A stretch of DNA of 64,000 bases from a virus. Taxonomy: Duplodnaviria > Caudoviricetes. The stretch is from positions 38,867 through 102,866 of IMG/VR virus record IMGVR_UViG_3300021963_007290; one strand, 5' to 3'. Positions 1 to 64,000 of this stretch are shown piece by piece (position 1 is the first letter of the stretch; the number at the start of each line of letters is the position of its first letter). The notes under the pieces are model-generated. The model saw only the letters and a program-made list of their open reading frames with translations, was not told where the DNA came from and ran no database searches. Position numbers and translations under genes: made by a program.

Positions 1-160
1 TATATCTATCAAAGAAAGTAACTTCCTGATAAATGTCATCTCTCAATCTAACTCTTGTAAAAAGATTTTTAACTTTAACATAATCAGATATTCCTATTTT
101 ATCTGGACCTCTTACAATATATTCAAAATCTGGGATTTGTTGAAAATAGTTTCTACTCAT
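1..160 (-). CDS. g53: baseplate wedge subunit gp53 (5' part; runs off the window edge)
   Basis: Manual translation from ATG at 160: MSRNYFQQIPDFEYIVRGPDKIGISDYVKVKNLFTRVRLRDDIYQEVTFFDRY. This resembles the gp53 N-terminus and follows g48 directly, as in T4-like cyanophages. Confidence 0.8.
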   Translation of the reverse strand, partial: MSRNYFQQIPDFEYIVRGPDKIGISDYVKVKNLFTRVRLRDDIYQEVTFFDRY

Positions 161-161
161 T

Positions 162-1454
162 TTAGTAACCTATTAAGTGATCTTTTCCGAATCCTTCTGT
201 ATAATCGGTATCATAAAGAGGTTCAATTTCTTGGAATTGCATATTTAATTCATAACAAACCATAGTTCCCGCACTATCATTATATGTGGCATAATTTCCT
301 AAGGGAGTGTAATTAACTGAACATGCAATTAATGCAGCAGCTTTTGTTTCACCCGATGGTTCTGGACTGATTAAATTCATTGACGGATGTATTTCACTGC
401 CTTTTAAATATTGAATCGTAAAAACATGTGGTGCTTTTAAAAATAATGCAGTATTATCCTTTCTTACAGCCATGTGCCTTTTGAAATATTTAATGATGAA
501 TTTAATTGCAGTAGCTTCATCCTCATCCCTCGCACTCATTTTAAAACTAAACTGAAATGGTCTTAATTGTGGTCCTTGAAAAAGCAGCTCAAGGTTTGGG
601 TTTAAAACTTTTGTTTTTGTTCTTGATAAGATATCAGGAATAGATGCTGCTTGTCCAGCAAGATAATCTTTAAGTTCTTGTTGACTGGCATCTAAATTTT
701 TAAAAAGATCTCCTATCATATCACCAGCACCTTGCCCACCCTCTTTACTCATCATCTCTCTTGATGCGTTAAATACAAAAGCGTCGATAGCAGATAGTTT
801 TCCTTCACCCCATTGGGCAGTATTTGTATCACTTATTGGTCCTTGTATTGCCATATAAATTGAGCTGTCAACTTTTTTATATGTAACATTGGGACTTGAA
901 AAACTACTTACTCCACCCGCACTTGTTGGGGCATTAAATTGTCCTTTTTCAATTTCAACCGCAGTAAATTTAATTTTATCTTGTTGATCGGACATTTGTA
1001 GTGGATATTGTAATCTACCATTAAAAGTTTTTCCAACGGGAAAAAATGCAGCAACTCCACTTGATGCATCATCAGTTGCTCTATATCCTTTATCAGATTC
1101 TATTTGCGAATCAAGAGTATTTGTGGCAGATTTATATTGTTCTTTTTGCTTAATTGATTCTTTTTGTTCTGCTGTTCCTCTGTCTTGTATTAATTTATAA
1201 GTGTTATCTCTTGTAGAAGTTGATATAGCACTCTTTGTATTTTGATCAAGTTGATTCCAGCTATTATCTTTTGCTTGAAAATCTTTTTGATCTGCAGTTC
1301 TTGTTGCAATCACCTTTCCAGATTTATCTACAATTTCTTGAGATCCATCTAATTTTGCGTTTACTGTCCATGGATTTTCACTTGTTCCTCCTGGTGTTCT
1401 TTGACTATATGAGGTAACTTTTCCAGATGAATCTTTATTTTCAGTCCAAGACAT
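162..1454 (-). CDS. g48: baseplate tail-tube cap gp48-like protein
   Basis: Motifs LNPNLELLFQGPQLRPFQFSFKMSAR, FLKAPHVFTIQY and LNMQFQEIEP; position between g4 and g53. Confidence 0.8.
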   Translation of the reverse strand: MSWTENKDSSGKVTSYSQRTPGGTSENPWTVNAKLDGSQEIVDKSGKVIATRTADQKDFQAKDNSWNQLDQNTKSAISTSTRDNTYKLIQDRGTAEQKESIKQKEQYKSATNTLDSQIESDKGYRATDDASSGVAAFFPVGKTFNGRLQYPLQMSDQQDKIKFTAVEIEKGQFNAPTSAGGVSSFSSPNVTYKKVDSSIYMAIQGPISDTNTAQWGEGKLSAIDAFVFNASREMMSKEGGQGAGDMIGDLFKNLDASQQELKDYLAGQAASIPDILSRTKTKVLNPNLELLFQGPQLRPFQFSFKMSARDEDEATAIKFIIKYFKRHMAVRKDNTALFLKAPHVFTIQYLKGSEIHPSMNLISPEPSGETKAAALIACSVNYTPLGNYATYNDSAGTMVCYELNMQFQEIEPLYDTDYTEGFGKDHLIGY

Positions 1455-1488
1455 GAGGAAGGTTTAGATTGGTGGTTGTTCGTAATTA

Positions 1489-1496
1489 TATTTATA
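1489..1496 (-). promoter_or_regulatory. T4-type late promoter (TATAAATA)
   Basis: + strand TATTTATA reads TATAAATA on the - strand, about 35 nt upstream of the g48 start. Confidence 0.7.
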
Positions 1497-1947
1497 GACC
1501 AAGTTCATCTTCCGTAATTATCATAAACTTGATCAATCTGTCTTCGCAAAATTGCTCTGCTGCTTTCCATTTAGCTTTATTTTTTTCATATGTCAACACC
1601 TCATTAATGTAGGTTTTATTTCTTTTTTTTACTGTTCTTTGTGGTTTAATTGTTTGCTTTTTTGGTTTTACTTCAACAATATACCTAACGGTCGTTCCAC
1701 TTGATTCTTTAATTTTCATATAAAAATCTGGAAAGTATCTACGAACTCTTTCTGTAGTTGGGTCAAAATATGGAATGAAAAATTCTTCACTTCCCCATTC
1801 AAGTATATCTTCTTTTCTATCACAGTATCTCATGAACTTTAATTCCCATGAAGATCTGTATATAATATTGTTTACATCACCCTTGTATTTTTCTGGGTTT
1901 CTTGGATGAAATTTTCCTTGATGATATTTTCCTTCATTACTTCGCAT
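1492..1947 (-). CDS. g4: head completion protein gp4 (TnsA-like nuclease fold)
   Basis: Motifs NPEKYKGD, IIYRSSWELKFMRYCD, WGSEE, RRYFPDF, VEVKP and NKAKWKAA are characteristic of gp4. Confidence 0.9.
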   Translation of the reverse strand: MRSNEGKYHQGKFHPRNPEKYKGDVNNIIYRSSWELKFMRYCDRKEDILEWGSEEFFIPYFDPTTERVRRYFPDFYMKIKESSGTTVRYIVEVKPKKQTIKPQRTVKKRNKTYINEVLTYEKNKAKWKAAEQFCEDRLIKFMIITEDELGL

Positions 1948-1969
1948 ACATATTATATAAAGCTTTTTA

Positions 1970-1977
1970 TATTTATA
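1970..1977 (-). promoter_or_regulatory. T4-type late promoter (TATAAATA)
   Basis: TATTTATA on + strand, about 23 nt upstream of the g4 start, in a divergent intergenic region. Confidence 0.65.
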
Positions 1978-1978
1978 A

Positions 1979-2800
1979 ATGGCACAAAATAAAAATCTTC
2001 AACCAATTAAATCTGCTTCAAAGGCATACCGATTAAGAGACATATTTCAAAAGCCCGCATTAACTTCTTTTTATCAGTGTTGGTTTTATCCCACTCAAAA
2101 ATCAAGAGATTGGATTTCTCAAAGAGGGTATGAATTTACGACTGCTGTTGAAAATATATCTTTACTTTGCTGTGAGGCATCATTGCCCGGATCTTCTTTA
2201 GTAACTAATGAAATTACAAGTGATTATACTGGAGTTACGGAGAAGCATCCATATAGAAGGCAGTTTATGGAAGCTGATTTTACTTTTTATGTTGATCATA
2301 ACGGAGCGGATGGTGGAAAGAGTCATGAAATAATTTGGTTCTTTGAGAATTGGATAGGTCACATCGCAAATGAATCCGTTACTGGATTAACCGATGGTAG
2401 ACCAGATAGTACAAAATCAAATTATTTTTACCGATTTGAATTTCCAAAAAACTACCAAACTGATATTTACATTAATAAGTTTGAAAGAGATTATCTGGGA
2501 ACATATTTGCAATACAACTTCTTACAGGCATATCCATTAACAATCCAAGCTATGCCTGTATCCTATGATTCTTCACAATTACTAAAATGTACGGTTACTT
2601 TTAGTTACACAAGATATAATGTTTATAGAGAATATAACTATGGAATAGTTGGTAAATTGAGAAACAATCGCGTAGTAACTGATCCATTTGCTTACTTTAA
2701 TCCATTTGCTACAACTGAAAGTGAAACTATATTTGATACTTTAAGAAAGGTGGGTGGTGGAGCTTTAGAAACTTTTGGATTAGACGATACAAATTATTGA
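1979..2800 (+). CDS. tail tube-fold protein (gp19/gp54-like tube initiator)
   Basis: Motifs LLCCEASLPG, FTFYVD, FFENW, AYPLTI and LLKCTVTFSY are typical of the tube-protein fold; lies upstream of g26. Confidence 0.7.
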   Translation: MAQNKNLQPIKSASKAYRLRDIFQKPALTSFYQCWFYPTQKSRDWISQRGYEFTTAVENISLLCCEASLPGSSLVTNEITSDYTGVTEKHPYRRQFMEADFTFYVDHNGADGGKSHEIIWFFENWIGHIANESVTGLTDGRPDSTKSNYFYRFEFPKNYQTDIYINKFERDYLGTYLQYNFLQAYPLTIQAMPVSYDSSQLLKCTVTFSYTRYNVYREYNYGIVGKLRNNRVVTDPFAYFNPFATTESETIFDTLRKVGGGALETFGLDDTNY

Positions 2801-2833
2801 TATATATACTATAACTGATTTGCATAAAAGATC

Positions 2834-3556
2834 ATGCCTTTACCTAAAATTAGTACCCCGACTTATGAACTAATTCTTCCTTCAACAGAAGAGACGGTTA
2901 CTTACAGACCATTCTTAGTCAAGGAAGAAAAATTACTTGTTCTTGCATTAGAAACGGAAGACACAAAACAAATTACTACAGCAATTAAAACAGTAATTAA
3001 AAATTGTATCGAGTCACCTAAAAATGTCAAGGTAGAAACTCTACCTACATTTGATATTGAATATCTATTTTTAAATATTCGTGGAAAATCTGTAGGAGAA
3101 GAATTGGAAGTTAATATCATCGCACCAGACGATCAGGTTACTGAAATTCCGGTTAAAATTGCCATTGATGATATTAAAGTAAATACCAACGAAAAGCACT
3201 CTCGTCAAATAAAAGTTGATGACAGTATTACAATGGAAATGAAATATCCTTCATTGGATGAATTTATTAAATCAAATTTTGATGTCAATCAAAGAACTAA
3301 TGTAGATCAATCATTTGATTTAATTGCTTCTTGTATTGATAGAATTTATACATCAGAAGAGGTTTGGGATTCTTCCGATGTAACGAAGAAAGAATTAGTT
3401 GAATTTCTTGAAGATATGAATTCAATTCAATTTAAACAAATTGAAACTTTCTTTGAAACTATGCCTAAACTTTCTCATAAATTAAAAATTAAAAATCCAA
3501 AGACAAAAGTAGAAAGTGAAATTGTATTAGAAGGACTTTCAAGTTTTTTCGCATAG
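2834..3556 (+). CDS. g26: baseplate hub subunit gp26
   Basis: MPLPKISTPTYEL, YRPFLVKEEKLL, FDIEYLFLNIRGKSVGE, FFETMPKL and LEGLSSFF. Confidence 0.92.
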   Translation: MPLPKISTPTYELILPSTEETVTYRPFLVKEEKLLVLALETEDTKQITTAIKTVIKNCIESPKNVKVETLPTFDIEYLFLNIRGKSVGEELEVNIIAPDDQVTEIPVKIAIDDIKVNTNEKHSRQIKVDDSITMEMKYPSLDEFIKSNFDVNQRTNVDQSFDLIASCIDRIYTSEEVWDSSDVTKKELVEFLEDMNSIQFKQIETFFETMPKLSHKLKIKNPKTKVESEIVLEGLSSFFA

Positions 3557-3558
3557 CC

Positions 3559-3741
3559 ATGTCTCACATGGATCTGGAGAATTACTTCAGATTAAATTTT
3601 GCCTTGATGCAGTTCCATAAATATTCTTTGACAGAGATTGAAAATATGATGCCTTGGGAAAGGGACATTTATGTAATGTTACTTGAAGATCATCTGGAAC
3701 AGCAGGAATTAGAGGCAAAGACTGGAAGAGGTAATGGCTGA
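3559..3741 (+). CDS. g51: baseplate hub assembly protein gp51
   Basis: LENYFRLNFALMQFHKYSLTEIENMMPWERDIYV; immediately follows g26. Confidence 0.9.
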   Translation: MSHMDLENYFRLNFALMQFHKYSLTEIENMMPWERDIYVMLLEDHLEQQELEAKTGRGNG

Positions 3742-6700
3742 TTCTAACCCAACAACACAATTAGTAGATAGTAGAATTGTTTCATTGTTGGGACTCCAAG
3801 ATGATTTGGAGTTGTCTCATGAAGATTATTTTAGATCTTTAAAAGAAGCTGCACTTGCTGCCAGAATGTCTGACGGCAAGTTTTCTTCTGAAGAAGTATC
3901 ATTAATAACAGAAGAGTTAAAAAGAGTAAGAAAAGAAGATAAGAATATAAAGTTTCAGACAGAAAAGAAAAGGGCAAAAGCAAAACCAAAAACTCAAAAA
4001 GTATCTAATAAAAATACCAAAAAAACACCAAAATCTACTACTCCCAGAGCAAATACAAAAGTTACTACATTATCAACTTTTGTTCAAAAGCAACAACAAT
4101 CTCCTGCTACTGAGGCACCATCTGCATCTCCACCACAAGCAACACCAACGGTTCCTCTTCTCCCCCAACCAAAGAAAAAAACTGTCGAGGTAAAGGAGAA
4201 AAAACAAAAGATTAAAAAAGAAGGTTGTTGTGAAATTCTTGGAAAAAAATTAACCAAGATTGATTCTACTTTAGGATCTATTTTTTCAACACTTAAAGAT
4301 CAGTTTTCTTTGAGAAAAAAAGATTCTGAAAGGGAACGAAGAGGTCGTGAAAAATCTGGAAGAGAAGACGCGGAAAATAAATTAGAGAAAGGAAGTGGAA
4401 TCAAAGAAATAGTAAGTACTGCTAAAAATTTACTATCTCCCTTTCAAGATCTTTTTGATAGAATAAAACGATTCATTGTATTTACTTTACTTGGTAAAGC
4501 ATTTACGATGTTTATGGATTGGATGAAAGATCCAAAAAATAGACAGACGTTTAATACTATTGTTAAATTTTTAACAGATCATTGGGTATTAATTGTTGGA
4601 TCTTATTTGTTATTTGGAACCAAGCTCGGTGGATTTGCAAGAACAATTGGCAAACTTGTAGTAAAATTAGCAGTAAAGGCAGTATTTGCTACAGGAAAAT
4701 TAATTGCAGTTTTAGCAAAGAGTAAATGGGGTCGAGTTGCTCTTGCTGCTGGAGCTGTAACTGCGGGGGCAGTTGCTATATCCCAAAGTGGAAAAAAGAA
4801 AGATGATAAGCAAGATGTAGAATCTTATGCCGATGGTGGTATTATCGGTGGTCTTGGAAAGGCACTCAAATTCACTCCTTTGGGAATGGCATTTGAGGCA
4901 GGTAAGCATGGTGCCAAAGCATTTGGAAAAGGTGCTAAGGCAGTAGGAAAAGTTGCTTCCGGAGCAACTGACTTCTTAGGAAAGGGATTAAAAAAATCTT
5001 TAGATGTAGCAACTTTACCTTTAACTATTGGATTTAAGGGTCTTGCTGGTGCCTCTGAATTTTTAATGAATGGTCTAAAATCATTAGATCTTTTTAAACT
5101 TCTTGCAGGTCCAATACAATCAATAACAAAAAAAGGTGGGGATAAGGATCCCAAACTCCAGGCAGCTGGTGGAATTCCTGGATTAATAGGAACGATTGTA
5201 CAAAAAACTTCTGAGGGAGTTGGCAAGAACGTTAAAGATTCTAAAAAATCAAAACAAGAAAAAAAGGATAAAGGTGCGGGATATGCTAAGGGTGGATTAA
5301 TTAATCCATTAACTATGGGACTAATGGGTGCTGTCCCAGGTCTTGGAGCATTCGCACCATTGTTATCACCATTACTACAAAGTAAAAAAATTGGTGGTGA
5401 TCATGGTCTCCCAGTTTCTGGAGCAGGAAAGGATGATAGGTTATTAAAATTAAGAACTGGTGATGCAATATTAACTGAAAAAGATCAAAAACAGTTATCA
5501 TCAGGAAACTTTTTAGAAAAATTTGGTGGTCCAATTGGTGCAATGGCATCTTTCTTTTCTGGAAAAAAATCTGGAGAAGAAACAGTTGTTGCTGCTAAAA
5601 GGGGAGAAGCAGTAGTAACTCAAGAGGATCAACTTAATATATTTGAAAAAACTGGAATCAGTATACCTTCTTTATTGTCTGGAAGAAAAGCAAATAAAGT
5701 TAGTTCTGATCAATTAAAAACAAAATCTGGAAAACGTCTTCCAGGATTCTTTAATGGAGGCATAGTTGAGGGATTTGCTGGTGGTGGAATTGTAGGTGGA
5801 GATGCTGCATATGCAAATCAAAGATATCAAGAGTTATTACAAACAACAAAGAAAAGTACAATATCTTCATATAATAAAAAGTATGGTGAAGGTGCATATG
5901 AAAAGAAATTATTAGCAAAATTAAACAAAATCCATACTGGTCCAGACAAGTCAACTAAACCAAAACTACCTCCAGTAAAAACTAATGATGCTTACATGAA
6001 GTCCGTAAGAGAACGGGCTGGAAAAGGATCATCAACACTTACAGTAAATGGACTTAGGATTTTTGGAGCTGGAAAAGTACTAGACAAAATAAAAGATGTT
6101 AAAACTCCTGATATAAAAATTGAAGATGTAGCAAATAAAGCTCAATCAAAAATAAAAAAACTTGCTGCTGCAACTAAGTTCGGTGAAATGAGTGCAGAGC
6201 AAAGGGCTGATTATGAACAAGCAATAGCAAAAGAGAAGGTAGAAAGAGATAAAATTTTAAGTAGATCAAAGCAAAAAAGATCTTCTGATGAGGGCGCAAG
6301 AAAAGCATTTAGGGATATATTTGATAACCCAGACCTAAAAAATTCACTTCATGAGAAAGTGGCATTTGGTGATATGACTTATGAGCAATTTAAAAAAGTT
6401 TATTATGGAAAACAGTCAAAAGCACCGGCAAAAGGAAATAAAGGTTATACTCCATTCAAATCAAAGTTTGCTGGAGCAAGAGATGCTGCACATGCTAAAG
6501 CAAAAAACATTACTGGAGAACCTAAGAAAGGATTTGGTTCAAAGTTAAGGAGTATTTTAAAATTCAATCCAATGATTCCTTTAATGGGATCTATTAAAAC
6601 TGGATTGGAATATAGTCCTTTAGGATTGTCTGCTAAAATTGCTAAAAGAGGACTTGATACTTTAGGTCCTCTTGGCGCATCTGTTGGTGGATGGATGCAA

Positions 6701-9613
6701 GGAAGGTTTAATCAAGTATCAAAAGATTTAAAAACTCCAAAACCAAAAGCAACTCCATTTACTGGTGTAAAATCTTCAGATTTTTATCAAGCAAATTCTC
6801 AAGCAAAGGAACAAAGTTTAGCAAATTTAACTTCACAAAAACGACTCGATATATTGAGCAAAGAAGGTGGTGGAGTTAAAACTGGAAGAGGAAAAAGATT
6901 TACTACAGAGAATATTGCCAAGGAAAGAGAATGGCAAGGTCGTGGTGGTATGCTTGGTGGAATTAAAAGAGGATTCCAATCTTTCTTTGGTGGTGCTGAT
7001 GCTCAAATTAGAAATTTAAAAGCAGATAAGGCATCAGCAGCAAGAGTAAGGCAAGCTGGTGCTGCTTCTATCGGTAGATACTACTCTTCTTCTGATGGTA
7101 AGTATTACAAGGATTATGATGCTGCACAAAAAGCAAGGCAAGCAAGATTAGCAGCACCACCAGTGCCGAAACCATCTTTTTCAAAACCAATTGGTACTGG
7201 TAGTAATGGTGGAATAACTAAACCAGTTGGGTTTAAACCAGCAGCTCCAAAACCAATTATAGCGAGACCAAAACCAATTGGTACTGGTAGTAATGGTGGA
7301 TTAAGTAAGCCAAAAGGGGGAATAAAGAAAAAAGAAGGTGGAGGATTAGTTGAAAGAAGCATTAGTGAGCAAATTAGATCTTTAAGGGGATTGAGAGCAG
7401 ATTCCTTAGAAAGGCAAGGTGAAACTAATAGTGCTTATGGATTGAGAGCATTTAATCTTCAGAAAGTATTTAAAAATTTTAATACTAATGATATTTTTAA
7501 AAAATCAAAATATTCATTTAATCTTAATGATTCATTTAAAAATTATTTTGATAAATCTAAAAATACCAATGAACAAAAGAAACCAAATCCATTTGGTCCC
7601 AATTTAGGATTAAATTTAAAACCGATAAAAACAAATTATCAATTAAGTAAGACATCAAAAAATAAAGATCTTACAAAAATTGCTTTTAATCCAAATACTA
7701 ATTTAAATAATCAGAAACCTAAAAGGCAATCAATATCAGACAGCCTGAAAGAACTTCGTGCAATGAGAGCAAGATCACTTGATAGGCAAGGTGATACATT
7801 GGGTGCATTAGGGGTAAGAGCATCTAATTATAATTTACCAAAAATTGATGCAAGTAAGTTAAAAGTAGATCCTAAAAAGGCTTATGGAAGTAATTTAAAT
7901 TTTGCAACTCCACCAGTAAAAGAATTGCCTAAATTTGACCTCTCAAAAGTATCGTCAAATGTTACTACATCATTTAAACCAACACCTTCTGCACCTTTGG
8001 CAGCACCTCCTCCCCCAAAAATAGATACTGCAACAAATTTGCCAGTTAAAACAACTACTGATGCTCCACCTCCCCCAAAAATAGATACTTCGGCAATACA
8101 AAAGAAAGCTGGTGGAGGAATAATTAATAAAGTTAAATCTGGGATAGGTGGATTTTTTAAATCAAAGGAACCTATCAAAAAAAGAGATGTTGTAAAAAAA
8201 GTTGCAGGAAAAGCAGTATCTAAAGGCGATGACATAAAAAGTAATCTTGAAAAAATTACTAATAAATCGAAAGAAAAAAAGAAAGGTTTTTGGGGAGGTA
8301 TATATGATACTGTCAGTTCAATTAACACTGGAGTAAACACTGCTAAAGCATTTGCTAAAAAAATAAATCCAATCAAAACAGCTAAAAATGCTGCTAATTT
8401 TATTGGTGGAAATATTAAAAACGTAGCAAATGTAGTTAGTAAAAAGGGTTCAAGTGTGCTATCTTCAGTGGCACAAAATCCAAAGATGCTTAAAGTTAGT
8501 GGAGCACTTGGTAAATTTGGTGGAAGAATGGTTCCTGGATTGGGTGTTGCGGCAAGTGCTGCTGATGCTGCTGCAAGGGCAGAAAGGGGAGATAAATGGG
8601 GTGCTGCTTTGGCGGGGTTGGGAGCTGGTGCCGGAGCTACAACCATAGCAACCTCTGGAGCAGCAGCAACGGGAGCTGGTGCTGTTATTCCAGCAGCTGC
8701 AGAGGCAGTGTCAATGGGTGCTGATGTTGCTTTACTGGGAAAGGATATATGGGATATAATGTCATCCAAAGAGAATACCGCATCTCCACAAAAAAATAAA
8801 GTAGAACTTAGTAAAATTCAGAGCAAAAGTTCCAAAGATTTGACAACATCTAAAGTTAACATGATGCAAGGTGGTGGAATCGTTAAACTTCAAGGTGGTG
8901 GAGAATTAAAATCGCCAGCAATTTCATCTGCTCCACTTCCTCCGACAATAGATCCTGCAACAAATTTACCAGTTGTAATGACTAATGATGCTCCATCTGT
9001 ACCACCCATTAAACCAATACAACCAAAACCGTCTACTCCATTAGCACCCATAAAAAAATCTGTAATGCAACAACAAGCAGATGAACTCCGTGCTATGAGA
9101 GCAAATTCAATGGAAAGGCAAGGAAGAACTTCCGAGGCTTATGGTCAAAGAGCATTTGGATCCAAAAAAGATTTTTCATCATTCTTTACACAAGGATCCG
9201 TAACAGAAAATACTGGTATGAATATGCCAGGAGGAACTGCAGATAGACAATTAACTGCATTACAACCTGGAGAATATGTAATTCCAAAACAAACAGTAAA
9301 TTCATTTGGTGGGGCAAGTTTCTTTGATAACATGGTTGCAAAAACGGATTCGGATTCAAATGCAGCTAAGTTAGGAGCAAAAAGTAAGCCAAACGTTGGG
9401 GGTGGCATTAAGCCATATCCAATAAATAATTCCAAGAAACCTCAAGTTACTAACTTAGGATCTGCTAAAGAAGCAAGATCTGGTGCTCAACTTTCTCAGG
9501 GAAGAACTCAAAATGGAGCATCTAAAGAAGTATTCTTTGAAGCACCTTGTCAGGAAGGATCTGCACCGTCCGAAAGACAGAGAATAATGGATCTCTTAGG
9601 GGTAAATAGCTGA
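3734..9613 (+). CDS. giant tape-measure-like / ejected virion protein 1 (1959 aa)
   Basis: Follows g51. Coiled-coil N-terminus, hydrophobic putative TM segments, repeated (F/Y)AxGG(I/L) motifs and an ADRQLTALQPGEYVI motif typical of tape-measure proteins. Confidence 0.55.
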   Translation: MADSNPTTQLVDSRIVSLLGLQDDLELSHEDYFRSLKEAALAARMSDGKFSSEEVSLITEELKRVRKEDKNIKFQTEKKRAKAKPKTQKVSNKNTKKTPKSTTPRANTKVTTLSTFVQKQQQSPATEAPSASPPQATPTVPLLPQPKKKTVEVKEKKQKIKKEGCCEILGKKLTKIDSTLGSIFSTLKDQFSLRKKDSERERRGREKSGREDAENKLEKGSGIKEIVSTAKNLLSPFQDLFDRIKRFIVFTLLGKAFTMFMDWMKDPKNRQTFNTIVKFLTDHWVLIVGSYLLFGTKLGGFARTIGKLVVKLAVKAVFATGKLIAVLAKSKWGRVALAAGAVTAGAVAISQSGKKKDDKQDVESYADGGIIGGLGKALKFTPLGMAFEAGKHGAKAFGKGAKAVGKVASGATDFLGKGLKKSLDVATLPLTIGFKGLAGASEFLMNGLKSLDLFKLLAGPIQSITKKGGDKDPKLQAAGGIPGLIGTIVQKTSEGVGKNVKDSKKSKQEKKDKGAGYAKGGLINPLTMGLMGAVPGLGAFAPLLSPLLQSKKIGGDHGLPVSGAGKDDRLLKLRTGDAILTEKDQKQLSSGNFLEKFGGPIGAMASFFSGKKSGEETVVAAKRGEAVVTQEDQLNIFEKTGISIPSLLSGRKANKVSSDQLKTKSGKRLPGFFNGGIVEGFAGGGIVGGDAAYANQRYQELLQTTKKSTISSYNKKYGEGAYEKKLLAKLNKIHTGPDKSTKPKLPPVKTNDAYMKSVRERAGKGSSTLTVNGLRIFGAGKVLDKIKDVKTPDIKIEDVANKAQSKIKKLAAATKFGEMSAEQRADYEQAIAKEKVERDKILSRSKQKRSSDEGARKAFRDIFDNPDLKNSLHEKVAFGDMTYEQFKKVYYGKQSKAPAKGNKGYTPFKSKFAGARDAAHAKAKNITGEPKKGFGSKLRSILKFNPMIPLMGSIKTGLEYSPLGLSAKIAKRGLDTLGPLGASVGGWMQGRFNQVSKDLKTPKPKATPFTGVKSSDFYQANSQAKEQSLANLTSQKRLDILSKEGGGVKTGRGKRFTTENIAKEREWQGRGGMLGGIKRGFQSFFGGADAQIRNLKADKASAARVRQAGAASIGRYYSSSDGKYYKDYDAAQKARQARLAAPPVPKPSFSKPIGTGSNGGITKPVGFKPAAPKPIIARPKPIGTGSNGGLSKPKGGIKKKEGGGLVERSISEQIRSLRGLRADSLERQGETNSAYGLRAFNLQKVFKNFNTNDIFKKSKYSFNLNDSFKNYFDKSKNTNEQKKPNPFGPNLGLNLKPIKTNYQLSKTSKNKDLTKIAFNPNTNLNNQKPKRQSISDSLKELRAMRARSLDRQGDTLGALGVRASNYNLPKIDASKLKVDPKKAYGSNLNFATPPVKELPKFDLSKVSSNVTTSFKPTPSAPLAAPPPPKIDTATNLPVKTTTDAPPPPKIDTSAIQKKAGGGIINKVKSGIGGFFKSKEPIKKRDVVKKVAGKAVSKGDDIKSNLEKITNKSKEKKKGFWGGIYDTVSSINTGVNTAKAFAKKINPIKTAKNAANFIGGNIKNVANVVSKKGSSVLSSVAQNPKMLKVSGALGKFGGRMVPGLGVAASAADAAARAERGDKWGAALAGLGAGAGATTIATSGAAATGAGAVIPAAAEAVSMGADVALLGKDIWDIMSSKENTASPQKNKVELSKIQSKSSKDLTTSKVNMMQGGGIVKLQGGGELKSPAISSAPLPPTIDPATNLPVVMTNDAPSVPPIKPIQPKPSTPLAPIKKSVMQQQADELRAMRANSMERQGRTSEAYGQRAFGSKKDFSSFFTQGSVTENTGMNMPGGTADRQLTALQPGEYVIPKQTVNSFGGASFFDNMVAKTDSDSNAAKLGAKSKPNVGGGIKPYPINNSKKPQVTNLGSAKEARSGAQLSQGRTQNGASKEVFFEAPCQEGSAPSERQRIMDLLGVNS
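7182..7300 (+). repeat. 32-bp direct repeat pair encoding KPIGTGSNGG
   Basis: caaaaccaattggtactggtagtaatggtgga at 7182-7213 and 7269-7300. Confidence 0.85.
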
Positions 9614-12600
9614 TGATAACGGCAATAGTAAGAGCAGGATCTGCAATTTCAAAAGGATCAAAATTACTACCAAGAAGTGCTGCTGCAAGTAAGCCCGTTT
9701 TAGCATCTAAATCCGTTAAGTTAGCACCATCATATCCTAAAGTAGATGCCCCTAAAAGGGGAAATGGATTGGTTAAAAGATTGCCAGATGCTTTAGATTT
9801 TGCTTCTTCTTTTGCATCTGCTTTTTCAGATCCTTCTGGAATTGATACTCCCAAGCAAAAGGTAAAAACAAAGAATTGCTGCGATACACTTGTCCCTTTA
9901 GTAGATTCCATATCAAAAAAATTAGTTGATATTGATAAGTTATTAAAGGATGAACTTAAATTTGATAGAAAGAATAGTGACTATCAAAGAAAGAAGAAAG
10001 AGAAGGGTCAATATAAAAAACAAGAAGAAAAATTAGAAACTCCCAAAAAAATAAAGCCAAAAGCAAAACTTTCTCCAGGCGTTCCTGGAATTTCTCTTGG
10101 AGAAAGGATCAAAAGGTTTGTTATGTTCACCCTTTTAGGGTGGTTGGTAGATAAAATATTACCTCTTCTTCCAAAATTAGTTCCAGTTTTTAATGCTGTC
10201 GGAAAAGTAATAAACTTTGGTGTTGAATTATTTGGTGGTTTAGTTAGTGGTCTGTCTAAATTTTTAGAATTTGGAATTAAATTAACCAATGGATTGACCA
10301 AATCTTTGGGATTCATTGCTGGAGCAAGAACAGAACAAGAGTTTTCTGACTTTGAAAAGAAATTTAATAGAATGGTTGATCTTGCAATCTTAGCAGCAAT
10401 GCTGATTGGAGATAGTGGTAGTGATCTTTTTGATGGGTTTGGTAAAGGTAAAGGTAAAGGGGGAAAACCATCGGCATCAAGACCAAAGCCTGGAACTGGT
10501 GGAAGATCTAAAGTAACTACAACTGGTGGAAAAAGTGCCGGTAGATTTGGTAGAATAAAAGAAAGATTTACCGATCCATTCAGACAAAAATCAAAAGTCA
10601 CTACAAGTGGTGGAAGACAAACTGGACTTGGTGGAAGAATAAAGGATCTTCAAGATAAGATAACTCGACCTACTGCGAAAGTCACTACAAGTGGTGGAAA
10701 AAACACGGGCATTTTAGGTCAAATAGGAGAACTTGGAAATAAACTTAAGAAAACAGTTTCTCCAACTAAGATAACTGGAGCATCAACAAAACCTGGATTA
10801 TTAAAAGGTGCTACAGAAGGGACACAAAAACTACTTGCATCTGCTAATAAAAGCAAACTTGTAAAAGGTGCGTCAAGTGTATTTTCAAAAATAAAAGTTC
10901 CTCCTGCTGTCGGTAGAGCTGCTGGTCCAGTAGGAACTGTTTTATTTGCTGGTGTTGAATTTGCTGGAAGAAAAGCATCCGGACAAACAACATCTCAAGC
11001 AGCAGTGGGAACTGGAGCATCAGTTGCTGGTGGTCTTGCTGGTGCTGCAGGTGGTGCTAAAGCTGGTGCTCTTGTCGGTGCTGCAATTGGTGCTCCATTT
11101 GCTGGTGTTGGTGCTGCCCCTGGTGCTGTAATTGGTGGAATTATTGGTGGAATTCTTGGTGGACTTGGTGGATCTTGGGCGGCATCAAAGGTTGCTGATA
11201 CCGCAACAGGTGCTAACAAAGCACAACCAAAACCAGTTGCAAAGCATAATGAGGGTGGTATTGTAAAAAATACACTTGATTTAAAAGGTTCTCTTCCAAG
11301 TTGGTTTGAATCTGCAAACAAAAAGAAAGCATCTACAAAATCATCAATTAAAATTAATCTTCCCAAAAAGAAGAAAGCACAATCTGAAAAACCAGGAAAA
11401 GATATTGGTGGATATGGAGAAATAACAAAATTATTCCCAGATCCAGAAGGGAAAGTTTCTGGAACAGGATCTTCTCAAGGAGGGTCAGCAATAACTTCTG
11501 CCGCACAGAAAAAGGCAGGATTTAATGTATTCAATCCCTTTTCATGGTTTTCTAAAGCTACTTCTGGACCAGCAGCACCAGCACAACCATCTCAAAGATC
11601 ATCTCAACCAAATGCATTATTTGCATTAACAAAGGCATCACAATCACTTAAGAAAATACCTTTTGTTGGTCATTTAATGGGTGCTTCTGTTGATATTGCT
11701 ATGGGACAAAAGCCAGATCGTGATCTTTATCAGACAATGGCAGATTCTGTATTATATCTTGGACAGAAAGCAGCAGAAGGACAAAGTAAAGATATACAAA
11801 CAAATATTCAAAAATTGGCTACTGGTGGAATAGCTTCTATCGCAGAGTCATCTTCATCAATAACTTTAGATTCTGAAAAGGTAGCAACTAAAACCTTAAG
11901 AGATAGTTTAGCTGGTGCTATTGAAATAGGTGCTAATAGTGCTCTCAAGAATGTGAAAGATGAAATTATTTCTGCTAATGTTAGAGGAAATACTTCTCTG
12001 ATCCCAAATAGTACTGAACCTAATAATAATTCTAATAGCACTTTCAATGAAAATTCTAATTTTGGATATGATGACTCTGAGGATTCATCCGGTGATGGTT
12101 CTGATGGAAACTATGATGATACTCCACATGGACAACCAGGAGGTGCGGTAAAAACATCATCTGGATTTAATGCTGGTAAGGGAGATAAGAGTAGAAAAAT
12201 ATTTTTACATTGGACTGCTGGACCACACAATACACCTTTTAGTAATTACCATACAACATTTTTGGGTAACGGTAGTGCTGTTAGATATACTCCTTATGAC
12301 AAAGATAAAGGAACTCATACTGGAGGAGCAAATACAAATTCAGTAGGTCTTTCTATTGCTGCAATGGGTGGAGAAGGGACAGGTCCAAATAATTTTGGAA
12401 AATATCCCCCAACATCTGCTCAAGTAAGTGCTATGGCACTTGAGGCAGCAAGATTAGCAGCTGCTTGGGGATGGGATGAATCCACGATTGATTCAAATAT
12501 AAAAACTCATGGAGAATGGGAAAGATTTGGAACTAGTACTGGAATTCTTTCTGGGAAACCACAAAGGTGGGATTTAGATAAACTTCAACAATCTGATCCG

Positions 12601-15600
12601 GCAAATAGTGGAGGAAATAAACTCCGCAAAATGATAAAGGGATATTTTAAAAAATTAAAGCAAGGAACCACTACCGACTCATCTACTGGAACTACTAAAG
12701 TAACTTCAAGTGGTGCTACTTTACGTGAGATGTCTTTATCATCTGCTATGGAATTGACTGGAGGGACTCCAAGAACCGCAGGAGGTAAACCAGGATCTGG
12801 TGGAAATATAAGTGAATCTAATAAAAAATTACTTAGCTTTATTTCTAAAGGTGAAGGTGGATATAACTCTATGAATAGAGGGGGTGCTGGAGATAGTCCG
12901 GGGGAAGCAAAAAAATATCTTGGAAGAAATTTAACTGAAATGACAGTTGCCGAAGTAATGGCGCACCAGGCAGCTGGTAAACTTCATGCTGCAGGAAGAT
13001 ATCAAATTATTGCAACTACCATGAAATTGGCAGTTTCAAGATCTGGGGTAGACAAGCAATCTAAATTTGATCCAGCAACACAAGATAGATTGGGATTGGC
13101 GTTGATTTATAATGGACAAAGACCAAAATTATCTGCATATCTTAATGGTCGGAGTAATGATATTAATGCTGCTATGTTGGATTTTGCTAAGGAGTGGGCA
13201 TCAGTTCCCGATCCTAGAACTGGCAAATCTTTTTATGGTGGAACCAATGCTTCTCATCATAGTGTAGAATCTGTTAAGCAAGCTTTAATATCGGCCAAAA
13301 AGGGAGGAGGGTCAAGGGGGCAAGATACTGCATCTGGATCAAACACTCCATCCGGACCAGTTCAAAAAGGTCAAATCGTCCAATGGTTGCATGGAAATCC
13401 AAATCGTAAGGGATACGATTATGCTGGGCATGGTACTGCAGACAATGCACATGATCACTTTAGCTTTAAGACAAGATCGGCAGCAGTAGCAGGATTCAAA
13501 GCATTGCAAAAATCTGGATTTAAACCTTATGAGTTTGAGGGATTTGGTAAAGTTGGGAAGCATTCACCAACTGGAGGTCATTTTGGTCCTGTTGGACAAA
13601 GACCAACTTATGATGATACTACTGATGGAACTGCTTTTGATATTCCTTGGGCAACTTATGGAAGTGGTCCAATTGGACCGAAAGATTATGCCAAATCAGA
13701 TCAAGCGGGTAAGATAGTAGGGGCAGCATTTCATGGATCAGAAGTTAAAAAAGGTGGATTATGGAATCTCCATGATAATGAATTTGTTATAGATAAAGAT
13801 ACTGTTGATTTATTTGGAGCAGATTTTTTCAGAGCAGTAAACGCAGTAGAAAATAAAGTGCAACTGCAAAAAGTATATCCAACATTAATTAGTAGAATAG
13901 AAGAATCCGCCAAAGGAAAGGCATATGTCAGACCAGAAGTTTCATATAATGAAAATACATCATCTGACATGTCTTTGGGATCTGCTTCTCAATCCAAACA
14001 AACAACGAGAGATCTTGAAACTTTCAATAAAGAAAAAGAAACTAACACTGAAGAATCTCAACAGAAAGATGATGAAAAGGAAGATAAAAAGAAACAAAAA
14101 GTACAAGTAACGTCAGCAAGTCACCCCCAAACTGGAAGTGGATTTGCAATTAAAGGAGTTACTGATGGTAATGGAAGACCTTTAATTCTTTCTAAGGGTG
14201 GAATAAAGGCATTTGGTGAAATGATGCAGGACTCAAAAGGTGCTGTAAAGGGATCTGATGTTGCAAGTGGGAAGAGAAGTCCTGCTCATAATAAAAAGGT
14301 GGGTGGAGTTCCGAATTCAAATCACTTGGGTGGAAATGCTTTAGATATTCATGGAACATCAGAACCATGGATGAGAAGGAAAGGTAAAGCATATGGATGG
14401 GTTGTCAATGATTATCCAGGGTCTCATGGTGGACACTTTGATTACAAAGGAGAAAATGCCGATGATTCTGGTGATACATTTGCTGCAAGATCTGCTGACG
14501 TTGTGGATGACTCTGTAACTGATTCTCCCCCCTCCGGTGGTGGTCCTTCTGGTGGTGGTCCTTCTGGTGGTGGTCCTTCTGGTGGTGGACGTTCCCTCGG
14601 AGGTTCTTCCCCTGAAGATGGATTTGTGGATGTTGATTCGGAACCATCAGAATCTTTAGTCCCTGGAGCACCAAGACCAAAAGGTGGCAAGTTTAGTCCT
14701 GCTGCACCAATGGCTAAGGGGGCAGTGGGAGTTGATGATAAATTATTTAAAGAACTTGGGGCAAGTTCTGAAGATTGGGATATATTTAGAAATACTGTAG
14801 CACATATTGAATCTAAAGGTGCTTATGATATTGCTGGAGGAAGTGGTGGGCATTATGATGGAAGATATCAAATGGGAGAAGATGCTAAAACGGATGCCGC
14901 AAAAGTACTTGGTATCCCAAATCCTGGGCATAGTGCGGCAGATAGGGCAGCATATAGAAGTAAACCAGAACTGCAAGAAAAAATGTTTGCGGCATATACA
15001 ATAGCAAATCATAGATATTTGATGAGAAATAAAGATTATAAAAATGCATCAGTTGAAAGAAAATTGCAAATTCTTGGATATGCACATAATCAAGGAATGG
15101 GTGGAGCAGAAAAATGGTTAAGAACTGGCGAAGTTGGTGCTGATGGGTTTGGAACAAAAGGCACAAAATATACTGATGCACTTGCTGCAAACTTTAAAGC
15201 AAGAGATAAAGCAATTAAAGATGGAACATACGGCAAAGATGATAAAGATAAACCAAGTGGTAAAGATGATCCAGGTTCTACGGGATCAATTGCTGCTGGA
15301 GATTATAGTATTGACACTAAAAATGAATTTTTAAAATCTGCTGGCACTGGAAAACTTAAGCATGGTCGTGCGGGTGATGGACTGTGTACATCAAATGTTT
15401 TATACGGATTGGATAAACTCGGGCATACTTTTGCACCACAAGGAACTGCAGGAGATTCTTCAAATCCGAGAGGATTAGTATCGCAATTAGTTGGAGGCAG
15501 TGGATTTACTTCAATTCCTGGATTGGGATCTGAGCAAACTATAGAGAGTCCTTATGGAAATGTAAAGGCAAGAGTCGTTCCTTTTAAAGATTATCAAGCA

Positions 15601-16254
15601 GCTGTAGAAAAGGGACTTATTCCAAGTGGTGCATTTCTTTTTTCAACCAGATATAAAAGTTGGAATCAACAAACTGGAGGATCTTCAGGATTTGATACAG
15701 CAATTGCCAGAGAAGGAGGAAGAATTGCTTGGAATGGAACTGGATCTCAAGGAAATGCAATTTATGGAGATGCCACTCAATCTGTTATTGTATTGGTTCC
15801 AAAAACAGCAATTAAAGAAAACAAAAAACCAGGAGAAGCAGCAAAACCGGGACAAGCAGCAAAACCGGGACAAGCAGCAAAACCGGGAGGAAAACCAGGA
15901 GCACCAGCAAAACCGGGACAAGCAGCAAAACCGGGAGGAAAACCAAAACAGAATTGGCTGCAATCTGCTGCAAGTAATGTTGCTGGTTTATTGACTGGAA
16001 AGAAAAAATTGGGGGTTATAAAGGCAGAAGGTGGTGGTCAAATAGATTCATCCGGAATTATTGCAAGACCAAAAAGTCCAGACATTGGGAAGTTTGCTTC
16101 TTATGAAGATCCATCTGGACCAGCACCACACATAATTATAGTTCCTTCACCAGCAAAACAATCATCACCCGAAAAACCAAAAGGATCACCTTCGTATTCT
16201 GGAGGTCCCAAGAAATCACCACAACAAGGATATAGTTCACGTAGGAGGTCTTAA
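9613..16254 (+). CDS. giant tape-measure-like protein 2 with multiple peptidoglycan hydrolase-like domains (2213 aa)
   Basis: N-terminus paralogous to the 1959-aa protein. Contains an amidase motif set (IFLHWTAG, YH, HT, NTNSVGLS, IKTHGE), two lysozyme-like domains (AAGRYQII...EWASVP; IES...GRYQMG...AHNQG), M15 peptidase motifs (SNHLGGNALDI...GGHFDY) and a CHAP-like C-terminus. Confidence 0.75.
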   Translation: MITAIVRAGSAISKGSKLLPRSAAASKPVLASKSVKLAPSYPKVDAPKRGNGLVKRLPDALDFASSFASAFSDPSGIDTPKQKVKTKNCCDTLVPLVDSISKKLVDIDKLLKDELKFDRKNSDYQRKKKEKGQYKKQEEKLETPKKIKPKAKLSPGVPGISLGERIKRFVMFTLLGWLVDKILPLLPKLVPVFNAVGKVINFGVELFGGLVSGLSKFLEFGIKLTNGLTKSLGFIAGARTEQEFSDFEKKFNRMVDLAILAAMLIGDSGSDLFDGFGKGKGKGGKPSASRPKPGTGGRSKVTTTGGKSAGRFGRIKERFTDPFRQKSKVTTSGGRQTGLGGRIKDLQDKITRPTAKVTTSGGKNTGILGQIGELGNKLKKTVSPTKITGASTKPGLLKGATEGTQKLLASANKSKLVKGASSVFSKIKVPPAVGRAAGPVGTVLFAGVEFAGRKASGQTTSQAAVGTGASVAGGLAGAAGGAKAGALVGAAIGAPFAGVGAAPGAVIGGIIGGILGGLGGSWAASKVADTATGANKAQPKPVAKHNEGGIVKNTLDLKGSLPSWFESANKKKASTKSSIKINLPKKKKAQSEKPGKDIGGYGEITKLFPDPEGKVSGTGSSQGGSAITSAAQKKAGFNVFNPFSWFSKATSGPAAPAQPSQRSSQPNALFALTKASQSLKKIPFVGHLMGASVDIAMGQKPDRDLYQTMADSVLYLGQKAAEGQSKDIQTNIQKLATGGIASIAESSSSITLDSEKVATKTLRDSLAGAIEIGANSALKNVKDEIISANVRGNTSLIPNSTEPNNNSNSTFNENSNFGYDDSEDSSGDGSDGNYDDTPHGQPGGAVKTSSGFNAGKGDKSRKIFLHWTAGPHNTPFSNYHTTFLGNGSAVRYTPYDKDKGTHTGGANTNSVGLSIAAMGGEGTGPNNFGKYPPTSAQVSAMALEAARLAAAWGWDESTIDSNIKTHGEWERFGTSTGILSGKPQRWDLDKLQQSDPANSGGNKLRKMIKGYFKKLKQGTTTDSSTGTTKVTSSGATLREMSLSSAMELTGGTPRTAGGKPGSGGNISESNKKLLSFISKGEGGYNSMNRGGAGDSPGEAKKYLGRNLTEMTVAEVMAHQAAGKLHAAGRYQIIATTMKLAVSRSGVDKQSKFDPATQDRLGLALIYNGQRPKLSAYLNGRSNDINAAMLDFAKEWASVPDPRTGKSFYGGTNASHHSVESVKQALISAKKGGGSRGQDTASGSNTPSGPVQKGQIVQWLHGNPNRKGYDYAGHGTADNAHDHFSFKTRSAAVAGFKALQKSGFKPYEFEGFGKVGKHSPTGGHFGPVGQRPTYDDTTDGTAFDIPWATYGSGPIGPKDYAKSDQAGKIVGAAFHGSEVKKGGLWNLHDNEFVIDKDTVDLFGADFFRAVNAVENKVQLQKVYPTLISRIEESAKGKAYVRPEVSYNENTSSDMSLGSASQSKQTTRDLETFNKEKETNTEESQQKDDEKEDKKKQKVQVTSASHPQTGSGFAIKGVTDGNGRPLILSKGGIKAFGEMMQDSKGAVKGSDVASGKRSPAHNKKVGGVPNSNHLGGNALDIHGTSEPWMRRKGKAYGWVVNDYPGSHGGHFDYKGENADDSGDTFAARSADVVDDSVTDSPPSGGGPSGGGPSGGGPSGGGRSLGGSSPEDGFVDVDSEPSESLVPGAPRPKGGKFSPAAPMAKGAVGVDDKLFKELGASSEDWDIFRNTVAHIESKGAYDIAGGSGGHYDGRYQMGEDAKTDAAKVLGIPNPGHSAADRAAYRSKPELQEKMFAAYTIANHRYLMRNKDYKNASVERKLQILGYAHNQGMGGAEKWLRTGEVGADGFGTKGTKYTDALAANFKARDKAIKDGTYGKDDKDKPSGKDDPGSTGSIAAGDYSIDTKNEFLKSAGTGKLKHGRAGDGLCTSNVLYGLDKLGHTFAPQGTAGDSSNPRGLVSQLVGGSGFTSIPGLGSEQTIESPYGNVKARVVPFKDYQAAVEKGLIPSGAFLFSTRYKSWNQQTGGSSGFDTAIAREGGRIAWNGTGSQGNAIYGDATQSVIVLVPKTAIKENKKPGEAAKPGQAAKPGQAAKPGGKPGAPAKPGQAAKPGGKPKQNWLQSAASNVAGLLTGKKKLGVIKAEGGGQIDSSGIIARPKSPDIGKFASYEDPSGPAPHIIIVPSPAKQSSPEKPKGSPSYSGGPKKSPQQGYSSRRRS
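14530..14589 (+). repeat. 15-bp tandem repeat x4 (PSGGG linker)
   Basis: Approximately (ccttctggtggtggt)4, lying between hydrolase-like domains. Confidence 0.9.
15826..15945 (+). repeat. 18-bp-unit tandem repeat (AAKPGQ/KPG linker)
   Basis: Repeated gcagcaaaaccgggacaa units near the C-terminus of the 2213-aa ORF. Confidence 0.9.
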
Positions 16255-16255
16255 T

Positions 16256-17611
16256 ATGCCTAATAATATTGCAGCTCAAGGTGGAGAATCTATTATAAGA
16301 AAGTTTGAAATTACTTCAAACTATAGTGAAGAACCAACTGACATTAGTAGTGGAATTACAAATTTATCAATTTTTGAAAGTATTTTTGATAGTACTATAA
16401 GAGTAAGTGCTACTTATAGTGATACGGGATATGGAAATAAAAAAGCAAACAGTGAAGAAACATTTAATAATAGTGCTGGAGAAAAAACAGAATTAGTAAT
16501 AGAAGATGCCTTTGGAAAAAAATTGGATTTTACTGGGGATTATCAACTTAGAACTGCCAAGAATGTTAGAGAGGCATATGGTGGAGCAGATACCACAAAA
16601 ACAACCATTAGGACTTTGTTTTATTCGCAAGAATCAATTACAAATAATTATGTAGAAAAAGATGGACACTATTATAGAGTCAGTAAAAAGTACGAACGAA
16701 AAATATCCGATAACGTTTCTACAATATTAAAAGATGTTTTAAAAACACCCAAGGAAGTAGATGTTGATCCATCAAAAAATGATTACAACTTTTTCGGATG
16801 GAACGAAAAAGTATTTCATAAAATTTATTGGTTAGCAAAAAGAACCGTTCCAGAGGGAGTGGGGGGGCAAGGAATTTTAGCTGGATATTTATTTTATGAA
16901 ACTGCAAAGGGAAGTGAAGGTACTCCAGGAGGATATCATTTCAAATCTATAGATCTTTTATTTTCACAAAGTCCAGTGAGAAAGATGATCTTGACAAATA
17001 CTAATGAAATTCCAGCAGGATATTCAAATAAAATATTAAATCATGTTGAACATACAAGTGTGGATTTAGATTCTCATCTCTTAACTGGGGACTTATTTAA
17101 AAGGAAAATGGAAACATTTAATCCTTTTGATAATAAATTTGATAATAGTGATGATTTTGATTTTCAATCTCAAAATTTAGTGACTAATAATGGAGGAAAG
17201 GAATTTTGGAAAATTGCTTCTGATATGAAAGCACAAGATGTTGTAACAAGTTATAACTCAAAGATGTTTGATACTGGAACTACACCAACTGGATCAACTT
17301 GGGAAGAACAAAAAAAAGAATCGAAGGAAATTAACTTTGATATGACGGAAATCATTCGTCAATCTACCAATAGAATAAATCAAATGTTAACTATTCAAAT
17401 GACTGTGGTAATAGCACTTGATCTTGGAATTCATGCTGGTGATATGATCTTTTTAGATTTTCCAGAAATATCAAATTCTGATACTCAAGAGGTAAGTAAG
17501 AACAAAAGTGGTATATATATGGTAATGGATATACATCATAGAATAACTGCTGAAGCAAATTTCACTTCTATTCAGGTTTGCAGAGATACTATTTACAGAA
17601 AGGGAGGTTAA
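16256..17611 (+). CDS. putative baseplate hub protein (gp27-like)
   Basis: Position upstream of g5. Motifs LSIFESIF, GYLFYET..GYHFKSIDLLF, IHAGDMIFLDFP and SGIYMVMDIHH fit the gp27/GPD hub fold. Confidence 0.6.
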   Translation: MPNNIAAQGGESIIRKFEITSNYSEEPTDISSGITNLSIFESIFDSTIRVSATYSDTGYGNKKANSEETFNNSAGEKTELVIEDAFGKKLDFTGDYQLRTAKNVREAYGGADTTKTTIRTLFYSQESITNNYVEKDGHYYRVSKKYERKISDNVSTILKDVLKTPKEVDVDPSKNDYNFFGWNEKVFHKIYWLAKRTVPEGVGGQGILAGYLFYETAKGSEGTPGGYHFKSIDLLFSQSPVRKMILTNTNEIPAGYSNKILNHVEHTSVDLDSHLLTGDLFKRKMETFNPFDNKFDNSDDFDFQSQNLVTNNGGKEFWKIASDMKAQDVVTSYNSKMFDTGTTPTGSTWEEQKKESKEINFDMTEIIRQSTNRINQMLTIQMTVVIALDLGIHAGDMIFLDFPEISNSDTQEVSKNKSGIYMVMDIHHRITAEANFTSIQVCRDTIYRKGG

Positions 17612-17614
17612 CCA

Positions 17615-17827
17615 ATGGATAGTATAGAAGACCATATTCAAAAAGATAAAAAAATCTTAGACGATCCAACAACTTCTCCACAAAATCGTAGACATATTGA
17701 AGACGAATTGGAGCAGTTGGAATCATATCATGAAAAACATCCAGAAGATCATCATGATCCATCATCTTTAGAATTGTATTGTGACAAAAACCCAGACGCT
17801 TTAGAGTGTAGAATTTACGAGGATTAA
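17615..17827 (+). CDS. cp12: CP12 Calvin-cycle regulator (phage type, C-terminal Cys pair only)
   Basis: C-terminus DPSSLELYCDKNPDALECRIYED matches the CP12 signature; 70 aa, acidic. Confidence 0.92.
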   Translation: MDSIEDHIQKDKKILDDPTTSPQNRRHIEDELEQLESYHEKHPEDHHDPSSLELYCDKNPDALECRIYED

Positions 17828-20800
17828 TGTCAAAAGGTCAATTACTGTCAAATGACACAAGTGGAATTGAATTAATGTACATGTGGTTTGGTCAAATTGT
17901 TGACGATTCCACATGGAGGGGCAATTCTGCAAAGGAAGATGGATGCCATACATTGAGAACCAGAGATGATTTTCAAGGATATGGGTATAGATATAAAGTA
18001 AGAATTTTTGGAAGAGATATTCCAGATAAAGATGATCCCCAAAAAGGAGTAACTGATGATCAATTGGTAATGGCAGAAGTTGCTATGCCGGTTACTGCTG
18101 GAAGTGGTCAGGCAGGTTCTACTCAAACTCCAAATCTTAGGCAGGGAAATTATGTATTTGGATTTTACAAGGATGGTGTAGACGCTACAGAACCAATCAT
18201 TTTTGGTGTTCTTCCAAATCATGCACAAACAAGATTATTTGGTGGAGATCCTGACAAGGGATTTGTGCCAAGGACTGGATATGTTGGAACAGCAGAATCA
18301 AAACCAGTTTCAAATAAAAATATTTTAGGCGAAGGTCCTGATGGAGGAAATCCAATTAGTGAATCGACAGGATCTAATTATGTTTTAGATGTAAGAGATA
18401 TTGACGTAAGAGACGAACAAAGAAAACATTATGTTCCTAAGACATATGATTGCGATACAAGAGGTGGTGGAAAATTTTCTGCCATTTCAAAAATAATTAA
18501 TGATTTGATGAAGTTTGTAAACAAGGTTAAATCTGCATCAGAAAGTTTTTTTGGAGCAATCTCAGATACAATTAATGGATTACAATCAATAATTGAGGAT
18601 GGTGCATTATTAATAGCTGATCTCATGAAAGGAATGATAGATCAGATGAGAGGGTTTGCCTTAAATCAAATTAATAAGGGATTTTCAGCAGTTCATTCTC
18701 TTTTGCCTCCGAATAAAACTTCATTTACAAATGAAACACTTAGAGTGGCAGTTGATTTATTATTATGTGTTTTTAATAAATTAATCAAAGGTCTTTTTGA
18801 TAGTGTTTTAAAACTACTTACGGATTTAGTCAATAAAGCAGCATCTATAGCTCAATGCGTTGTTGAAAATTTTTTAGGATCTTTACTTGCGGGTATACTT
18901 GGTCCTATTGGTAGTGCATTAGATTCTATTTCTGGACTTGTTGATGGAATATCATCCTCAATATCAGGTGTTCTTAGTGGAATATTCAGTGCATTAGATA
19001 CTATTTTAGGTATTTTAGATCTACTTAATTGTGATGAAAATTTAGATTGTAGTTCTGGTGATGGATGGAGTTTTTGGTATGGGGCAGATTTCCCAACTCC
19101 ATCTCCACCAAACTTTAGTGGTGCTATTCAGGGACTTGCTGAATTTCCGGACATTGGAGAAGCAGTTGCCTCTTGTTTTGACGGTCCACTTGCATCTGGA
19201 CCTCCAAAGGTTAAATTTAATGGAGGTGGTGGAACTGGTGCAACAGGAAATGCAATAATCGGACCAAATGGGGAAATACTTGGAGTAGATATACTTGATG
19301 GTGGAAATGGATATACTTCTTCACCTACCGTAACTCTTGAATCGGATAGTGGGGATGGAAGTGGTGCAGTTTTATATGCGGTATTGCAAGATGATAATAA
19401 TTTCCTTGGAGGACAAGGTGGATCTACAAGTAGAAATCCAACGGATGATGATTTATTGTCAAAACTAAAGAATGGGGGAATATCTAAAACTCCAACAAGT
19501 GTTAAAATAAATTCAAGCGGTCCTTTACTTGTAACAGATTCTGGACAACAAGTTTATGTCGGTGGAACTGGGGGAACAACTTTAACGGCATTTAATTCAA
19601 ATGTCTCTTCCAATTCACCTGGGGTTGTTGTTCCGAGAGGAAACAGATTTACTTACAATCAAGAACCAATAACCTTAAATTTCCTTACTGAAGTTACAGA
19701 ATCTGGAGATGGAAACGAAGTCAATACTAATTTTGGTCTTTTAAAAATTGGAAGTGTTGGTGGAGTTCCGGCAAGAGTTGGTGGAACTGACGGAAACGAA
19801 GTATTTTATGTTGATCCGAATTCAAATTCTTATATCGGAATACGAGTAAATGTTGAAGAACCATTATTTGCAAATATAGATCAACCAATTATTGCTGGTC
19901 CATATAAAGGAACCTTTGAAGGAGTTGGAACATATTCAAATGGATCTTTTGCCGGAACAGGTTTATTTAAAGCAAAAGATTCTGAAGGAAAAGACATAAG
20001 ATTAACTGGAAGATTCAGTGGATTTGATAGTTCTTTATCGGGTTACGGATCTGGAACCTTTACAGGAATTGGTACAATTGAAAACGGAAGGTTTGTTGGT
20101 GATGGAATTTTTATAGCCGATGTTTCAAAAATTATCAATCTTACAGGAAAAACTGTTGATGATGGAAATGGCAATATAACATCTCCAGATGGAACAAAAA
20201 TTATTATTAATCAAGATGGAACTGGATTAGTTACATATTCGGATGGAACTCAAAGATCTGTTGCTGTTTTAAAAGCAAATTCTACAAGTGGATCGGAAGT
20301 TACTTCTGGAAATTCTGGAATATTTGTTACTGTCCCAACTTCAACATCAGGAACTGGTGCTGCAGGAACTGGAACTGGAACTGGAACTGGAGCAACTGGC
20401 GTTAGTGGTGCAGAAATTGGAACGGGAACTGGTGCTACTGGTGCTGGTTCTGGTGGAACAGGAACCACTACTCAACAAGTATTTTCTGGTGGATATGGTG
20501 GAAATCTTATAAAATTGAGTACTGAAACTGGTTCTAATATAATACCAGTGACTACTGAAGATGGTCTTCCAGTCACTATAAATGGCATTCCTGTAGTAGT
20601 AGGTTCAAAAACTGGAATACCATTAGTCATTGGGGCAGATTCTGATAAACCACCAGCATCTGTTGATAGCATTCAACTAACATCAAATGGAAATGCTGTC
20701 AGATCACCAATTAAAGTTGGTGGAGTTTCGGAAGGTGTTATTTCAAAAGGATCTTTTGCCGGTCCAAATGGATCACCAGTTCAAGAGGTAATCGTAATAG

Positions 20801-21486
20801 ATTCTGGAGTTGGTTATTTACAGGCACCGGATGGAACAACATGTGGTTCTGGTGCTAAATTATCACCGGCAGATGGTACAATTATCTTTAATGAAAATAG
20901 TGGTTATAGTGTTTATCCGCCAAATAGTACTATACCAGTTTTAACTGGGGATCTTGCATATCTACCTCCACAAACTATAGCAGAAGTTTATAATTCTGAT
21001 GGAGATTTGTTACAAACACTTACTGGTCAAGGTCAGACAAACCCCGTTGTAATAGAAAATACAGGTTTGATTACAACCCCATCTTATAATATTGAGAAGA
21101 ATAAACCAGATCCAATAAATAGTCCAGTATCTGGTGGATCTTACTTAACTTTATTGACTATCAATGATGTATTAATAGCAAACCCAGGAATTAATTATTC
21201 TCCAGATGATAAAATAACAGTTACCCCAAACAATGGTACTATATTAACTCCAAAATATGATAAATTTGGTAGATTATCTTCTGTAGTAATAGAAAATCCG
21301 GGAATAGGATTTACTGAATTTCCAAATATTAGGGTTCAATCTGTCACTGGAATTAATGGATATATAATACCTATATTTGGAGTGGCAAGACGCGGAACAG
21401 ATGTGGCAGAATTTAGTGATGTAATTCAACCAAATGCACAACTTATCGAAGTTATTGATTGCGTAGGAAAATTTTCAAGGAATTAA
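17827..21486 (+). CDS. g5: baseplate hub/spike gp5-like protein (N-terminal OB fold, no evident lysozyme domain)
   Basis: WFGQIVDD...RYKVRIFG...VAMPVTAG...LRQGNYVFGFYKDG..PIIFGVL is the gp5 OB-fold signature. Confidence 0.8.
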   Translation: MSKGQLLSNDTSGIELMYMWFGQIVDDSTWRGNSAKEDGCHTLRTRDDFQGYGYRYKVRIFGRDIPDKDDPQKGVTDDQLVMAEVAMPVTAGSGQAGSTQTPNLRQGNYVFGFYKDGVDATEPIIFGVLPNHAQTRLFGGDPDKGFVPRTGYVGTAESKPVSNKNILGEGPDGGNPISESTGSNYVLDVRDIDVRDEQRKHYVPKTYDCDTRGGGKFSAISKIINDLMKFVNKVKSASESFFGAISDTINGLQSIIEDGALLIADLMKGMIDQMRGFALNQINKGFSAVHSLLPPNKTSFTNETLRVAVDLLLCVFNKLIKGLFDSVLKLLTDLVNKAASIAQCVVENFLGSLLAGILGPIGSALDSISGLVDGISSSISGVLSGIFSALDTILGILDLLNCDENLDCSSGDGWSFWYGADFPTPSPPNFSGAIQGLAEFPDIGEAVASCFDGPLASGPPKVKFNGGGGTGATGNAIIGPNGEILGVDILDGGNGYTSSPTVTLESDSGDGSGAVLYAVLQDDNNFLGGQGGSTSRNPTDDDLLSKLKNGGISKTPTSVKINSSGPLLVTDSGQQVYVGGTGGTTLTAFNSNVSSNSPGVVVPRGNRFTYNQEPITLNFLTEVTESGDGNEVNTNFGLLKIGSVGGVPARVGGTDGNEVFYVDPNSNSYIGIRVNVEEPLFANIDQPIIAGPYKGTFEGVGTYSNGSFAGTGLFKAKDSEGKDIRLTGRFSGFDSSLSGYGSGTFTGIGTIENGRFVGDGIFIADVSKIINLTGKTVDDGNGNITSPDGTKIIINQDGTGLVTYSDGTQRSVAVLKANSTSGSEVTSGNSGIFVTVPTSTSGTGAAGTGTGTGTGATGVSGAEIGTGTGATGAGSGGTGTTTQQVFSGGYGGNLIKLSTETGSNIIPVTTEDGLPVTINGIPVVVGSKTGIPLVIGADSDKPPASVDSIQLTSNGNAVRSPIKVGGVSEGVISKGSFAGPNGSPVQEVIVIDSGVGYLQAPDGTTCGSGAKLSPADGTIIFNENSGYSVYPPNSTIPVLTGDLAYLPPQTIAEVYNSDGDLLQTLTGQGQTNPVVIENTGLITTPSYNIEKNKPDPINSPVSGGSYLTLLTINDVLIANPGINYSPDDKITVTPNNGTILTPKYDKFGRLSSVVIENPGIGFTEFPNIRVQSVTGINGYIIPIFGVARRGTDVAEFSDVIQPNAQLIEVIDCVGKFSRN

Positions 21487-21489
21487 AAT

Positions 21490-22173
21490 ATGGCGATAGA
21501 TATTGCAAGTCAAAAAAGAAGACCTTCTTCAGGGGCAAAGTGCAATCCTGAGCATGTTGTTTATGGAACTAAAGATGGGCAAATAGAATTTGGAAAACTT
21601 CATTACGGGTCAAGTTCTTCATTAGAATCTGATGTAACTTCTGGCGTTTATTTGCAGGCATATGATTCAAGACATTATATGTCCATGGACATTGATGGAG
21701 TCAGAAAAGGATGGACATCTTTTAGATCTCCTGGACCTCATCAAATATGGTGTGCATCTGATGATGCAGGAACTCCAAACGCAAGCGTAACATCTGGCAA
21801 TTGGCCCGGAGCAGGGTTTTTTCTTTTAGCAGAAAATGGTGATATAATTATTCGTGCTCCTAAAGGTAGAATTCGTATGTCCGCAATGGACATAGATATA
21901 AGAGCAGAAGGTCCAGATTTGACAAAGGGTTCTATAAACATTGATTCAAATGAATCCGTAAATATTAAAACTGGAAAATTTGATGTTAAGGCAAATAAAG
22001 GTCTTACCATGTTTACTCCGAGAAATTTGGAATTAGCAACAAATACTTCTCTAAATTTTGTTGCTAATTTTACTTGTGGATTGACAGCAGCAACTCAATA
22101 TAAACCAGATAAAGAAAATTTAGTTACAGTTTTAACATATCCGATGAAAAGTAATTATACTCCCTTTGGTTAA
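21490..22173 (+). CDS. putative gp5 C-terminal-like beta-helix spike protein
   Basis: Follows g5; short beta-strand repeats (AENGDIIIRAPKGRIRMSAMDIDIRA, GSINIDSNESVNIKT). Confidence 0.5.
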   Translation: MAIDIASQKRRPSSGAKCNPEHVVYGTKDGQIEFGKLHYGSSSSLESDVTSGVYLQAYDSRHYMSMDIDGVRKGWTSFRSPGPHQIWCASDDAGTPNASVTSGNWPGAGFFLLAENGDIIIRAPKGRIRMSAMDIDIRAEGPDLTKGSINIDSNESVNIKTGKFDVKANKGLTMFTPRNLELATNTSLNFVANFTCGLTAATQYKPDKENLVTVLTYPMKSNYTPFG

Positions 22174-22200
22174 TACATATTATAATCTATTATTTAAATT

Positions 22201-23022
22201 ATGGGACACGCAGTAGACGACTTATCAGCATCTCATCAGGTAACTTGTGGGGCTGGGTATCCATTCACATCCCTTCTTCTTGGACCTGCAAAAATTAGAG
22301 GATCAAGTTATATTGAAGGTCCATCAGTATTTGGTAATCCTAATATATGGCCAAATGTTTGGGCAACTGTAATGATTGGACCAAATACCAATTTAGATTC
22401 GCCACCAACATTTGCTCCAGGCGCCATGTGCTGGGGTGGTCCAGCAATTAACAATCCATATTCTTTAGCAACTATTGGAAACTCTGGTTTCTTTGGTAGT
22501 GTTGATGTTGCTGGAAATATGTGTACACAATTTAACGTTATTGCACAGGGAGAAGTTGTTTCCAGATGTGGTGCTCACATTCTTTCGTTAAAAAAGAATT
22601 TTGACATTACACATCCAACTAAAAGGGGTTGGAGATTGAGACATACTTGCCCAGAAGGACCAAGCAATGATGTTTATATTAGAGGGCAAGTTAGAAGTAA
22701 AGATTACATTGACCTCCCAGAATATTGGAAAGGTTTAGTTGATCATACAACCATTACAGTTAATCTTACTCCTATTGGTGCCCATCAAGATGTAATTGTA
22801 AAAAGAATTGGTGAAGATAAAGTTTATCTTCAATCGAAAGGAGGTATGCCAATTCATTGTTTTTATCATATTTACGGCGAAAGAAAAGATGGGGAAAGAT
22901 TAATTCCAGAATATCAAGGAGAAACTCCTGCAGATTATCCTGGAAATAATGAAGAGTACTCTATTGTTGGATGGAGTTACGATAAGAGAGAAAAAGATTT
23001 CACCAATTTAAGGAGAGCATAG
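22201..23022 (+). CDS. virion-associated protein with intramolecular-chaperone-like C-terminal domain
   Basis: KKNFDITHPTK..LRHTCPEGP..VYIRG..LPEYWKGLVD..V.LTPIG domain. Confidence 0.55.
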   Translation: MGHAVDDLSASHQVTCGAGYPFTSLLLGPAKIRGSSYIEGPSVFGNPNIWPNVWATVMIGPNTNLDSPPTFAPGAMCWGGPAINNPYSLATIGNSGFFGSVDVAGNMCTQFNVIAQGEVVSRCGAHILSLKKNFDITHPTKRGWRLRHTCPEGPSNDVYIRGQVRSKDYIDLPEYWKGLVDHTTITVNLTPIGAHQDVIVKRIGEDKVYLQSKGGMPIHCFYHIYGERKDGERLIPEYQGETPADYPGNNEEYSIVGWSYDKREKDFTNLRRA

Positions 23023-23024
23023 TC

Positions 23025-23651
23025 ATGTCATTTTCTTCAATGAGTCCAAGAACAGATGCAAAGGCTAATTGTAGACCTAAGCAACCATGGACTATTCCAT
23101 TTGGAAGTTGGGCAAAACCCCTCCTCCCTTATACTGGAGACGATAATTTAAAGTTTAATCCTTTTACGGGTTGTCCTTTATATTGGCACAATTATATGTA
23201 CGTTACAGACCTTAAATGGTCTGGTGGTATTTTGTCTGCAAAAGGACGTTTTTGGGATTCTAAAAAATCTTTTGATATTCCTCATCCAACAAAAGATGAG
23301 CATCGTTTAAGATACATTACCCTTGAAGGTCCAGATGCTGAGGTTTATTATCGAGGAACTTTAAAAGATAATTCCTACATTGAGCTTCCAGATTATTGGA
23401 AAGGTTTGGTAGATGAAGAAACTATTGGTGTGACTTTAACTCCAATTGGTGTCTATCAAGAATTATTTGTAGAAAGAATTGAATGGGGATCGAGAGTCAA
23501 GATTAAAAATAATGCTGGTGGTCCAATCCATTGCCATTATGTTGCCTATGGTATTAGAAAAGATACTCCTAAAAATATTCCAGAGTATCCAGGCTTGACA
23601 CCAGATGACTATCCAGGAGATAATAAAGAATATAATATTAATAGTATTTGA
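23025..23651 (+). CDS. paralogue of the preceding protein (same C-terminal domain)
   Basis: KKSFDIPHPTK..LRYITLEGP..VYYRG..LPDYWKGLVD..VTLTPIG, and a shared PEYxGxTPxDYPGxNxEY tail. Confidence 0.55.
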   Translation: MSFSSMSPRTDAKANCRPKQPWTIPFGSWAKPLLPYTGDDNLKFNPFTGCPLYWHNYMYVTDLKWSGGILSAKGRFWDSKKSFDIPHPTKDEHRLRYITLEGPDAEVYYRGTLKDNSYIELPDYWKGLVDEETIGVTLTPIGVYQELFVERIEWGSRVKIKNNAGGPIHCHYVAYGIRKDTPKNIPEYPGLTPDDYPGDNKEYNINSI

Positions 23652-24328
23652 TGTATAAAGTTCATGAAATGTTTCCCCTGATTGTATATCAGGGTGAGGT
23701 TGAATGCCACCAAAAATTTAAAGAGGAACATTTAGATTCTCTGAGATCTTATTGGTTTGATGGATATCAAAATGAAAGTCCAGAATACTCTGGACGAATT
23801 TTCGCACATTTGAATTCGGAGTATAGTCCTTTCTATAAAGAACTTAGAACACACATTGACAACTATTTTCAATGTTTGAATATTGATCACACGAAATTAG
23901 ATTATCATATTATTAAATCTTGGGTTGGATATCATGCTAATGATGAAACCCCATCAATTAAACCACATACTCATAATGAATCCAATCTAAGTTTTGTTTA
24001 TTATTTGAAATCTGATGAAACTTCAGATAAACTTTGTATTGCACAGCAAGAAAATAAAAATGAATGCGTAGAGGACATTTTTCAAACGGCAATGCAGAGA
24101 AATTTAATTACGGGATATAACAAATACAACTGCAATTACTATACAGTTACTCCAATTGAAGGGACTGTCGTAATTTTTCCCAGCAATATTGGTCACTTCA
24201 CTCAAAAATTTACTGAAAGAAAGGATGAACGTATTGTAATTCCAGGTGATGTTAGGGTAACTTTGAAACGAGAGCATCCTGATTACCACCAAGGATCAAC
24301 GCATCCTTCTCAGTGGCTGGAACTTTAA
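23651..24328 (+). CDS. 2OG-Fe(II) oxygenase superfamily protein
   Basis: SW..., PHTH(N), LSFVYYL, EGTVVIFPSNIGH and ERIVI pattern. The ATG at 23651 overlaps the upstream TGA. Confidence 0.8.
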   Translation: MYKVHEMFPLIVYQGEVECHQKFKEEHLDSLRSYWFDGYQNESPEYSGRIFAHLNSEYSPFYKELRTHIDNYFQCLNIDHTKLDYHIIKSWVGYHANDETPSIKPHTHNESNLSFVYYLKSDETSDKLCIAQQENKNECVEDIFQTAMQRNLITGYNKYNCNYYTVTPIEGTVVIFPSNIGHFTQKFTERKDERIVIPGDVRVTLKREHPDYHQGSTHPSQWLEL

Positions 24329-25046
24329 GCACTTGATCTGGGCAGGATTCTTCCCAGATCTTTCTGTATTCAGATGCCCACATTTCATTTCTATGCATCC
24401 AATCCATATCATAATCAAGTGATATGTGGTTGGATCCGATGTATCTATCAATATAAGATCGAATCAAAGTTTCTCCAAGAGAAATGTCTCCCCAATTATT
24501 ATTGTGCATTTCTTGTGCTTTTTCGTATAGTTTGAAATATTCTTTCATATAAGTTCCAGTTCCATATGCAAAATAATCAACATATGATTCTTCTACTTCA
24601 CATGGACCTGGATGAACTTTCCATGCAGGAATTACAATATCTTTATTTGATTTAATATTAAAATTTCTTATAGAAAAGTCACTTCTACATCTTATGACAA
24701 TATCATAATCTTCTGGATTAAATAAAAATAATCCCAGATAAACTGTGAACCATTGTTGTAAAATTCTATAGGACCATTCTCTTCCATTGATTTCAAGTCC
24801 ATTTTGTTTAAATTCAAAATCAGACAAATATTGTTTATCTTGAAATAGATGTCTTTTTGGTTTATACAGATCAATAACTCTTTTTGTGTCTATATTAACC
24901 ATTCCAGAACCTTTATAAAGTTCAGAATATTGATATGAACTTATAAATACGTCTGCATTATATTTGTCTATTATATTTTCTTTTGTATTTGGGAAGTGGG
25001 TTTCCCAGTTTCTCATGTACCCAGTAAGGACCAATGCGACTTTCAT
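24252..25046 (-). CDS. putative glycosyltransferase-like protein
   Basis: Likely start MKVALVLTGYMR at 25046. DVFISSY, YDIVIRCRSDF and DYFAYG motifs resemble a phage glycosyltransferase-like family. Confidence 0.55.
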   Translation of the reverse strand: MKVALVLTGYMRNWETHFPNTKENIIDKYNADVFISSYQYSELYKGSGMVNIDTKRVIDLYKPKRHLFQDKQYLSDFEFKQNGLEINGREWSYRILQQWFTVYLGLFLFNPEDYDIVIRCRSDFSIRNFNIKSNKDIVIPAWKVHPGPCEVEESYVDYFAYGTGTYMKEYFKLYEKAQEMHNNNWGDISLGETLIRSYIDRYIGSNHISLDYDMDWMHRNEMWASEYRKIWEESCPDQVLKVPATEKDALILGGNQDALVSKLP

Positions 25047-25053
25047 GAGGGGC

Positions 25054-25082
25054 TTGACGACGGGCAGAGGGTGTAGTACAAT
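25054..25082 (+). promoter_or_regulatory. sigma70-type (early) promoter
   Basis: TTGACG-17 nt-TACAAT upstream of the ORF at 25114. Confidence 0.7.
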
Positions 25083-25113
25083 ATGTAGGTACTCAACTGA
25101 CGGACCCCCCTCA

Positions 25114-25278
25114 ATGCAAGTGGATAGAGAAGTCAGCAATGATCTTGTCGCAATGCAAGAAGACGTAGCAGCGCATTTCACTCACGAAAATTTCCCCCTG
25201 AGTGGTGAAGCATACTGGACTATGGTAGAGTGTATTGCACATGCAAAGCTGAAACAAATTCAAGGTTTAATTGACTGA
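25114..25278 (+). CDS. small hypothetical phage protein (54 aa)
   Basis: MQVDREVSND...QGLID; lies just downstream of a sigma70 promoter and overlaps the next gene as TGATG. Confidence 0.6.
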   Translation: MQVDREVSNDLVAMQEDVAAHFTHENFPLSGEAYWTMVECIAHAKLKQIQGLID

Positions 25279-25469
25279 TGGATTATAAAAGTTTAAAAGA
25301 AAACGCAGTAAAGACCACACCACAAAACGTAAAGGAAGCAAACGAAGCATTGTTTAATTGCAAAATGACTCTTCCTGCAGCAGCAAAGCATTGTGGTATG
25401 ACTCAAAAAGAAATGAAATTGACTTTCTTTGAATACTTAAAGTACAATCCTCCTACTTATTCGGATTGA
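25278..25469 (+). CDS. small protein with possible helix-turn-helix (63 aa)
   Basis: MTLPAAAKHCGMTQKEMK is HTH-like; translationally coupled to the upstream ORF. Confidence 0.6.
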   Translation: MDYKSLKENAVKTTPQNVKEANEALFNCKMTLPAAAKHCGMTQKEMKLTFFEYLKYNPPTYSD

Positions 25470-25498
25470 ATTTACATACTCGGTCTCCGAGTACTCCT

Positions 25499-25574
25499 GC
25501 TCCTTTAGCTATCTGGTGAAAGCAATCGACTCATAATCGATCTCAGGTGGGTTCGATCCCCTCAAGGAGCACCA
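25499..25574 (+). tRNA. tRNA with CAT anticodon (elongator Met or Ile2)
   Basis: Acceptor GCTCCTT/AAGGAGC, anticodon arm ATCGA-CTCATAA-TCGAT, GTTCGA T-loop, encoded CCA. Lacks initiator features. Confidence 0.88.
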
Positions 25575-25655
25575 GCCCCTGTGGTGAAACGGTAAACACA
25601 GTTGACTCAAAATCAACCGCCTACGGGTTTGTCAGTTCAAATCTGACCAGGGGCA
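25575..25655 (+). tRNA. trnL: tRNA-Leu(CAA)
   Basis: Acceptor GCCCCTG/CAGGGGC, anticodon arm GTTGA-CTCAAAA-TCAAC, long variable arm. Confidence 0.9.
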
Positions 25656-25656
25656 C

Positions 25657-25685
25657 TTGACAATCCAAGCAAGAGCTGCTATGAT
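25657..25685 (+). promoter_or_regulatory. sigma70-type promoter with extended -10
   Basis: TTGACA-17 nt-TATGAT, with TG two bases before the -10 hexamer; upstream of tRNA-Ile(TAT). Confidence 0.8.
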
Positions 25686-25702
25686 TGTCTTATACGAGAA
25701 AT

Positions 25703-25774
25703 GCTTCTGTTGCTTATTGGTTAAAGCCCTCTGCTTATAACGGAGTGAACGGGGTTCAATTCCCTGCAGAAGCA
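25703..25774 (+). tRNA. trnI: tRNA-Ile(TAT)
   Basis: Acceptor GCTTCTG/CAGAAGC, anticodon arm CTCTG-CTTATAA-CGGAG, T arm CGGGG-TTCAATT-CCCTG. Confidence 0.85.
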
Positions 25775-25778
25775 CCTT

Positions 25779-25861
25779 GGGACGGTGGTGGAATCGGTAG
25801 ACACACCAGACTTAAAATCTGTCGGGCATTGCCTGTGGGGGTTCAAGTCCCCCTCGTCCTA
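25779..25861 (+). tRNA. trnL: tRNA-Leu(TAA)
   Basis: Acceptor GGGACGG/TCGTCCT, anticodon loop CTTAAAA, long variable arm, GTTCAAG T-loop. Confidence 0.9.
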
Positions 25862-25862
25862 C

Positions 25863-25870
25863 TATAAATA
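25863..25870 (+). promoter_or_regulatory. T4-type late promoter
   Basis: Perfect TATAAATA about 25 nt upstream of the ORF at 25895. Confidence 0.75.
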
Positions 25871-25894
25871 CTCAAAATAAGATCTAAGAATCTT

Positions 25895-26179
25895 ATGAAA
25901 TACCGAGTAAGTGCTTGTTTTTGTTGGTATGATCCACAAGAACCAGGATTAAGAAAATACGTTGTTAAAATGTATTTTATTGAAAATTATCCTTATACAT
26001 TCGATGATATTCCAGAGATATCTCTTTGGGATCCAACTTTAGAGATGGAAGCTAATAAATATAAAGTATTCACACCACATGATCTTTATATGGCTTCTTC
26101 ATATTTAATAGCAGAGGAAGCACATCCATGTTTATTTCCTATTGAAGTTGATTACCCAGATCTCGTTCCAAAAGATTAA
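25895..26179 (+). CDS. hypothetical phage protein (94 aa)
   Basis: ORF fills the gap between tRNA groups and has its own late promoter. Confidence 0.65.
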   Translation: MKYRVSACFCWYDPQEPGLRKYVVKMYFIENYPYTFDDIPEISLWDPTLEMEANKYKVFTPHDLYMASSYLIAEEAHPCLFPIEVDYPDLVPKD

Positions 26180-26183
26180 GGAC

Positions 26184-26212
26184 TTGACAAAAACTCACAA
26201 GTGTCTTATAGT
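26184..26212 (+). promoter_or_regulatory. sigma70-type promoter
   Basis: TTGACA-17 nt-TATAGT upstream of a structured leader and tRNA-Thr. Confidence 0.8.
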
Positions 26213-26220
26213 ATACAAGT

Positions 26221-26295
26221 AACTGAGAAATCAGTTGCAATCTCCTAAGACACAAGGGGGGAGTACAAAAGATCCAGTTTATACGGATGCCCCCC
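26221..26295 (+). ncRNA. candidate small structured RNA upstream of tRNA-Thr
   Basis: Hairpin AACTGA-GAAA-TCAGTT, then GGGGGG-AGTACAAAAG-ATCC-loop-GGAT-G-CCCCCC: a GC-clamped stem with an asymmetric purine-rich internal loop. Confidence 0.4.
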
Positions 26296-26299
26296 AATT

Positions 26300-26374
26300 G
26301 CCTCTTTAGCTCAGTGGTAGAGCAACGGTTTTGTAAACCGTTGGTCATCGGTTCAAATCCGATAGGGGGCTCCA
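26300..26374 (+). tRNA. trnT: tRNA-Thr(TGT)
   Basis: Acceptor GCCTCTT/AGGGGGC, anticodon arm ACGGT-TTTGTAA-ACCGT, encoded CCA. Confidence 0.92.
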
Positions 26375-26448
26375 CGGGATGTAGCTCAGTTTGGTAGAGC
26401 ACTCGCTTTGGGAGCGAGATGCCGTAGGTTCAAATCCTATCATCCCGA
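26375..26448 (+). tRNA. trnP: tRNA-Pro(TGG)
   Basis: Acceptor CGGGATG/CATCCCG, anticodon arm CTCGC-TTTGGGA-GCGAG. Confidence 0.92.
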
Positions 26449-26467
26449 CTTATCAAACTATCGTCAA

Positions 26468-26626
26468 ATGAAAATTAATCTCTGGTATTGTAAAGATATG
26501 AACCTGTGGAGATGGTCTCTTATTGACGATAGAAGACCAATATGCAAACAAGAAACTGGTCAAAGAGAAGATCTTAGATTGGCAATGCAAGATATTGCCG
26601 ACACTGTAGAATATTTAATAAAGTAA
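26468..26626 (+). CDS. small hypothetical phage protein (52 aa)
   Basis: MKINLWYCKDMNLWRWSL...; ATG at 26468 lies just after tRNA-Pro. Confidence 0.65.
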   Translation: MKINLWYCKDMNLWRWSLIDDRRPICKQETGQREDLRLAMQDIADTVEYLIK

Positions 26627-26688
26627 AAATAACTTTCTATTTTATTTTCGACTAAATAATCAGTAACGAAAACAAGTACGTTAATAAA

Positions 26689-29600
26689 ATGGGTCTCTCT
26701 AGATTAAGCAATTTTCTGAAGAATGTAAAGGGAAATATCATTTATGTGGATCCAAATAGTTTAGATTCTACAGATAGTACTGAAAATCAAGGAAACTCTT
26801 TAACAAGACCTTTTAAAACAATACAAAGGGCACTTATTGAAGCAGCAAGATTTTCCTATCAAAGAGGGAAAAGAAACGATAGATTCTTAAAAACTACTAT
26901 TTTATTATATCCTGGAGAACACTACATTGATAATAGACCTGGATGGATTCCATCTGGTCAAGATGTATTTACAATTAGAAATGGACTCACAGTAAATGGA
27001 AGCCTTGAATGGGATTTCCAAACAAATTTTGATATCTTCGATTCAACCAATGATCTTTATAAATTAAATAGCGTTTATGGTGGTGTTATAGTTCCAAGGG
27101 GAACTTCTATTGTTGGAATGGATCTTAGAAAAACAAAACTAAGACCTCTTTATATTCCAAATCCAGAACTTGATGATGTAGCAAGAACTGCCTTGTTTAG
27201 AGTAACTGGTGGATGTTATTTCTGGCAATTTACTGTTTTGGATGGAGATCCAAATGGATTTTGCTTTAAAGATTATACTTCAAATCAAACCGTACCAAAT
27301 TATTCTCACCATAAATTAACAGTATTTGAATATGCTGATGGTGTAAATTCTGTAAAAATTGATGATGAATTTTTAACATATTCAACCGATAGATCTGATC
27401 TTGAAATATATTATCAAAAAGTCGGATTAGTTTATGGTCAAGGAAATGGTAGGCCAATTAGTCCAGATTATCCAGAAGAAGTTGATATTGATGCGGTAAT
27501 TGATGAATATAGAGTTGTTGGTACGAAGGGTCTTGAGGTTGGAATCACAAGTATAAGATCTGGAAATGGAATTGTAGGAACAACTGAAGTTACTGTATTT
27601 TTAGATTCTGCTATTAATGAACTAAGCGTTGATACACCAATTCAAATTAGAGGTGTATCTGAACCTGGATATGTGGGGCAATATGCAGTCGCAGAAGTTA
27701 TAGATGAGCAAACATTTAAATATATTATTTCATCAGTTCCAGATGAAATAAATCCAGATGCTTCTGGAGCAACTTTGAATATTACTGTTGATACAGTAAG
27801 TTCTGCATCTCCATACATATTCAACTGTTCATTGCGATCAGTTTTTGGTATGTGTGGTTTACATGCCGATGGAAATAGTGCCACTGGATTTAAGAGTATG
27901 GTTGTGGCACAATATACTGGCATTGGTCTACAAAAGGATGACAAAGCTTTTGTTAGGTATGATAAAACTTCTGGAATTTACATTGAAGGAGATACCGGAG
28001 ATAATTCTCATAATAATTCATTATCGAGATTTAAACCTGAGTACGAAAACTATCATATTAAAGCATCTAACAATGCTTTCTTACAGTTAGTTTCTGTTTT
28101 TGCTATTGGTTTTGCCAATCATTTTCTTGCCGAATCTGGTGGTGATCATTCAATTACAAACTCCAACTCAAACTTTGGAGCCAAATCACTTGTTTCAAAG
28201 GGATTTAGAAATGAATCATTTGTTAGAGATGACTGTGGATATATAACTCACATTGTAACTCCAAAATCTATTGATTCTAATGAAGAAACTATTTCCTTCC
28301 TGCCAATAGATATTGAAAAAACGGTATCTAATGGACTTCCAGAAAGATTATATTTGTATAATGAAACAAATAAAAATAATCCCCCAAACATCGTATTAGA
28401 TGGTTATAGGGTTGGAGGATCAAATAGTGAGAAATTGTATTTGCAAATTATAGATCCTGTTTCTGGTCCTTCTGTTTATTCTGCAGATGTCATAATGGGA
28501 GGCACTGAGAATAATCCAGGTAATAATACTGTAGGAAGAAACATTTATAATATCAGTGGAGAAAAAAGATATAGAGTAGGTAGAAGTTCTTCTGGAATTA
28601 ATACTATTACGAATAATACTTTCTACATGAATGAGGAGCATTCATTTAAATCTGGAGAATCTGTATATGTTGTTCCATCTTCTTCTGGAGGTTTACCTGA
28701 TGGAATAAAACCAGGAATTAAATACTATGCTACTGTGGTAGATGCCTTAAATCCAAATTTTGAATTCAGATTATCGACTACAGAAAAATCAGCTGAGCTT
28801 GGTGTTGATATAGTTTCAGTAAATAATAAAGGTGGAATTCTTGATATTATTAGTAGAGCAGTAGATAAACTTCCTGGACAAACTGGTTCTCCAATTCAAT
28901 GGGATGGAACTCAATGGTACATAGTATGTAACCCTGTTACCAATTCAATTTTCTCTAAGTTGGATGATTTATATCCAAATACATCAGCATCATCTTCAAA
29001 AACATTCATAAAAAGAATAAAAGATAATAGAGATAATACGGATAAAATTTATAAATTGAGGTATGTAATTCCAAAAGAAAATATATTTACATGTAGACCA
29101 CCATTAGATGGATATATTATTCAAGAATCATCGAGTACTGGATTATCCGACAGTCAGGAATCATCCTTATATTTTGCCACAGGAACACAAACTTTAACCA
29201 ACCCAACATTATTAAGAAATCCAAAATTTATTGCAAGTTCTTCCTGGGGTTCTAACTTAGTAACTATAACTACAGAACTCCCACATGATTTAAAAGTTGG
29301 ATCTGAGGTTTCAATTTATAATATAGTAAGTACAAATAATTTAGATGGCTCTGATAATTTAGGATATAATGGAACTTTTGTAGTATTTTCTGTACTAAAT
29401 TCAAAGCAATTTACTTATACTCTGAAAGAAAATCCTGGAACATTTGGAAATGATGTGAATCAAAGATCAAATCCAGATTTACTTCCAAGATTTGTAAATA
29501 GATCATTTAAAACAACGTATCAAATTTATAAGACAGAAGAAATTCAACAATATGAACAAAATAGTAAGGATGGAATTTATTACCTGACTGTAATAAATTG

Positions 29601-32600
29601 CTCAAACAATCCATCAGTAACTCCATTTATTAGTGAAAGTTTTTCTCAACCCATTCAGTATCTTTATCCTCAATTAAATAGAGATAATCCAGAATCCAAT
29701 CCACAATCTTCCATTTCTTTTGCACTCCCAGATCCAATAGGGGAAGTATCTATTAATGATCCAAGAAGAAGCATTACCAAAGAAACGTTAAACAAATCAA
29801 TATTGGATTTAAATATTGGTATTGGAATAACTGATATTACTTCTTCATCCGGAACAGCTCATACAATATATACAGAAAAAGAACATAATTTAAATTCAAT
29901 TACAAATTTAAATATTTCTAATGCTGGTCAATATTATCAAAATGGAACCTACTACAATATTCCTTTAGTATCAGCAGCTAATTCTACCACTGGATCAAAT
30001 GCTACTGCCATAATTACAATAAGTGCTGGAGGTGCTGTCTCATCTATTAGAATTATGGATGGGGGAAGTGCTTATGGAATTGGAAATACATTGACTCCAG
30101 TAGGATTAACAACTTTACCAAATAGCCTTTGGACTTCAGCAAATACTCCATATTTTACTGTCACTGGAATAAACACATGTGTTGGAAGTGTTCTATCAAT
30201 TTCCGGTATTTCAACACATAATGATGTAAAATTCCCAGGAATTAAGGAATATAATTTAAACTACATTATAACTTCAATCCCAGTAGGTGGTACGAAATCT
30301 ATCGTAGTACAATCCGAAAAGACAATACCAAATTATTTACCTAGAATTGGACAGGCATGTAATAATGCAATTGCGGTAAACATAGGAACAAGAACACCTG
30401 TATCTAGTATACAATATACTCCATCCACAGGAATAGCAACTGTTGGATTTACAACTAGTCATACTTATAGAGTAGGATCTCTAATCTCATTATATGGTGC
30501 TAGTGATTCATTCTATAATAATAAAAACTTCTATGTTACAGATTTAAATAGTCAGTTATCTGTAAGAGTGGATATGGGCAAATCTACTACCACTCCAACA
30601 AGTGGTGGAACTATATTTGCTTTACCTTCTGGATTTAATGCTAATAGGGGAGACATTGTTCCAGAAAGAGAAATAAAATCTGCAAGGTTGATGTATTACT
30701 ATGATAATTTCAAGACCAATGTAAGAAATCAATTGAATAGCAACTCATCATCAGATCTTGAAGTTTATAGTGTATCAAATAGTGGATTGAAGGTAGGTGA
30801 TTATCTTTTAGTTTCTGGATCAGATCCTGCAGATTCAAATTCTGATAGTTATGAAATAATGAGAATTGCAAAGCCAGTTTCTGGAACTCAAATTAATGTT
30901 ATTAGAGGTCTTTTGGGGACAAAAAGAAAAACTCATAATGTCAATGATGTTGTCGAACGAATTAAAATTAAACCTGTAGAGTTTAGACGCAATTCAATTA
31001 TTCGTGCATCTGGACATACATTTGAATACTTGGGATTTGGTCCAGGTAATTATTCTACAGGACTTCCAGAAAGACAAGATAGAATTCTTTCTCCGCAAGA
31101 AGAAATTCTTTCTCAATCTACTAAGGTAAATGGTGGAACAATTTTATATTCTGCCATGAATAGTGATGGTGATTTTTATAATAATAATAGAAAATTAACT
31201 AGTAGTGGAAAGGATCAGATATTTGAAACTCCAATACCAACAGTATCTGGAGAAGAGCCTTTAGAATTAATCACCGAAGGTGGTTACAATCTAGTAACTT
31301 CGGAAGAAACTATAATATCGAGATCATTAAAAGTTTCAGGAGGTCCAGAATCAAACTTAATTTCTGAATTTAGTGGTCCTGTAGTTTTTAATAAAAAAAT
31401 ATCTTCCAATTCTGAAGATGGAGTAGAAGCTAAGAAAATATCATTAAAGGGAGAATTGGATATTCCAAGAGAAATAGGAATATCAACATCTATTCCCGTT
31501 TTACCAGGAACAGTCGGTGACATAACATATAATGCTTCTCCAAAATTAAATGATAACGTTGGATGGATCTACACGGAAGATGATAAATGGGAAAAATTTG
31601 GATGGGTAAATGATGAATTATATGGTGTGGTTGCTGGTGTTGGAAACGATATAAATCCATCACAAGTTTTACAATTTGCAGGAAATGGAATATCAGTTGC
31701 AAATGCGTATGATTCAAATACTGGAATAACTACTGTAACATTTTCTTCCGATTTAGAAGCTGCAAACCAAATTGGACTTGTTACTGGAACGGACAGTCAA
31801 ACATATCCAGATAGTTCAAGTTCTGGTGGCAATTGGGTTGATTCTTCATCAGGATCTCCAGTTATTAATAATCAGTATCAAGTTCCTATTATAAAATTTG
31901 TCGGATCTGATGTTGGTTTTGGATTTAAAATCACTTCAGAGTATGGATTTGTAAATGGAGTTGGTGTTGGAACTGTTAAATTTGAAAGTCCACTCAGACC
32001 TTTAAATTTTGGAAGATCTACTAATCTAGCAGATTATCCAAGCGGTGGTCTTGGACTTCCTACAATAAACACATTTAGTGTAGGAACAAGAATAATCTTA
32101 GATAATACTTTAAATAGTGCATCTACAAATTATGCGATTGGAAGAAATTCTTCCGACCTTTGGTTTAGCACATCTGATTTTGGAGCTACAACTCCAAGTG
32201 GATATAGATTTTATACAGGAACAACTCAATTAGCATATTTGGCATCTTCTACTGTCAGTTCATCAGTAGGAGGAGGAGTAACATTCTCCGTATTTGGAGA
32301 CATATATGCATATGGAAGATCAGGTAGCAATGCTGGAAATATTGTTGCATCTGGTGCATTAGTATCGAGAATAGAAGGTGCTAATGAACCAGTAAGTGTT
32401 GCCTCTTCTTTCTTATGTGATACATTAAACGTTGCGTATCTTAATGGATATCCAGCAGGAACTCCCAATGTACAAAATACAATACCAGTGAGAACTGTTG
32501 ATATCAATACAAGAATAATAGAAGGTGTTACTGTTCAACCAAATCAAACGGTAATAGCAGGAGTTTCTACTGGATTAATTGATAGTGCCGGATTTGCTAG

Positions 32601-33096
32601 AAATGGAGCATTCTTCCAAAATATTTTAAATATAACTGGATATCAAGTTTTTAAAAGGGAGGGTGATTATTCAAGTGGAGTTTCAACCTTTACTAATGTA
32701 TGTGAAATAACTAACGTAGTTCCAACATCGACAACTCCAGATGTAAATGGAATTATAAATTTAAATTATAGAGATGGGGCGGTTGCTAGATATTCTGGAA
32801 ATGGATTCAGTAGTTTTAATATTTTAAATATTACTAATGTTCCTGGATCTGGTGGAGTAGCTCCAAATAGATCATTTAATTTTACTTTAATCGTAGATCC
32901 TACGACTTCAACAACGCTTCCAACTGCATTAAGAATAGATAATACTAATGTTACAAACTTGAGATGGTTAAATGGTAACAAACCACCTTCTTCTGGAAAT
33001 TCTCCCGGATTATCTTATGTTATTGGATTTACAATAACAATTACTTCATCTGGTGGAACATCAGCTCTTGGAGTGTATAGTTCATACTCCGTCTAA
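26689..33096 (+). CDS. large virion structural/fibre protein with beta-helix core (2135 aa)
   Basis: N-cap YVDPN...NQGNSLTRPFKTIQRAL, SPYIFNCS, SITNSNSNFG and IIRASGHTFEYLG shared with downstream paralogues; CTAAATA late-promoter-like motif at 26652. Confidence 0.75.
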   Translation: MGLSRLSNFLKNVKGNIIYVDPNSLDSTDSTENQGNSLTRPFKTIQRALIEAARFSYQRGKRNDRFLKTTILLYPGEHYIDNRPGWIPSGQDVFTIRNGLTVNGSLEWDFQTNFDIFDSTNDLYKLNSVYGGVIVPRGTSIVGMDLRKTKLRPLYIPNPELDDVARTALFRVTGGCYFWQFTVLDGDPNGFCFKDYTSNQTVPNYSHHKLTVFEYADGVNSVKIDDEFLTYSTDRSDLEIYYQKVGLVYGQGNGRPISPDYPEEVDIDAVIDEYRVVGTKGLEVGITSIRSGNGIVGTTEVTVFLDSAINELSVDTPIQIRGVSEPGYVGQYAVAEVIDEQTFKYIISSVPDEINPDASGATLNITVDTVSSASPYIFNCSLRSVFGMCGLHADGNSATGFKSMVVAQYTGIGLQKDDKAFVRYDKTSGIYIEGDTGDNSHNNSLSRFKPEYENYHIKASNNAFLQLVSVFAIGFANHFLAESGGDHSITNSNSNFGAKSLVSKGFRNESFVRDDCGYITHIVTPKSIDSNEETISFLPIDIEKTVSNGLPERLYLYNETNKNNPPNIVLDGYRVGGSNSEKLYLQIIDPVSGPSVYSADVIMGGTENNPGNNTVGRNIYNISGEKRYRVGRSSSGINTITNNTFYMNEEHSFKSGESVYVVPSSSGGLPDGIKPGIKYYATVVDALNPNFEFRLSTTEKSAELGVDIVSVNNKGGILDIISRAVDKLPGQTGSPIQWDGTQWYIVCNPVTNSIFSKLDDLYPNTSASSSKTFIKRIKDNRDNTDKIYKLRYVIPKENIFTCRPPLDGYIIQESSSTGLSDSQESSLYFATGTQTLTNPTLLRNPKFIASSSWGSNLVTITTELPHDLKVGSEVSIYNIVSTNNLDGSDNLGYNGTFVVFSVLNSKQFTYTLKENPGTFGNDVNQRSNPDLLPRFVNRSFKTTYQIYKTEEIQQYEQNSKDGIYYLTVINCSNNPSVTPFISESFSQPIQYLYPQLNRDNPESNPQSSISFALPDPIGEVSINDPRRSITKETLNKSILDLNIGIGITDITSSSGTAHTIYTEKEHNLNSITNLNISNAGQYYQNGTYYNIPLVSAANSTTGSNATAIITISAGGAVSSIRIMDGGSAYGIGNTLTPVGLTTLPNSLWTSANTPYFTVTGINTCVGSVLSISGISTHNDVKFPGIKEYNLNYIITSIPVGGTKSIVVQSEKTIPNYLPRIGQACNNAIAVNIGTRTPVSSIQYTPSTGIATVGFTTSHTYRVGSLISLYGASDSFYNNKNFYVTDLNSQLSVRVDMGKSTTTPTSGGTIFALPSGFNANRGDIVPEREIKSARLMYYYDNFKTNVRNQLNSNSSSDLEVYSVSNSGLKVGDYLLVSGSDPADSNSDSYEIMRIAKPVSGTQINVIRGLLGTKRKTHNVNDVVERIKIKPVEFRRNSIIRASGHTFEYLGFGPGNYSTGLPERQDRILSPQEEILSQSTKVNGGTILYSAMNSDGDFYNNNRKLTSSGKDQIFETPIPTVSGEEPLELITEGGYNLVTSEETIISRSLKVSGGPESNLISEFSGPVVFNKKISSNSEDGVEAKKISLKGELDIPREIGISTSIPVLPGTVGDITYNASPKLNDNVGWIYTEDDKWEKFGWVNDELYGVVAGVGNDINPSQVLQFAGNGISVANAYDSNTGITTVTFSSDLEAANQIGLVTGTDSQTYPDSSSSGGNWVDSSSGSPVINNQYQVPIIKFVGSDVGFGFKITSEYGFVNGVGVGTVKFESPLRPLNFGRSTNLADYPSGGLGLPTINTFSVGTRIILDNTLNSASTNYAIGRNSSDLWFSTSDFGATTPSGYRFYTGTTQLAYLASSTVSSSVGGGVTFSVFGDIYAYGRSGSNAGNIVASGALVSRIEGANEPVSVASSFLCDTLNVAYLNGYPAGTPNVQNTIPVRTVDINTRIIEGVTVQPNQTVIAGVSTGLIDSAGFARNGAFFQNILNITGYQVFKREGDYSSGVSTFTNVCEITNVVPTSTTPDVNGIINLNYRDGAVARYSGNGFSSFNILNITNVPGSGGVAPNRSFNFTLIVDPTTSTTLPTALRIDNTNVTNLRWLNGNKPPSSGNSPGLSYVIGFTITITSSGGTSALGVYSSYSV

Positions 33097-33130
33097 AATC
33101 AATAATATATAATATAAATTAAGAGATAAA

Positions 33131-36100
33131 ATGGCTTTTTACGGTTCTGCCTCAGCGAATTTATCACCAATTTTATTTAAAGGAAATTTATTTTCTGAGG
33201 GTGTAAATATTGTAATGCATAGTGATGTTTCACTATCAATGAGTATCCCCTCGCCAATATCTGCTGCTAGTACTAATTATACAATAGCACCAAGAACAAC
33301 AGGAAATTTTGATAATTTTTCGGCAAATTATAGAAACAGTCCTTTTTATGATGGAATATTTCCAGCATATTTGCAGCAATATTTAATTAAAAATAAAGTT
33401 GGTGATTCTTCCAGATCTCCAAATTTATATTCATATTTCGATTCGTCTCCAAGAAGAATTCCAGCATCTGATGGGACAGATCTTTCACCAAAACAATTTA
33501 CAGTAGAAAATACAGAGAATTATACATTTTCAGATGCTTCGATACTTGCAAGAGATACTATATCGGTAGCAAATTATCCAAATTTAGGAAATTTAAAAGA
33601 TACAAAAACATTTTACGACTTTTGGAGAAACAGATATATTGATATAAATTTTAGATCTGCGAGTCAAAGTTTTACATCGACTTATCCATTCAATATAGCA
33701 GCTTTTAACTCTAGATTGTCAGGAGTTGATAGTGTTCAATCATCTATAACATTATATGATAGCACCGTAAATAATAATTCTGCAAGATTATCATATTATT
33801 CCGAAGACGTTCAAGGAAATATTCTATCAATTTATTATAGTGGAATTAGTTCTTCTCCCTCAGTGAAAATCCAAGGTACTGAATTAATTGAAGGAGACAT
33901 TAGTAAATCTCTTATAGGTGGTGATTTATACAAAATACCTAGAAGAAAATTACCAACGTATTTAATTACAGCTTCTAATGAACAAGATAATGCTGCAGCA
34001 GACATAAGTTCTACTACATTTCAAGCAAGATCTAATGTTGGTTATTCTACAGATAAATATGGATTTAGTTCTCAGGGATTATATGCTAGGAGATACAGAG
34101 GTTGTATAGCAAACGTAACTTGGAACTCGGTAATTAAAAAATCGGGAAATGATTATCAAGCTGGAAGTGAACAATATCAAGCATGGATTAACGAATATGC
34201 AGTTCCTCTCCCATTTGGATCTATTACTTCTGGCATAGGAGAAGATGCTTATGGTGTAAATTGGTTTAATAATGGTAGAACTATATCTAGTAATCCATCA
34301 TATACTGGAAATGTTAGATTCACACTTGATATTGGAGGAACTTCACAAGTTCAATATTATTATCAAAGTGGATCTAATTATTTTTATGAGCCAACATATC
34401 CCACAAATACTAGCAATACCGATGTTGAATTTCCCAATGCATATGTTCCCCCCTTCTTGAAGACACTTGCAAATTATGATGTTAATTTTAATCCAGCAGC
34501 AACCGGCACCTCAACTAATTTAACTCAACGAGCAGTAACGGACAGAAACAGATACGGTGCATTTTGGGGACCATTTAATTCTATTGATAGAATAAGATCC
34601 GATATTCAAAATTATACAATAATGATTATTGGATATTTTAGACCTCCTTCTAGTGGAATTTATAAATTTAAACTGACTAATTGCGGACCATGTGCAATTT
34701 GGATTTCAAGTGACGCAAGATTAGTTCCATCAGGAACTACTTGGACTACTGCATCTAGTGTTTTAAATGATGAAGATGTATACAGTAGATGGAATAATCC
34801 ATCTACTGCGACACTTGCTTCTCCTCAAACTACAGCAGCTAGATATTTGGCATCTAATCCAGGACCATCAGATTCAATTGATGATTGGAACTCTGTCTAT
34901 GGATCTGATCCGCAAATCGTAAGTGATTATCTTGAAATGACGGGAGGAAGATATTATCCAATAAGAATTATATTTTCAAATCCTGGAAATGAGCTTCTAA
35001 CGGGGTCTGATAGTAATGGATTCTCAGTACCAAACTCTGCAGGAGAGATAAGTTGCGATGGTACTGCATTATCGTCACAACTCAACCCAAGCTTTTTAAG
35101 ATTATTGGTTTCAAATGCAAAAACAAAACCAGACCCTACTCAATCTTTACCTTCAATTCTTGATACTGAATGGAATCTTAGTACTATAGGCGGAACACCA
35201 ATTTTCTATGGTGGATTGGATGTATGGAAGTATGGGTCTCCATTTTTTCCATTACCTGTAACTCCTATTAATAAAACTATTAAATCTGAAATAGTCGAAA
35301 GAAATTTAAGAGTAATATCACTATCCTCTTATGATTCTGATGATGGTTATGATGGAGTATTTTTCCTTGAAAAACCAGAAGTTTCGGCAGAAAATCAAAG
35401 ATATAGATATATAACTTTATCTGGAGATGATTATAAAAAATCTGATCGTCCTAATCCACCTTCAGATACAAACTGGAGATTTGGAAAATACTTTACTCCA
35501 ATCACATATTCCATAAGTAATCCAACAATAGTAAGTGGTTCTGGTGCTAATTTATCTTTAAATGTTACAAGATTAAATGATAGATATTTAACCTCTGCAT
35601 CTTCTGGTGGAGTGGGATTTAAAACCGGAGATAGAATAAGAGTTTCTAATACCTCTCTTGGAGGAAATGCTGCATTAAATGATCTATTGCTATCGGTTTC
35701 AAATGTAGTTTCTGAATCATATACAGAAACAGGAAATCTTGAAGGTAGTACAAGAACCGATTTACCTTCATTTTTTGTATTTAAAAATGAAGATGGCAAC
35801 AATGTTGCAGATTATACTGTAAAAGTTAATACAGCAGACGCAGGATCTGGTTATTCTGTTGGAGATAGATTAATTATATCTGGAAATCTTCTTGATGGTA
35901 GCAGTGTTAATGATATTAACATAAGAGTTGATCAAGTTGGTGCTGGTGGAACAATCATTGCCATAACACCTATTTTGGGAGCAACAAATTATGGAAGTCC
36001 CACAAACAGAATTGGATACACTGTCGATTTAAATGAATTCAATCCAATAGGATATTCATCAGTTTCATTCAGTTACAATCCATGTACAATTGGATATAGA

Positions 36101-39100
36101 TTTAATAATATATCTGGAGCTGCATATTCAACTGCATCCATAACAGGAATTTCTTATACAACTCTTCCAGTAACTGGTGCTGCTTATAGTTCATTTTCAA
36201 TAACTGGGATTGCATATACTACTGGAAGTATTGTAAGTATTGGATATTCTACTGCAGACATAGTTAGTATTGCATATACATCAAGAAGTATCACAAGTAT
36301 TGGATATTCTGCCGTCAGTATAACTGGAATTGCTTATACAAATGCCGATATTGTTTCAATAGGATATAGTTCTGCTTCTGTAACTGCCATAGGATACACC
36401 TCTCCCCAGGTTGTGAGTATTGGATATACCGCATTTGGAGTTGATAATATTTCATATCCAGAATCTATTACTATATCATCTATAGTTGATACGGGTGGAA
36501 ATCCTGGAAATACAAATGTTGAAATTACTTTAACTGGTGCTCCAGATTTGCAAGTAAATCCAATCGTATCCCCTAACGGATTTGTGATTATTTCCGGAAC
36601 AGGAGATTCAAGAATTGACGGAAGAAGAGAGGTAGCATCTATTGTTAATGCCAATACACTTGAAATTATACCACAAACTCCAATAACTTCAACATTATTA
36701 ATATCTCCTTTATTTGCAAAATTAATAGTTGAAGATGATAATATTGCAGGAAATCCAGTAGGATATGGATCAACAGCATTATTAACAACAACAACTAATC
36801 ATACTTTTAATGTTGGCGACTCTATTATTGTAAGAGGAGTTCAAAACCCACAGTATACGAGTTGGAATTCTACCTTTGTTATTGAAGGAGTAGACAGTCC
36901 AACTTCAGTTTGGCTGCAAAATACAGGAACGGTGGGATTATTTACTGCAACAACTCTTGGGCAAGAAGTTGGAGTAGGTCTTACCGTTGGATATGACCAG
37001 TCAGAATTGCAATTAGAAATAGAAAGACCAGTTCCATATCAACTTGAAGTTGGAATGGGAATAACTGTTTTTGGTGTTACGGGAGAATCGGCAATTTATA
37101 ATAATGGTTATGTAGTCAGATCTATTTTAGCGTCTGATGGAAGCGGTCCATATAAGTTTGATCTTCTTCAAGATCAAACTCCAACACAACTTGCATTATC
37201 AGGAAGCACTGGAAGAGTAGGAATTCATACAATCTCTGGAATTGCAACGGTAACATCTACATCTGTATTTGGAATTCCTGGAGATTTAATTAACTTAAAA
37301 ATAGAAAATTCTCCAAGTTCTTTCTTCAATCAAGTATTTGATGGTGCTGTTATTCTCGATTCATCAAGAATCCTTCTGGGACCTGATAGCTATAGAAATT
37401 CAACAACACCAAATCCACAAGAATATGCAAGCATCAATACTAATCCCTCCACTCTTTCTGGTAGAGTAGGATCACCTTTACAAATTATATACAATAATTT
37501 AACAGCAGGATATACATTTAAGGTTAATGATACAATAGATGTATATAATTGCTCCGAACCATCATATAATACGGTTCCAAATAGTATTCCAATATCTTAT
37601 TATACTATCAGTTCAATTGATAGTATCTTTGGTCAATCAGTTCTGACTTTAACTAAGGTTTCGACAGCAAGCACAATATTCTCTTCAGTTGGACTAAGTG
37701 GCAAAATAGGTGTCAGAGGATTACCTCCAATTGTCACAACGTCTACAGTAAGCGGATTATCAACTGTCTTTGGATCTGTTGGACAAAATATTCAATTTGC
37801 AATTAAAAATTCGTTAAAACAAAATTTAAATTCAGATTTGATCACTTACAATGGAAGAATAATCTCATCCGATCAAATTTTAGTGACTTCTCCAGCAGCT
37901 GCAAATCCTCTTGAACGAAATGATAATTATAACGTAGTAGGATCTGGAGGAACAGTTGGTCTTTCTGGCGCAAAATTGAGGGTTATAACTTCCACTAATC
38001 ATGGATTTGTCGTGGGAAATTCTGTAAGGTTACAGAACATTGCAGATCAACCAATATATAACGGAACTTATATTGTAGATAGAATTGTAAATTCCAATAC
38101 TTTTGAGGTTGATACAACACCATCTACAACTTGGACTCCTAGCACTACTTATGACCGTGCAGGAACTTCTGGACTGGTTGGATTACGTGCCAATGCTGTA
38201 GTTACAACCTTAGCAAGTCATCCATTTATTAATGGCAATGAAGTCAAAATTCAAAGTACAGGAAACTCGGACTTTGATAATAAGACATATTTCGTTCAAA
38301 TTATAGATTCGACTAAATTTACTTTACAATCAACTTCTGCTGATCCTTATACTGATGACTTTACAACTGCTGGGGCACTTAATGGAATAGTGGGTCTTTT
38401 AAACTATCCAGCTACAGTGCAATATAGTTCATCATATGTTTTTAATACTAATGACAAAGTTTCAATCGCAAATACTACAAAAACATATGGAACTTCAAAC
38501 GGAAGATATACAATAACCAGAATTGACAATTCAAGATTTACCTTAGACGTTAATGCAGACAGTGCTACTGATATATCATCTAAGGATACATCTGGACTAA
38601 TTGGATTAATGAATGCAAGACCTGTTGTAACTTATGTTACTAATCATTTCGGAAATATAAACACAGATTTAAAAATAAAAACTAATGATAGTATAAAAAT
38701 TCAATCAACTGGATTATCTCAATTTGACAATATAGTATTTACAGCAACTTTAATTGCAAATGGAGATCCAAATGGAACGTTTGGAATATCTGGTAATAAT
38801 ATTGAAAATTCTTTTACAAGTTTATCTCAACCCAATTTCACCTCTTTCACTGGATCCGCTATTGGTGGATTAATAGGATCAAGATTAAGAATTAGATCTG
38901 TTGGTCACAATTTAAGTGCTACTGGAACAGTAAGAATCCAAGGAACACAATCTAATCAATTTGATGGAAATGCTACCTATACTGTTTTTGATTCCAATAA
39001 TATTGATTTAACTAATAATTCTAGTGATAGCACCACTGATTTTACTAAAACTGAGGGAAGTTCCTCTCTTGCAAGATTGGGTCCGCATGGATATCCTGCT

Positions 39101-41689
39101 ATAGCAACATTTACTAGTTCTTTGCCGGATTCATTTATTACTGGATCTCAAGTTAAAATAGAAGGATCTACTGTAGGATTTAATACAAATCGACTCTATA
39201 CAATAAATCGATATGATAATACTAGAGTTGGATTGGCCGAATCTGTTATAGGGAGTATATATCCCACAGATATCACCCGTGTTGAAAATAGCCCAACTTT
39301 ATATGCTGGATTAGCAGATTCTCCAGTAAGATTGGCTGTTACGGACACTTCAGTTTTTGGTACAGTTGGATCAATTGTGAGAGTAAATGTTTCTGGAATG
39401 AACAATTTCTTTAATGGAACACAAGATGCAAGGATTTCTTCATCAAGTATTTTAGAGTTAATTAATAGAACTAATCCGCACACACAAATTTCATATATTC
39501 CATATAATTTATCTAACATTGATACTACTGGTGTGGTTGGATTGGCAAATGCATTTAGAGTTGTTACTGTTCCCACTGGACACAATTTAGGATCTCCTGG
39601 CAATCAAAGCATTGGAGGATTGATTTATATGAGATCTTCCATACCAACTACAAACAACCCAATATCTTATGATGGAAGGTTTACAATTAGAGAAATTTTG
39701 GATGGTAATAGATTTACAATTGATCAAACTACAAGCAGTACTGCAACACAAAATCCAGGAGATTATGCTATAGTAGACACAAATGCATATTACGTTGGAG
39801 TTAACAGTGGTGCAAGAGTAACTACAACTTCAACTCATTTGCTAAGAAATTCTGATACGGTGACTCTTTTAGATAATCAGTCAGTTTTCCTAAGTCAAGA
39901 TTATACTGTGTCTGCAGTATATTCACCAACAATTGTTAGTTTAACTAATACGTATCCCACTTCAAATGAAAATACATTCAATTTCAAACAGTCATCGACA
40001 AATGGAAATATAACTCCAAAGAGACCAACTGGATCAACTACCGCAAAAATTAAAGTAAATAGAGTTCTTAATACATCAACTGGTGCCGGACAGTATTTAC
40101 TTCCAGGAACAACATCATCTACTGATTTTGTATCTGTTTCTGGCAACAATTATAGAACTGGTCAAAGATTTTTAGTTAGTGGTGGATTGTTGGGAGGGTC
40201 TAATCCCAATAATAATTTGATAGTTACTATAGGATCTGTAAGTAATTTAGGCGAACTTGTGTATATTAATGGAGATACTGCAGGTCTTGGCACATTGCCA
40301 ACGTATCAGGGGGATGCTGATAATACCCTCGACTATTCATTAAATGGATCTCTCATTGCGATAGAATCTAATGATTTTACTGGTGGTGGAATTGGTGCTC
40401 GGTTTAATATTGTCAGAAGTGGGACAAGAACTCCTGCCGGAATACCAACATATTCAAGTGTAACTATCGATAATGGTGGAAATAATTATACTCAAAGTAG
40501 TACTATTAGAATTCGTGGAGATCTTCTTGATGGACTTACTCCACTTAATGATCTTTATGTGAAAATTTTAAGTGTGAACGCTAGTGGAACAATTAATGGT
40601 ATTGCAATTACTGGCATTGCCTCAGATTCTTATGCAGTGTCTGGATTTAGCACAATTTATTATGATGGAACCACCAACGTATCAAGACCATATGGATTAG
40701 AAAGAACTGGAGATTTTGGATCACCTACAAGTCCTTCTTTACCTCCAACTCAAGGTGCATATTTGGAACAAAGACAAGATATGTTGTCTTTGGCTAGAGA
40801 AAATTTTGGTGGAGTTATAAAAATTGGTAAAGTTTATAGTGTTGGAAATCCTGAAAAATCTGCTTCTATTACATCATTATTTGTTTATGGAAATATGTGG
40901 CATAGTAATAATGCTGATGCTGTTGAGTATAATTTTGATAAAGTAACAAATACGGGAATTTGTACAATATATCTAGATGATGATAATGATGATGGTCTTC
41001 CCTTTAGAAATATGTCTGTACTTGATAGAGTTTTTATATATGATTCGGGAAGTCCATATTTAGATTATCCATTGGTCGGGTATGCACATACTATAATTCA
41101 GGTAAATAGTGTTGGTGGCAATGCAACCGGAACTAGAGATTTCATTGTAATAAATACGAAAAATTATAATGCAACAGCAAGTGATGACGATGGAGTAGGG
41201 GCTGGAGGATCTCCAATTAATTTAAAAATCATAAAAACAAATAATCCATTAATAGTACATGCACCCAATCATGGATTTTCAAATGATGAAAGAGTTATCA
41301 TTGGAATTACTACAGATAGATTCGGTCTCCCATACGGAACAAGTACTGGATTGGGAAATACAACTTATAGTATAACAAATGCAAACACAAATACATTTCA
41401 AGTTTACAATGATTCTGGAATAATTAACGCTGAATCACTTTTGAATGGTTCTACAACTCCTTTGGTTAATTATTGGTATGATTTTATTAGAGGAACAGAA
41501 ACTGGATTAAATGGCGAGGTTCAAGGAGTTGTTGGTAGTAACACTAACGATGGAAACAGGGCTCCTTTTGCTCAAATCATCTTAGCAAAAGGAGGAAGAG
41601 CGTCTGTCGTAGGAACAGGAGTTACTCCAGTTGATAATAGAATAGGATTAGCAAAAGCAATTTCGGATTTTATAGTAGAAACTATATAA
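33131..41689 (+). CDS. giant fibre/adhesin-like protein with PA14-like domain and repeated beta-domains (2852 aa)
   Basis: Ser/Thr/Gly-rich; GYFRPPSSGIYKF and GRYYPIRI (PA14-like); 10-aa tandem repeats; about 14 H(G/T)FxxGDxV-type domains. Confidence 0.75.
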   Translation: MAFYGSASANLSPILFKGNLFSEGVNIVMHSDVSLSMSIPSPISAASTNYTIAPRTTGNFDNFSANYRNSPFYDGIFPAYLQQYLIKNKVGDSSRSPNLYSYFDSSPRRIPASDGTDLSPKQFTVENTENYTFSDASILARDTISVANYPNLGNLKDTKTFYDFWRNRYIDINFRSASQSFTSTYPFNIAAFNSRLSGVDSVQSSITLYDSTVNNNSARLSYYSEDVQGNILSIYYSGISSSPSVKIQGTELIEGDISKSLIGGDLYKIPRRKLPTYLITASNEQDNAAADISSTTFQARSNVGYSTDKYGFSSQGLYARRYRGCIANVTWNSVIKKSGNDYQAGSEQYQAWINEYAVPLPFGSITSGIGEDAYGVNWFNNGRTISSNPSYTGNVRFTLDIGGTSQVQYYYQSGSNYFYEPTYPTNTSNTDVEFPNAYVPPFLKTLANYDVNFNPAATGTSTNLTQRAVTDRNRYGAFWGPFNSIDRIRSDIQNYTIMIIGYFRPPSSGIYKFKLTNCGPCAIWISSDARLVPSGTTWTTASSVLNDEDVYSRWNNPSTATLASPQTTAARYLASNPGPSDSIDDWNSVYGSDPQIVSDYLEMTGGRYYPIRIIFSNPGNELLTGSDSNGFSVPNSAGEISCDGTALSSQLNPSFLRLLVSNAKTKPDPTQSLPSILDTEWNLSTIGGTPIFYGGLDVWKYGSPFFPLPVTPINKTIKSEIVERNLRVISLSSYDSDDGYDGVFFLEKPEVSAENQRYRYITLSGDDYKKSDRPNPPSDTNWRFGKYFTPITYSISNPTIVSGSGANLSLNVTRLNDRYLTSASSGGVGFKTGDRIRVSNTSLGGNAALNDLLLSVSNVVSESYTETGNLEGSTRTDLPSFFVFKNEDGNNVADYTVKVNTADAGSGYSVGDRLIISGNLLDGSSVNDINIRVDQVGAGGTIIAITPILGATNYGSPTNRIGYTVDLNEFNPIGYSSVSFSYNPCTIGYRFNNISGAAYSTASITGISYTTLPVTGAAYSSFSITGIAYTTGSIVSIGYSTADIVSIAYTSRSITSIGYSAVSITGIAYTNADIVSIGYSSASVTAIGYTSPQVVSIGYTAFGVDNISYPESITISSIVDTGGNPGNTNVEITLTGAPDLQVNPIVSPNGFVIISGTGDSRIDGRREVASIVNANTLEIIPQTPITSTLLISPLFAKLIVEDDNIAGNPVGYGSTALLTTTTNHTFNVGDSIIVRGVQNPQYTSWNSTFVIEGVDSPTSVWLQNTGTVGLFTATTLGQEVGVGLTVGYDQSELQLEIERPVPYQLEVGMGITVFGVTGESAIYNNGYVVRSILASDGSGPYKFDLLQDQTPTQLALSGSTGRVGIHTISGIATVTSTSVFGIPGDLINLKIENSPSSFFNQVFDGAVILDSSRILLGPDSYRNSTTPNPQEYASINTNPSTLSGRVGSPLQIIYNNLTAGYTFKVNDTIDVYNCSEPSYNTVPNSIPISYYTISSIDSIFGQSVLTLTKVSTASTIFSSVGLSGKIGVRGLPPIVTTSTVSGLSTVFGSVGQNIQFAIKNSLKQNLNSDLITYNGRIISSDQILVTSPAAANPLERNDNYNVVGSGGTVGLSGAKLRVITSTNHGFVVGNSVRLQNIADQPIYNGTYIVDRIVNSNTFEVDTTPSTTWTPSTTYDRAGTSGLVGLRANAVVTTLASHPFINGNEVKIQSTGNSDFDNKTYFVQIIDSTKFTLQSTSADPYTDDFTTAGALNGIVGLLNYPATVQYSSSYVFNTNDKVSIANTTKTYGTSNGRYTITRIDNSRFTLDVNADSATDISSKDTSGLIGLMNARPVVTYVTNHFGNINTDLKIKTNDSIKIQSTGLSQFDNIVFTATLIANGDPNGTFGISGNNIENSFTSLSQPNFTSFTGSAIGGLIGSRLRIRSVGHNLSATGTVRIQGTQSNQFDGNATYTVFDSNNIDLTNNSSDSTTDFTKTEGSSSLARLGPHGYPAIATFTSSLPDSFITGSQVKIEGSTVGFNTNRLYTINRYDNTRVGLAESVIGSIYPTDITRVENSPTLYAGLADSPVRLAVTDTSVFGTVGSIVRVNVSGMNNFFNGTQDARISSSSILELINRTNPHTQISYIPYNLSNIDTTGVVGLANAFRVVTVPTGHNLGSPGNQSIGGLIYMRSSIPTTNNPISYDGRFTIREILDGNRFTIDQTTSSTATQNPGDYAIVDTNAYYVGVNSGARVTTTSTHLLRNSDTVTLLDNQSVFLSQDYTVSAVYSPTIVSLTNTYPTSNENTFNFKQSSTNGNITPKRPTGSTTAKIKVNRVLNTSTGAGQYLLPGTTSSTDFVSVSGNNYRTGQRFLVSGGLLGGSNPNNNLIVTIGSVSNLGELVYINGDTAGLGTLPTYQGDADNTLDYSLNGSLIAIESNDFTGGGIGARFNIVRSGTRTPAGIPTYSSVTIDNGGNNYTQSSTIRIRGDLLDGLTPLNDLYVKILSVNASGTINGIAITGIASDSYAVSGFSTIYYDGTTNVSRPYGLERTGDFGSPTSPSLPPTQGAYLEQRQDMLSLARENFGGVIKIGKVYSVGNPEKSASITSLFVYGNMWHSNNADAVEYNFDKVTNTGICTIYLDDDNDDGLPFRNMSVLDRVFIYDSGSPYLDYPLVGYAHTIIQVNSVGGNATGTRDFIVINTKNYNATASDDDGVGAGGSPINLKIIKTNNPLIVHAPNHGFSNDERVIIGITTDRFGLPYGTSTGLGNTTYSITNANTNTFQVYNDSGIINAESLLNGSTTPLVNYWYDFIRGTETGLNGEVQGVVGSNTNDGNRAPFAQIILAKGGRASVVGTGVTPVDNRIGLAKAISDFIVETI
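36110..36469 (+). repeat. 12 x 30-nt (10-aa) degenerate tandem repeat, consensus (I/V)(T/V)(G/S)I(G/A)Y(S/T)xxx
   Basis: ISGAAYSTAS ITGISYTTLP VTGAAYSSFS ITGIAYTTGS IVSIGYSTAD IVSIAYTSRS ITSIGYSAVS ITGIAYTNAD IVSIGYSSAS VTAIGYTSPQ VVSIGYTAFG VDNISYPESI; the 30-nt period is exact. Confidence 0.9.
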
Positions 41690-41706
41690 TCTCAAAATAA
41701 TAAATT

Positions 41707-41714
41707 CATAAATA
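41707..41714 (+). promoter_or_regulatory. late promoter (cATAAATA)
   Basis: Intergenic ATAAATA upstream of the ORF at 41752. Confidence 0.65.
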
Positions 41715-41751
41715 ACTAATAAGAAGATAAAAAGGGTGGATAGGGAAACCC

Positions 41752-44700
41752 ATGGCCTCAATCAATAAGAATTTTGTTGTAAGAAATGGTCTTGAGGTAA
41801 ATAACAGTTTAATTTATGCTGAAATAACTAATAGAAGAGTTGGTATTGGTATAACAACTCCTATTAGAAGGTTGCACGTAAAGGGTGGTGCATATTTTGA
41901 TCCTGGCCTTGAAGTTTTAGGAATTGTAACTTCCAGTGGATTAGTTGTAGGTGGAACTGGAACAATTCAAGATCTGATTGTTCCTACTAGTGGTATAATA
42001 AACAATTTAACTGTAGGAAATTTAGATGTAGCATTTAATGCTGAAGTAGGGCAGGATCTTACGGTAGGGGGAAGATTATTTGTAGATCAATATTATGGAA
42101 ATGGTGACACATTAAGTGGAATTGTTACTCAAATTGTTGCTGGTGCTGGAATTTCGATTACAGCAACTCAAGAACCAGGAAAAGGCATTGTAACAATTGA
42201 TGCATTTTCTCCTGTAGGGAAAACAGTATTTGTAACCCAAAATGGAAACGATAATAATACAGGATTGAGTTTAGATGATGCTAAAAAAACAATTAAGGCA
42301 GCTGCAGCAACTGCATTAACAAGAGATACTATTAAAGTTTATCCTGGTGTTTATGTAGAAGATAATCCTATCATCTTAAATGAACTTGTTTCAATGGAGG
42401 GTGGTGAATTAAGAAACGTAGTTATAACTCCAAGATTCCCAGAACGAGATATGTTCTATGTGAATAATGGATGTCACGTAACAGACATGAGTTTTATTGG
42501 TGTTCCAGCAAGAGATGGAGCAGCAATGGTTGCTTTAGAACAACTTCGTGGAGTAAAGGAAGATAGATATTTTGATGCTGCACGAATGATCCGATTTAAT
42601 TTGGATTATATTGCAAGAGAATCGGTTGGATTTTTGACTAGTGGGTATAGTGGATTTGCTGGAGATCACCTCGCACAAGATGCTGCTAAAAAAATAGATG
42701 CGAATATCAATTTTATTGCCGCAGAAACGATTGGATTTTTAACCAGCACTGCATATTTAAATCCACCATTTATAATTACAAATGCCATAGGTGTTGCAAC
42801 TCATCCAATTAATTGTGAAGATGATATTAAAGATATTCTTAGATCTTTATCTAATGATTTAAAAGCAGGAAGCAATAAAAAAATAATAGGAGCAGGTTTA
42901 TCTTATTATAGTGATGAAACTCTATTGCATATCACTGGAGATGATCCAAATGGAAATTCAATATTAAATGCAACTGTAGAGGCAATAAATTATGCAGTAG
43001 GTATTGTTACAACTATTGTTAGAGATAGAGATTGGGCACTTCAATCTGGAGTAACAACTTATGCTGCATCTAGAGAAATATATCAAGATTTTTCTTATAG
43101 TCCACTTCCGGGAAATTGTGCTGGAACAATTTCAATAATTGAAAATGAAAGAGATACTTTACTTACAATACTTCAAGATGGTCCAAATTCTGCATTTAAT
43201 GTTACAGGAATAACAACTGTTTATGGAGTAAACCTTGAAGTAAAAGAAGATTGTGTTGATGATGTTAAAAATGTTTGGAAGCAAATTGTATTTGATTTAA
43301 CCCGAGGTGGAAATAGCAAAGTAGTAGAAGCAGGAAAAATTTATTTTGATGATAATGGAACATCTACATGGGATTTAAAACCTTTATTAAAAAATCCAAG
43401 TGAAGTAGAACAAACAATAGTAACATTAGAACATTCACTTGAGATAGCAAAATCAGTTGTTAATAATAATTGTTTTGGTCAATTTGGAGCATATTTTGCA
43501 GGAATTACTACATATCCAAAACTATATGTTTTAGATGCATGGTATGATAATCATTGCGGTCTTATGACTGTTTTTGTAGGTGATTCTGATGGAACTCCAG
43601 TTCCGATGCAAGAAGCTGGATTATTACCTGGAGACCCTGTTTATTTTAAAGATTTGGTATTTGGTTGCGGTAGTGGAACAGTAGGACCAAACGCATTTAG
43701 CACAGCAGTATTCCCATCAAAAGAAGCACAAACAGAATATGGTGGAAATTATTATGGCAATACTTTCTGCGTATGGACTGTAGATCCTGACATTCAAGAT
43801 CAATTTGGAAGTAATACATTCCAAGTTCTTGTAGGACCTTCAACAATCAGTCATTATTATTCAAATGACACTACAACTACCCCACCATCGGTAATTAGTG
43901 ATTGGGATAGCACTCAAACAATTAATCATGGATATAATTCTGGAATTGTTGAAAGAAAGACCAATTTCCAGAAAGAATATACACAAATAAAAGATCTTGC
44001 AATACAAAAAGATCCGACAATTGGATGTGAAGAATTTTATCCACAAGGATTTAATGAATCTGTTGCTGGATGTAAAAATGTTATTTCATCATTAACTTCA
44101 TTAGTAGGAGTCGTGACTTCAATTTTAGGATATGGGGCAACGAGTGGAATCTCTACTTCATATCCTGGAAATAGAGGGGAAGGAATTCCATCATCTAACT
44201 TAAAGTATGTAAGCACTGCTGCATATGATAATATTAAAGGAAAAGTAATTGTTACTGTTCCAGGATTAAATGCGGTAAAAGGTGATAGAATAGAACTTCG
44301 CGATCTGACATTCTCATGTAACTCAGGTGGTCCAACAAGTTCTCAAAAATTCCCATCAGGAACTTATGGATACAGTTTTTATATTGACAAAAAGATTGGA
44401 GATAACTATACATTAAACGTTGGAACGTCAACGTTGCCCCATACTTATGAAGGTGGTGGATATGTAATTGATAGAACTTTTGATATAGCAACTGCTCCTT
44501 ATAATCATACAACAGGCATTGTCACAATAACTGCACCAGGAGCTTATGTATCCAGGGGGGATATTGTTACGATCAGAGATTTATTATACAATTGTGGAGG
44601 ACCCTCTGCGGTAACTTTCCCAAATGAGGCAGTTCAGACGGAATATGGTGGCAAATTCTATGGAAACAATTTCACTGTAGTTGATATCGTTTCGGATCGT

Positions 44701-46227
44701 GTTTATGACGCAGTTGATTGTCAATATACACATACGACAGGATTAACAACAATAACTGTTATTAATCCAAATTTCTCAGTATCTGAAGGAGATCTTGTAG
44801 AGATAAGAAATTTTGAATTTGATTGTACAAGTGGAGCAGCAACAACTACAATCTATCCAACAGGAAATAGTGGTGGATTTGTATTTAAAGTTTATGCTGT
44901 TTCTGGAGACGACTTTGAAATTTATACAGGTGAAGGTCCATTCCCCCACACTTATGTCCAAGGTGGAACGGTAAGAAATGTCACTCAAAGAAAGAGCAGT
45001 ACATTTACTTTGGATGTTGGAATTTCAACAATACCTCATACTTATGTTGGTCCTTCTGGATATATAATTCCCCCATATTCTCCAGGTGTTGGTCCCATTA
45101 CTCAAGGTCCATATATTAGAAACTGTACTAACTTTGTTGCTAATAGTATTGGAATGAAAGTTGACGGTTTTGATGCTGAACCAGGAAATGAAGATGACAT
45201 TGGTGTAACTGGTACAATGAGTGTTGACTCATATACTCAGTATAATCAAGGTGGTATTGGAGTTTCAATTACTAACGGTGGATACGCTCAGTTGGTTTCT
45301 ATCTTTACCATTTGCGATGACATTGCAATTTATACTGGATCTGGTGGACAATGTGACCTTACAAACTCAAATGCTTCTTTTGGTAACTATGGATTGTATT
45401 CAAATGGAGTTGGTGATGCTAGAAGTAAATCAATTTATCATACAACGGGATTTGTTGCTGAACAAGCTTTAGTTGAGCAAGATAGAATAATTATTGCCGG
45501 TGTAGGAACATATAGACCTTATGATGGACAAGCTTTATACTTTGGTGAATTATTTAAGAGTGTTAAAAAATTAACGGTATTGAATGGAGGAAGTGGATAT
45601 AGTGCTTTAGTTCCACCAAATGTAACTGTTGAAGAACCACCAGCAGATGCAAGAGGTATTAAAGCTGAAGGTAGTGTCAACGTCGATCCATCTACTGGAG
45701 CGATAACTTCAATTGACGTAATTAGTGAAGGTAGTCAGTATAGAGGTGTCCCAATAGTTACCATTGATCCTCCACCACCTGGAGGAACTCAAGCTACTGC
45801 ACAAGCAGAAATGGAGCCAATATATTATTATATTGAAAGTGCCACAATTCCTTATAATAATGGTATCACAGGAATTTCAACAGTTGTCCTAACTCAGAAT
45901 CTAAATAATACAATAGAAAGAGATACTACAGTATATTTTTCTAGATTAAGTTTGCAAATTGCAACAACTATTTCATTTGAATGGGTTGGTGCAGGAACAA
46001 ACATCAACAAAGCAAAGCCTGCACTTGGAGGCGTAACAATTGCCGAAAATGAAGTTGTTAAATTGAATGGTGGTCAGGTTGTATTTACAAGTACAAACCA
46101 AGCAGGTAACTTTAGAATTGGAACTGATTTAACTATTAATCAGTTGACTGGAACAATCACTGGTCGAGCATTTAGTCAAAGTTTATTACAAACAGTAACT
46201 CCACTCATCATCGCATTAGGTAAGTAA
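41752..46227 (+). CDS. beta-helix fibre protein with large internal insertion (1491 aa)
   Basis: VFVTQNGNDNNTG..AKKTIKAA, GPYIRNCTNF, DSYTQYNQGG, CDLTNSNASFG; paralogue of 52714..54576. Confidence 0.75.
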   Translation: MASINKNFVVRNGLEVNNSLIYAEITNRRVGIGITTPIRRLHVKGGAYFDPGLEVLGIVTSSGLVVGGTGTIQDLIVPTSGIINNLTVGNLDVAFNAEVGQDLTVGGRLFVDQYYGNGDTLSGIVTQIVAGAGISITATQEPGKGIVTIDAFSPVGKTVFVTQNGNDNNTGLSLDDAKKTIKAAAATALTRDTIKVYPGVYVEDNPIILNELVSMEGGELRNVVITPRFPERDMFYVNNGCHVTDMSFIGVPARDGAAMVALEQLRGVKEDRYFDAARMIRFNLDYIARESVGFLTSGYSGFAGDHLAQDAAKKIDANINFIAAETIGFLTSTAYLNPPFIITNAIGVATHPINCEDDIKDILRSLSNDLKAGSNKKIIGAGLSYYSDETLLHITGDDPNGNSILNATVEAINYAVGIVTTIVRDRDWALQSGVTTYAASREIYQDFSYSPLPGNCAGTISIIENERDTLLTILQDGPNSAFNVTGITTVYGVNLEVKEDCVDDVKNVWKQIVFDLTRGGNSKVVEAGKIYFDDNGTSTWDLKPLLKNPSEVEQTIVTLEHSLEIAKSVVNNNCFGQFGAYFAGITTYPKLYVLDAWYDNHCGLMTVFVGDSDGTPVPMQEAGLLPGDPVYFKDLVFGCGSGTVGPNAFSTAVFPSKEAQTEYGGNYYGNTFCVWTVDPDIQDQFGSNTFQVLVGPSTISHYYSNDTTTTPPSVISDWDSTQTINHGYNSGIVERKTNFQKEYTQIKDLAIQKDPTIGCEEFYPQGFNESVAGCKNVISSLTSLVGVVTSILGYGATSGISTSYPGNRGEGIPSSNLKYVSTAAYDNIKGKVIVTVPGLNAVKGDRIELRDLTFSCNSGGPTSSQKFPSGTYGYSFYIDKKIGDNYTLNVGTSTLPHTYEGGGYVIDRTFDIATAPYNHTTGIVTITAPGAYVSRGDIVTIRDLLYNCGGPSAVTFPNEAVQTEYGGKFYGNNFTVVDIVSDRVYDAVDCQYTHTTGLTTITVINPNFSVSEGDLVEIRNFEFDCTSGAATTTIYPTGNSGGFVFKVYAVSGDDFEIYTGEGPFPHTYVQGGTVRNVTQRKSSTFTLDVGISTIPHTYVGPSGYIIPPYSPGVGPITQGPYIRNCTNFVANSIGMKVDGFDAEPGNEDDIGVTGTMSVDSYTQYNQGGIGVSITNGGYAQLVSIFTICDDIAIYTGSGGQCDLTNSNASFGNYGLYSNGVGDARSKSIYHTTGFVAEQALVEQDRIIIAGVGTYRPYDGQALYFGELFKSVKKLTVLNGGSGYSALVPPNVTVEEPPADARGIKAEGSVNVDPSTGAITSIDVISEGSQYRGVPIVTIDPPPPGGTQATAQAEMEPIYYYIESATIPYNNGITGISTVVLTQNLNNTIERDTTVYFSRLSLQIATTISFEWVGAGTNINKAKPALGGVTIAENEVVKLNGGQVVFTSTNQAGNFRIGTDLTINQLTGTITGRAFSQSLLQTVTPLIIALGK

Positions 46228-46228
46228 A

Positions 46229-46597
46229 ATGGCAGCAATTGCACTTAATAAATTTAGAACAATTAGAACAAGAATCACATCTAATAATGTTGGCATTTAT
46301 ACTTGTCCTATTGGTGTTGCTAGTATTATTATTAATTGGCAAATTACTAACGTTTCTACAGGTAGTTCAGTAGGAATTGCAAGTATAACTGCAATACATG
46401 CAAGAGATCCAGATCCAATTACTGGAATTGTAAGTTTTAAAATGGCCAACCAAATAATTATACCTCCAAATGATGGATATAATATCGTTGGCGATGGACG
46501 ACTTGCATTAGAAACCAATGATGTCCTTTTCATTTCTGCATCAGAAAATTGGAAACTTGAGTCAATTTTAAGCGTATTGGAAACTGCTAAACAGTAA
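46229..46597 (+). CDS. small structural protein (122 aa), paralogue of 54583..54912
   Basis: ALNKFRT..IYTCPIG..QITNV..IPPND..GRLALETND..SVLET. Confidence 0.7.
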   Translation: MAAIALNKFRTIRTRITSNNVGIYTCPIGVASIIINWQITNVSTGSSVGIASITAIHARDPDPITGIVSFKMANQIIIPPNDGYNIVGDGRLALETNDVLFISASENWKLESILSVLETAKQ

Positions 46598-46602
46598 GAT
46601 AA

Positions 46603-49539
46603 ATGACACGTAACAGATATAACACCGGAAGATCACTTAGAAAAGAACCAACTGGAATTTCCAGTGATAGATACCAGTATATTGGTTTAGATCAAACTGA
46701 ACCATCTCTTGGTGATCCTTTGGTTGGAATTTCTTCCATTTTATATAATCCCTCGGGAGTATCTACTGGCATAAGTAGCAGTGGAACCTATGTCTTAGTC
46801 ACAAAAGCAGGTGATCCAAAACGATATTGGCTCGATCCTTTCCAATTAGATACTGACGGTATTCAAGGAACTCAGGGAACTCAAGGTGTTCAAGGAACTC
46901 AGGGAACTCAAGGTGTTCAAAATGCTCAGGGAACTCAAGGTGCTTTAAGTAATTTCCAAGGAACTCAGGGCGTTCAAGGTCAGCAAGGACCTCAGGGTGT
47001 TCAGGGTCTTCAGGGTCTTCAGGGCATTCAGGGTCCATTAAGTAACTTTCAAGGTGTTCAGGGTTCCGCAGCAACACAAGGAACACAAGGTCTTCAAGGT
47101 GTCCAAGGTAGTCAAGGAAACCAAGGACTTCAAGCATCTCAAGGAACCCAAGGAACAACCGGAACTCAAGGAAGGCAAGGAAATCAAGGACTATCTAACC
47201 AAGGTATTAGTGGTCAACAAGGACTTCAAGGTGCTTTAAGCAATTTCCAGGGAACTCAAGCAAATCAGGGAGTTCAGGGAACTCAAGGTGTTCAAGGATT
47301 AAGTAATCAGGGAGTTCAGGGTGTTTCTGGGCAAGCAGTATTTAAAGGAGATCAAGGAACTCAAGGTCTTCAAGGTGTTCAAGGTCCGTTAAGTAATTTC
47401 CAAGGAACTCAAGGACTTCAAGGTGATCAAGGAACTCAAGCAAATCAGGGAGTTCAGGGAAATCAAGGTGTTCAAGGATTACAAGGTTGTCAAGGATTCC
47501 CTGGTTCAGCACAAGGAGATCAAGGTCTTCAAGGTGTTCAAGGACCATTAAGTAATTTCCAAGGAACGCAGGGCGTTCAGGGAATGCAAGGAAACCAAGG
47601 AGTTCAAGGAAGATCAAATCAAGGTCTTCAAGGACCTCAGGGTACACAAGGTCTCCAAGGAATGCAAGGGTTTGCTGGTTCAGCACAAGGAGAACAAGGA
47701 CTTCAAGGAAATCAAGGAGTTCAAGGACCATTAAGTAATTTCCAAGGAACACAAGGAAATCAAGGGGTCTCTGGATTTGCTCAGGGTAATCAGGGTATTC
47801 AAGGAACTCAAAATGCCCAAGGAAATCAAGGTCTCCAGGGAATGCAAGGATTTGCTGGTTCAGCACAAGGAGAACAAGGACTTCAAGGACTTCAAGGAAT
47901 ACAAGGACCATTAAGTAATTTCCAAGGAACACAAGGAAATCAAGGTTTACAAGGATATGCCGGAGCATCACAAGGACTTCAGGGAGATCAAGGAGTTCAA
48001 GGCCTTCAAGGTGTTCAGGGTCTTCAAGGAAGACAAGGAACTCAAGGTGTTCAGGGACATCAAGGAGTACAAGGATTTTTAAGTAATTTCCAAGGAACAC
48101 AAGGAAATCAAGGTTTACAAGGATATGCCGGAGCATCACAAGGACTTCAGGGAGATCAAGGAGTTCAAGGCCTTCAAGGTGTTCAGGGTCTTCAAGGAAG
48201 ACAAGGAACTCAAGGTGTTCAGGGTCTTCAAGGAAGACAAGGTGTTCAAGGATTCCAAGGTCTTCAAGCAACTCAAGGTTTACAGGGAAATCAAGGAGTA
48301 CAAGGTGTTCAAGGTATAATTGGTAGCAGCATTAAACTTGTAGCGGCAGATTCGGATGTTGTTACAAATGCTGGTGGATTAGGCAACGTAGATTCTTATC
48401 TAACAACTACTTATGTCAATCAAGCCCCATTTGCTCAGGTTGGAAATGGAATTGTTGATTCATCAAATAGAAATATTTGGATATATCAAGGTGGTGGTGA
48501 TTGGACTAATGTTGGGGATCTTTCTGTACAAGGAATTCAGGGAACACAGGCAGTTCAAGGTCTTCAGGGAAGACAGGGAACTCAAGGTCTTCAAGGAAAT
48601 CAAGGACTTGCGGCAGCAAAACAACTTGGTGGAGATTTAATTTATGCACCTGGAACAACTGGTTCAGTTCCAACAACTCAAGGACAATTTAAATTTACAA
48701 GAGTTGCTTCAGTTGCAGCAGATCCATCTGCTCCATCAGATCTTGGTGCATATGATAGATGGTTAGTTAATATTACAGATGCTCTTGGCCAATCTTTAGC
48801 TGGTATTTTTAGTGTAATTGATGCCGTAGATAATCCACAAAGAGCAGTTGTAACAATATCCGAAAAAGGAAATACTGCAATATTTACAAGTTTCTTAGTT
48901 GTTGCACCAGATAGCGTATTAACTTCAAATTATAGAACGTTTACTGTAAGTGAAGTAGCTTCCAGTGCAAGTCCCAATGTATTTACAAGTGGAAATCAAT
49001 ATACACTTACAGTTTCACTGGTTGGTGCTCAAGGAATTCAAGGAGTTCAAGGAGTTCAAGGAGTTCAAGGAGTTCAAGGAGTTCAAGCAAATCAAGGTCT
49101 TCAGGGTGGAAATTCTGAGACATCAATCATTGTTGCTCTTGGTGATGAATTTACAAATATCGGAATTGGAACAAGTGTCGTAATATTCAGAGCACCATTT
49201 AGATTTAGAATGACTGAACCACCTACGATTTCACTTTCTCAAGCAGCAACAGTTGGAATTACAAGTGTTAATATTTGGTATCAAGCACGACTTTCAAATC
49301 CAGTTTCTGGAATCTGGACAAGTGTATTTCAATCTAATACGCAAGTAGCTAACATTGCAGTAGGACAATATGATAGTTTTGATAGTCCAGCTGTAACTCC
49401 TGCTCTTAAATCAACCGGAGATGCCACATTCCCCGGAAACATAATCAATAGAAATGATAAGATCAGATTCGACATTACTGGAATAGGAACTGCAGGAAAG
49501 GGATTAAAGGCAACTATATACTATTCAAGAATACCATAA
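46603..49539 (+). CDS. collagen-like (Gly-X-Gln) fibre protein 1 (978 aa)
   Basis: Long GxQ repeats (about 46858-48325) with SNF/SA interruptions, two further short GxQ tracts, and a globular C-terminal domain. Confidence 0.85.
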   Translation: MTRNRYNTGRSLRKEPTGISSDRYQYIGLDQTEPSLGDPLVGISSILYNPSGVSTGISSSGTYVLVTKAGDPKRYWLDPFQLDTDGIQGTQGTQGVQGTQGTQGVQNAQGTQGALSNFQGTQGVQGQQGPQGVQGLQGLQGIQGPLSNFQGVQGSAATQGTQGLQGVQGSQGNQGLQASQGTQGTTGTQGRQGNQGLSNQGISGQQGLQGALSNFQGTQANQGVQGTQGVQGLSNQGVQGVSGQAVFKGDQGTQGLQGVQGPLSNFQGTQGLQGDQGTQANQGVQGNQGVQGLQGCQGFPGSAQGDQGLQGVQGPLSNFQGTQGVQGMQGNQGVQGRSNQGLQGPQGTQGLQGMQGFAGSAQGEQGLQGNQGVQGPLSNFQGTQGNQGVSGFAQGNQGIQGTQNAQGNQGLQGMQGFAGSAQGEQGLQGLQGIQGPLSNFQGTQGNQGLQGYAGASQGLQGDQGVQGLQGVQGLQGRQGTQGVQGHQGVQGFLSNFQGTQGNQGLQGYAGASQGLQGDQGVQGLQGVQGLQGRQGTQGVQGLQGRQGVQGFQGLQATQGLQGNQGVQGVQGIIGSSIKLVAADSDVVTNAGGLGNVDSYLTTTYVNQAPFAQVGNGIVDSSNRNIWIYQGGGDWTNVGDLSVQGIQGTQAVQGLQGRQGTQGLQGNQGLAAAKQLGGDLIYAPGTTGSVPTTQGQFKFTRVASVAADPSAPSDLGAYDRWLVNITDALGQSLAGIFSVIDAVDNPQRAVVTISEKGNTAIFTSFLVVAPDSVLTSNYRTFTVSEVASSASPNVFTSGNQYTLTVSLVGAQGIQGVQGVQGVQGVQGVQANQGLQGGNSETSIIVALGDEFTNIGIGTSVVIFRAPFRFRMTEPPTISLSQAATVGITSVNIWYQARLSNPVSGIWTSVFQSNTQVANIAVGQYDSFDSPAVTPALKSTGDATFPGNIINRNDKIRFDITGIGTAGKGLKATIYYSRIP

Positions 49540-49562
49540 TATTATAATTTGGGAGAATTTTT

Positions 49563-50942
49563 ATGACGGCATTTCCATATAATAGTTCTGCTCAAGGTGG
49601 ATTTCAATATTTACTTGATACTTTTAAATTTCCAGTTTATGGGGAAATAGATTTTTATTGCACTGAAATTTGGGGTGAAGAGCAACGTTGGTCAGTTCCT
49701 ATAGGTGTTACCAGCATTTCTGCTGTTTTGATTGGAGGTGGAGGTTCTGGTGGTTTAGGTGAAAATCAGAGGGAGCAAGATGGTGGTGGTGGAGGCGGAT
49801 TAAGATATATTAACGGAATGCCAGTTACTCCAGGAGAACAATTAAGAATATGCGTAGGTCTTGGTGGAACTGCATGGACAGATGCGTATTTGATTGCTAA
49901 TGGACTTTCAGAAAAAGGTCCTGGTCCTGGAGGAATAACTTACATTTCATCATTAAACAATTCTTCAGTACCTGGAAGAACAGGAATTGGTGGTACTATT
50001 ATAGTATTTGCTGGAGCAGGAAGCACTCAAAGTGTTACTTTTACGTCTACTAGTGGTGGTGAAGTGAGAACTACTGCTGGTGGTGGGGGTGGTGGAACTA
50101 CACCAGGAAATTATGCTTGGGGAACAATTGGAGGTGGAAATGGTGGATATGGCGGTCCCCAATCAAACAAAGGTGGTGGTGCTACCGATGGTGGTGGTGG
50201 TGGTGCAGCTGGATGGTCGAATGGAACTACTGGCGGAAATGGAGCTTTCTTTTCGTTAGCACAAGGAAACCCAAATGATCCACCTACTAATGGAGCGGCT
50301 GGTGGTGGAGGAGGAGGTATGTACACTGCTGGTGGTGGTGGAAATGGAGCTGGTGGAGGAGGTGGAACTGGCGTTATTTGGGGACAAGGACCAAGTGGAA
50401 ACGGAGCACAAAATAATGTTCCTCTCACTACAACAGAATTTCTTAGTTGGGGAGGGCAAGGAGGATCTTATGGACCAGATGGATTTGCGGTTGGAACCGA
50501 GACATTTACAACGGCAAACTGGACAACGATAACAGGTACTTATACAAACCCTCCTGCCAACCCCTGGAATTATAATAATCTCAGTCGTGGAAATGGAGTA
50601 AGAGGATTTAATAATAATATTGGAGATGACAGTGGAGCGGGAGTTTTTCCTCCAAGGCAAGGTTCTGGTGGTTATTATGGTGGTGGAGGAGGTGGAGCAG
50701 ATATTACTGGACAGGGAACACCACAATCTGGAGCTGGTGCTTGTGGAGTTGTAAGAATTATATACTCTGGAAGATCTACAATACAAAGAAATTATCCGTC
50801 ACCTAATAATTTGTCTAATCCGTTGAGTAATTGGGGATTTCCTACAAGTCCATTTGCCGCAGGCGGACCGTCAATGTATAATAGTCCAAATTTAGTTGGA
50901 TCTTTAACTCCACTTGCACAAGATACTTCAAGAGCATATTAA
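49563..50942 (+). CDS. glycine-rich adhesin-like protein (459 aa)
   Basis: WSVPIGVTSISAVLIGGGGSG, many poly-Gly motifs, GACGVVRIIY; directly follows a fibre gene. Confidence 0.7.
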   Translation: MTAFPYNSSAQGGFQYLLDTFKFPVYGEIDFYCTEIWGEEQRWSVPIGVTSISAVLIGGGGSGGLGENQREQDGGGGGGLRYINGMPVTPGEQLRICVGLGGTAWTDAYLIANGLSEKGPGPGGITYISSLNNSSVPGRTGIGGTIIVFAGAGSTQSVTFTSTSGGEVRTTAGGGGGGTTPGNYAWGTIGGGNGGYGGPQSNKGGGATDGGGGGAAGWSNGTTGGNGAFFSLAQGNPNDPPTNGAAGGGGGGMYTAGGGGNGAGGGGGTGVIWGQGPSGNGAQNNVPLTTTEFLSWGGQGGSYGPDGFAVGTETFTTANWTTITGTYTNPPANPWNYNNLSRGNGVRGFNNNIGDDSGAGVFPPRQGSGGYYGGGGGGADITGQGTPQSGAGACGVVRIIYSGRSTIQRNYPSPNNLSNPLSNWGFPTSPFAAGGPSMYNSPNLVGSLTPLAQDTSRAY

Positions 50943-50946
50943 TAGA

Positions 50947-50953
50947 ATAAATA
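50947..50953 (+). promoter_or_regulatory. late promoter (ATAAATA)
   Basis: Intergenic, about 20 nt upstream of the ORF at 50974. Confidence 0.6.
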
Positions 50954-50973
50954 ATTAAAATCTATTTAAACTC

Positions 50974-51309
50974 ATGTCAGTTGCTGTTGTAAATCTTAAT
51001 CTTGAAAAGGGAACTGACTTTGAAGCAACTTTTAATATTTTTGGTCCAGATAATGGTCCAGTTTCTCTTAATAATTATGATGGAATTTCAAAAATAAGAA
51101 AGCATCCAACTTCTGTAAAATCGAAGTCATTTGATGTTGAAATTATTACTGCCGACAAATCAGTAAAAATCAGTATGGGAAGAACTGACACACTCGATTT
51201 ATCATCTGGAAGAAATTATTTTGATGTATTTCTTCAAGATTCATCGAACGGAAGTACTATTAAAGTTATAGAAGGGTCTATTATTGTTTCGGATAGTATC
51301 TCGATATGA
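50974..51309 (+). CDS. small Ig-like/BppU-like structural protein (111 aa)
   Basis: NLNLEKGTDF, SKIRK, LSSGRNYFDV and KVIEGSIIV pattern. Confidence 0.6.
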   Translation: MSVAVVNLNLEKGTDFEATFNIFGPDNGPVSLNNYDGISKIRKHPTSVKSKSFDVEIITADKSVKISMGRTDTLDLSSGRNYFDVFLQDSSNGSTIKVIEGSIIVSDSISI

Positions 51310-51617
51310 CAGATTTTAACATAAAACTTAATAGAAATAATAAGTTTAAAGTTACCGTAAAAACTGGAGGTGTTGGTGTGCCCGCAAGATTTTCAGATTT
51401 AATTGATTTCGATGGTCAGGATACTAATGACCAATACGTTATGATGTATAATGGAGCAACAGGAAAATGGACAGCAGTAAATCCAGATAAAGTATTTACC
51501 GCAGCTGCAGAAACGGAACCAACGCAACCAGGATTTGTTGGTTATGCAACTTCCTTTATTGATCGCATGGATCAGGATCTTGATGATAAGATCGATGTAG
51601 ATGCTGGAGGATTCTAA
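51306..51617 (+). CDS. hypothetical virion-associated protein (103 aa)
   Basis: ORF in operon, overlaps the previous stop codon; ends DAGGF. Confidence 0.6.
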   Translation: MTDFNIKLNRNNKFKVTVKTGGVGVPARFSDLIDFDGQDTNDQYVMMYNGATGKWTAVNPDKVFTAAAETEPTQPGFVGYATSFIDRMDQDLDDKIDVDAGGF

Positions 51618-51619
51618 TT

Positions 51620-52459
51620 ATGACAACTCCAGTTATTCAGATTAAAAGGGGGTCTATAAACAACCTCCCTGCATTAGCTGCAGGAGAACCTGGATTTACC
51701 ACCGATACAAGTGAATTTTATATTGGTTTAGATGGAACACTAGCAGGCAATAAATTTATAAGTGCTTCAAGATATTGGAGAAGAGAAAGTAGTGGAGCTG
51801 GTGGTGGAGTAAATTTATATGAATCTACAGTCAATGGTTCAAACTATATTGGTCTTAGGGCACCATTAAATGTTCCTGCAAATTTAAATTATACTCTTCC
51901 ATCAGAACCAATTAATGGTTATTTTTTAAAGACCAATAGTACTGGAACTTTATCTTGGTCGAATGAGATTGAAAATTTAATCGTAACCGGAACAATTCAA
52001 AACCAAGGTAATGTTAATATTGATGGAAATCTTACAGTAAATAATAATTTTCAAGTATCTGGAATTGTAACAGGAAGTTATATAACTTTTGATACACAAG
52101 AATTTGAAAGTGGGGCAAGATTATTAAACGTTGGAATTCCCACAAACCCACCTTCAACAACAACTTGGGATTCTGGAGTAATTTTTAATTACTTCAAATC
52201 TGGAACAAGATATAGATCTGGTATATTCTGGGATGATAGTACTGGAAGAATAGGATTAGCGTCTCATATTTCAAATATTTTTAATGAAGTTGGATTAACA
52301 TCCGATTCCCCCATTATTGACACTACTACATTAACATGGGCACCATTAGAAATAAGATCATTATGGATTAATGACTGTGCAGGTCAATCTGAAGTTATTT
52401 CTTGTTCTGGTTCAGAAAGAACTTTAGAAAATATTTCAATTGATGGTGGTTTTTATTGA
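51620..52459 (+). CDS. fibre protein with Mtd N-terminal-like domain (279 aa)
   Basis: IQIKRGS...LPALAAGEPGFTTDT..FYIG motif; ends IDGGFY. Confidence 0.65.
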   Translation: MTTPVIQIKRGSINNLPALAAGEPGFTTDTSEFYIGLDGTLAGNKFISASRYWRRESSGAGGGVNLYESTVNGSNYIGLRAPLNVPANLNYTLPSEPINGYFLKTNSTGTLSWSNEIENLIVTGTIQNQGNVNIDGNLTVNNNFQVSGIVTGSYITFDTQEFESGARLLNVGIPTNPPSTTTWDSGVIFNYFKSGTRYRSGIFWDDSTGRIGLASHISNIFNEVGLTSDSPIIDTTTLTWAPLEIRSLWINDCAGQSEVISCSGSERTLENISIDGGFY

Positions 52460-52466
52460 ATAAATA
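52460..52466 (+). promoter_or_regulatory. late promoter (ATAAATA)
   Basis: Lies about 25 nt upstream of the ORF at 52491. Confidence 0.6.
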
Positions 52467-52490
52467 ACGTGTATTTTATTTTATATTACT

Positions 52491-52649
52491 ATGTCTGAAG
52501 AAGATTATAAGTCAATCATTGCAGTATATCAACAAAGATCTTTTGAGTTATTTAACAACAATGTAATGTTGGAAACGCAAATTGCACAATTAAAATCAAA
52601 AGTAGAAGAGCTTACTAAAAAATTAGAAACTACCACCGATGATTTTTGA
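52491..52649 (+). CDS. small coiled-coil protein (52 aa; absent from the supplied ORF track)
   Basis: Manual translation MSEEDYKSIIAVYQQRSFELFNNNVMLETQIAQLKSKVEELTKKLETTTDDF*; flanked by late-promoter motifs. Confidence 0.7.
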   Translation: MSEEDYKSIIAVYQQRSFELFNNNVMLETQIAQLKSKVEELTKKLETTTDDF

Positions 52650-52655
52650 TAAATA
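52649..52655 (+). promoter_or_regulatory. late promoter (ATAAATA)
   Basis: Upstream of the ORF at 52714. Confidence 0.6.
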
Positions 52656-52713
52656 ATAAAAACTCTTTAAAATAAAGCAATTTTAAAGAGAACATAGCCT
52701 TAAGAGGTTTTGA

Positions 52714-54576
52714 ATGGCAAGACCGATAATCAGAATCAAAAGATCATCTACGGCTGGAAGAAAGCCTGATGTAAATCAACTTCAGGCTGGTGAAATAGCT
52801 TTAAACATTTCTGACGCCGAGTTATATACAAGAAGAGAACGTATAGGGTTTTCTCCAGACGTAGTAAGATTAGGTTCTGGTTCAACAGTTACAAATATTT
52901 TATATGTCACAGAAGATGGAAGCGACACCAATACAGGAAGAAAACTTGGAGATGCAAAACGAACAGTCGGAGCAGCACTCTCAGAAGCAACAACAGGAAC
53001 AGTTATTAAGATTAGTGCTGGATCTTATATAGAAAATAATCCTTTAATTATACCAGAACAGGTATCAATTGTTGGAGATAGTTTGAGAGAAGTATCTTTA
53101 TCTCCACAAAATTCTAATAAAGATTTATTTTATGTTTCAAATGGAAATTATATTGCGGAAATGTCTTATACAGGATCTTTGAATCCAGGTAAGGCAATTT
53201 TTGCATTTAACCCAGATGAAGTAGGATATTTCAATCAATCTCCATATATTCAAAATTGTACCAATTTTATTCCAAATAGCATCGGATTAAAAATTGATGG
53301 GTCAAAAGCAATCGGACCATTAAAATCTATGGTCTTAGATTCATTTACTCAATACAATCAAGCAGGAATAGGTTGTTCTATTACCAACGAAGGTTATGCA
53401 CAATTAGTTTCTCTTTTTACTATCTGCAATGATATTTCAGTATTCTGTGGATCTGGTGGTGCTTGCGATTTAACCAACTCAAATTCTTCTTTTGGAAATT
53501 ATGCATTAGTTGCTGATGGAGTAGGTCCATTAAAATATACTGGAATAATTACAAGTTCAGAATCACCAAATTCGGATACATTTATTTTAGATTTAAACGT
53601 TCCCACTTTAAATGTAACTGGTGCAGTTTACGATAATGTCACTGGACTTACTACAATTACTTTAGATTCCAACCATAACTTTAATATTGGAATGGGAGTT
53701 TCAATTTCTGGACTTGGATTTACCTGCCCATCGGGACCAGGAACTGTAACCTTTCCATCGGGCAACAAAGGATATATTTTTGAAGTTTCTACAATTACCT
53801 CACCAAGTTCTTTTGAAACTTATGTGGGAACTTCTACTCTTCCGCATACATATTCTTCAGGTGGAACTGTAAATATAAATGTAATAAGACCATTTGATGG
53901 TCAAGTAGTTTATTTTGGAAATTTATATTACACTATTGGTGGCATTACTATTGGTGCTGGTGGAACCGGATATACTGGAAACGTAGATATTACTATTGAC
54001 TCACCTTCTACAGATTGGGGAATTCCAGCAACGGCAGTTGCAGAAGTTAAAAATGGAACCGTAATTTCCGTAGAAATGATTTCAAATGGAAGAGGATATA
54101 CTTCACAACCAAATGTAATTTTTAGTGCTCCTGATATTGGACTAAATACTGCAGTAGGATCTGCAAATTTGATTCCAACTTACTATGCAATTAAGAGTTC
54201 TACTCCAATTTCTTCTGGAATTTGCACGATTACAATCAACGATAATGTTCCATATGATGTTAGTGCTGGAACGCAAGTTCCATTTTTTAAACAAAGTAGA
54301 GTATTAGCAACTGGACATTCACTTGAATATATTGGTTCTGGAACAGATATTGCAACTGCGTTGCCATCTGCTGGTGGAGTTCCAATTCAAGAACAAGAAA
54401 CTGATAAAAAGAATGGTGGTTTAGTTGTATATACTTCGACTGACCAAGCTGGAAATTTTAGAATTGGTGACGGTGTTGTTGTTAATCAACAAGAAGGAAC
54501 AATTAGTGGGACATTTTATTCTAAAAGTTTATTTTCTACACTAACACCATTTATGCTTGCACTAGGAGGAGATTAA
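52714..54576 (+). CDS. beta-helix fibre protein (620 aa)
   Basis: IRIKRSS..GEIALN N-terminus, LYVTEDGSDTNTG, SPYIQNCTNF, DSFTQYNQAG, CDLTNSNSSFG, TSTDQAGNFRIG. Confidence 0.75.
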   Translation: MARPIIRIKRSSTAGRKPDVNQLQAGEIALNISDAELYTRRERIGFSPDVVRLGSGSTVTNILYVTEDGSDTNTGRKLGDAKRTVGAALSEATTGTVIKISAGSYIENNPLIIPEQVSIVGDSLREVSLSPQNSNKDLFYVSNGNYIAEMSYTGSLNPGKAIFAFNPDEVGYFNQSPYIQNCTNFIPNSIGLKIDGSKAIGPLKSMVLDSFTQYNQAGIGCSITNEGYAQLVSLFTICNDISVFCGSGGACDLTNSNSSFGNYALVADGVGPLKYTGIITSSESPNSDTFILDLNVPTLNVTGAVYDNVTGLTTITLDSNHNFNIGMGVSISGLGFTCPSGPGTVTFPSGNKGYIFEVSTITSPSSFETYVGTSTLPHTYSSGGTVNINVIRPFDGQVVYFGNLYYTIGGITIGAGGTGYTGNVDITIDSPSTDWGIPATAVAEVKNGTVISVEMISNGRGYTSQPNVIFSAPDIGLNTAVGSANLIPTYYAIKSSTPISSGICTITINDNVPYDVSAGTQVPFFKQSRVLATGHSLEYIGSGTDIATALPSAGGVPIQEQETDKKNGGLVVYTSTDQAGNFRIGDGVVVNQQEGTISGTFYSKSLFSTLTPFMLALGGD

Positions 54577-54582
54577 TAAAAA

Positions 54583-54912
54583 ATGGCTTTAGCACTTAAT
54601 GTATTTAAAACTGTTACAGCAGTAGTAAGCACGACACCAACAGTAATTTATACGGCACCAGTTGGTTATACCGGCGTTATTCTTTTGGCACAAGTTGCAA
54701 ACATTGGATTAAATTCTCAAGATGTCACTTTTATTCACCGCAGAAGTGCGGTTGATACTGAATTATTACAAAATTATCCAATTTCTGGAAACGATACTGC
54801 AAATCTTCTTGCAGGAAAATTGGTTCTACAAAGTGGAGATAGAATTGTATTGTCGGGAAGTAACCCAACAGATTTGAAATTTATTGCAAGTATTTTAGAA
54901 ACACTCAATTAA
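54583..54912 (+). CDS. small structural protein (109 aa), paralogue of 46229..46597
   Basis: ALNVFKT..IYTAPVG..QVANI..ISGND..GKLVLQSGD..SILET. Confidence 0.7.
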   Translation: MALALNVFKTVTAVVSTTPTVIYTAPVGYTGVILLAQVANIGLNSQDVTFIHRRSAVDTELLQNYPISGNDTANLLAGKLVLQSGDRIVLSGSNPTDLKFIASILETLN

Positions 54913-54921
54913 TACTAAGAG

Positions 54922-57900
54922 ATGGCCAAATATATCAGTAACCGTCAAAAAGACCTAAAAATTGGCATTAATTCTTATACTGAAAATCAAACAGTATTAG
55001 AGGTTACTGGAAAAGTTGGCATTGGAACTGATCAAGCAACTGCCGATTTAGATGTTGCTGGATCTATAAAATCATCAACTATAGAAGTTGGTGGATCATC
55101 TGGAATAACAATTAATTCCAATACAATTACTGGACCTTCTGAGATAATAATTGATCCAGCGACTGTAGGAGATGAAACTGGAATTATAAGAGTAAGGGGA
55201 GATTTATACGTTGATGGTACAACTACTACCATTAATTCAACCGTAGTTGATATCGCTGACAAGCAGGTAGGAATTGCAACGTCAGTATCAAGCAATATAC
55301 TTCTAGATGGAGCTGGAATTGGAATTGGTTCTGAAAATATTCGTAAAACTTTTGTTTATAATCCATCAAGTGATTCTTTAAAATCTAGTGAAAATATAGA
55401 TTTAAATAATAATAAAGTATATAAAATTAATGAAATTGAGGTTCTTTCTTCGACCACGTTGGGATCTGGAGTTACAAATTCCAGCATAAGAAATGTACAT
55501 CCCGGATTGATATCGGATAGAGATAACGTCTCTGCAACTCCAAATGATTATATTTTATATTATGACTCTGCCGATGGTCAATTAAAAAAATCAACAATCT
55601 TAGAAGCAGCTCTTCAGGGCATACAAGGTCTCCAAGGAAATCAAGGAAATCAAGGTGTTCAGGGATGGCAAGGTCTGCAAGGTGTCCAAGGTCTTCAAGG
55701 TGATCAGGGAGTTCAGGGAGTTCAGGGTTTACAAGGTAATCAAGGTAATCAAGGTCTTCAAGGAGATCAAGGAGTTCAGGGATTACAAGGTCTCCAAGGC
55801 AATCAAGGACTACAAGGTAATCAAGGTCTTCAAGGAGATCAAGGAGTTCAGGGATTACAAGGTCTCCAGGGTAACCAAGGAGTTCAAGGTCTTCAGGGTG
55901 ATCAGGGAGTCCAAGGAGTTCAGGGATTACAAGGTCTCCAGGGTAACCAAGGAGTTCAAGGTCTTCAGGGTGATCAGGGAGTCCAAGGAGTCCAAGGTCT
56001 GCAGGGCAATCAGGGTCTTCAGGGTGATCAGGGAGTTCAAGGAGTCCAAGGTCTGCAGGGCAATCAAGGAGTTCAAGGTCTGCAGGGCAATCAAGGAGTC
56101 CAAGGTCTTCAAGGTGATCAGGGAGTCCAAGGAGTCCAAGGTCTTCAGGGCAATCAAGGAAACCAAGGAGTTCAAGGACTTCAAGGACTTCAAGGCGATC
56201 AAGGAGTTCAAGGACTTCAAGGTGATCAAGGAGTCCAAGGATTACAAGGTCTTCAAGGAAATCAGGGAGTTCAAGGTCTTCAGGCAAATCAAGGTCTCCA
56301 AGGTCTCCAAGGTGATCAAGGAGTTCAAGGAGTCCAAGGACTCCAAGCAAATCAAGGTTTGCAAGGTCTTCAAGGCGATCAAGGAGTTCAGGGTCTTCAA
56401 GGTCTCCAAGGTGATCAAGGAGTTCAAGGAGTCCAAGGTCTTCAAGCTAATCAAGGTGTACAAGGTCTTCAAGGCAATCAAGGAGTTCAAGGTCTCCAAG
56501 GCGATCAAGGAGTCCAAGGAGTTCAAGGATTACAAGGTAATCAAGGTCTCCAGGGGGTTCAAGGTCTTCAAGGAGATCAAGGAGTTCAGGGTGTTCAAGG
56601 TCTACAAGGTCTCCAAGGAAATCAGGGAGTTCAAGGACTCCAAGCAAATCAAGGTTTGCAAGGTCTCCAAGGTGATCAAGGAGTCCAAGGTCTTCAGGCA
56701 AATCAAGGTCTTCAAGGTCTCCAAGGTGATCAAGGAGTCCAAGGATTGCAAGGTCTCCAGGGAAATCAAGGAGTTCAAGGAAATCAAGGTCTTCAAGGGG
56801 ATCAGGGAGTCCAAGGATTGCAAGGTCTCCAAGGAGTTCAAGGACTCCAAGCAAATCAAGGAGTCCAGGGATTACAGGGTCTTCAAGGGGATCAGGGAGT
56901 CCAAGGTCTTCAGGCAAATCAAGGTCTCCAAGGTCTCCAAGGTGATCAGGGAGTTCAGGGTCTTCAAGGTAATCAAGGAAACCAAGGAGTTCAAGGTCTT
57001 CAAGCAACTCAAGGTGTTCAAGGCAATCAAGGCAATCAAGGAGTTCAAGGAAATCAAGGTCTCCAGGGAGATCAAGGAGTACAAGGATTGCAAGGTCTCC
57101 AAGGTGATCAAGGAGTCCAAGGTCTTCAGGCAAATCAAGGTCTTCAAGGTCTCCAGGGAGATCAAGGAGTACAAGGATTGCAAGGTCTTCAAGGCAACCA
57201 AGGAGTCCAAGGTCTTCAGGGTAATCAAGGTCTTCAAGGTGATCAGGGAGTACAAGGTCTTCAAGGCAACCAGGGCAACCAAGGAGTACAAGGTCTTCAG
57301 GCCAATCAAGGTCTTCAAGGTTTACAAGGTAATCAAGGAGTACAAGGTCTTCAGGCAAATCAAGGTCTCCAAGGTCTCCAGGGTGATCAAGGTGTTCAGG
57401 GATTACAAGGTCTCCAAGGCAATCAAGGAGTTCAAGGTCTTCAAGGTGATCAGGGAGTTCAGGGGGTTCAAGGTCTTCAAGGCAATCAGGGAAACCAAGG
57501 ATTACAAGGTCTTCAAGGTGATCAGGGAGTACAAGGTCTTCAAGGCAACCAGGGCAACCAAGGAGTACAAGGTCTTCAGGCTAATCAAGGTCTTCAAGGT
57601 TTACAAGGTAATCAAGGAGTACAAGGTCTTCAGGCAAATCAAGGTGTACAAGGTCTACAAGGCAATCAGGGAGTCCAAGGTGTACAAGGTCTCCAAGGCA
57701 ATCAGGGAGTCCAAGGTCTTCAAGCAAATCAAGGAGTCCAGGGATTACAGGGTCTTCAGGGCAACCAAGGAGTACAAGGTCTTCAAGCAAATCAAGGTGT
57801 ACAAGGTCTCCAAGGAAATCAAGGAGTACAAGGATTACAAGGAAATCAAGGAGTTCAAGGTCTACAAGGTCTAATCGGACCAATTGCTGGTACTGATGGT

Positions 57901-58134
57901 CAAGTCATTTACAATGATAATGGAGTTTCTGGTGGTGCATCAGGTCTCAACTATGACGATGTAAATGTGAGAGTTGGTATTGGAACATCATCACCACAAT
58001 TCCGTGCTGATATTGCTGGAGATCTTCGTATTACCGATTCAAATAAATTGAGATTTGGTGGAACTTCTTCATCCACCAATTTCTATATACAATATAACTC
58101 ATCTACAAATAGTTTAGATTTCATATCGGGTTAA
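54922..58134 (+). CDS. collagen-like (Gly-X-Gln) fibre protein 2 (1070 aa)
   Basis: About 250 in-register GxQ triplets (55618-57885) flanked by VGIGT tail-fibre motifs. Confidence 0.88.
55618..57885 (+). repeat. 9-nt-period repeat (GGN NNN CAR) encoding Gly-X-Gln
   Basis: Continuous caagg periodicity over about 2.27 kb. Confidence 0.95.
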
Positions 58135-58138
58135 TACT

Positions 58139-58435
58139 ATGGCAATTGTAGGAAGGTTAGATCAATATGCATCTATGCTTGCTGGAGAGTTTGATGAAAC
58201 AACAGAAAATAATGTAGGTATTACTGGATTTGGGACTTATTATGCATCAGAATTTTCCGAAAATGTTGGAATTGAAACCACACTTACTGCAAATGTTTTT
58301 CCACCTTATGACTCCGTATATGATGAATTTGGCGGAACTTTATTTGGATCTGGACAAGGAAGATACATGAGGCAATATACGGATAAAACAGTTATTGTTT
58401 ATAATGAAATTGATGAAGTTACTCCCATTTTATAA
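58139..58435 (+). CDS. hypothetical protein (98 aa)
   Basis: ORF in the fibre operon with internal repeated (A/N)EF(D/S)E motifs. Confidence 0.6.
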   Translation: MAIVGRLDQYASMLAGEFDETTENNVGITGFGTYYASEFSENVGIETTLTANVFPPYDSVYDEFGGTLFGSGQGRYMRQYTDKTVIVYNEIDEVTPIL

Positions 58436-58438
58436 TGA

Positions 58439-58445
58439 ATAAATA
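58439..58445 (+). promoter_or_regulatory. late promoter (ATAAATA)
   Basis: About 22 nt upstream of the ORF at 58467. Confidence 0.6.
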
Positions 58446-58466
58446 TAAAAAAGGTATCAACTAATA

Positions 58467-61289
58467 ATGGCTAGACAGGTACTGCTTGAAACAAATTACA
58501 CATTTACACCTTCAACCAAAACGGTAGTAATTCCTCGTGCCGTACCAAGAGAAAGATTAATATTAATTACAAATGTAACCACAAATCAAGTAATTTATAA
58601 TTTTTCGGATGTCAATTTAACAGCAGGCACTTATACTGTAAATGGAATTGCAGATACAACTACGGTTGTCTTAAATTATGATACTACTGGAATGAGTAGT
58701 GCTGATAAACTTCAATTCGTTGTAGATGATCACGAACAATATATAACTCCATCAGAAACTTTGATGGACCCCGTGGGTAAGATGCGAGTTTCTACACCAC
58801 AGGCACTAATTGATACTGACTTTGAATATGGAACTCAACCAACTAAATGGGAAACTACAACACTTTTAAACAATAGACCCTCCACATTTTATGATGCAAC
58901 AACACCATATACGATTACTAACGTTACTGGAAATGGCACAAGAACTGTCACTGTAACATCAACTGCTAATCCCGGTGTTGGAGTTCCTATTTTTGTTCAA
59001 GATACTGAAGATCCTATTGCAAATGGATGGCAACTTACGGAAACGAGTTCTGTAAGTAGCTTTACTTATGTTGCAAGAGCAAACGTATTTAATGGACAAA
59101 TATATGATGCGTCAAGAACTTATGTTTTTGGTGGAAGTTTCTTTACTGGTGCTCCAATTACTGTAAGTTCTACTGGTGGAGCAGCATTCACTAATGTATC
59201 AACTTTAGTCACTTGCACAACCACTGGTCCTCACGGTCTCTCTGTTGGTGATGGAATTTTTGTAAGAAACACAACAGCATCAACCAACCCACCAAACGGA
59301 GCATTTTTTGTAAAGACAACTCCAACATCAAATACATTTACTTTTGATGTTGACCTAGCACCTACAGGAACAATTACCGCAACGGGTGGAACACAAAATC
59401 TTTACACAAGACCTTATACATCATCTGTTCATAGACCCTTTGATGGTGGTGTAAGTTTTAGCACTGGTACTCCATATAATGGCAATCAATTAATTCGTCA
59501 AACAAGAAGATATTTCCGTTATCAATCCGGTAAAGGTGTTCAGTTCAGTACTGGATCAAATCTTAAGGCAACATTTTCAGTTGATAATGTTACTTCATCA
59601 GGAACAACTGTTACTGTAACTTGTAAGTTTCCTCATAATTTAGGTCCTGGAGCAGTTGTTATTGTTTCTGGTGCAATTCAAAGTGCATATAACGGAATAT
59701 TTACGGTTGCAACAGTGCCAACAGATTTAACATTTACTTATACTGCACTGTCAACACCTTCCGCATCTCCCGCAACAGGATTCCCAATTTCCGTTGCACC
59801 ATATAGTTGGTATGGTGCAAAAATACGTGTTGGGATGTTTGATGAACAAAACGGATTCTTTTATGAGTACGACGGACAAAATTTATATGCGGTAAGACGT
59901 TCAAGTACAGAACAATTATCTGGGGGAGTATCAGTTACTGCTGGATCGGCAACCGTAACTGGAACAAATACTAAATTTTCTTCTCAATTAAAGCCTGGAG
60001 ATTATGTAACAATTCGTGGAATGTCTTATATGATTCTTTCAATTGCAAGTGATACTTCTATGTTCATTTCTCCGGAATATAGAGGAACAACCATTACAAG
60101 TGGTTCAGTAATTGTAACAAAAAGAACTGATACGAAAGTTCCTCAATCTCAATTCAATCTCGATAAATGTGATGGTAATGGACCATCTGGATTTAATCTT
60201 GATTTGAATAAAATGCAGATGCTTTATATTGATTATTCTTGGTATGGTGCCGGAGCAATTCGTTATGGATTCAAGAACCAAAGAGGTGAAGTCATTTATG
60301 CTCATCGAACTGCAAATGCTAACTATAGAACAGAAGCATATATGCGTTCTGGAAACCTTCCGGCAAGATATGAATGTAATACAATTCCACCTAGTACATA
60401 TCTCACAGCAACGCTTACCTCTGGTGTTACTGCATCGGTTTCTGTGAATGATACATCAGAGTTTCCATCATCAGGAACTTTAGTGGTAAGAGCTGCTGGG
60501 GGAACTGGTGCGGCAATCGAATATATAAATTATACTGGAAAAACTGCATCTTCATTTACAGGATTAACAAGAAATATAACTAACTTGACTGGTCCTGGTG
60601 GATTAACTGGTGGTGGTGGAACTGCATCTGCAACTACATTTACCTTTAGTGCAACAGCACCAATTTCAGTTGAACTTCATTCACCACAAACATCCTCAAC
60701 TATAGCTCACTGGGGTTCTTCAGTGATGATGGATGGAAGATATGATGATGATAAATCTTTCCTATTTACCTCTGGCATGAGCAGTTCTCTTAATATTACC
60801 AATGGACAAACTAATGCCTTGATTTCTCTTCGTCTTGCTCCGAGTGTAGATTCTGGGTTAACCGGACTGTTAGGAGCAAGAGATTTGATTAATCGAATGC
60901 AATTGACTCTTCGTGAAATTGGTGTTCTTTCTGGAGGAACTTTCTTAGTTAATATTGTTTTGAACGGAAGAGTAAGTGCTGGAACTTATGCTGCTGCTGG
61001 AGGATCTTCTCTTGCTCAAGTTTGCCTCCATACTTCAAATACCACAGTTACTGGCGGAGAAATAATTTATTCATTCCTTACAGGATCTGGAACTGTGGGT
61101 AAAGATTTGACTCTCGTTCGTGATTTGGGCAATTCAATTCTTGGTGGTGGTAACTCGTTAACTGCACCAACAACAGTAAATAATATATACCCTGACGGTC
61201 CAGATACAATTACTATCACAGCAAGAAATATTGGTGGCGCACAGGCAACGATTAACGCAAGAATTTCTTGGACGGAGGCACAGGCATAA
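58467..61289 (+). CDS. virion structural protein (940 aa)
   Basis: YTFTPSTKTV, LILITNVT, DPVGKMRVSTPQALIDTDFEYG, RQTRRYFRYQSGK, DYSWYGAGAIRYG; contains HGL-type beta-domains. Confidence 0.7.
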   Translation: MARQVLLETNYTFTPSTKTVVIPRAVPRERLILITNVTTNQVIYNFSDVNLTAGTYTVNGIADTTTVVLNYDTTGMSSADKLQFVVDDHEQYITPSETLMDPVGKMRVSTPQALIDTDFEYGTQPTKWETTTLLNNRPSTFYDATTPYTITNVTGNGTRTVTVTSTANPGVGVPIFVQDTEDPIANGWQLTETSSVSSFTYVARANVFNGQIYDASRTYVFGGSFFTGAPITVSSTGGAAFTNVSTLVTCTTTGPHGLSVGDGIFVRNTTASTNPPNGAFFVKTTPTSNTFTFDVDLAPTGTITATGGTQNLYTRPYTSSVHRPFDGGVSFSTGTPYNGNQLIRQTRRYFRYQSGKGVQFSTGSNLKATFSVDNVTSSGTTVTVTCKFPHNLGPGAVVIVSGAIQSAYNGIFTVATVPTDLTFTYTALSTPSASPATGFPISVAPYSWYGAKIRVGMFDEQNGFFYEYDGQNLYAVRRSSTEQLSGGVSVTAGSATVTGTNTKFSSQLKPGDYVTIRGMSYMILSIASDTSMFISPEYRGTTITSGSVIVTKRTDTKVPQSQFNLDKCDGNGPSGFNLDLNKMQMLYIDYSWYGAGAIRYGFKNQRGEVIYAHRTANANYRTEAYMRSGNLPARYECNTIPPSTYLTATLTSGVTASVSVNDTSEFPSSGTLVVRAAGGTGAAIEYINYTGKTASSFTGLTRNITNLTGPGGLTGGGGTASATTFTFSATAPISVELHSPQTSSTIAHWGSSVMMDGRYDDDKSFLFTSGMSSSLNITNGQTNALISLRLAPSVDSGLTGLLGARDLINRMQLTLREIGVLSGGTFLVNIVLNGRVSAGTYAAAGGSSLAQVCLHTSNTTVTGGEIIYSFLTGSGTVGKDLTLVRDLGNSILGGGNSLTAPTTVNNIYPDGPDTITITARNIGGAQATINARISWTEAQA

Positions 61290-61292
61290 GAG

Positions 61293-64000
61293 ATGGCAAA
61301 ACTTAAAGGTGGGACAAGAATATATGGAGCCGTCAAAATCGACGGTGGAATTTATGACAGTTCTAATCAAATAGGAATAGGTGGTTCAATATTAGTATCA
61401 ACTGGAGTTGGTATTAGTTGGACAGAACCTTATGCCGCAGGTCTCCAAGGAAATCAAGGTCTCCAAGGTCTACAAGGTCTACAAGGAAATCAAGGAGTTC
61501 AGGGACTACAAGGTAATCAAGGTGTCCAAGGTCTTCAAGCAAATCAGGGTGTTCAAGGTCTCCAAGGAAATCAGGGAGTTCAAGGGTTGCAGGGCAACCA
61601 AGGAAATCAAGGAGTTCAAGGTCTTCAAGGCAATCAAGGTAATCAAGGAGTTCAAGGTCTTCAAGCAAATCAAGGTGTACAAGGTTTACAAGGTAATCAG
61701 GGAGTTCAGGGACTTCAAGGAAATCAAGGTCTTCAGGGAGATCAAGGAGTACAAGGCCTTCAAGGCAACCAAGGAGTTCAAGGAAATCAAGGTCTTCAGG
61801 GAGATCAAGGAGTACAAGGCCTTCAAGGCAACCAAGGAGTTCAAGGAAATCAAGGTCTTCAAGGAAACCAGGGAGTTCAAGGAAATCAAGGTCTTCAAGG
61901 AAACCAGGGAGTTCAAGGAAATCAAGGTCTTCAAGGCAATCAAGGAGTACAAGGAAATCAAGGTCTCCAGGGAGATCAAGGTCTCCAAGGTCTCCAAGGA
62001 AATCAAGGACTTCAGGGTGTTCAAGGTCTCCAAGGAAATCAAGGACTTCAAGGAAATCAAGGTGTTCAGGGAACAATTGGACCAGTTGCAGGATCAAATA
62101 GTCAAATAATCTTCAATCAAAATAATGTTTCTGCTGGTGCTACTGACTTTGTTTATATTGCTTCTACAGAAAATGTTGGAATTGGATCAACATTACCTCA
62201 AGCAAAATTAACAGTTGGTGGAGATGTAAGTATCAGTGGAGTAGTAACTGCTTCAAGATTTGATGGTAACTTAAATGCACTTGGTAAAACTTATTATGTC
62301 TCCACAAATGGAAGTGATTCCAATAGTGGAACAAACATCAATGAACCATTTGCAACATTATCCCATGCCTTAGGTGTTGCTTCTACTGGAGATATAATTT
62401 CTCTGGAATCTGGAACATATACCGAAGTATTCCCACTTACAGTTCCTTCGGCAGTTACAGTTAGAGGTGCTGGAATTCGTGCGACATTCATTCAGCCGAC
62501 AAATGGAACAAAGCAGAATGATGGTTTCTTATTGAATGGTGAAGTTTCGATTGAAGATCTGAGTATCGGAAACTTCTTTGAACCTGGAGTTGGATTTAAG
62601 TTTGCTAATAATGCAAAAACAACCACTCGTTCTCCATATATTCAAAGAGTTACAGTTTTAAACAAGGGATCTGTAACTTCTGCAACAGATCCTTATGGAT
62701 TTGATACCGCACATGCTCCACCGACATCATATAAAGCAGGCCGTGGTGCCTTAATTGACGGTAGTGTTGTTCAACCAACAACATTAGAACCAGCAATATT
62801 GTTTAATGAATGTACATTCATTTGCCCAGACAACATTGCACTGGAAATGACCAATGGTGCAAGAACTGAATGGGTAAACTGCTTTACATATTTTGCAGAT
62901 ACTGCCATTTATGCACATGACGGAACTGTTGGTCTTGCAAGCACTGGTTATGTAAGAGTTAAAACTTCTGGACTGACTGGATCAACTCCTGGAGCAAATG
63001 ATGAACTTTACTATCTTGAAGCAAACTCACAATCTGGAACTTATGATCAAGTAGGAACTGCACTTACAATCACAAGAGTTGGTCATGGATTAACTGTTGG
63101 AGATAGAGTTTTTGCTGACTTTACTTCTGGAACAGCATCTGATGGATTTTATAGTGTATCCGAATACGTTGGAATTAATACGTTTGCGGTTACGATGGGT
63201 GGTTCTGCAACCACAAGTGGAAATGTATCTTATAAGGAAGCACTTGGATTTGGTACAGTTAGAAGTTACGATACAAGCTCTGGACTTTCTTCTATTACTG
63301 CAAAGGGTGAAGGTTTATTTGAATTACCTTCATCAAGATTAGGTAAGACAGTTACTGCATTTGGAAATGCTCAACTGACAACATCACCTAAGAAGTTTGG
63401 CACTGCTTCGTTAAGTTTGGATGGAACAGGTGATTATATTAGATGTGAAGGTGGATCTGATTTCTTATTTGTAACTGATTTTACAGCAGAACTTTGGATT
63501 TATCCAACAACGGTAACTGGCACTCAGTACTTATTCTCACTCGGAACTGAGACAACTGGCAGATATAACCTTTATTTGGCAAGTGGAGTTGTAACTGGCA
63601 ATTTCTACGGAGGTGCATCAACAACCTTTGGTGGATCAATCGTTGCAAACAATTGGACAAAGATCGCATTAGTTCGTTCTGGATCCACAATTACTGCTTA
63701 TGTTAACGGCACAGCACTTGGAACTACTGAAACAAATTCATCCACCATTGGCAATACTGGACAATTAACAATTGGTGCAGATACAAGTGGTGCCAGTACT
63801 TTTAATGGATATATTGATGAATTCAGATTGTCCAGTAATGCAAGATATACTGGAAACTTCACTCCAGAAACATCTCAATTTAATTCTGATGGAAATGATA
63901 AGATTTTACTGCACTTTAATGGTGTAACGGGAAGTGCATCATTTGTCGATAGTACAGTTCCAAGACAAGATGTTCGTTGGGTAAGAAGTGGTGTAGGAAT
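61293..64000 (+). CDS. collagen-like + beta-helix + LamG/ConA fibre protein (partial; absent from the ORF track)
   Basis: Manual translation from ATG 61293: MAKLKGGTRIYG..., GxQ tract about 61440-62088, TYYVSTNGSDSNSG..PFATLSHAL, RSPYIQRVTV, then SLSLDGTGDY..DFTAELWIYP..IALVRSG..AYVNG..FNGYIDEFRLS (LamG). No stop before the window end. Confidence 0.85.
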   Translation, partial: MAKLKGGTRIYGAVKIDGGIYDSSNQIGIGGSILVSTGVGISWTEPYAAGLQGNQGLQGLQGLQGNQGVQGLQGNQGVQGLQANQGVQGLQGNQGVQGLQGNQGNQGVQGLQGNQGNQGVQGLQANQGVQGLQGNQGVQGLQGNQGLQGDQGVQGLQGNQGVQGNQGLQGDQGVQGLQGNQGVQGNQGLQGNQGVQGNQGLQGNQGVQGNQGLQGNQGVQGNQGLQGDQGLQGLQGNQGLQGVQGLQGNQGLQGNQGVQGTIGPVAGSNSQIIFNQNNVSAGATDFVYIASTENVGIGSTLPQAKLTVGGDVSISGVVTASRFDGNLNALGKTYYVSTNGSDSNSGTNINEPFATLSHALGVASTGDIISLESGTYTEVFPLTVPSAVTVRGAGIRATFIQPTNGTKQNDGFLLNGEVSIEDLSIGNFFEPGVGFKFANNAKTTTRSPYIQRVTVLNKGSVTSATDPYGFDTAHAPPTSYKAGRGALIDGSVVQPTTLEPAILFNECTFICPDNIALEMTNGARTEWVNCFTYFADTAIYAHDGTVGLASTGYVRVKTSGLTGSTPGANDELYYLEANSQSGTYDQVGTALTITRVGHGLTVGDRVFADFTSGTASDGFYSVSEYVGINTFAVTMGGSATTSGNVSYKEALGFGTVRSYDTSSGLSSITAKGEGLFELPSSRLGKTVTAFGNAQLTTSPKKFGTASLSLDGTGDYIRCEGGSDFLFVTDFTAELWIYPTTVTGTQYLFSLGTETTGRYNLYLASGVVTGNFYGGASTTFGGSIVANNWTKIALVRSGSTITAYVNGTALGTTETNSSTIGNTGQLTIGADTSGASTFNGYIDEFRLSSNARYTGNFTPETSQFNSDGNDKILLHFNGVTGSASFVDSTVPRQDVRWVRSGVG

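What the first reader, a model, noticed from the sequence alone, without database searches (positions are those of the whole stretch)
36000..40020. Apparent nested ('Russian-doll') beta-domain stalk in the 2852-aa fibre
Seen: 12 exactly periodic 10-aa units (ITGIAY-like) plus 2-3 degenerate IGY units at about 36000-36470. These are followed by one complete domain and then about 14 consecutive 70-90-aa domains of the type [V.T...H.F..GD.V.I.....NG.Y.V.....F......G.VG]. In neighbouring proteins this domain begins with a strand such as VSSIQYTPSTGIATV (2135 aa) or VTGAVYDNVTGLTTI (620 aa). Here the 14 domains lack that first strand, and the number of orphan strands roughly equals the number of incomplete domains. 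Two 'GGxGYxxGDRxxxSGxLLxG...ND' domains flank the block on each side. Inference: each domain is inserted into the loop after strand 1 of the previous one, so the chain runs out as a zipper and returns, forming a strand-complemented hairpin stalk that may be mechanically robust. This is reminiscent of strand-donation in some bacterial fibrillar adhesins; I do not recall it described for a phage virion protein.
Basis: partly seen in the sequence, partly recalled or inferred. Interest (0 to 1): 0.85.

Follow-up and report, generated by a model that had tools for sequence, protein, structure and literature searches.

The report
Russian-doll barrel stalk in phage fibre
A giant cyanophage tail-region protein appears to write out 14 short strands and then 14 small barrel domains that each lack a first strand, so the chain probably folds back on itself as a 14-layer nested rod, far deeper than any nesting found in print.

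Summary
ORF 33131-41689 (2852 aa) has 12 Tyr at exact 10-residue spacing plus two compressed outer units. These are followed by one complete beta-barrel (D0) and 14 homologous barrels. Three lines agree.

1. An AlphaFold2 model of residues 1054-1611 gave single-barrel structural matches that each span one upstream strand plus one barrel, in mirror order, for 4 of 5 layers.
2. ESMFold2 docked residues 1017-1062 onto barrels D6-D9 in trans. The score was 0.86 against 0.01 for the best control.
3. In 22 of 22 family members the strand count equals the barrel count (6, 12, 14 or 16). The array grows by 10.6 residues per barrel (r = 0.98).

Against this, a full 12-layer AlphaFold2 model of a homologue left the strand array unplaced, and nothing here is experimental.

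The closest published case I found is the six-level recursive insertion in the cyanobacterial RNA polymerase Si3 region. I found no homologue in deposited phage genomes. This scan had already noted the same architecture in a 2974-aa homologue on other DNA (e1-5881408, e1-5881416).

The parts
33131..41689 (+). ORF of the 2852-aa protein (P0001). It lies in a tail/baseplate/fibre gene block.
   Evidence: neighbours are annotated by PHROGs/Pfam as baseplate hub, tail fibre and collagen-like fibres
34607..34810 (+). PA14/GLEYA-like lectin-type segment (residues 493-560) in the N-terminal part
   Evidence: PF07691 at E 4e-07 (30.4 bits, cut-off 24); PF10528 at 26.4 bits (cut-off 26.2)
35543..35941 (+). 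Two N-side flanking GGxGY..GD..ND domains (residues about 805-859 and 893-937)
   Evidence: read from the translation; conserved columns
36005..36055 (+). Outer anchor units (..RIGY at 963, ..NPIGY at 975). These are conserved in the family and are not counted as donor strands.
36056..36457 (+). Array of 14 donor strands (residues 976-1109). Two compressed units end at Y982 and Y989, and 12 exact decapeptides end at Y999...Y1109.
   Evidence: In the AF2 model these are 6-8-residue strands. In the ESMFold2 complex residues 1019-1060 all lie in the interface.
36458..36769 (+). D0, the one contiguous complete barrel (residues 1110-1213). It is the predicted hairpin tip.
   Evidence: model range 58..148 matches the phi92 endosialidase barrel 4hiz_A (Z 9.4, rmsd 2.3, 81 aligned). 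One search shows the same for the homologue (Z 9.9).
36770..37963 (+). Barrels D1-D5 (residues 1214-1611). Each is predicted to be completed by one upstream strand in mirror order.
   Evidence: HMM. Searches give single-domain matches spanning 46..236-240 (D1), 37..313-315 (D2), 17..476 (D4) and 4/5..558 (D5). D3 was not seen.
37964..38878 (+). Barrels D6-D9 (residues 1612-1916). They were docked in trans with strands 1017-1062.
   Evidence: ipSAE 0.86 against 0.01 for the best control. Contacts: 1690-1693 and 1753-1756 with 1040-1047, 1761-1765 and 1822-1826 with 1030-1039, and 1833 with 1027.
38879..40036 (+). Barrels D10-D14 (residues 1917-2302). Their pairing with strands about 976-1018 is inferred from count and register only.
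   Evidence: HMM; count rule; no model covers these layers in this protein
40043..40576 (+). Two C-side flanking GGxGY..GD..ND domains (residues about 2305-2370 and 2423-2482)
   Evidence: conserved columns

Best explanation
The middle of this 2852-aa tail-module protein is a single-chain, recursively nested rod. The chain first lays down 14 short beta-strands in tandem (residues 976-1109). It then makes one complete FCCH/endosialidase-like beta-barrel (D0), which forms the hairpin tip.

The chain then returns through 14 barrels (D1-D14) that lack their first strand. Barrel Dk is completed by the roughly 8 residues that precede the Tyr at 1109-10(k-1). So D1 takes the last strand and D14 the first.

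Each donated strand lies between the barrel's own first strand (A.VTT) and its last strand (G.VGL), and so closes the barrel.

Two consequences follow by inference. First, the stalk is roughly 45 nm long if each layer spans about 3.3 nm. Second, the N-terminal part (lectin-like PA14/GLEYA) and the C-terminal part, with their four flanking domains, sit together at the base, while D0 is the distal tip.

Folding would zip outward from D0. The near-identical strands, set against highly divergent barrels, would let the register re-set after barrels are gained or lost.

The sequence anatomy and the 1:1 co-variation are shown directly. The pairing topology is predicted by two programs. Length, rigidity, oligomeric state and the role in adsorption are inferred.
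For: 1. Anatomy. There are 14 strand units, one complete barrel and 14 homologous barrels.

2. AF2 model of residues 1054-1611, built from a 10-sequence alignment, mean pLDDT 67.9. I sorted the 50 VIA-align rows by their model range. About 7 rows cover D0 alone (58..148-162). About 25 span 43-47..236-240, which is one strand plus D1. Four span 36/37..313-315 (strand plus D2). Nine span 16/17..476-477 (strand plus D4). Two span 4/5..558 (strand plus D5; E1 FCCH 4p22_B, Z 8.9, rmsd 2.3, 77 aligned). Each row has only 67-91 aligned residues, so D0 and the inner layers are skipped. One search repeats these classes.

3. ESMFold2 complex of 1612-1916 with 1017-1062. The score was 0.86 and the best of 3 controls was 0.01. 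That mark was reached by 58 of 80 solved complexes and 2 of 110 mismatched pairs; these counts hold only roughly because my own alignment was used. The runs agree in at least 94% of contacts, and the partner's pLDDT is at least 88. The lowest-error pairs give D7 with 1040-1047, D8 with 1030-1039 and D9 with 1027. This is the register extrapolated from the AF2 model.

4. Co-variation. In 22 of 22 full-length family members my unit count equals the HMM barrel count. The values are 6/6 (P0036), 12/12 (P0008, P0020, P0026), 14/14 (16 proteins) and 16/16 (P0016, P0018). As an objective proxy, the span between the anchor Tyr residues regressed on barrel number gives a slope of 10.6 aa per barrel, an intercept of 1.3 and r = 0.98.

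5. P0008 lacks the D4-D5 equivalents, and P0016/P0018 duplicate them. In P0016/18 the irregular 13-residue unit moves from the 8th spacing to the 10th counted from the inside. This is what two extra inner layers would produce.

6. Complete copies of the barrel carry a contiguous first strand of the same kind. Examples are GITSIAY in the barrels inserted into D2 of homologues and the copies in the 940-aa neighbour.
Against: The AF2 model of a homologue's whole 12-layer unit (P0008 842-1993) had a mean pLDDT of 55.5. Its strand array was at pLDDT 25-38 and unstructured. Only D0, and in 2 of 50 rows strand plus D1, were recovered.

In the 558-aa model, D3 is poorly predicted and its pairing was not seen. 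The pTM is only 0.43, and two of the five models had mean pLDDT 52 and 45.

VIA-align reports only the first and last aligned residue, so the strand assignment in that model is read from ranges, not from a contact map.

Both predictors tend to satisfy free beta-edges. The controls were unrelated proteins, not other beta-strand peptides, and two pieces of one chain may pass easily.

D2 (TVGYDQSE..) and D3 (..VGIHTISG..) have N-terminal segments that resemble a first strand of their own.

Fibre proteins are often trimers, and only monomers were modelled. There are no expression, virion or structural data.
Confidence: 0.78

Rival explanations
1. The strands are donated between molecules rather than within one chain. 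The strand array of one copy completes the barrels of another copy. This would give an antiparallel swapped dimer about twice as long, with both D0 domains in the middle, or a polymer, in the manner of donor-strand exchange.
For: The trans complex passes strongly, so complementation does not need covalent continuity. Equal numbers and antiparallel order fit a swapped dimer as well as a hairpin. The full-length monomer model did not close.
Against: The innermost strand is only about 4 residues from D0, and D0 runs directly into D1. That makes closure in cis the shortest path. The 558-aa monomer model closes in cis for 4 of 5 layers. No oligomer was modelled.
Confidence: 0.1
2. The decapeptides form a separate beta-structure, such as a solenoid or beta-meander, perhaps like the DotG/IcmE-type decapeptide repeats. 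The barrels are complete on their own, with G.VGL serving as their first strand. Equal numbers would then reflect only two rods of matched length lying side by side.
For: The PDB sequence search hits the DotG/IcmE repeats at E 4e-19. There is a weak PF25296 'Decapeptide' hit. G.VGI-H-TISGIATV in D3 resembles the contiguous first strand plus hairpin of the 2135-aa neighbour. The large AF2 model left the array unplaced.
Against: No model formed a solenoid. The DotG-type hits share only the G-[YF]-[ST] periodicity. Their units are charged, of the type AGY[ST]A.[ED]LK, and they match only query positions of about 38-160. PF25296 scores 19.1 against a cut-off of 45. The ESMFold2 contacts place each strand between the A.VTT and G.VGL strands of one barrel.
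Confidence: 0.06
3. The topology cannot be told from present data. The models are artefacts of predictors completing sheets with any available strand, and the real assembly, for example an intertwined trimer, differs.
For: All structural evidence is machine prediction. Confidence is moderate in cis (pLDDT 67.9, pTM 0.43). The largest model failed.
Against: The 1:1 co-variation over four different layer numbers does not depend on any predictor. Two different programs give one consistent register. Controls with unrelated proteins scored 0.00-0.01.
Confidence: 0.06

Closest known systems
Si3 insertion of the cyanobacterial RNA polymerase beta' (RpoC2), which has recursively inserted sandwich-barrel hybrid motifs
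   Same: The chain folds back on itself, so small beta-domains are built from distant segments. [quoted passage not shown]
   Different: Here there are 14 levels (6 to 16 in relatives) against 6. The outgoing limb is reduced to one uniform 10-residue strand per level. The array is regular and unbranched. The barrel resembles FCCH/endosialidase barrels, and SBHM membership was not shown. It sits in a phage tail-module protein. The only structural link I obtained was an insignificant Foldseek row (8emb_B, E 1.2e-2).
FCCH domain of ubiquitin-activating E1 enzymes (PF16190), and the beta-barrel domain of phage endosialidases (phi92, K1F, NF)
   Same: The fold of the single unit matches. D0 against 4hiz_A gives Z 9.4, rmsd 2.3 and 81 aligned. 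Strand plus D5 against 4p22_B gives Z 8.9, and against 9mc4_A Z 8.7. PF16190 is a weak sequence hit to D6 (E 0.025).
   Different: Those domains are contiguous and single. Here 14 of 15 copies lack strand 1 in cis. The sequence score is below Pfam's cut-off (15.1 against 29.5 bits).
Tandem arrays of the same barrel in cyanophage fibre and baseplate proteins
   Same: Foldseek against BFVD finds 103 matches at E <= 0.001. They include the S-SM2 fibre, ACG-2014f tail-fibre-like proteins and the Bellamy baseplate wedge initiator. The 940-aa neighbour has copies recognised by my HMM.
   Different: In the copies I read, each barrel has its own first strand directly upstream. I saw no separate strand array there. 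I did not inspect the BFVD models.
Donor-strand complementation in chaperone-usher pili (recalled from general knowledge, not from a call)
   Same: An incomplete beta-domain is completed by a strand supplied from elsewhere.
   Different: In pili the missing strand is the last one of an Ig-like fold. It comes from the next subunit and needs a chaperone and an usher. Here it is the first strand of a barrel, and it is most likely supplied by the same chain.
DotG/IcmE-type decapeptide repeats (PDB 7muc, 9ngw chains; probably Pfam PF25296)
   Same: There is 10-residue periodicity with G-[YF]-[ST] (E 4e-19). Dozens of such proteins match the strand array alone.
   Different: Their units are charged (..A.[ED]LK.AG[YF][ST]). 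They run to 40 or more copies without a following array of barrels. PF25296 is below its cut-off for this protein.

Membership tests
Recursive nested domain insertion (A1-B1-C-B2-A2), as in cyanobacterial Si3 | Domains are built from sequence-distant segments, with each host interrupted by the next | tested here: met
   Met by prediction only. AF2 ranges show it for D1, D2, D4 and D5. ESMFold2 contacts show it for D7-D9.
Recursive nested domain insertion (A1-B1-C-B2-A2), as in cyanobacterial Si3 | The number of outgoing segments equals the number of returning segments | tested here: met
   22 of 22 relatives, with values 6, 12, 14 and 16
Recursive nested domain insertion (A1-B1-C-B2-A2), as in cyanobacterial Si3 | The units are sandwich-barrel hybrid motifs homologous to those of Si3 | tested here: inconclusive
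   There was no Pfam hit of that kind at E <= 0.1. The only link was an insignificant Foldseek row for 8emb_B.
E1_FCCH (PF16190) | The sequence score reaches Pfam's gathering threshold | tested here: not met
   15.1 bits against a cut-off of 29.5, E 0.025, residues 1617-1665 matching profile positions 7-56 of 70
E1_FCCH (PF16190) | The fold is shared | tested here: met
   Z 8.1-8.9, rmsd 2.3-2.5, 77-82 aligned, against 4p22_B, 9mc4_A, 6dc6_A and 7sol_C. Z near 8 is only moderately above background for this tool.
Decapeptide repeat region (PF25296) / DotG-IcmE repeats | The sequence score reaches the gathering threshold | tested here: not met
   19.1 bits against a cut-off of 45. The phmmer hit to DotG chains is periodic only.
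Pentapeptide-repeat beta-helix | A match to the family's Pfam model | tested here: not met
   No such family was listed at E <= 0.1 for the whole protein. No model formed a solenoid.
Known phage tail-fibre families (PHROGs) | A match to any PHROG profile | tested here: not met
   0 families at E <= 0.001 for P0001, whereas its neighbours match fibre PHROGs. tblastn of three parts against 50,697 phage records gave no match.
Chaperone-usher donor-strand complementation | An Ig-like pilin lacks its last strand, the donor comes from the next subunit, and a chaperone and usher are present | not tested
   The features are recalled. The barrel here lacks its first strand, and no chaperone or usher genes were seen among the annotated neighbours.

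The most novel reading that the evidence does not exclude
This would be a new class of repeat protein, a 'mirror repeat'. N interchangeable 10-residue strands are followed by N strand-less barrels. The whole folds as a zipper from a tip domain into a stapled single-chain rod. Its length is tuned in evolution between 6 and 16 layers by matched gain and loss on both limbs. Both termini sit at the virion-proximal end, and a lone barrel is presented at the distal tip.
Probability: 0.65. Interest if true: 0.9.

Novelty: new variant of a known kind. Interest (0 to 1): 0.82.

Why it matters
If true, this is the deepest and most regular recursive domain nesting known. It has 14 levels here and 16 in relatives. 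The deepest case I found in print has six (PMC13114784).

It raises open questions. How does such a chain fold, given that 130 residues of sticky strands must wait for the barrels to be made? How can both limbs change number in step? What does stapling do to stiffness and to resistance against force or proteases?

It also changes how such a fibre should be read. Both ends of the chain would lie at one end of the rod.

The 6-layer relative P0036 gives a small and tractable test object. The principle could also serve protein design of rigid rods of set length.

Tried and rejected
Foldseek of the 558-aa model against the PDB gave only poor global matches (TM <= 0.14) and was not used.

AF2 of the complete 12-layer unit of P0008 gave no placement of the strands. 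I report it as a failure of the test, not as support.

Complex prediction was used once, and its pass is reported above. No 'no support' result arose.

The DotG/PF25296 lead was followed and set aside. The decapeptide literature search returned only unrelated trophinin, keratin and mussel papers (listing only).

I looked for fine-scale matching between irregular strand units and junction lengths in the barrels. I found only a partial, clade-bound pattern when reading the sequences, so I dropped it.

The automatic walk along the aromatic residues miscounts in the degenerate outer region. It gave 15-18 units for 12-16 barrels. The 1:1 counts therefore rest on my manual rule: count the units after the conserved N/S-P-x-x linker up to the unit before D0. 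They also rest on the span regression.

Several HMM hits were left out of the barrel counts. These were D0 itself, weak hits outside the array (scores of about 20 or less, in the flanks and the C-terminal part), the 1-2 complete barrels inserted inside D2 of P0010, 12, 13, 15-18 and 26, and one weak extra hit in P0017 (score 3) and one in P0013 (score 0). The fragment P0022 (574 aa) was left out.

The ESM Atlas gave only weak leads (best 0.87).

Searches for a prior description were. They returned no paper describing a strand array plus strand-less barrels in a phage protein. The library holds only open-licence PMC papers and bioRxiv, and I saw listings only, except for the passages named. Supplementary files were not asked for.

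The megablast and tblastn searches against 'phages' found nothing for P0001. The tool warns that records very near the window's own genome may be left out.
Full report
**Setting.** The window is a low-GC stretch (about 32-41% in most 2-kb bins), almost all coding on one strand. The neighbours of the target match PHROGs for baseplate tube cap, baseplate hub, tail protein and tail fibres. Two of them are collagen-like. The N-terminal 837 aa of the 2135-aa neighbour is 50-53% identical to tail-fibre proteins of T4-like Synechococcus phages such as S-SCSM1, Bellamy and S-SM2.

The target ORF, 33131-41689, encodes 2852 aa (P0001). It matches no PHROG at E <= 0.001. No part of it matches any of 50,697 deposited phage records. 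Pfam finds only a PA14/GLEYA-type segment at 493-560, plus two sub-threshold hits, PF25296 'Decapeptide' and E1_FCCH.

**The observation.** Residues 994-1109 hold 12 units of the form [IV]x[GS][IA][GA]Y, with the Tyr at exactly 10-residue spacing from 999 to 1109. Two compressed units precede them, ending at Y982 and Y989. Before those lie two conserved anchor units ending at Y963 and Y975.

A complete domain, D0 (1110-1213), follows. After it come 14 domains of 69-90 aa that align with each other. Their consensus is roughly ..A.VTT...H.F..GD.V.I......F.NG.Y.V..I.S..F.L......G.VGL. A profile built from them recovers 14 of 14. Two GGxGY-type domains flank the block on each side.

**Are the barrels incomplete?** Complete copies of this barrel carry a strand directly upstream. 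This holds for the copies in the 940-aa neighbour and for the barrels inserted into D2 of several homologues. Those inserted barrels start with GITSIAY, the same motif as the decapeptides.

In D1-D14, the G.VGL end of one domain runs almost straight into the A.VTT strand of the next. I considered seriously that G.VGL might itself be the first strand of the next barrel. D3, for example, reads ..RVGIHTISGIATV, which resembles VSSIQYTPSTGIATV of the 2135-aa protein. Sequence alone could not settle this.

**Structure prediction in cis.** I folded residues 1054-1611 with AlphaFold2 on a 10-sequence alignment. This piece holds five strand units, D0 and D1-D5, and would be self-contained if nesting is real. 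Mean pLDDT was 67.9 and pTM 0.43. The strand units came out as strands of 6-8 residues separated by 2-4 residues.

The tool gives no contact map, so I used structural alignment ranges as the read-out. I sorted the 50 rows of the VIA-align search, each with 67-91 aligned residues (rows 8, 26 excepted), as follows:

| Model range | Content | Rows (about) |
|---|---|---|
| 58..148-162 | D0 alone | 7 |
| 43-47..236-240 | strand 48-55 plus D1 | 25 |
| 36/37..313-315 | strand 40-45 plus D2 | 4 |
| 16/17..476-477 | strand 18-25 plus D4 | 9 |
| 4/5..558 | strand 8-15 plus D5 | 2 |
| ambiguous | | 3 |

The best rows were the phi92 endosialidase barrel for D0 (Z 9.4, rmsd 2.3, 81 aligned) and the E1 FCCH domain for strand plus D5 (Z 8.9, rmsd 2.3, 77 aligned). 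A second look at Foldseek's candidates gave the same classes.

A single-barrel match whose range runs from residue 4 to residue 558 must skip everything in between. D3 is poorly modelled, and its pairing was not seen.

D0 uses its own strand (ITISSIV, 1113-1120). The last periodic unit completes D1.

**Structure prediction in trans, with controls.** From that register I predicted that Dk should pair with the 8 residues before Tyr 1109-10(k-1).

The verdict was that the model supports binding but does not show it. The score was 0.86, and the best of 3 controls was 0.01. That mark was reached by 58 of 80 solved complexes and 2 of 110 mismatched pairs. These counts hold only roughly here because my own alignments were used. 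The runs agree in at least 94% of contacts, and the partner's pLDDT is at least 88.

The lowest-error contacts were these:
- 1690-1693 (D7's A.VTT strand) and 1753-1756 (D7's G.VGL) with 1040-1047
- 1761-1765 and 1822-1826 (D8) with 1030-1039
- 1833 (D9) with 1027

This is the predicted register. It also shows each donated strand lying between the first and last own strands of one barrel, the place a barrel's strand 1 would occupy.

Some caveats apply. These are two parts of one chain, which may pass easily. The controls were unrelated proteins, not other beta-peptides. I know of no solved complex of this kind that the model could have remembered.

**Co-variation in relatives.** A word-indexed search found 17 relatives of 2629-3349 aa. 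An exhaustive profile-free search added P0019, P0020, P0026 and P0036 (1614 aa), plus a fragment.

I counted barrels with an iterated HMM. I counted strand units by one rule: the units after the conserved N/S-P-x-x linker, up to the unit before D0, read.

| Strands / barrels | Proteins |
|---|---|
| 6 / 6 | P0036 |
| 12 / 12 | P0008, P0020, P0026 |
| 14 / 14 | P0001-P0007, P0009-P0015, P0017, P0019 |
| 16 / 16 | P0016, P0018 |

That is 22 of 22. The fragment and the hits listed under Tried and rejected were left out.

Because the unit count is manual, I also measured the span between the outer anchor Tyr and the innermost Tyr. The spans were 67, 128-136, 146-152 and 179 residues for 6, 12, 14 and 16 barrels. 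The slope is 10.6 residues per barrel, the intercept 1.3 and r = 0.98.

P0008 and P0020 lack the D4-D5 equivalents, and P0016 and P0018 have them twice. In P0016/18 an irregular 13-residue unit sits at the 10th spacing from the inside, instead of the 8th as in their 14-layer relatives. This is as expected if the two extra layers lie inside it. This line of evidence owes nothing to structure predictors.

**What did not work.** The whole nested unit of P0008 (1152 aa, 12 layers) fits the size limit, so I folded it with an 18-row alignment. Mean pLDDT was 55.5 and pTM 0.27. The strand array (model residues 1-134) had pLDDT 25-38 and almost no secondary structure. VIA-align recovered D0, and in 2 of 50 rows a range consistent with strand plus D1. 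So the complete architecture has not been reproduced in one model, and layers D10-D14 of P0001 rest on counting and extrapolation alone.

**The DotG lead.** The strand array hits the decapeptide repeats of Legionella DotG/IcmE in the PDB sequence search (E 4e-19). Dozens of proteins in the exhaustive search match only that part of the query. I read several of these. Their units are charged, of the type AGY[ST]A.[ED]LK. They run for hundreds of residues and are not followed by barrel arrays. I take the match as shared periodicity, not shared architecture.

**Mechanism.** The best reading is a single-chain hairpin rod. There are 14 strands out, a complete barrel at the tip, and 14 barrels back, each closed by the strand at its level.

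By inference, each level spans about 3.3 nm of extended strand, which gives roughly 45 nm. The lectin-like N-terminal part, the C-terminal 550 aa and the four flanking domains would sit together at the base.

D0 resembles the endosialidase barrel. That barrel is recalled, not shown by any search here, to bind sialic acid in endoNF. A glycan-binding tip is therefore a possibility, and no more than that.

The strands are nearly identical to each other, while the barrels are as divergent as paralogues can be. I suggest that interchangeable strands let the register re-set after a change in barrel number. All observed numbers are even, and the DNA has a weak 60-nt period, which is two units. This hints at change by pairs of layers. 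How both limbs change in step remains unexplained.

**Comparison and novelty.** Recursive insertion is known. In the cyanobacterial RNA polymerase Si3, four SBHMs are built from distant segments as the chain folds over itself (PMC10895346, passages). A 2026 survey of 2.7 million domains presents a six-level nest in Prochlorococcus rpoC2 as its example of complexity (PMC13114784, passages).

The present case shares the principle but differs in four ways: depth (14, and up to 16 in relatives), regularity, reduction of the outgoing limb to a uniform decapeptide, and setting.

My six searches found no description of it in a phage protein. They cover only open-licence papers and preprints.

Earlier agents of this scan described the same architecture in a 2974-aa homologue on other DNA (e1-5881408, e1-5881416), and other nested fibres elsewhere. 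Those are unchecked AI notes, and I did not count them as evidence.

**Verdict.** I class it as a new variant of a known kind. It is of high interest, pending an experimental structure.

Noticed in passing
homologues P0010, P0012, P0013, P0015-P0018, P0026 (proteins): Inside barrel D2, just after the TVGYxQSELEL segment, these relatives carry an extra 200-400 aa holding one or two complete barrels with their own first strand (GITSIAY...). So side-branches are nested within the main nest.
   Followed up: partly
P0036 (1614 aa): This is a short family member with only six strands and six strand-less barrels. The whole nested unit is about 560 aa, small enough for a single confident model or for expression.
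   Followed up: partly
window 36200-36341; family-wide counts: The strand array has a weak 60-nt (two-unit) DNA period. All layer numbers seen are even (6, 12, 14, 16), and the gain and the loss both involve the D4-D5 pair. How both limbs change together is unexplained.
   Followed up: no
window 41752-46227 (1491-aa protein): It has complete Y..TG..T[VI]T-type domains in tandem. According to another first-reader note (e1-6243877), it also has an 850-aa insertion built from nested domains inside a beta-helix. I did not examine this.
   Followed up: no
window 58467-61289 (940-aa protein): It holds at least two barrels recognised by the D-domain HMM (250-306 at E 1.6e-07, 380-435 at E 5.7e-04), each with its own upstream strand. 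It matches phrog_5838, a virion structural protein.
   Followed up: partly
proteins P0021, P0023-P0025, P0027-P0035: This is a large and varied set of proteins with tens to hundreds of charged decapeptides (AGY[ST]A.[ED]LK). Some are giants with fibronectin-type-III-like arrays or RCC1-like repeats by eye. They match only the strand array of the query.
   Followed up: partly
window 46603-49539 and 54922-58134: Two long collagen-like proteins (PF01391, E 8e-50 and 1e-117) lie in the same fibre block.
   Followed up: no
window 9613-16254: A 2213-aa protein has Amidase_2 and Peptidase_M15 segments. It lies upstream of the tail protein and baseplate hub genes.
   Followed up: no
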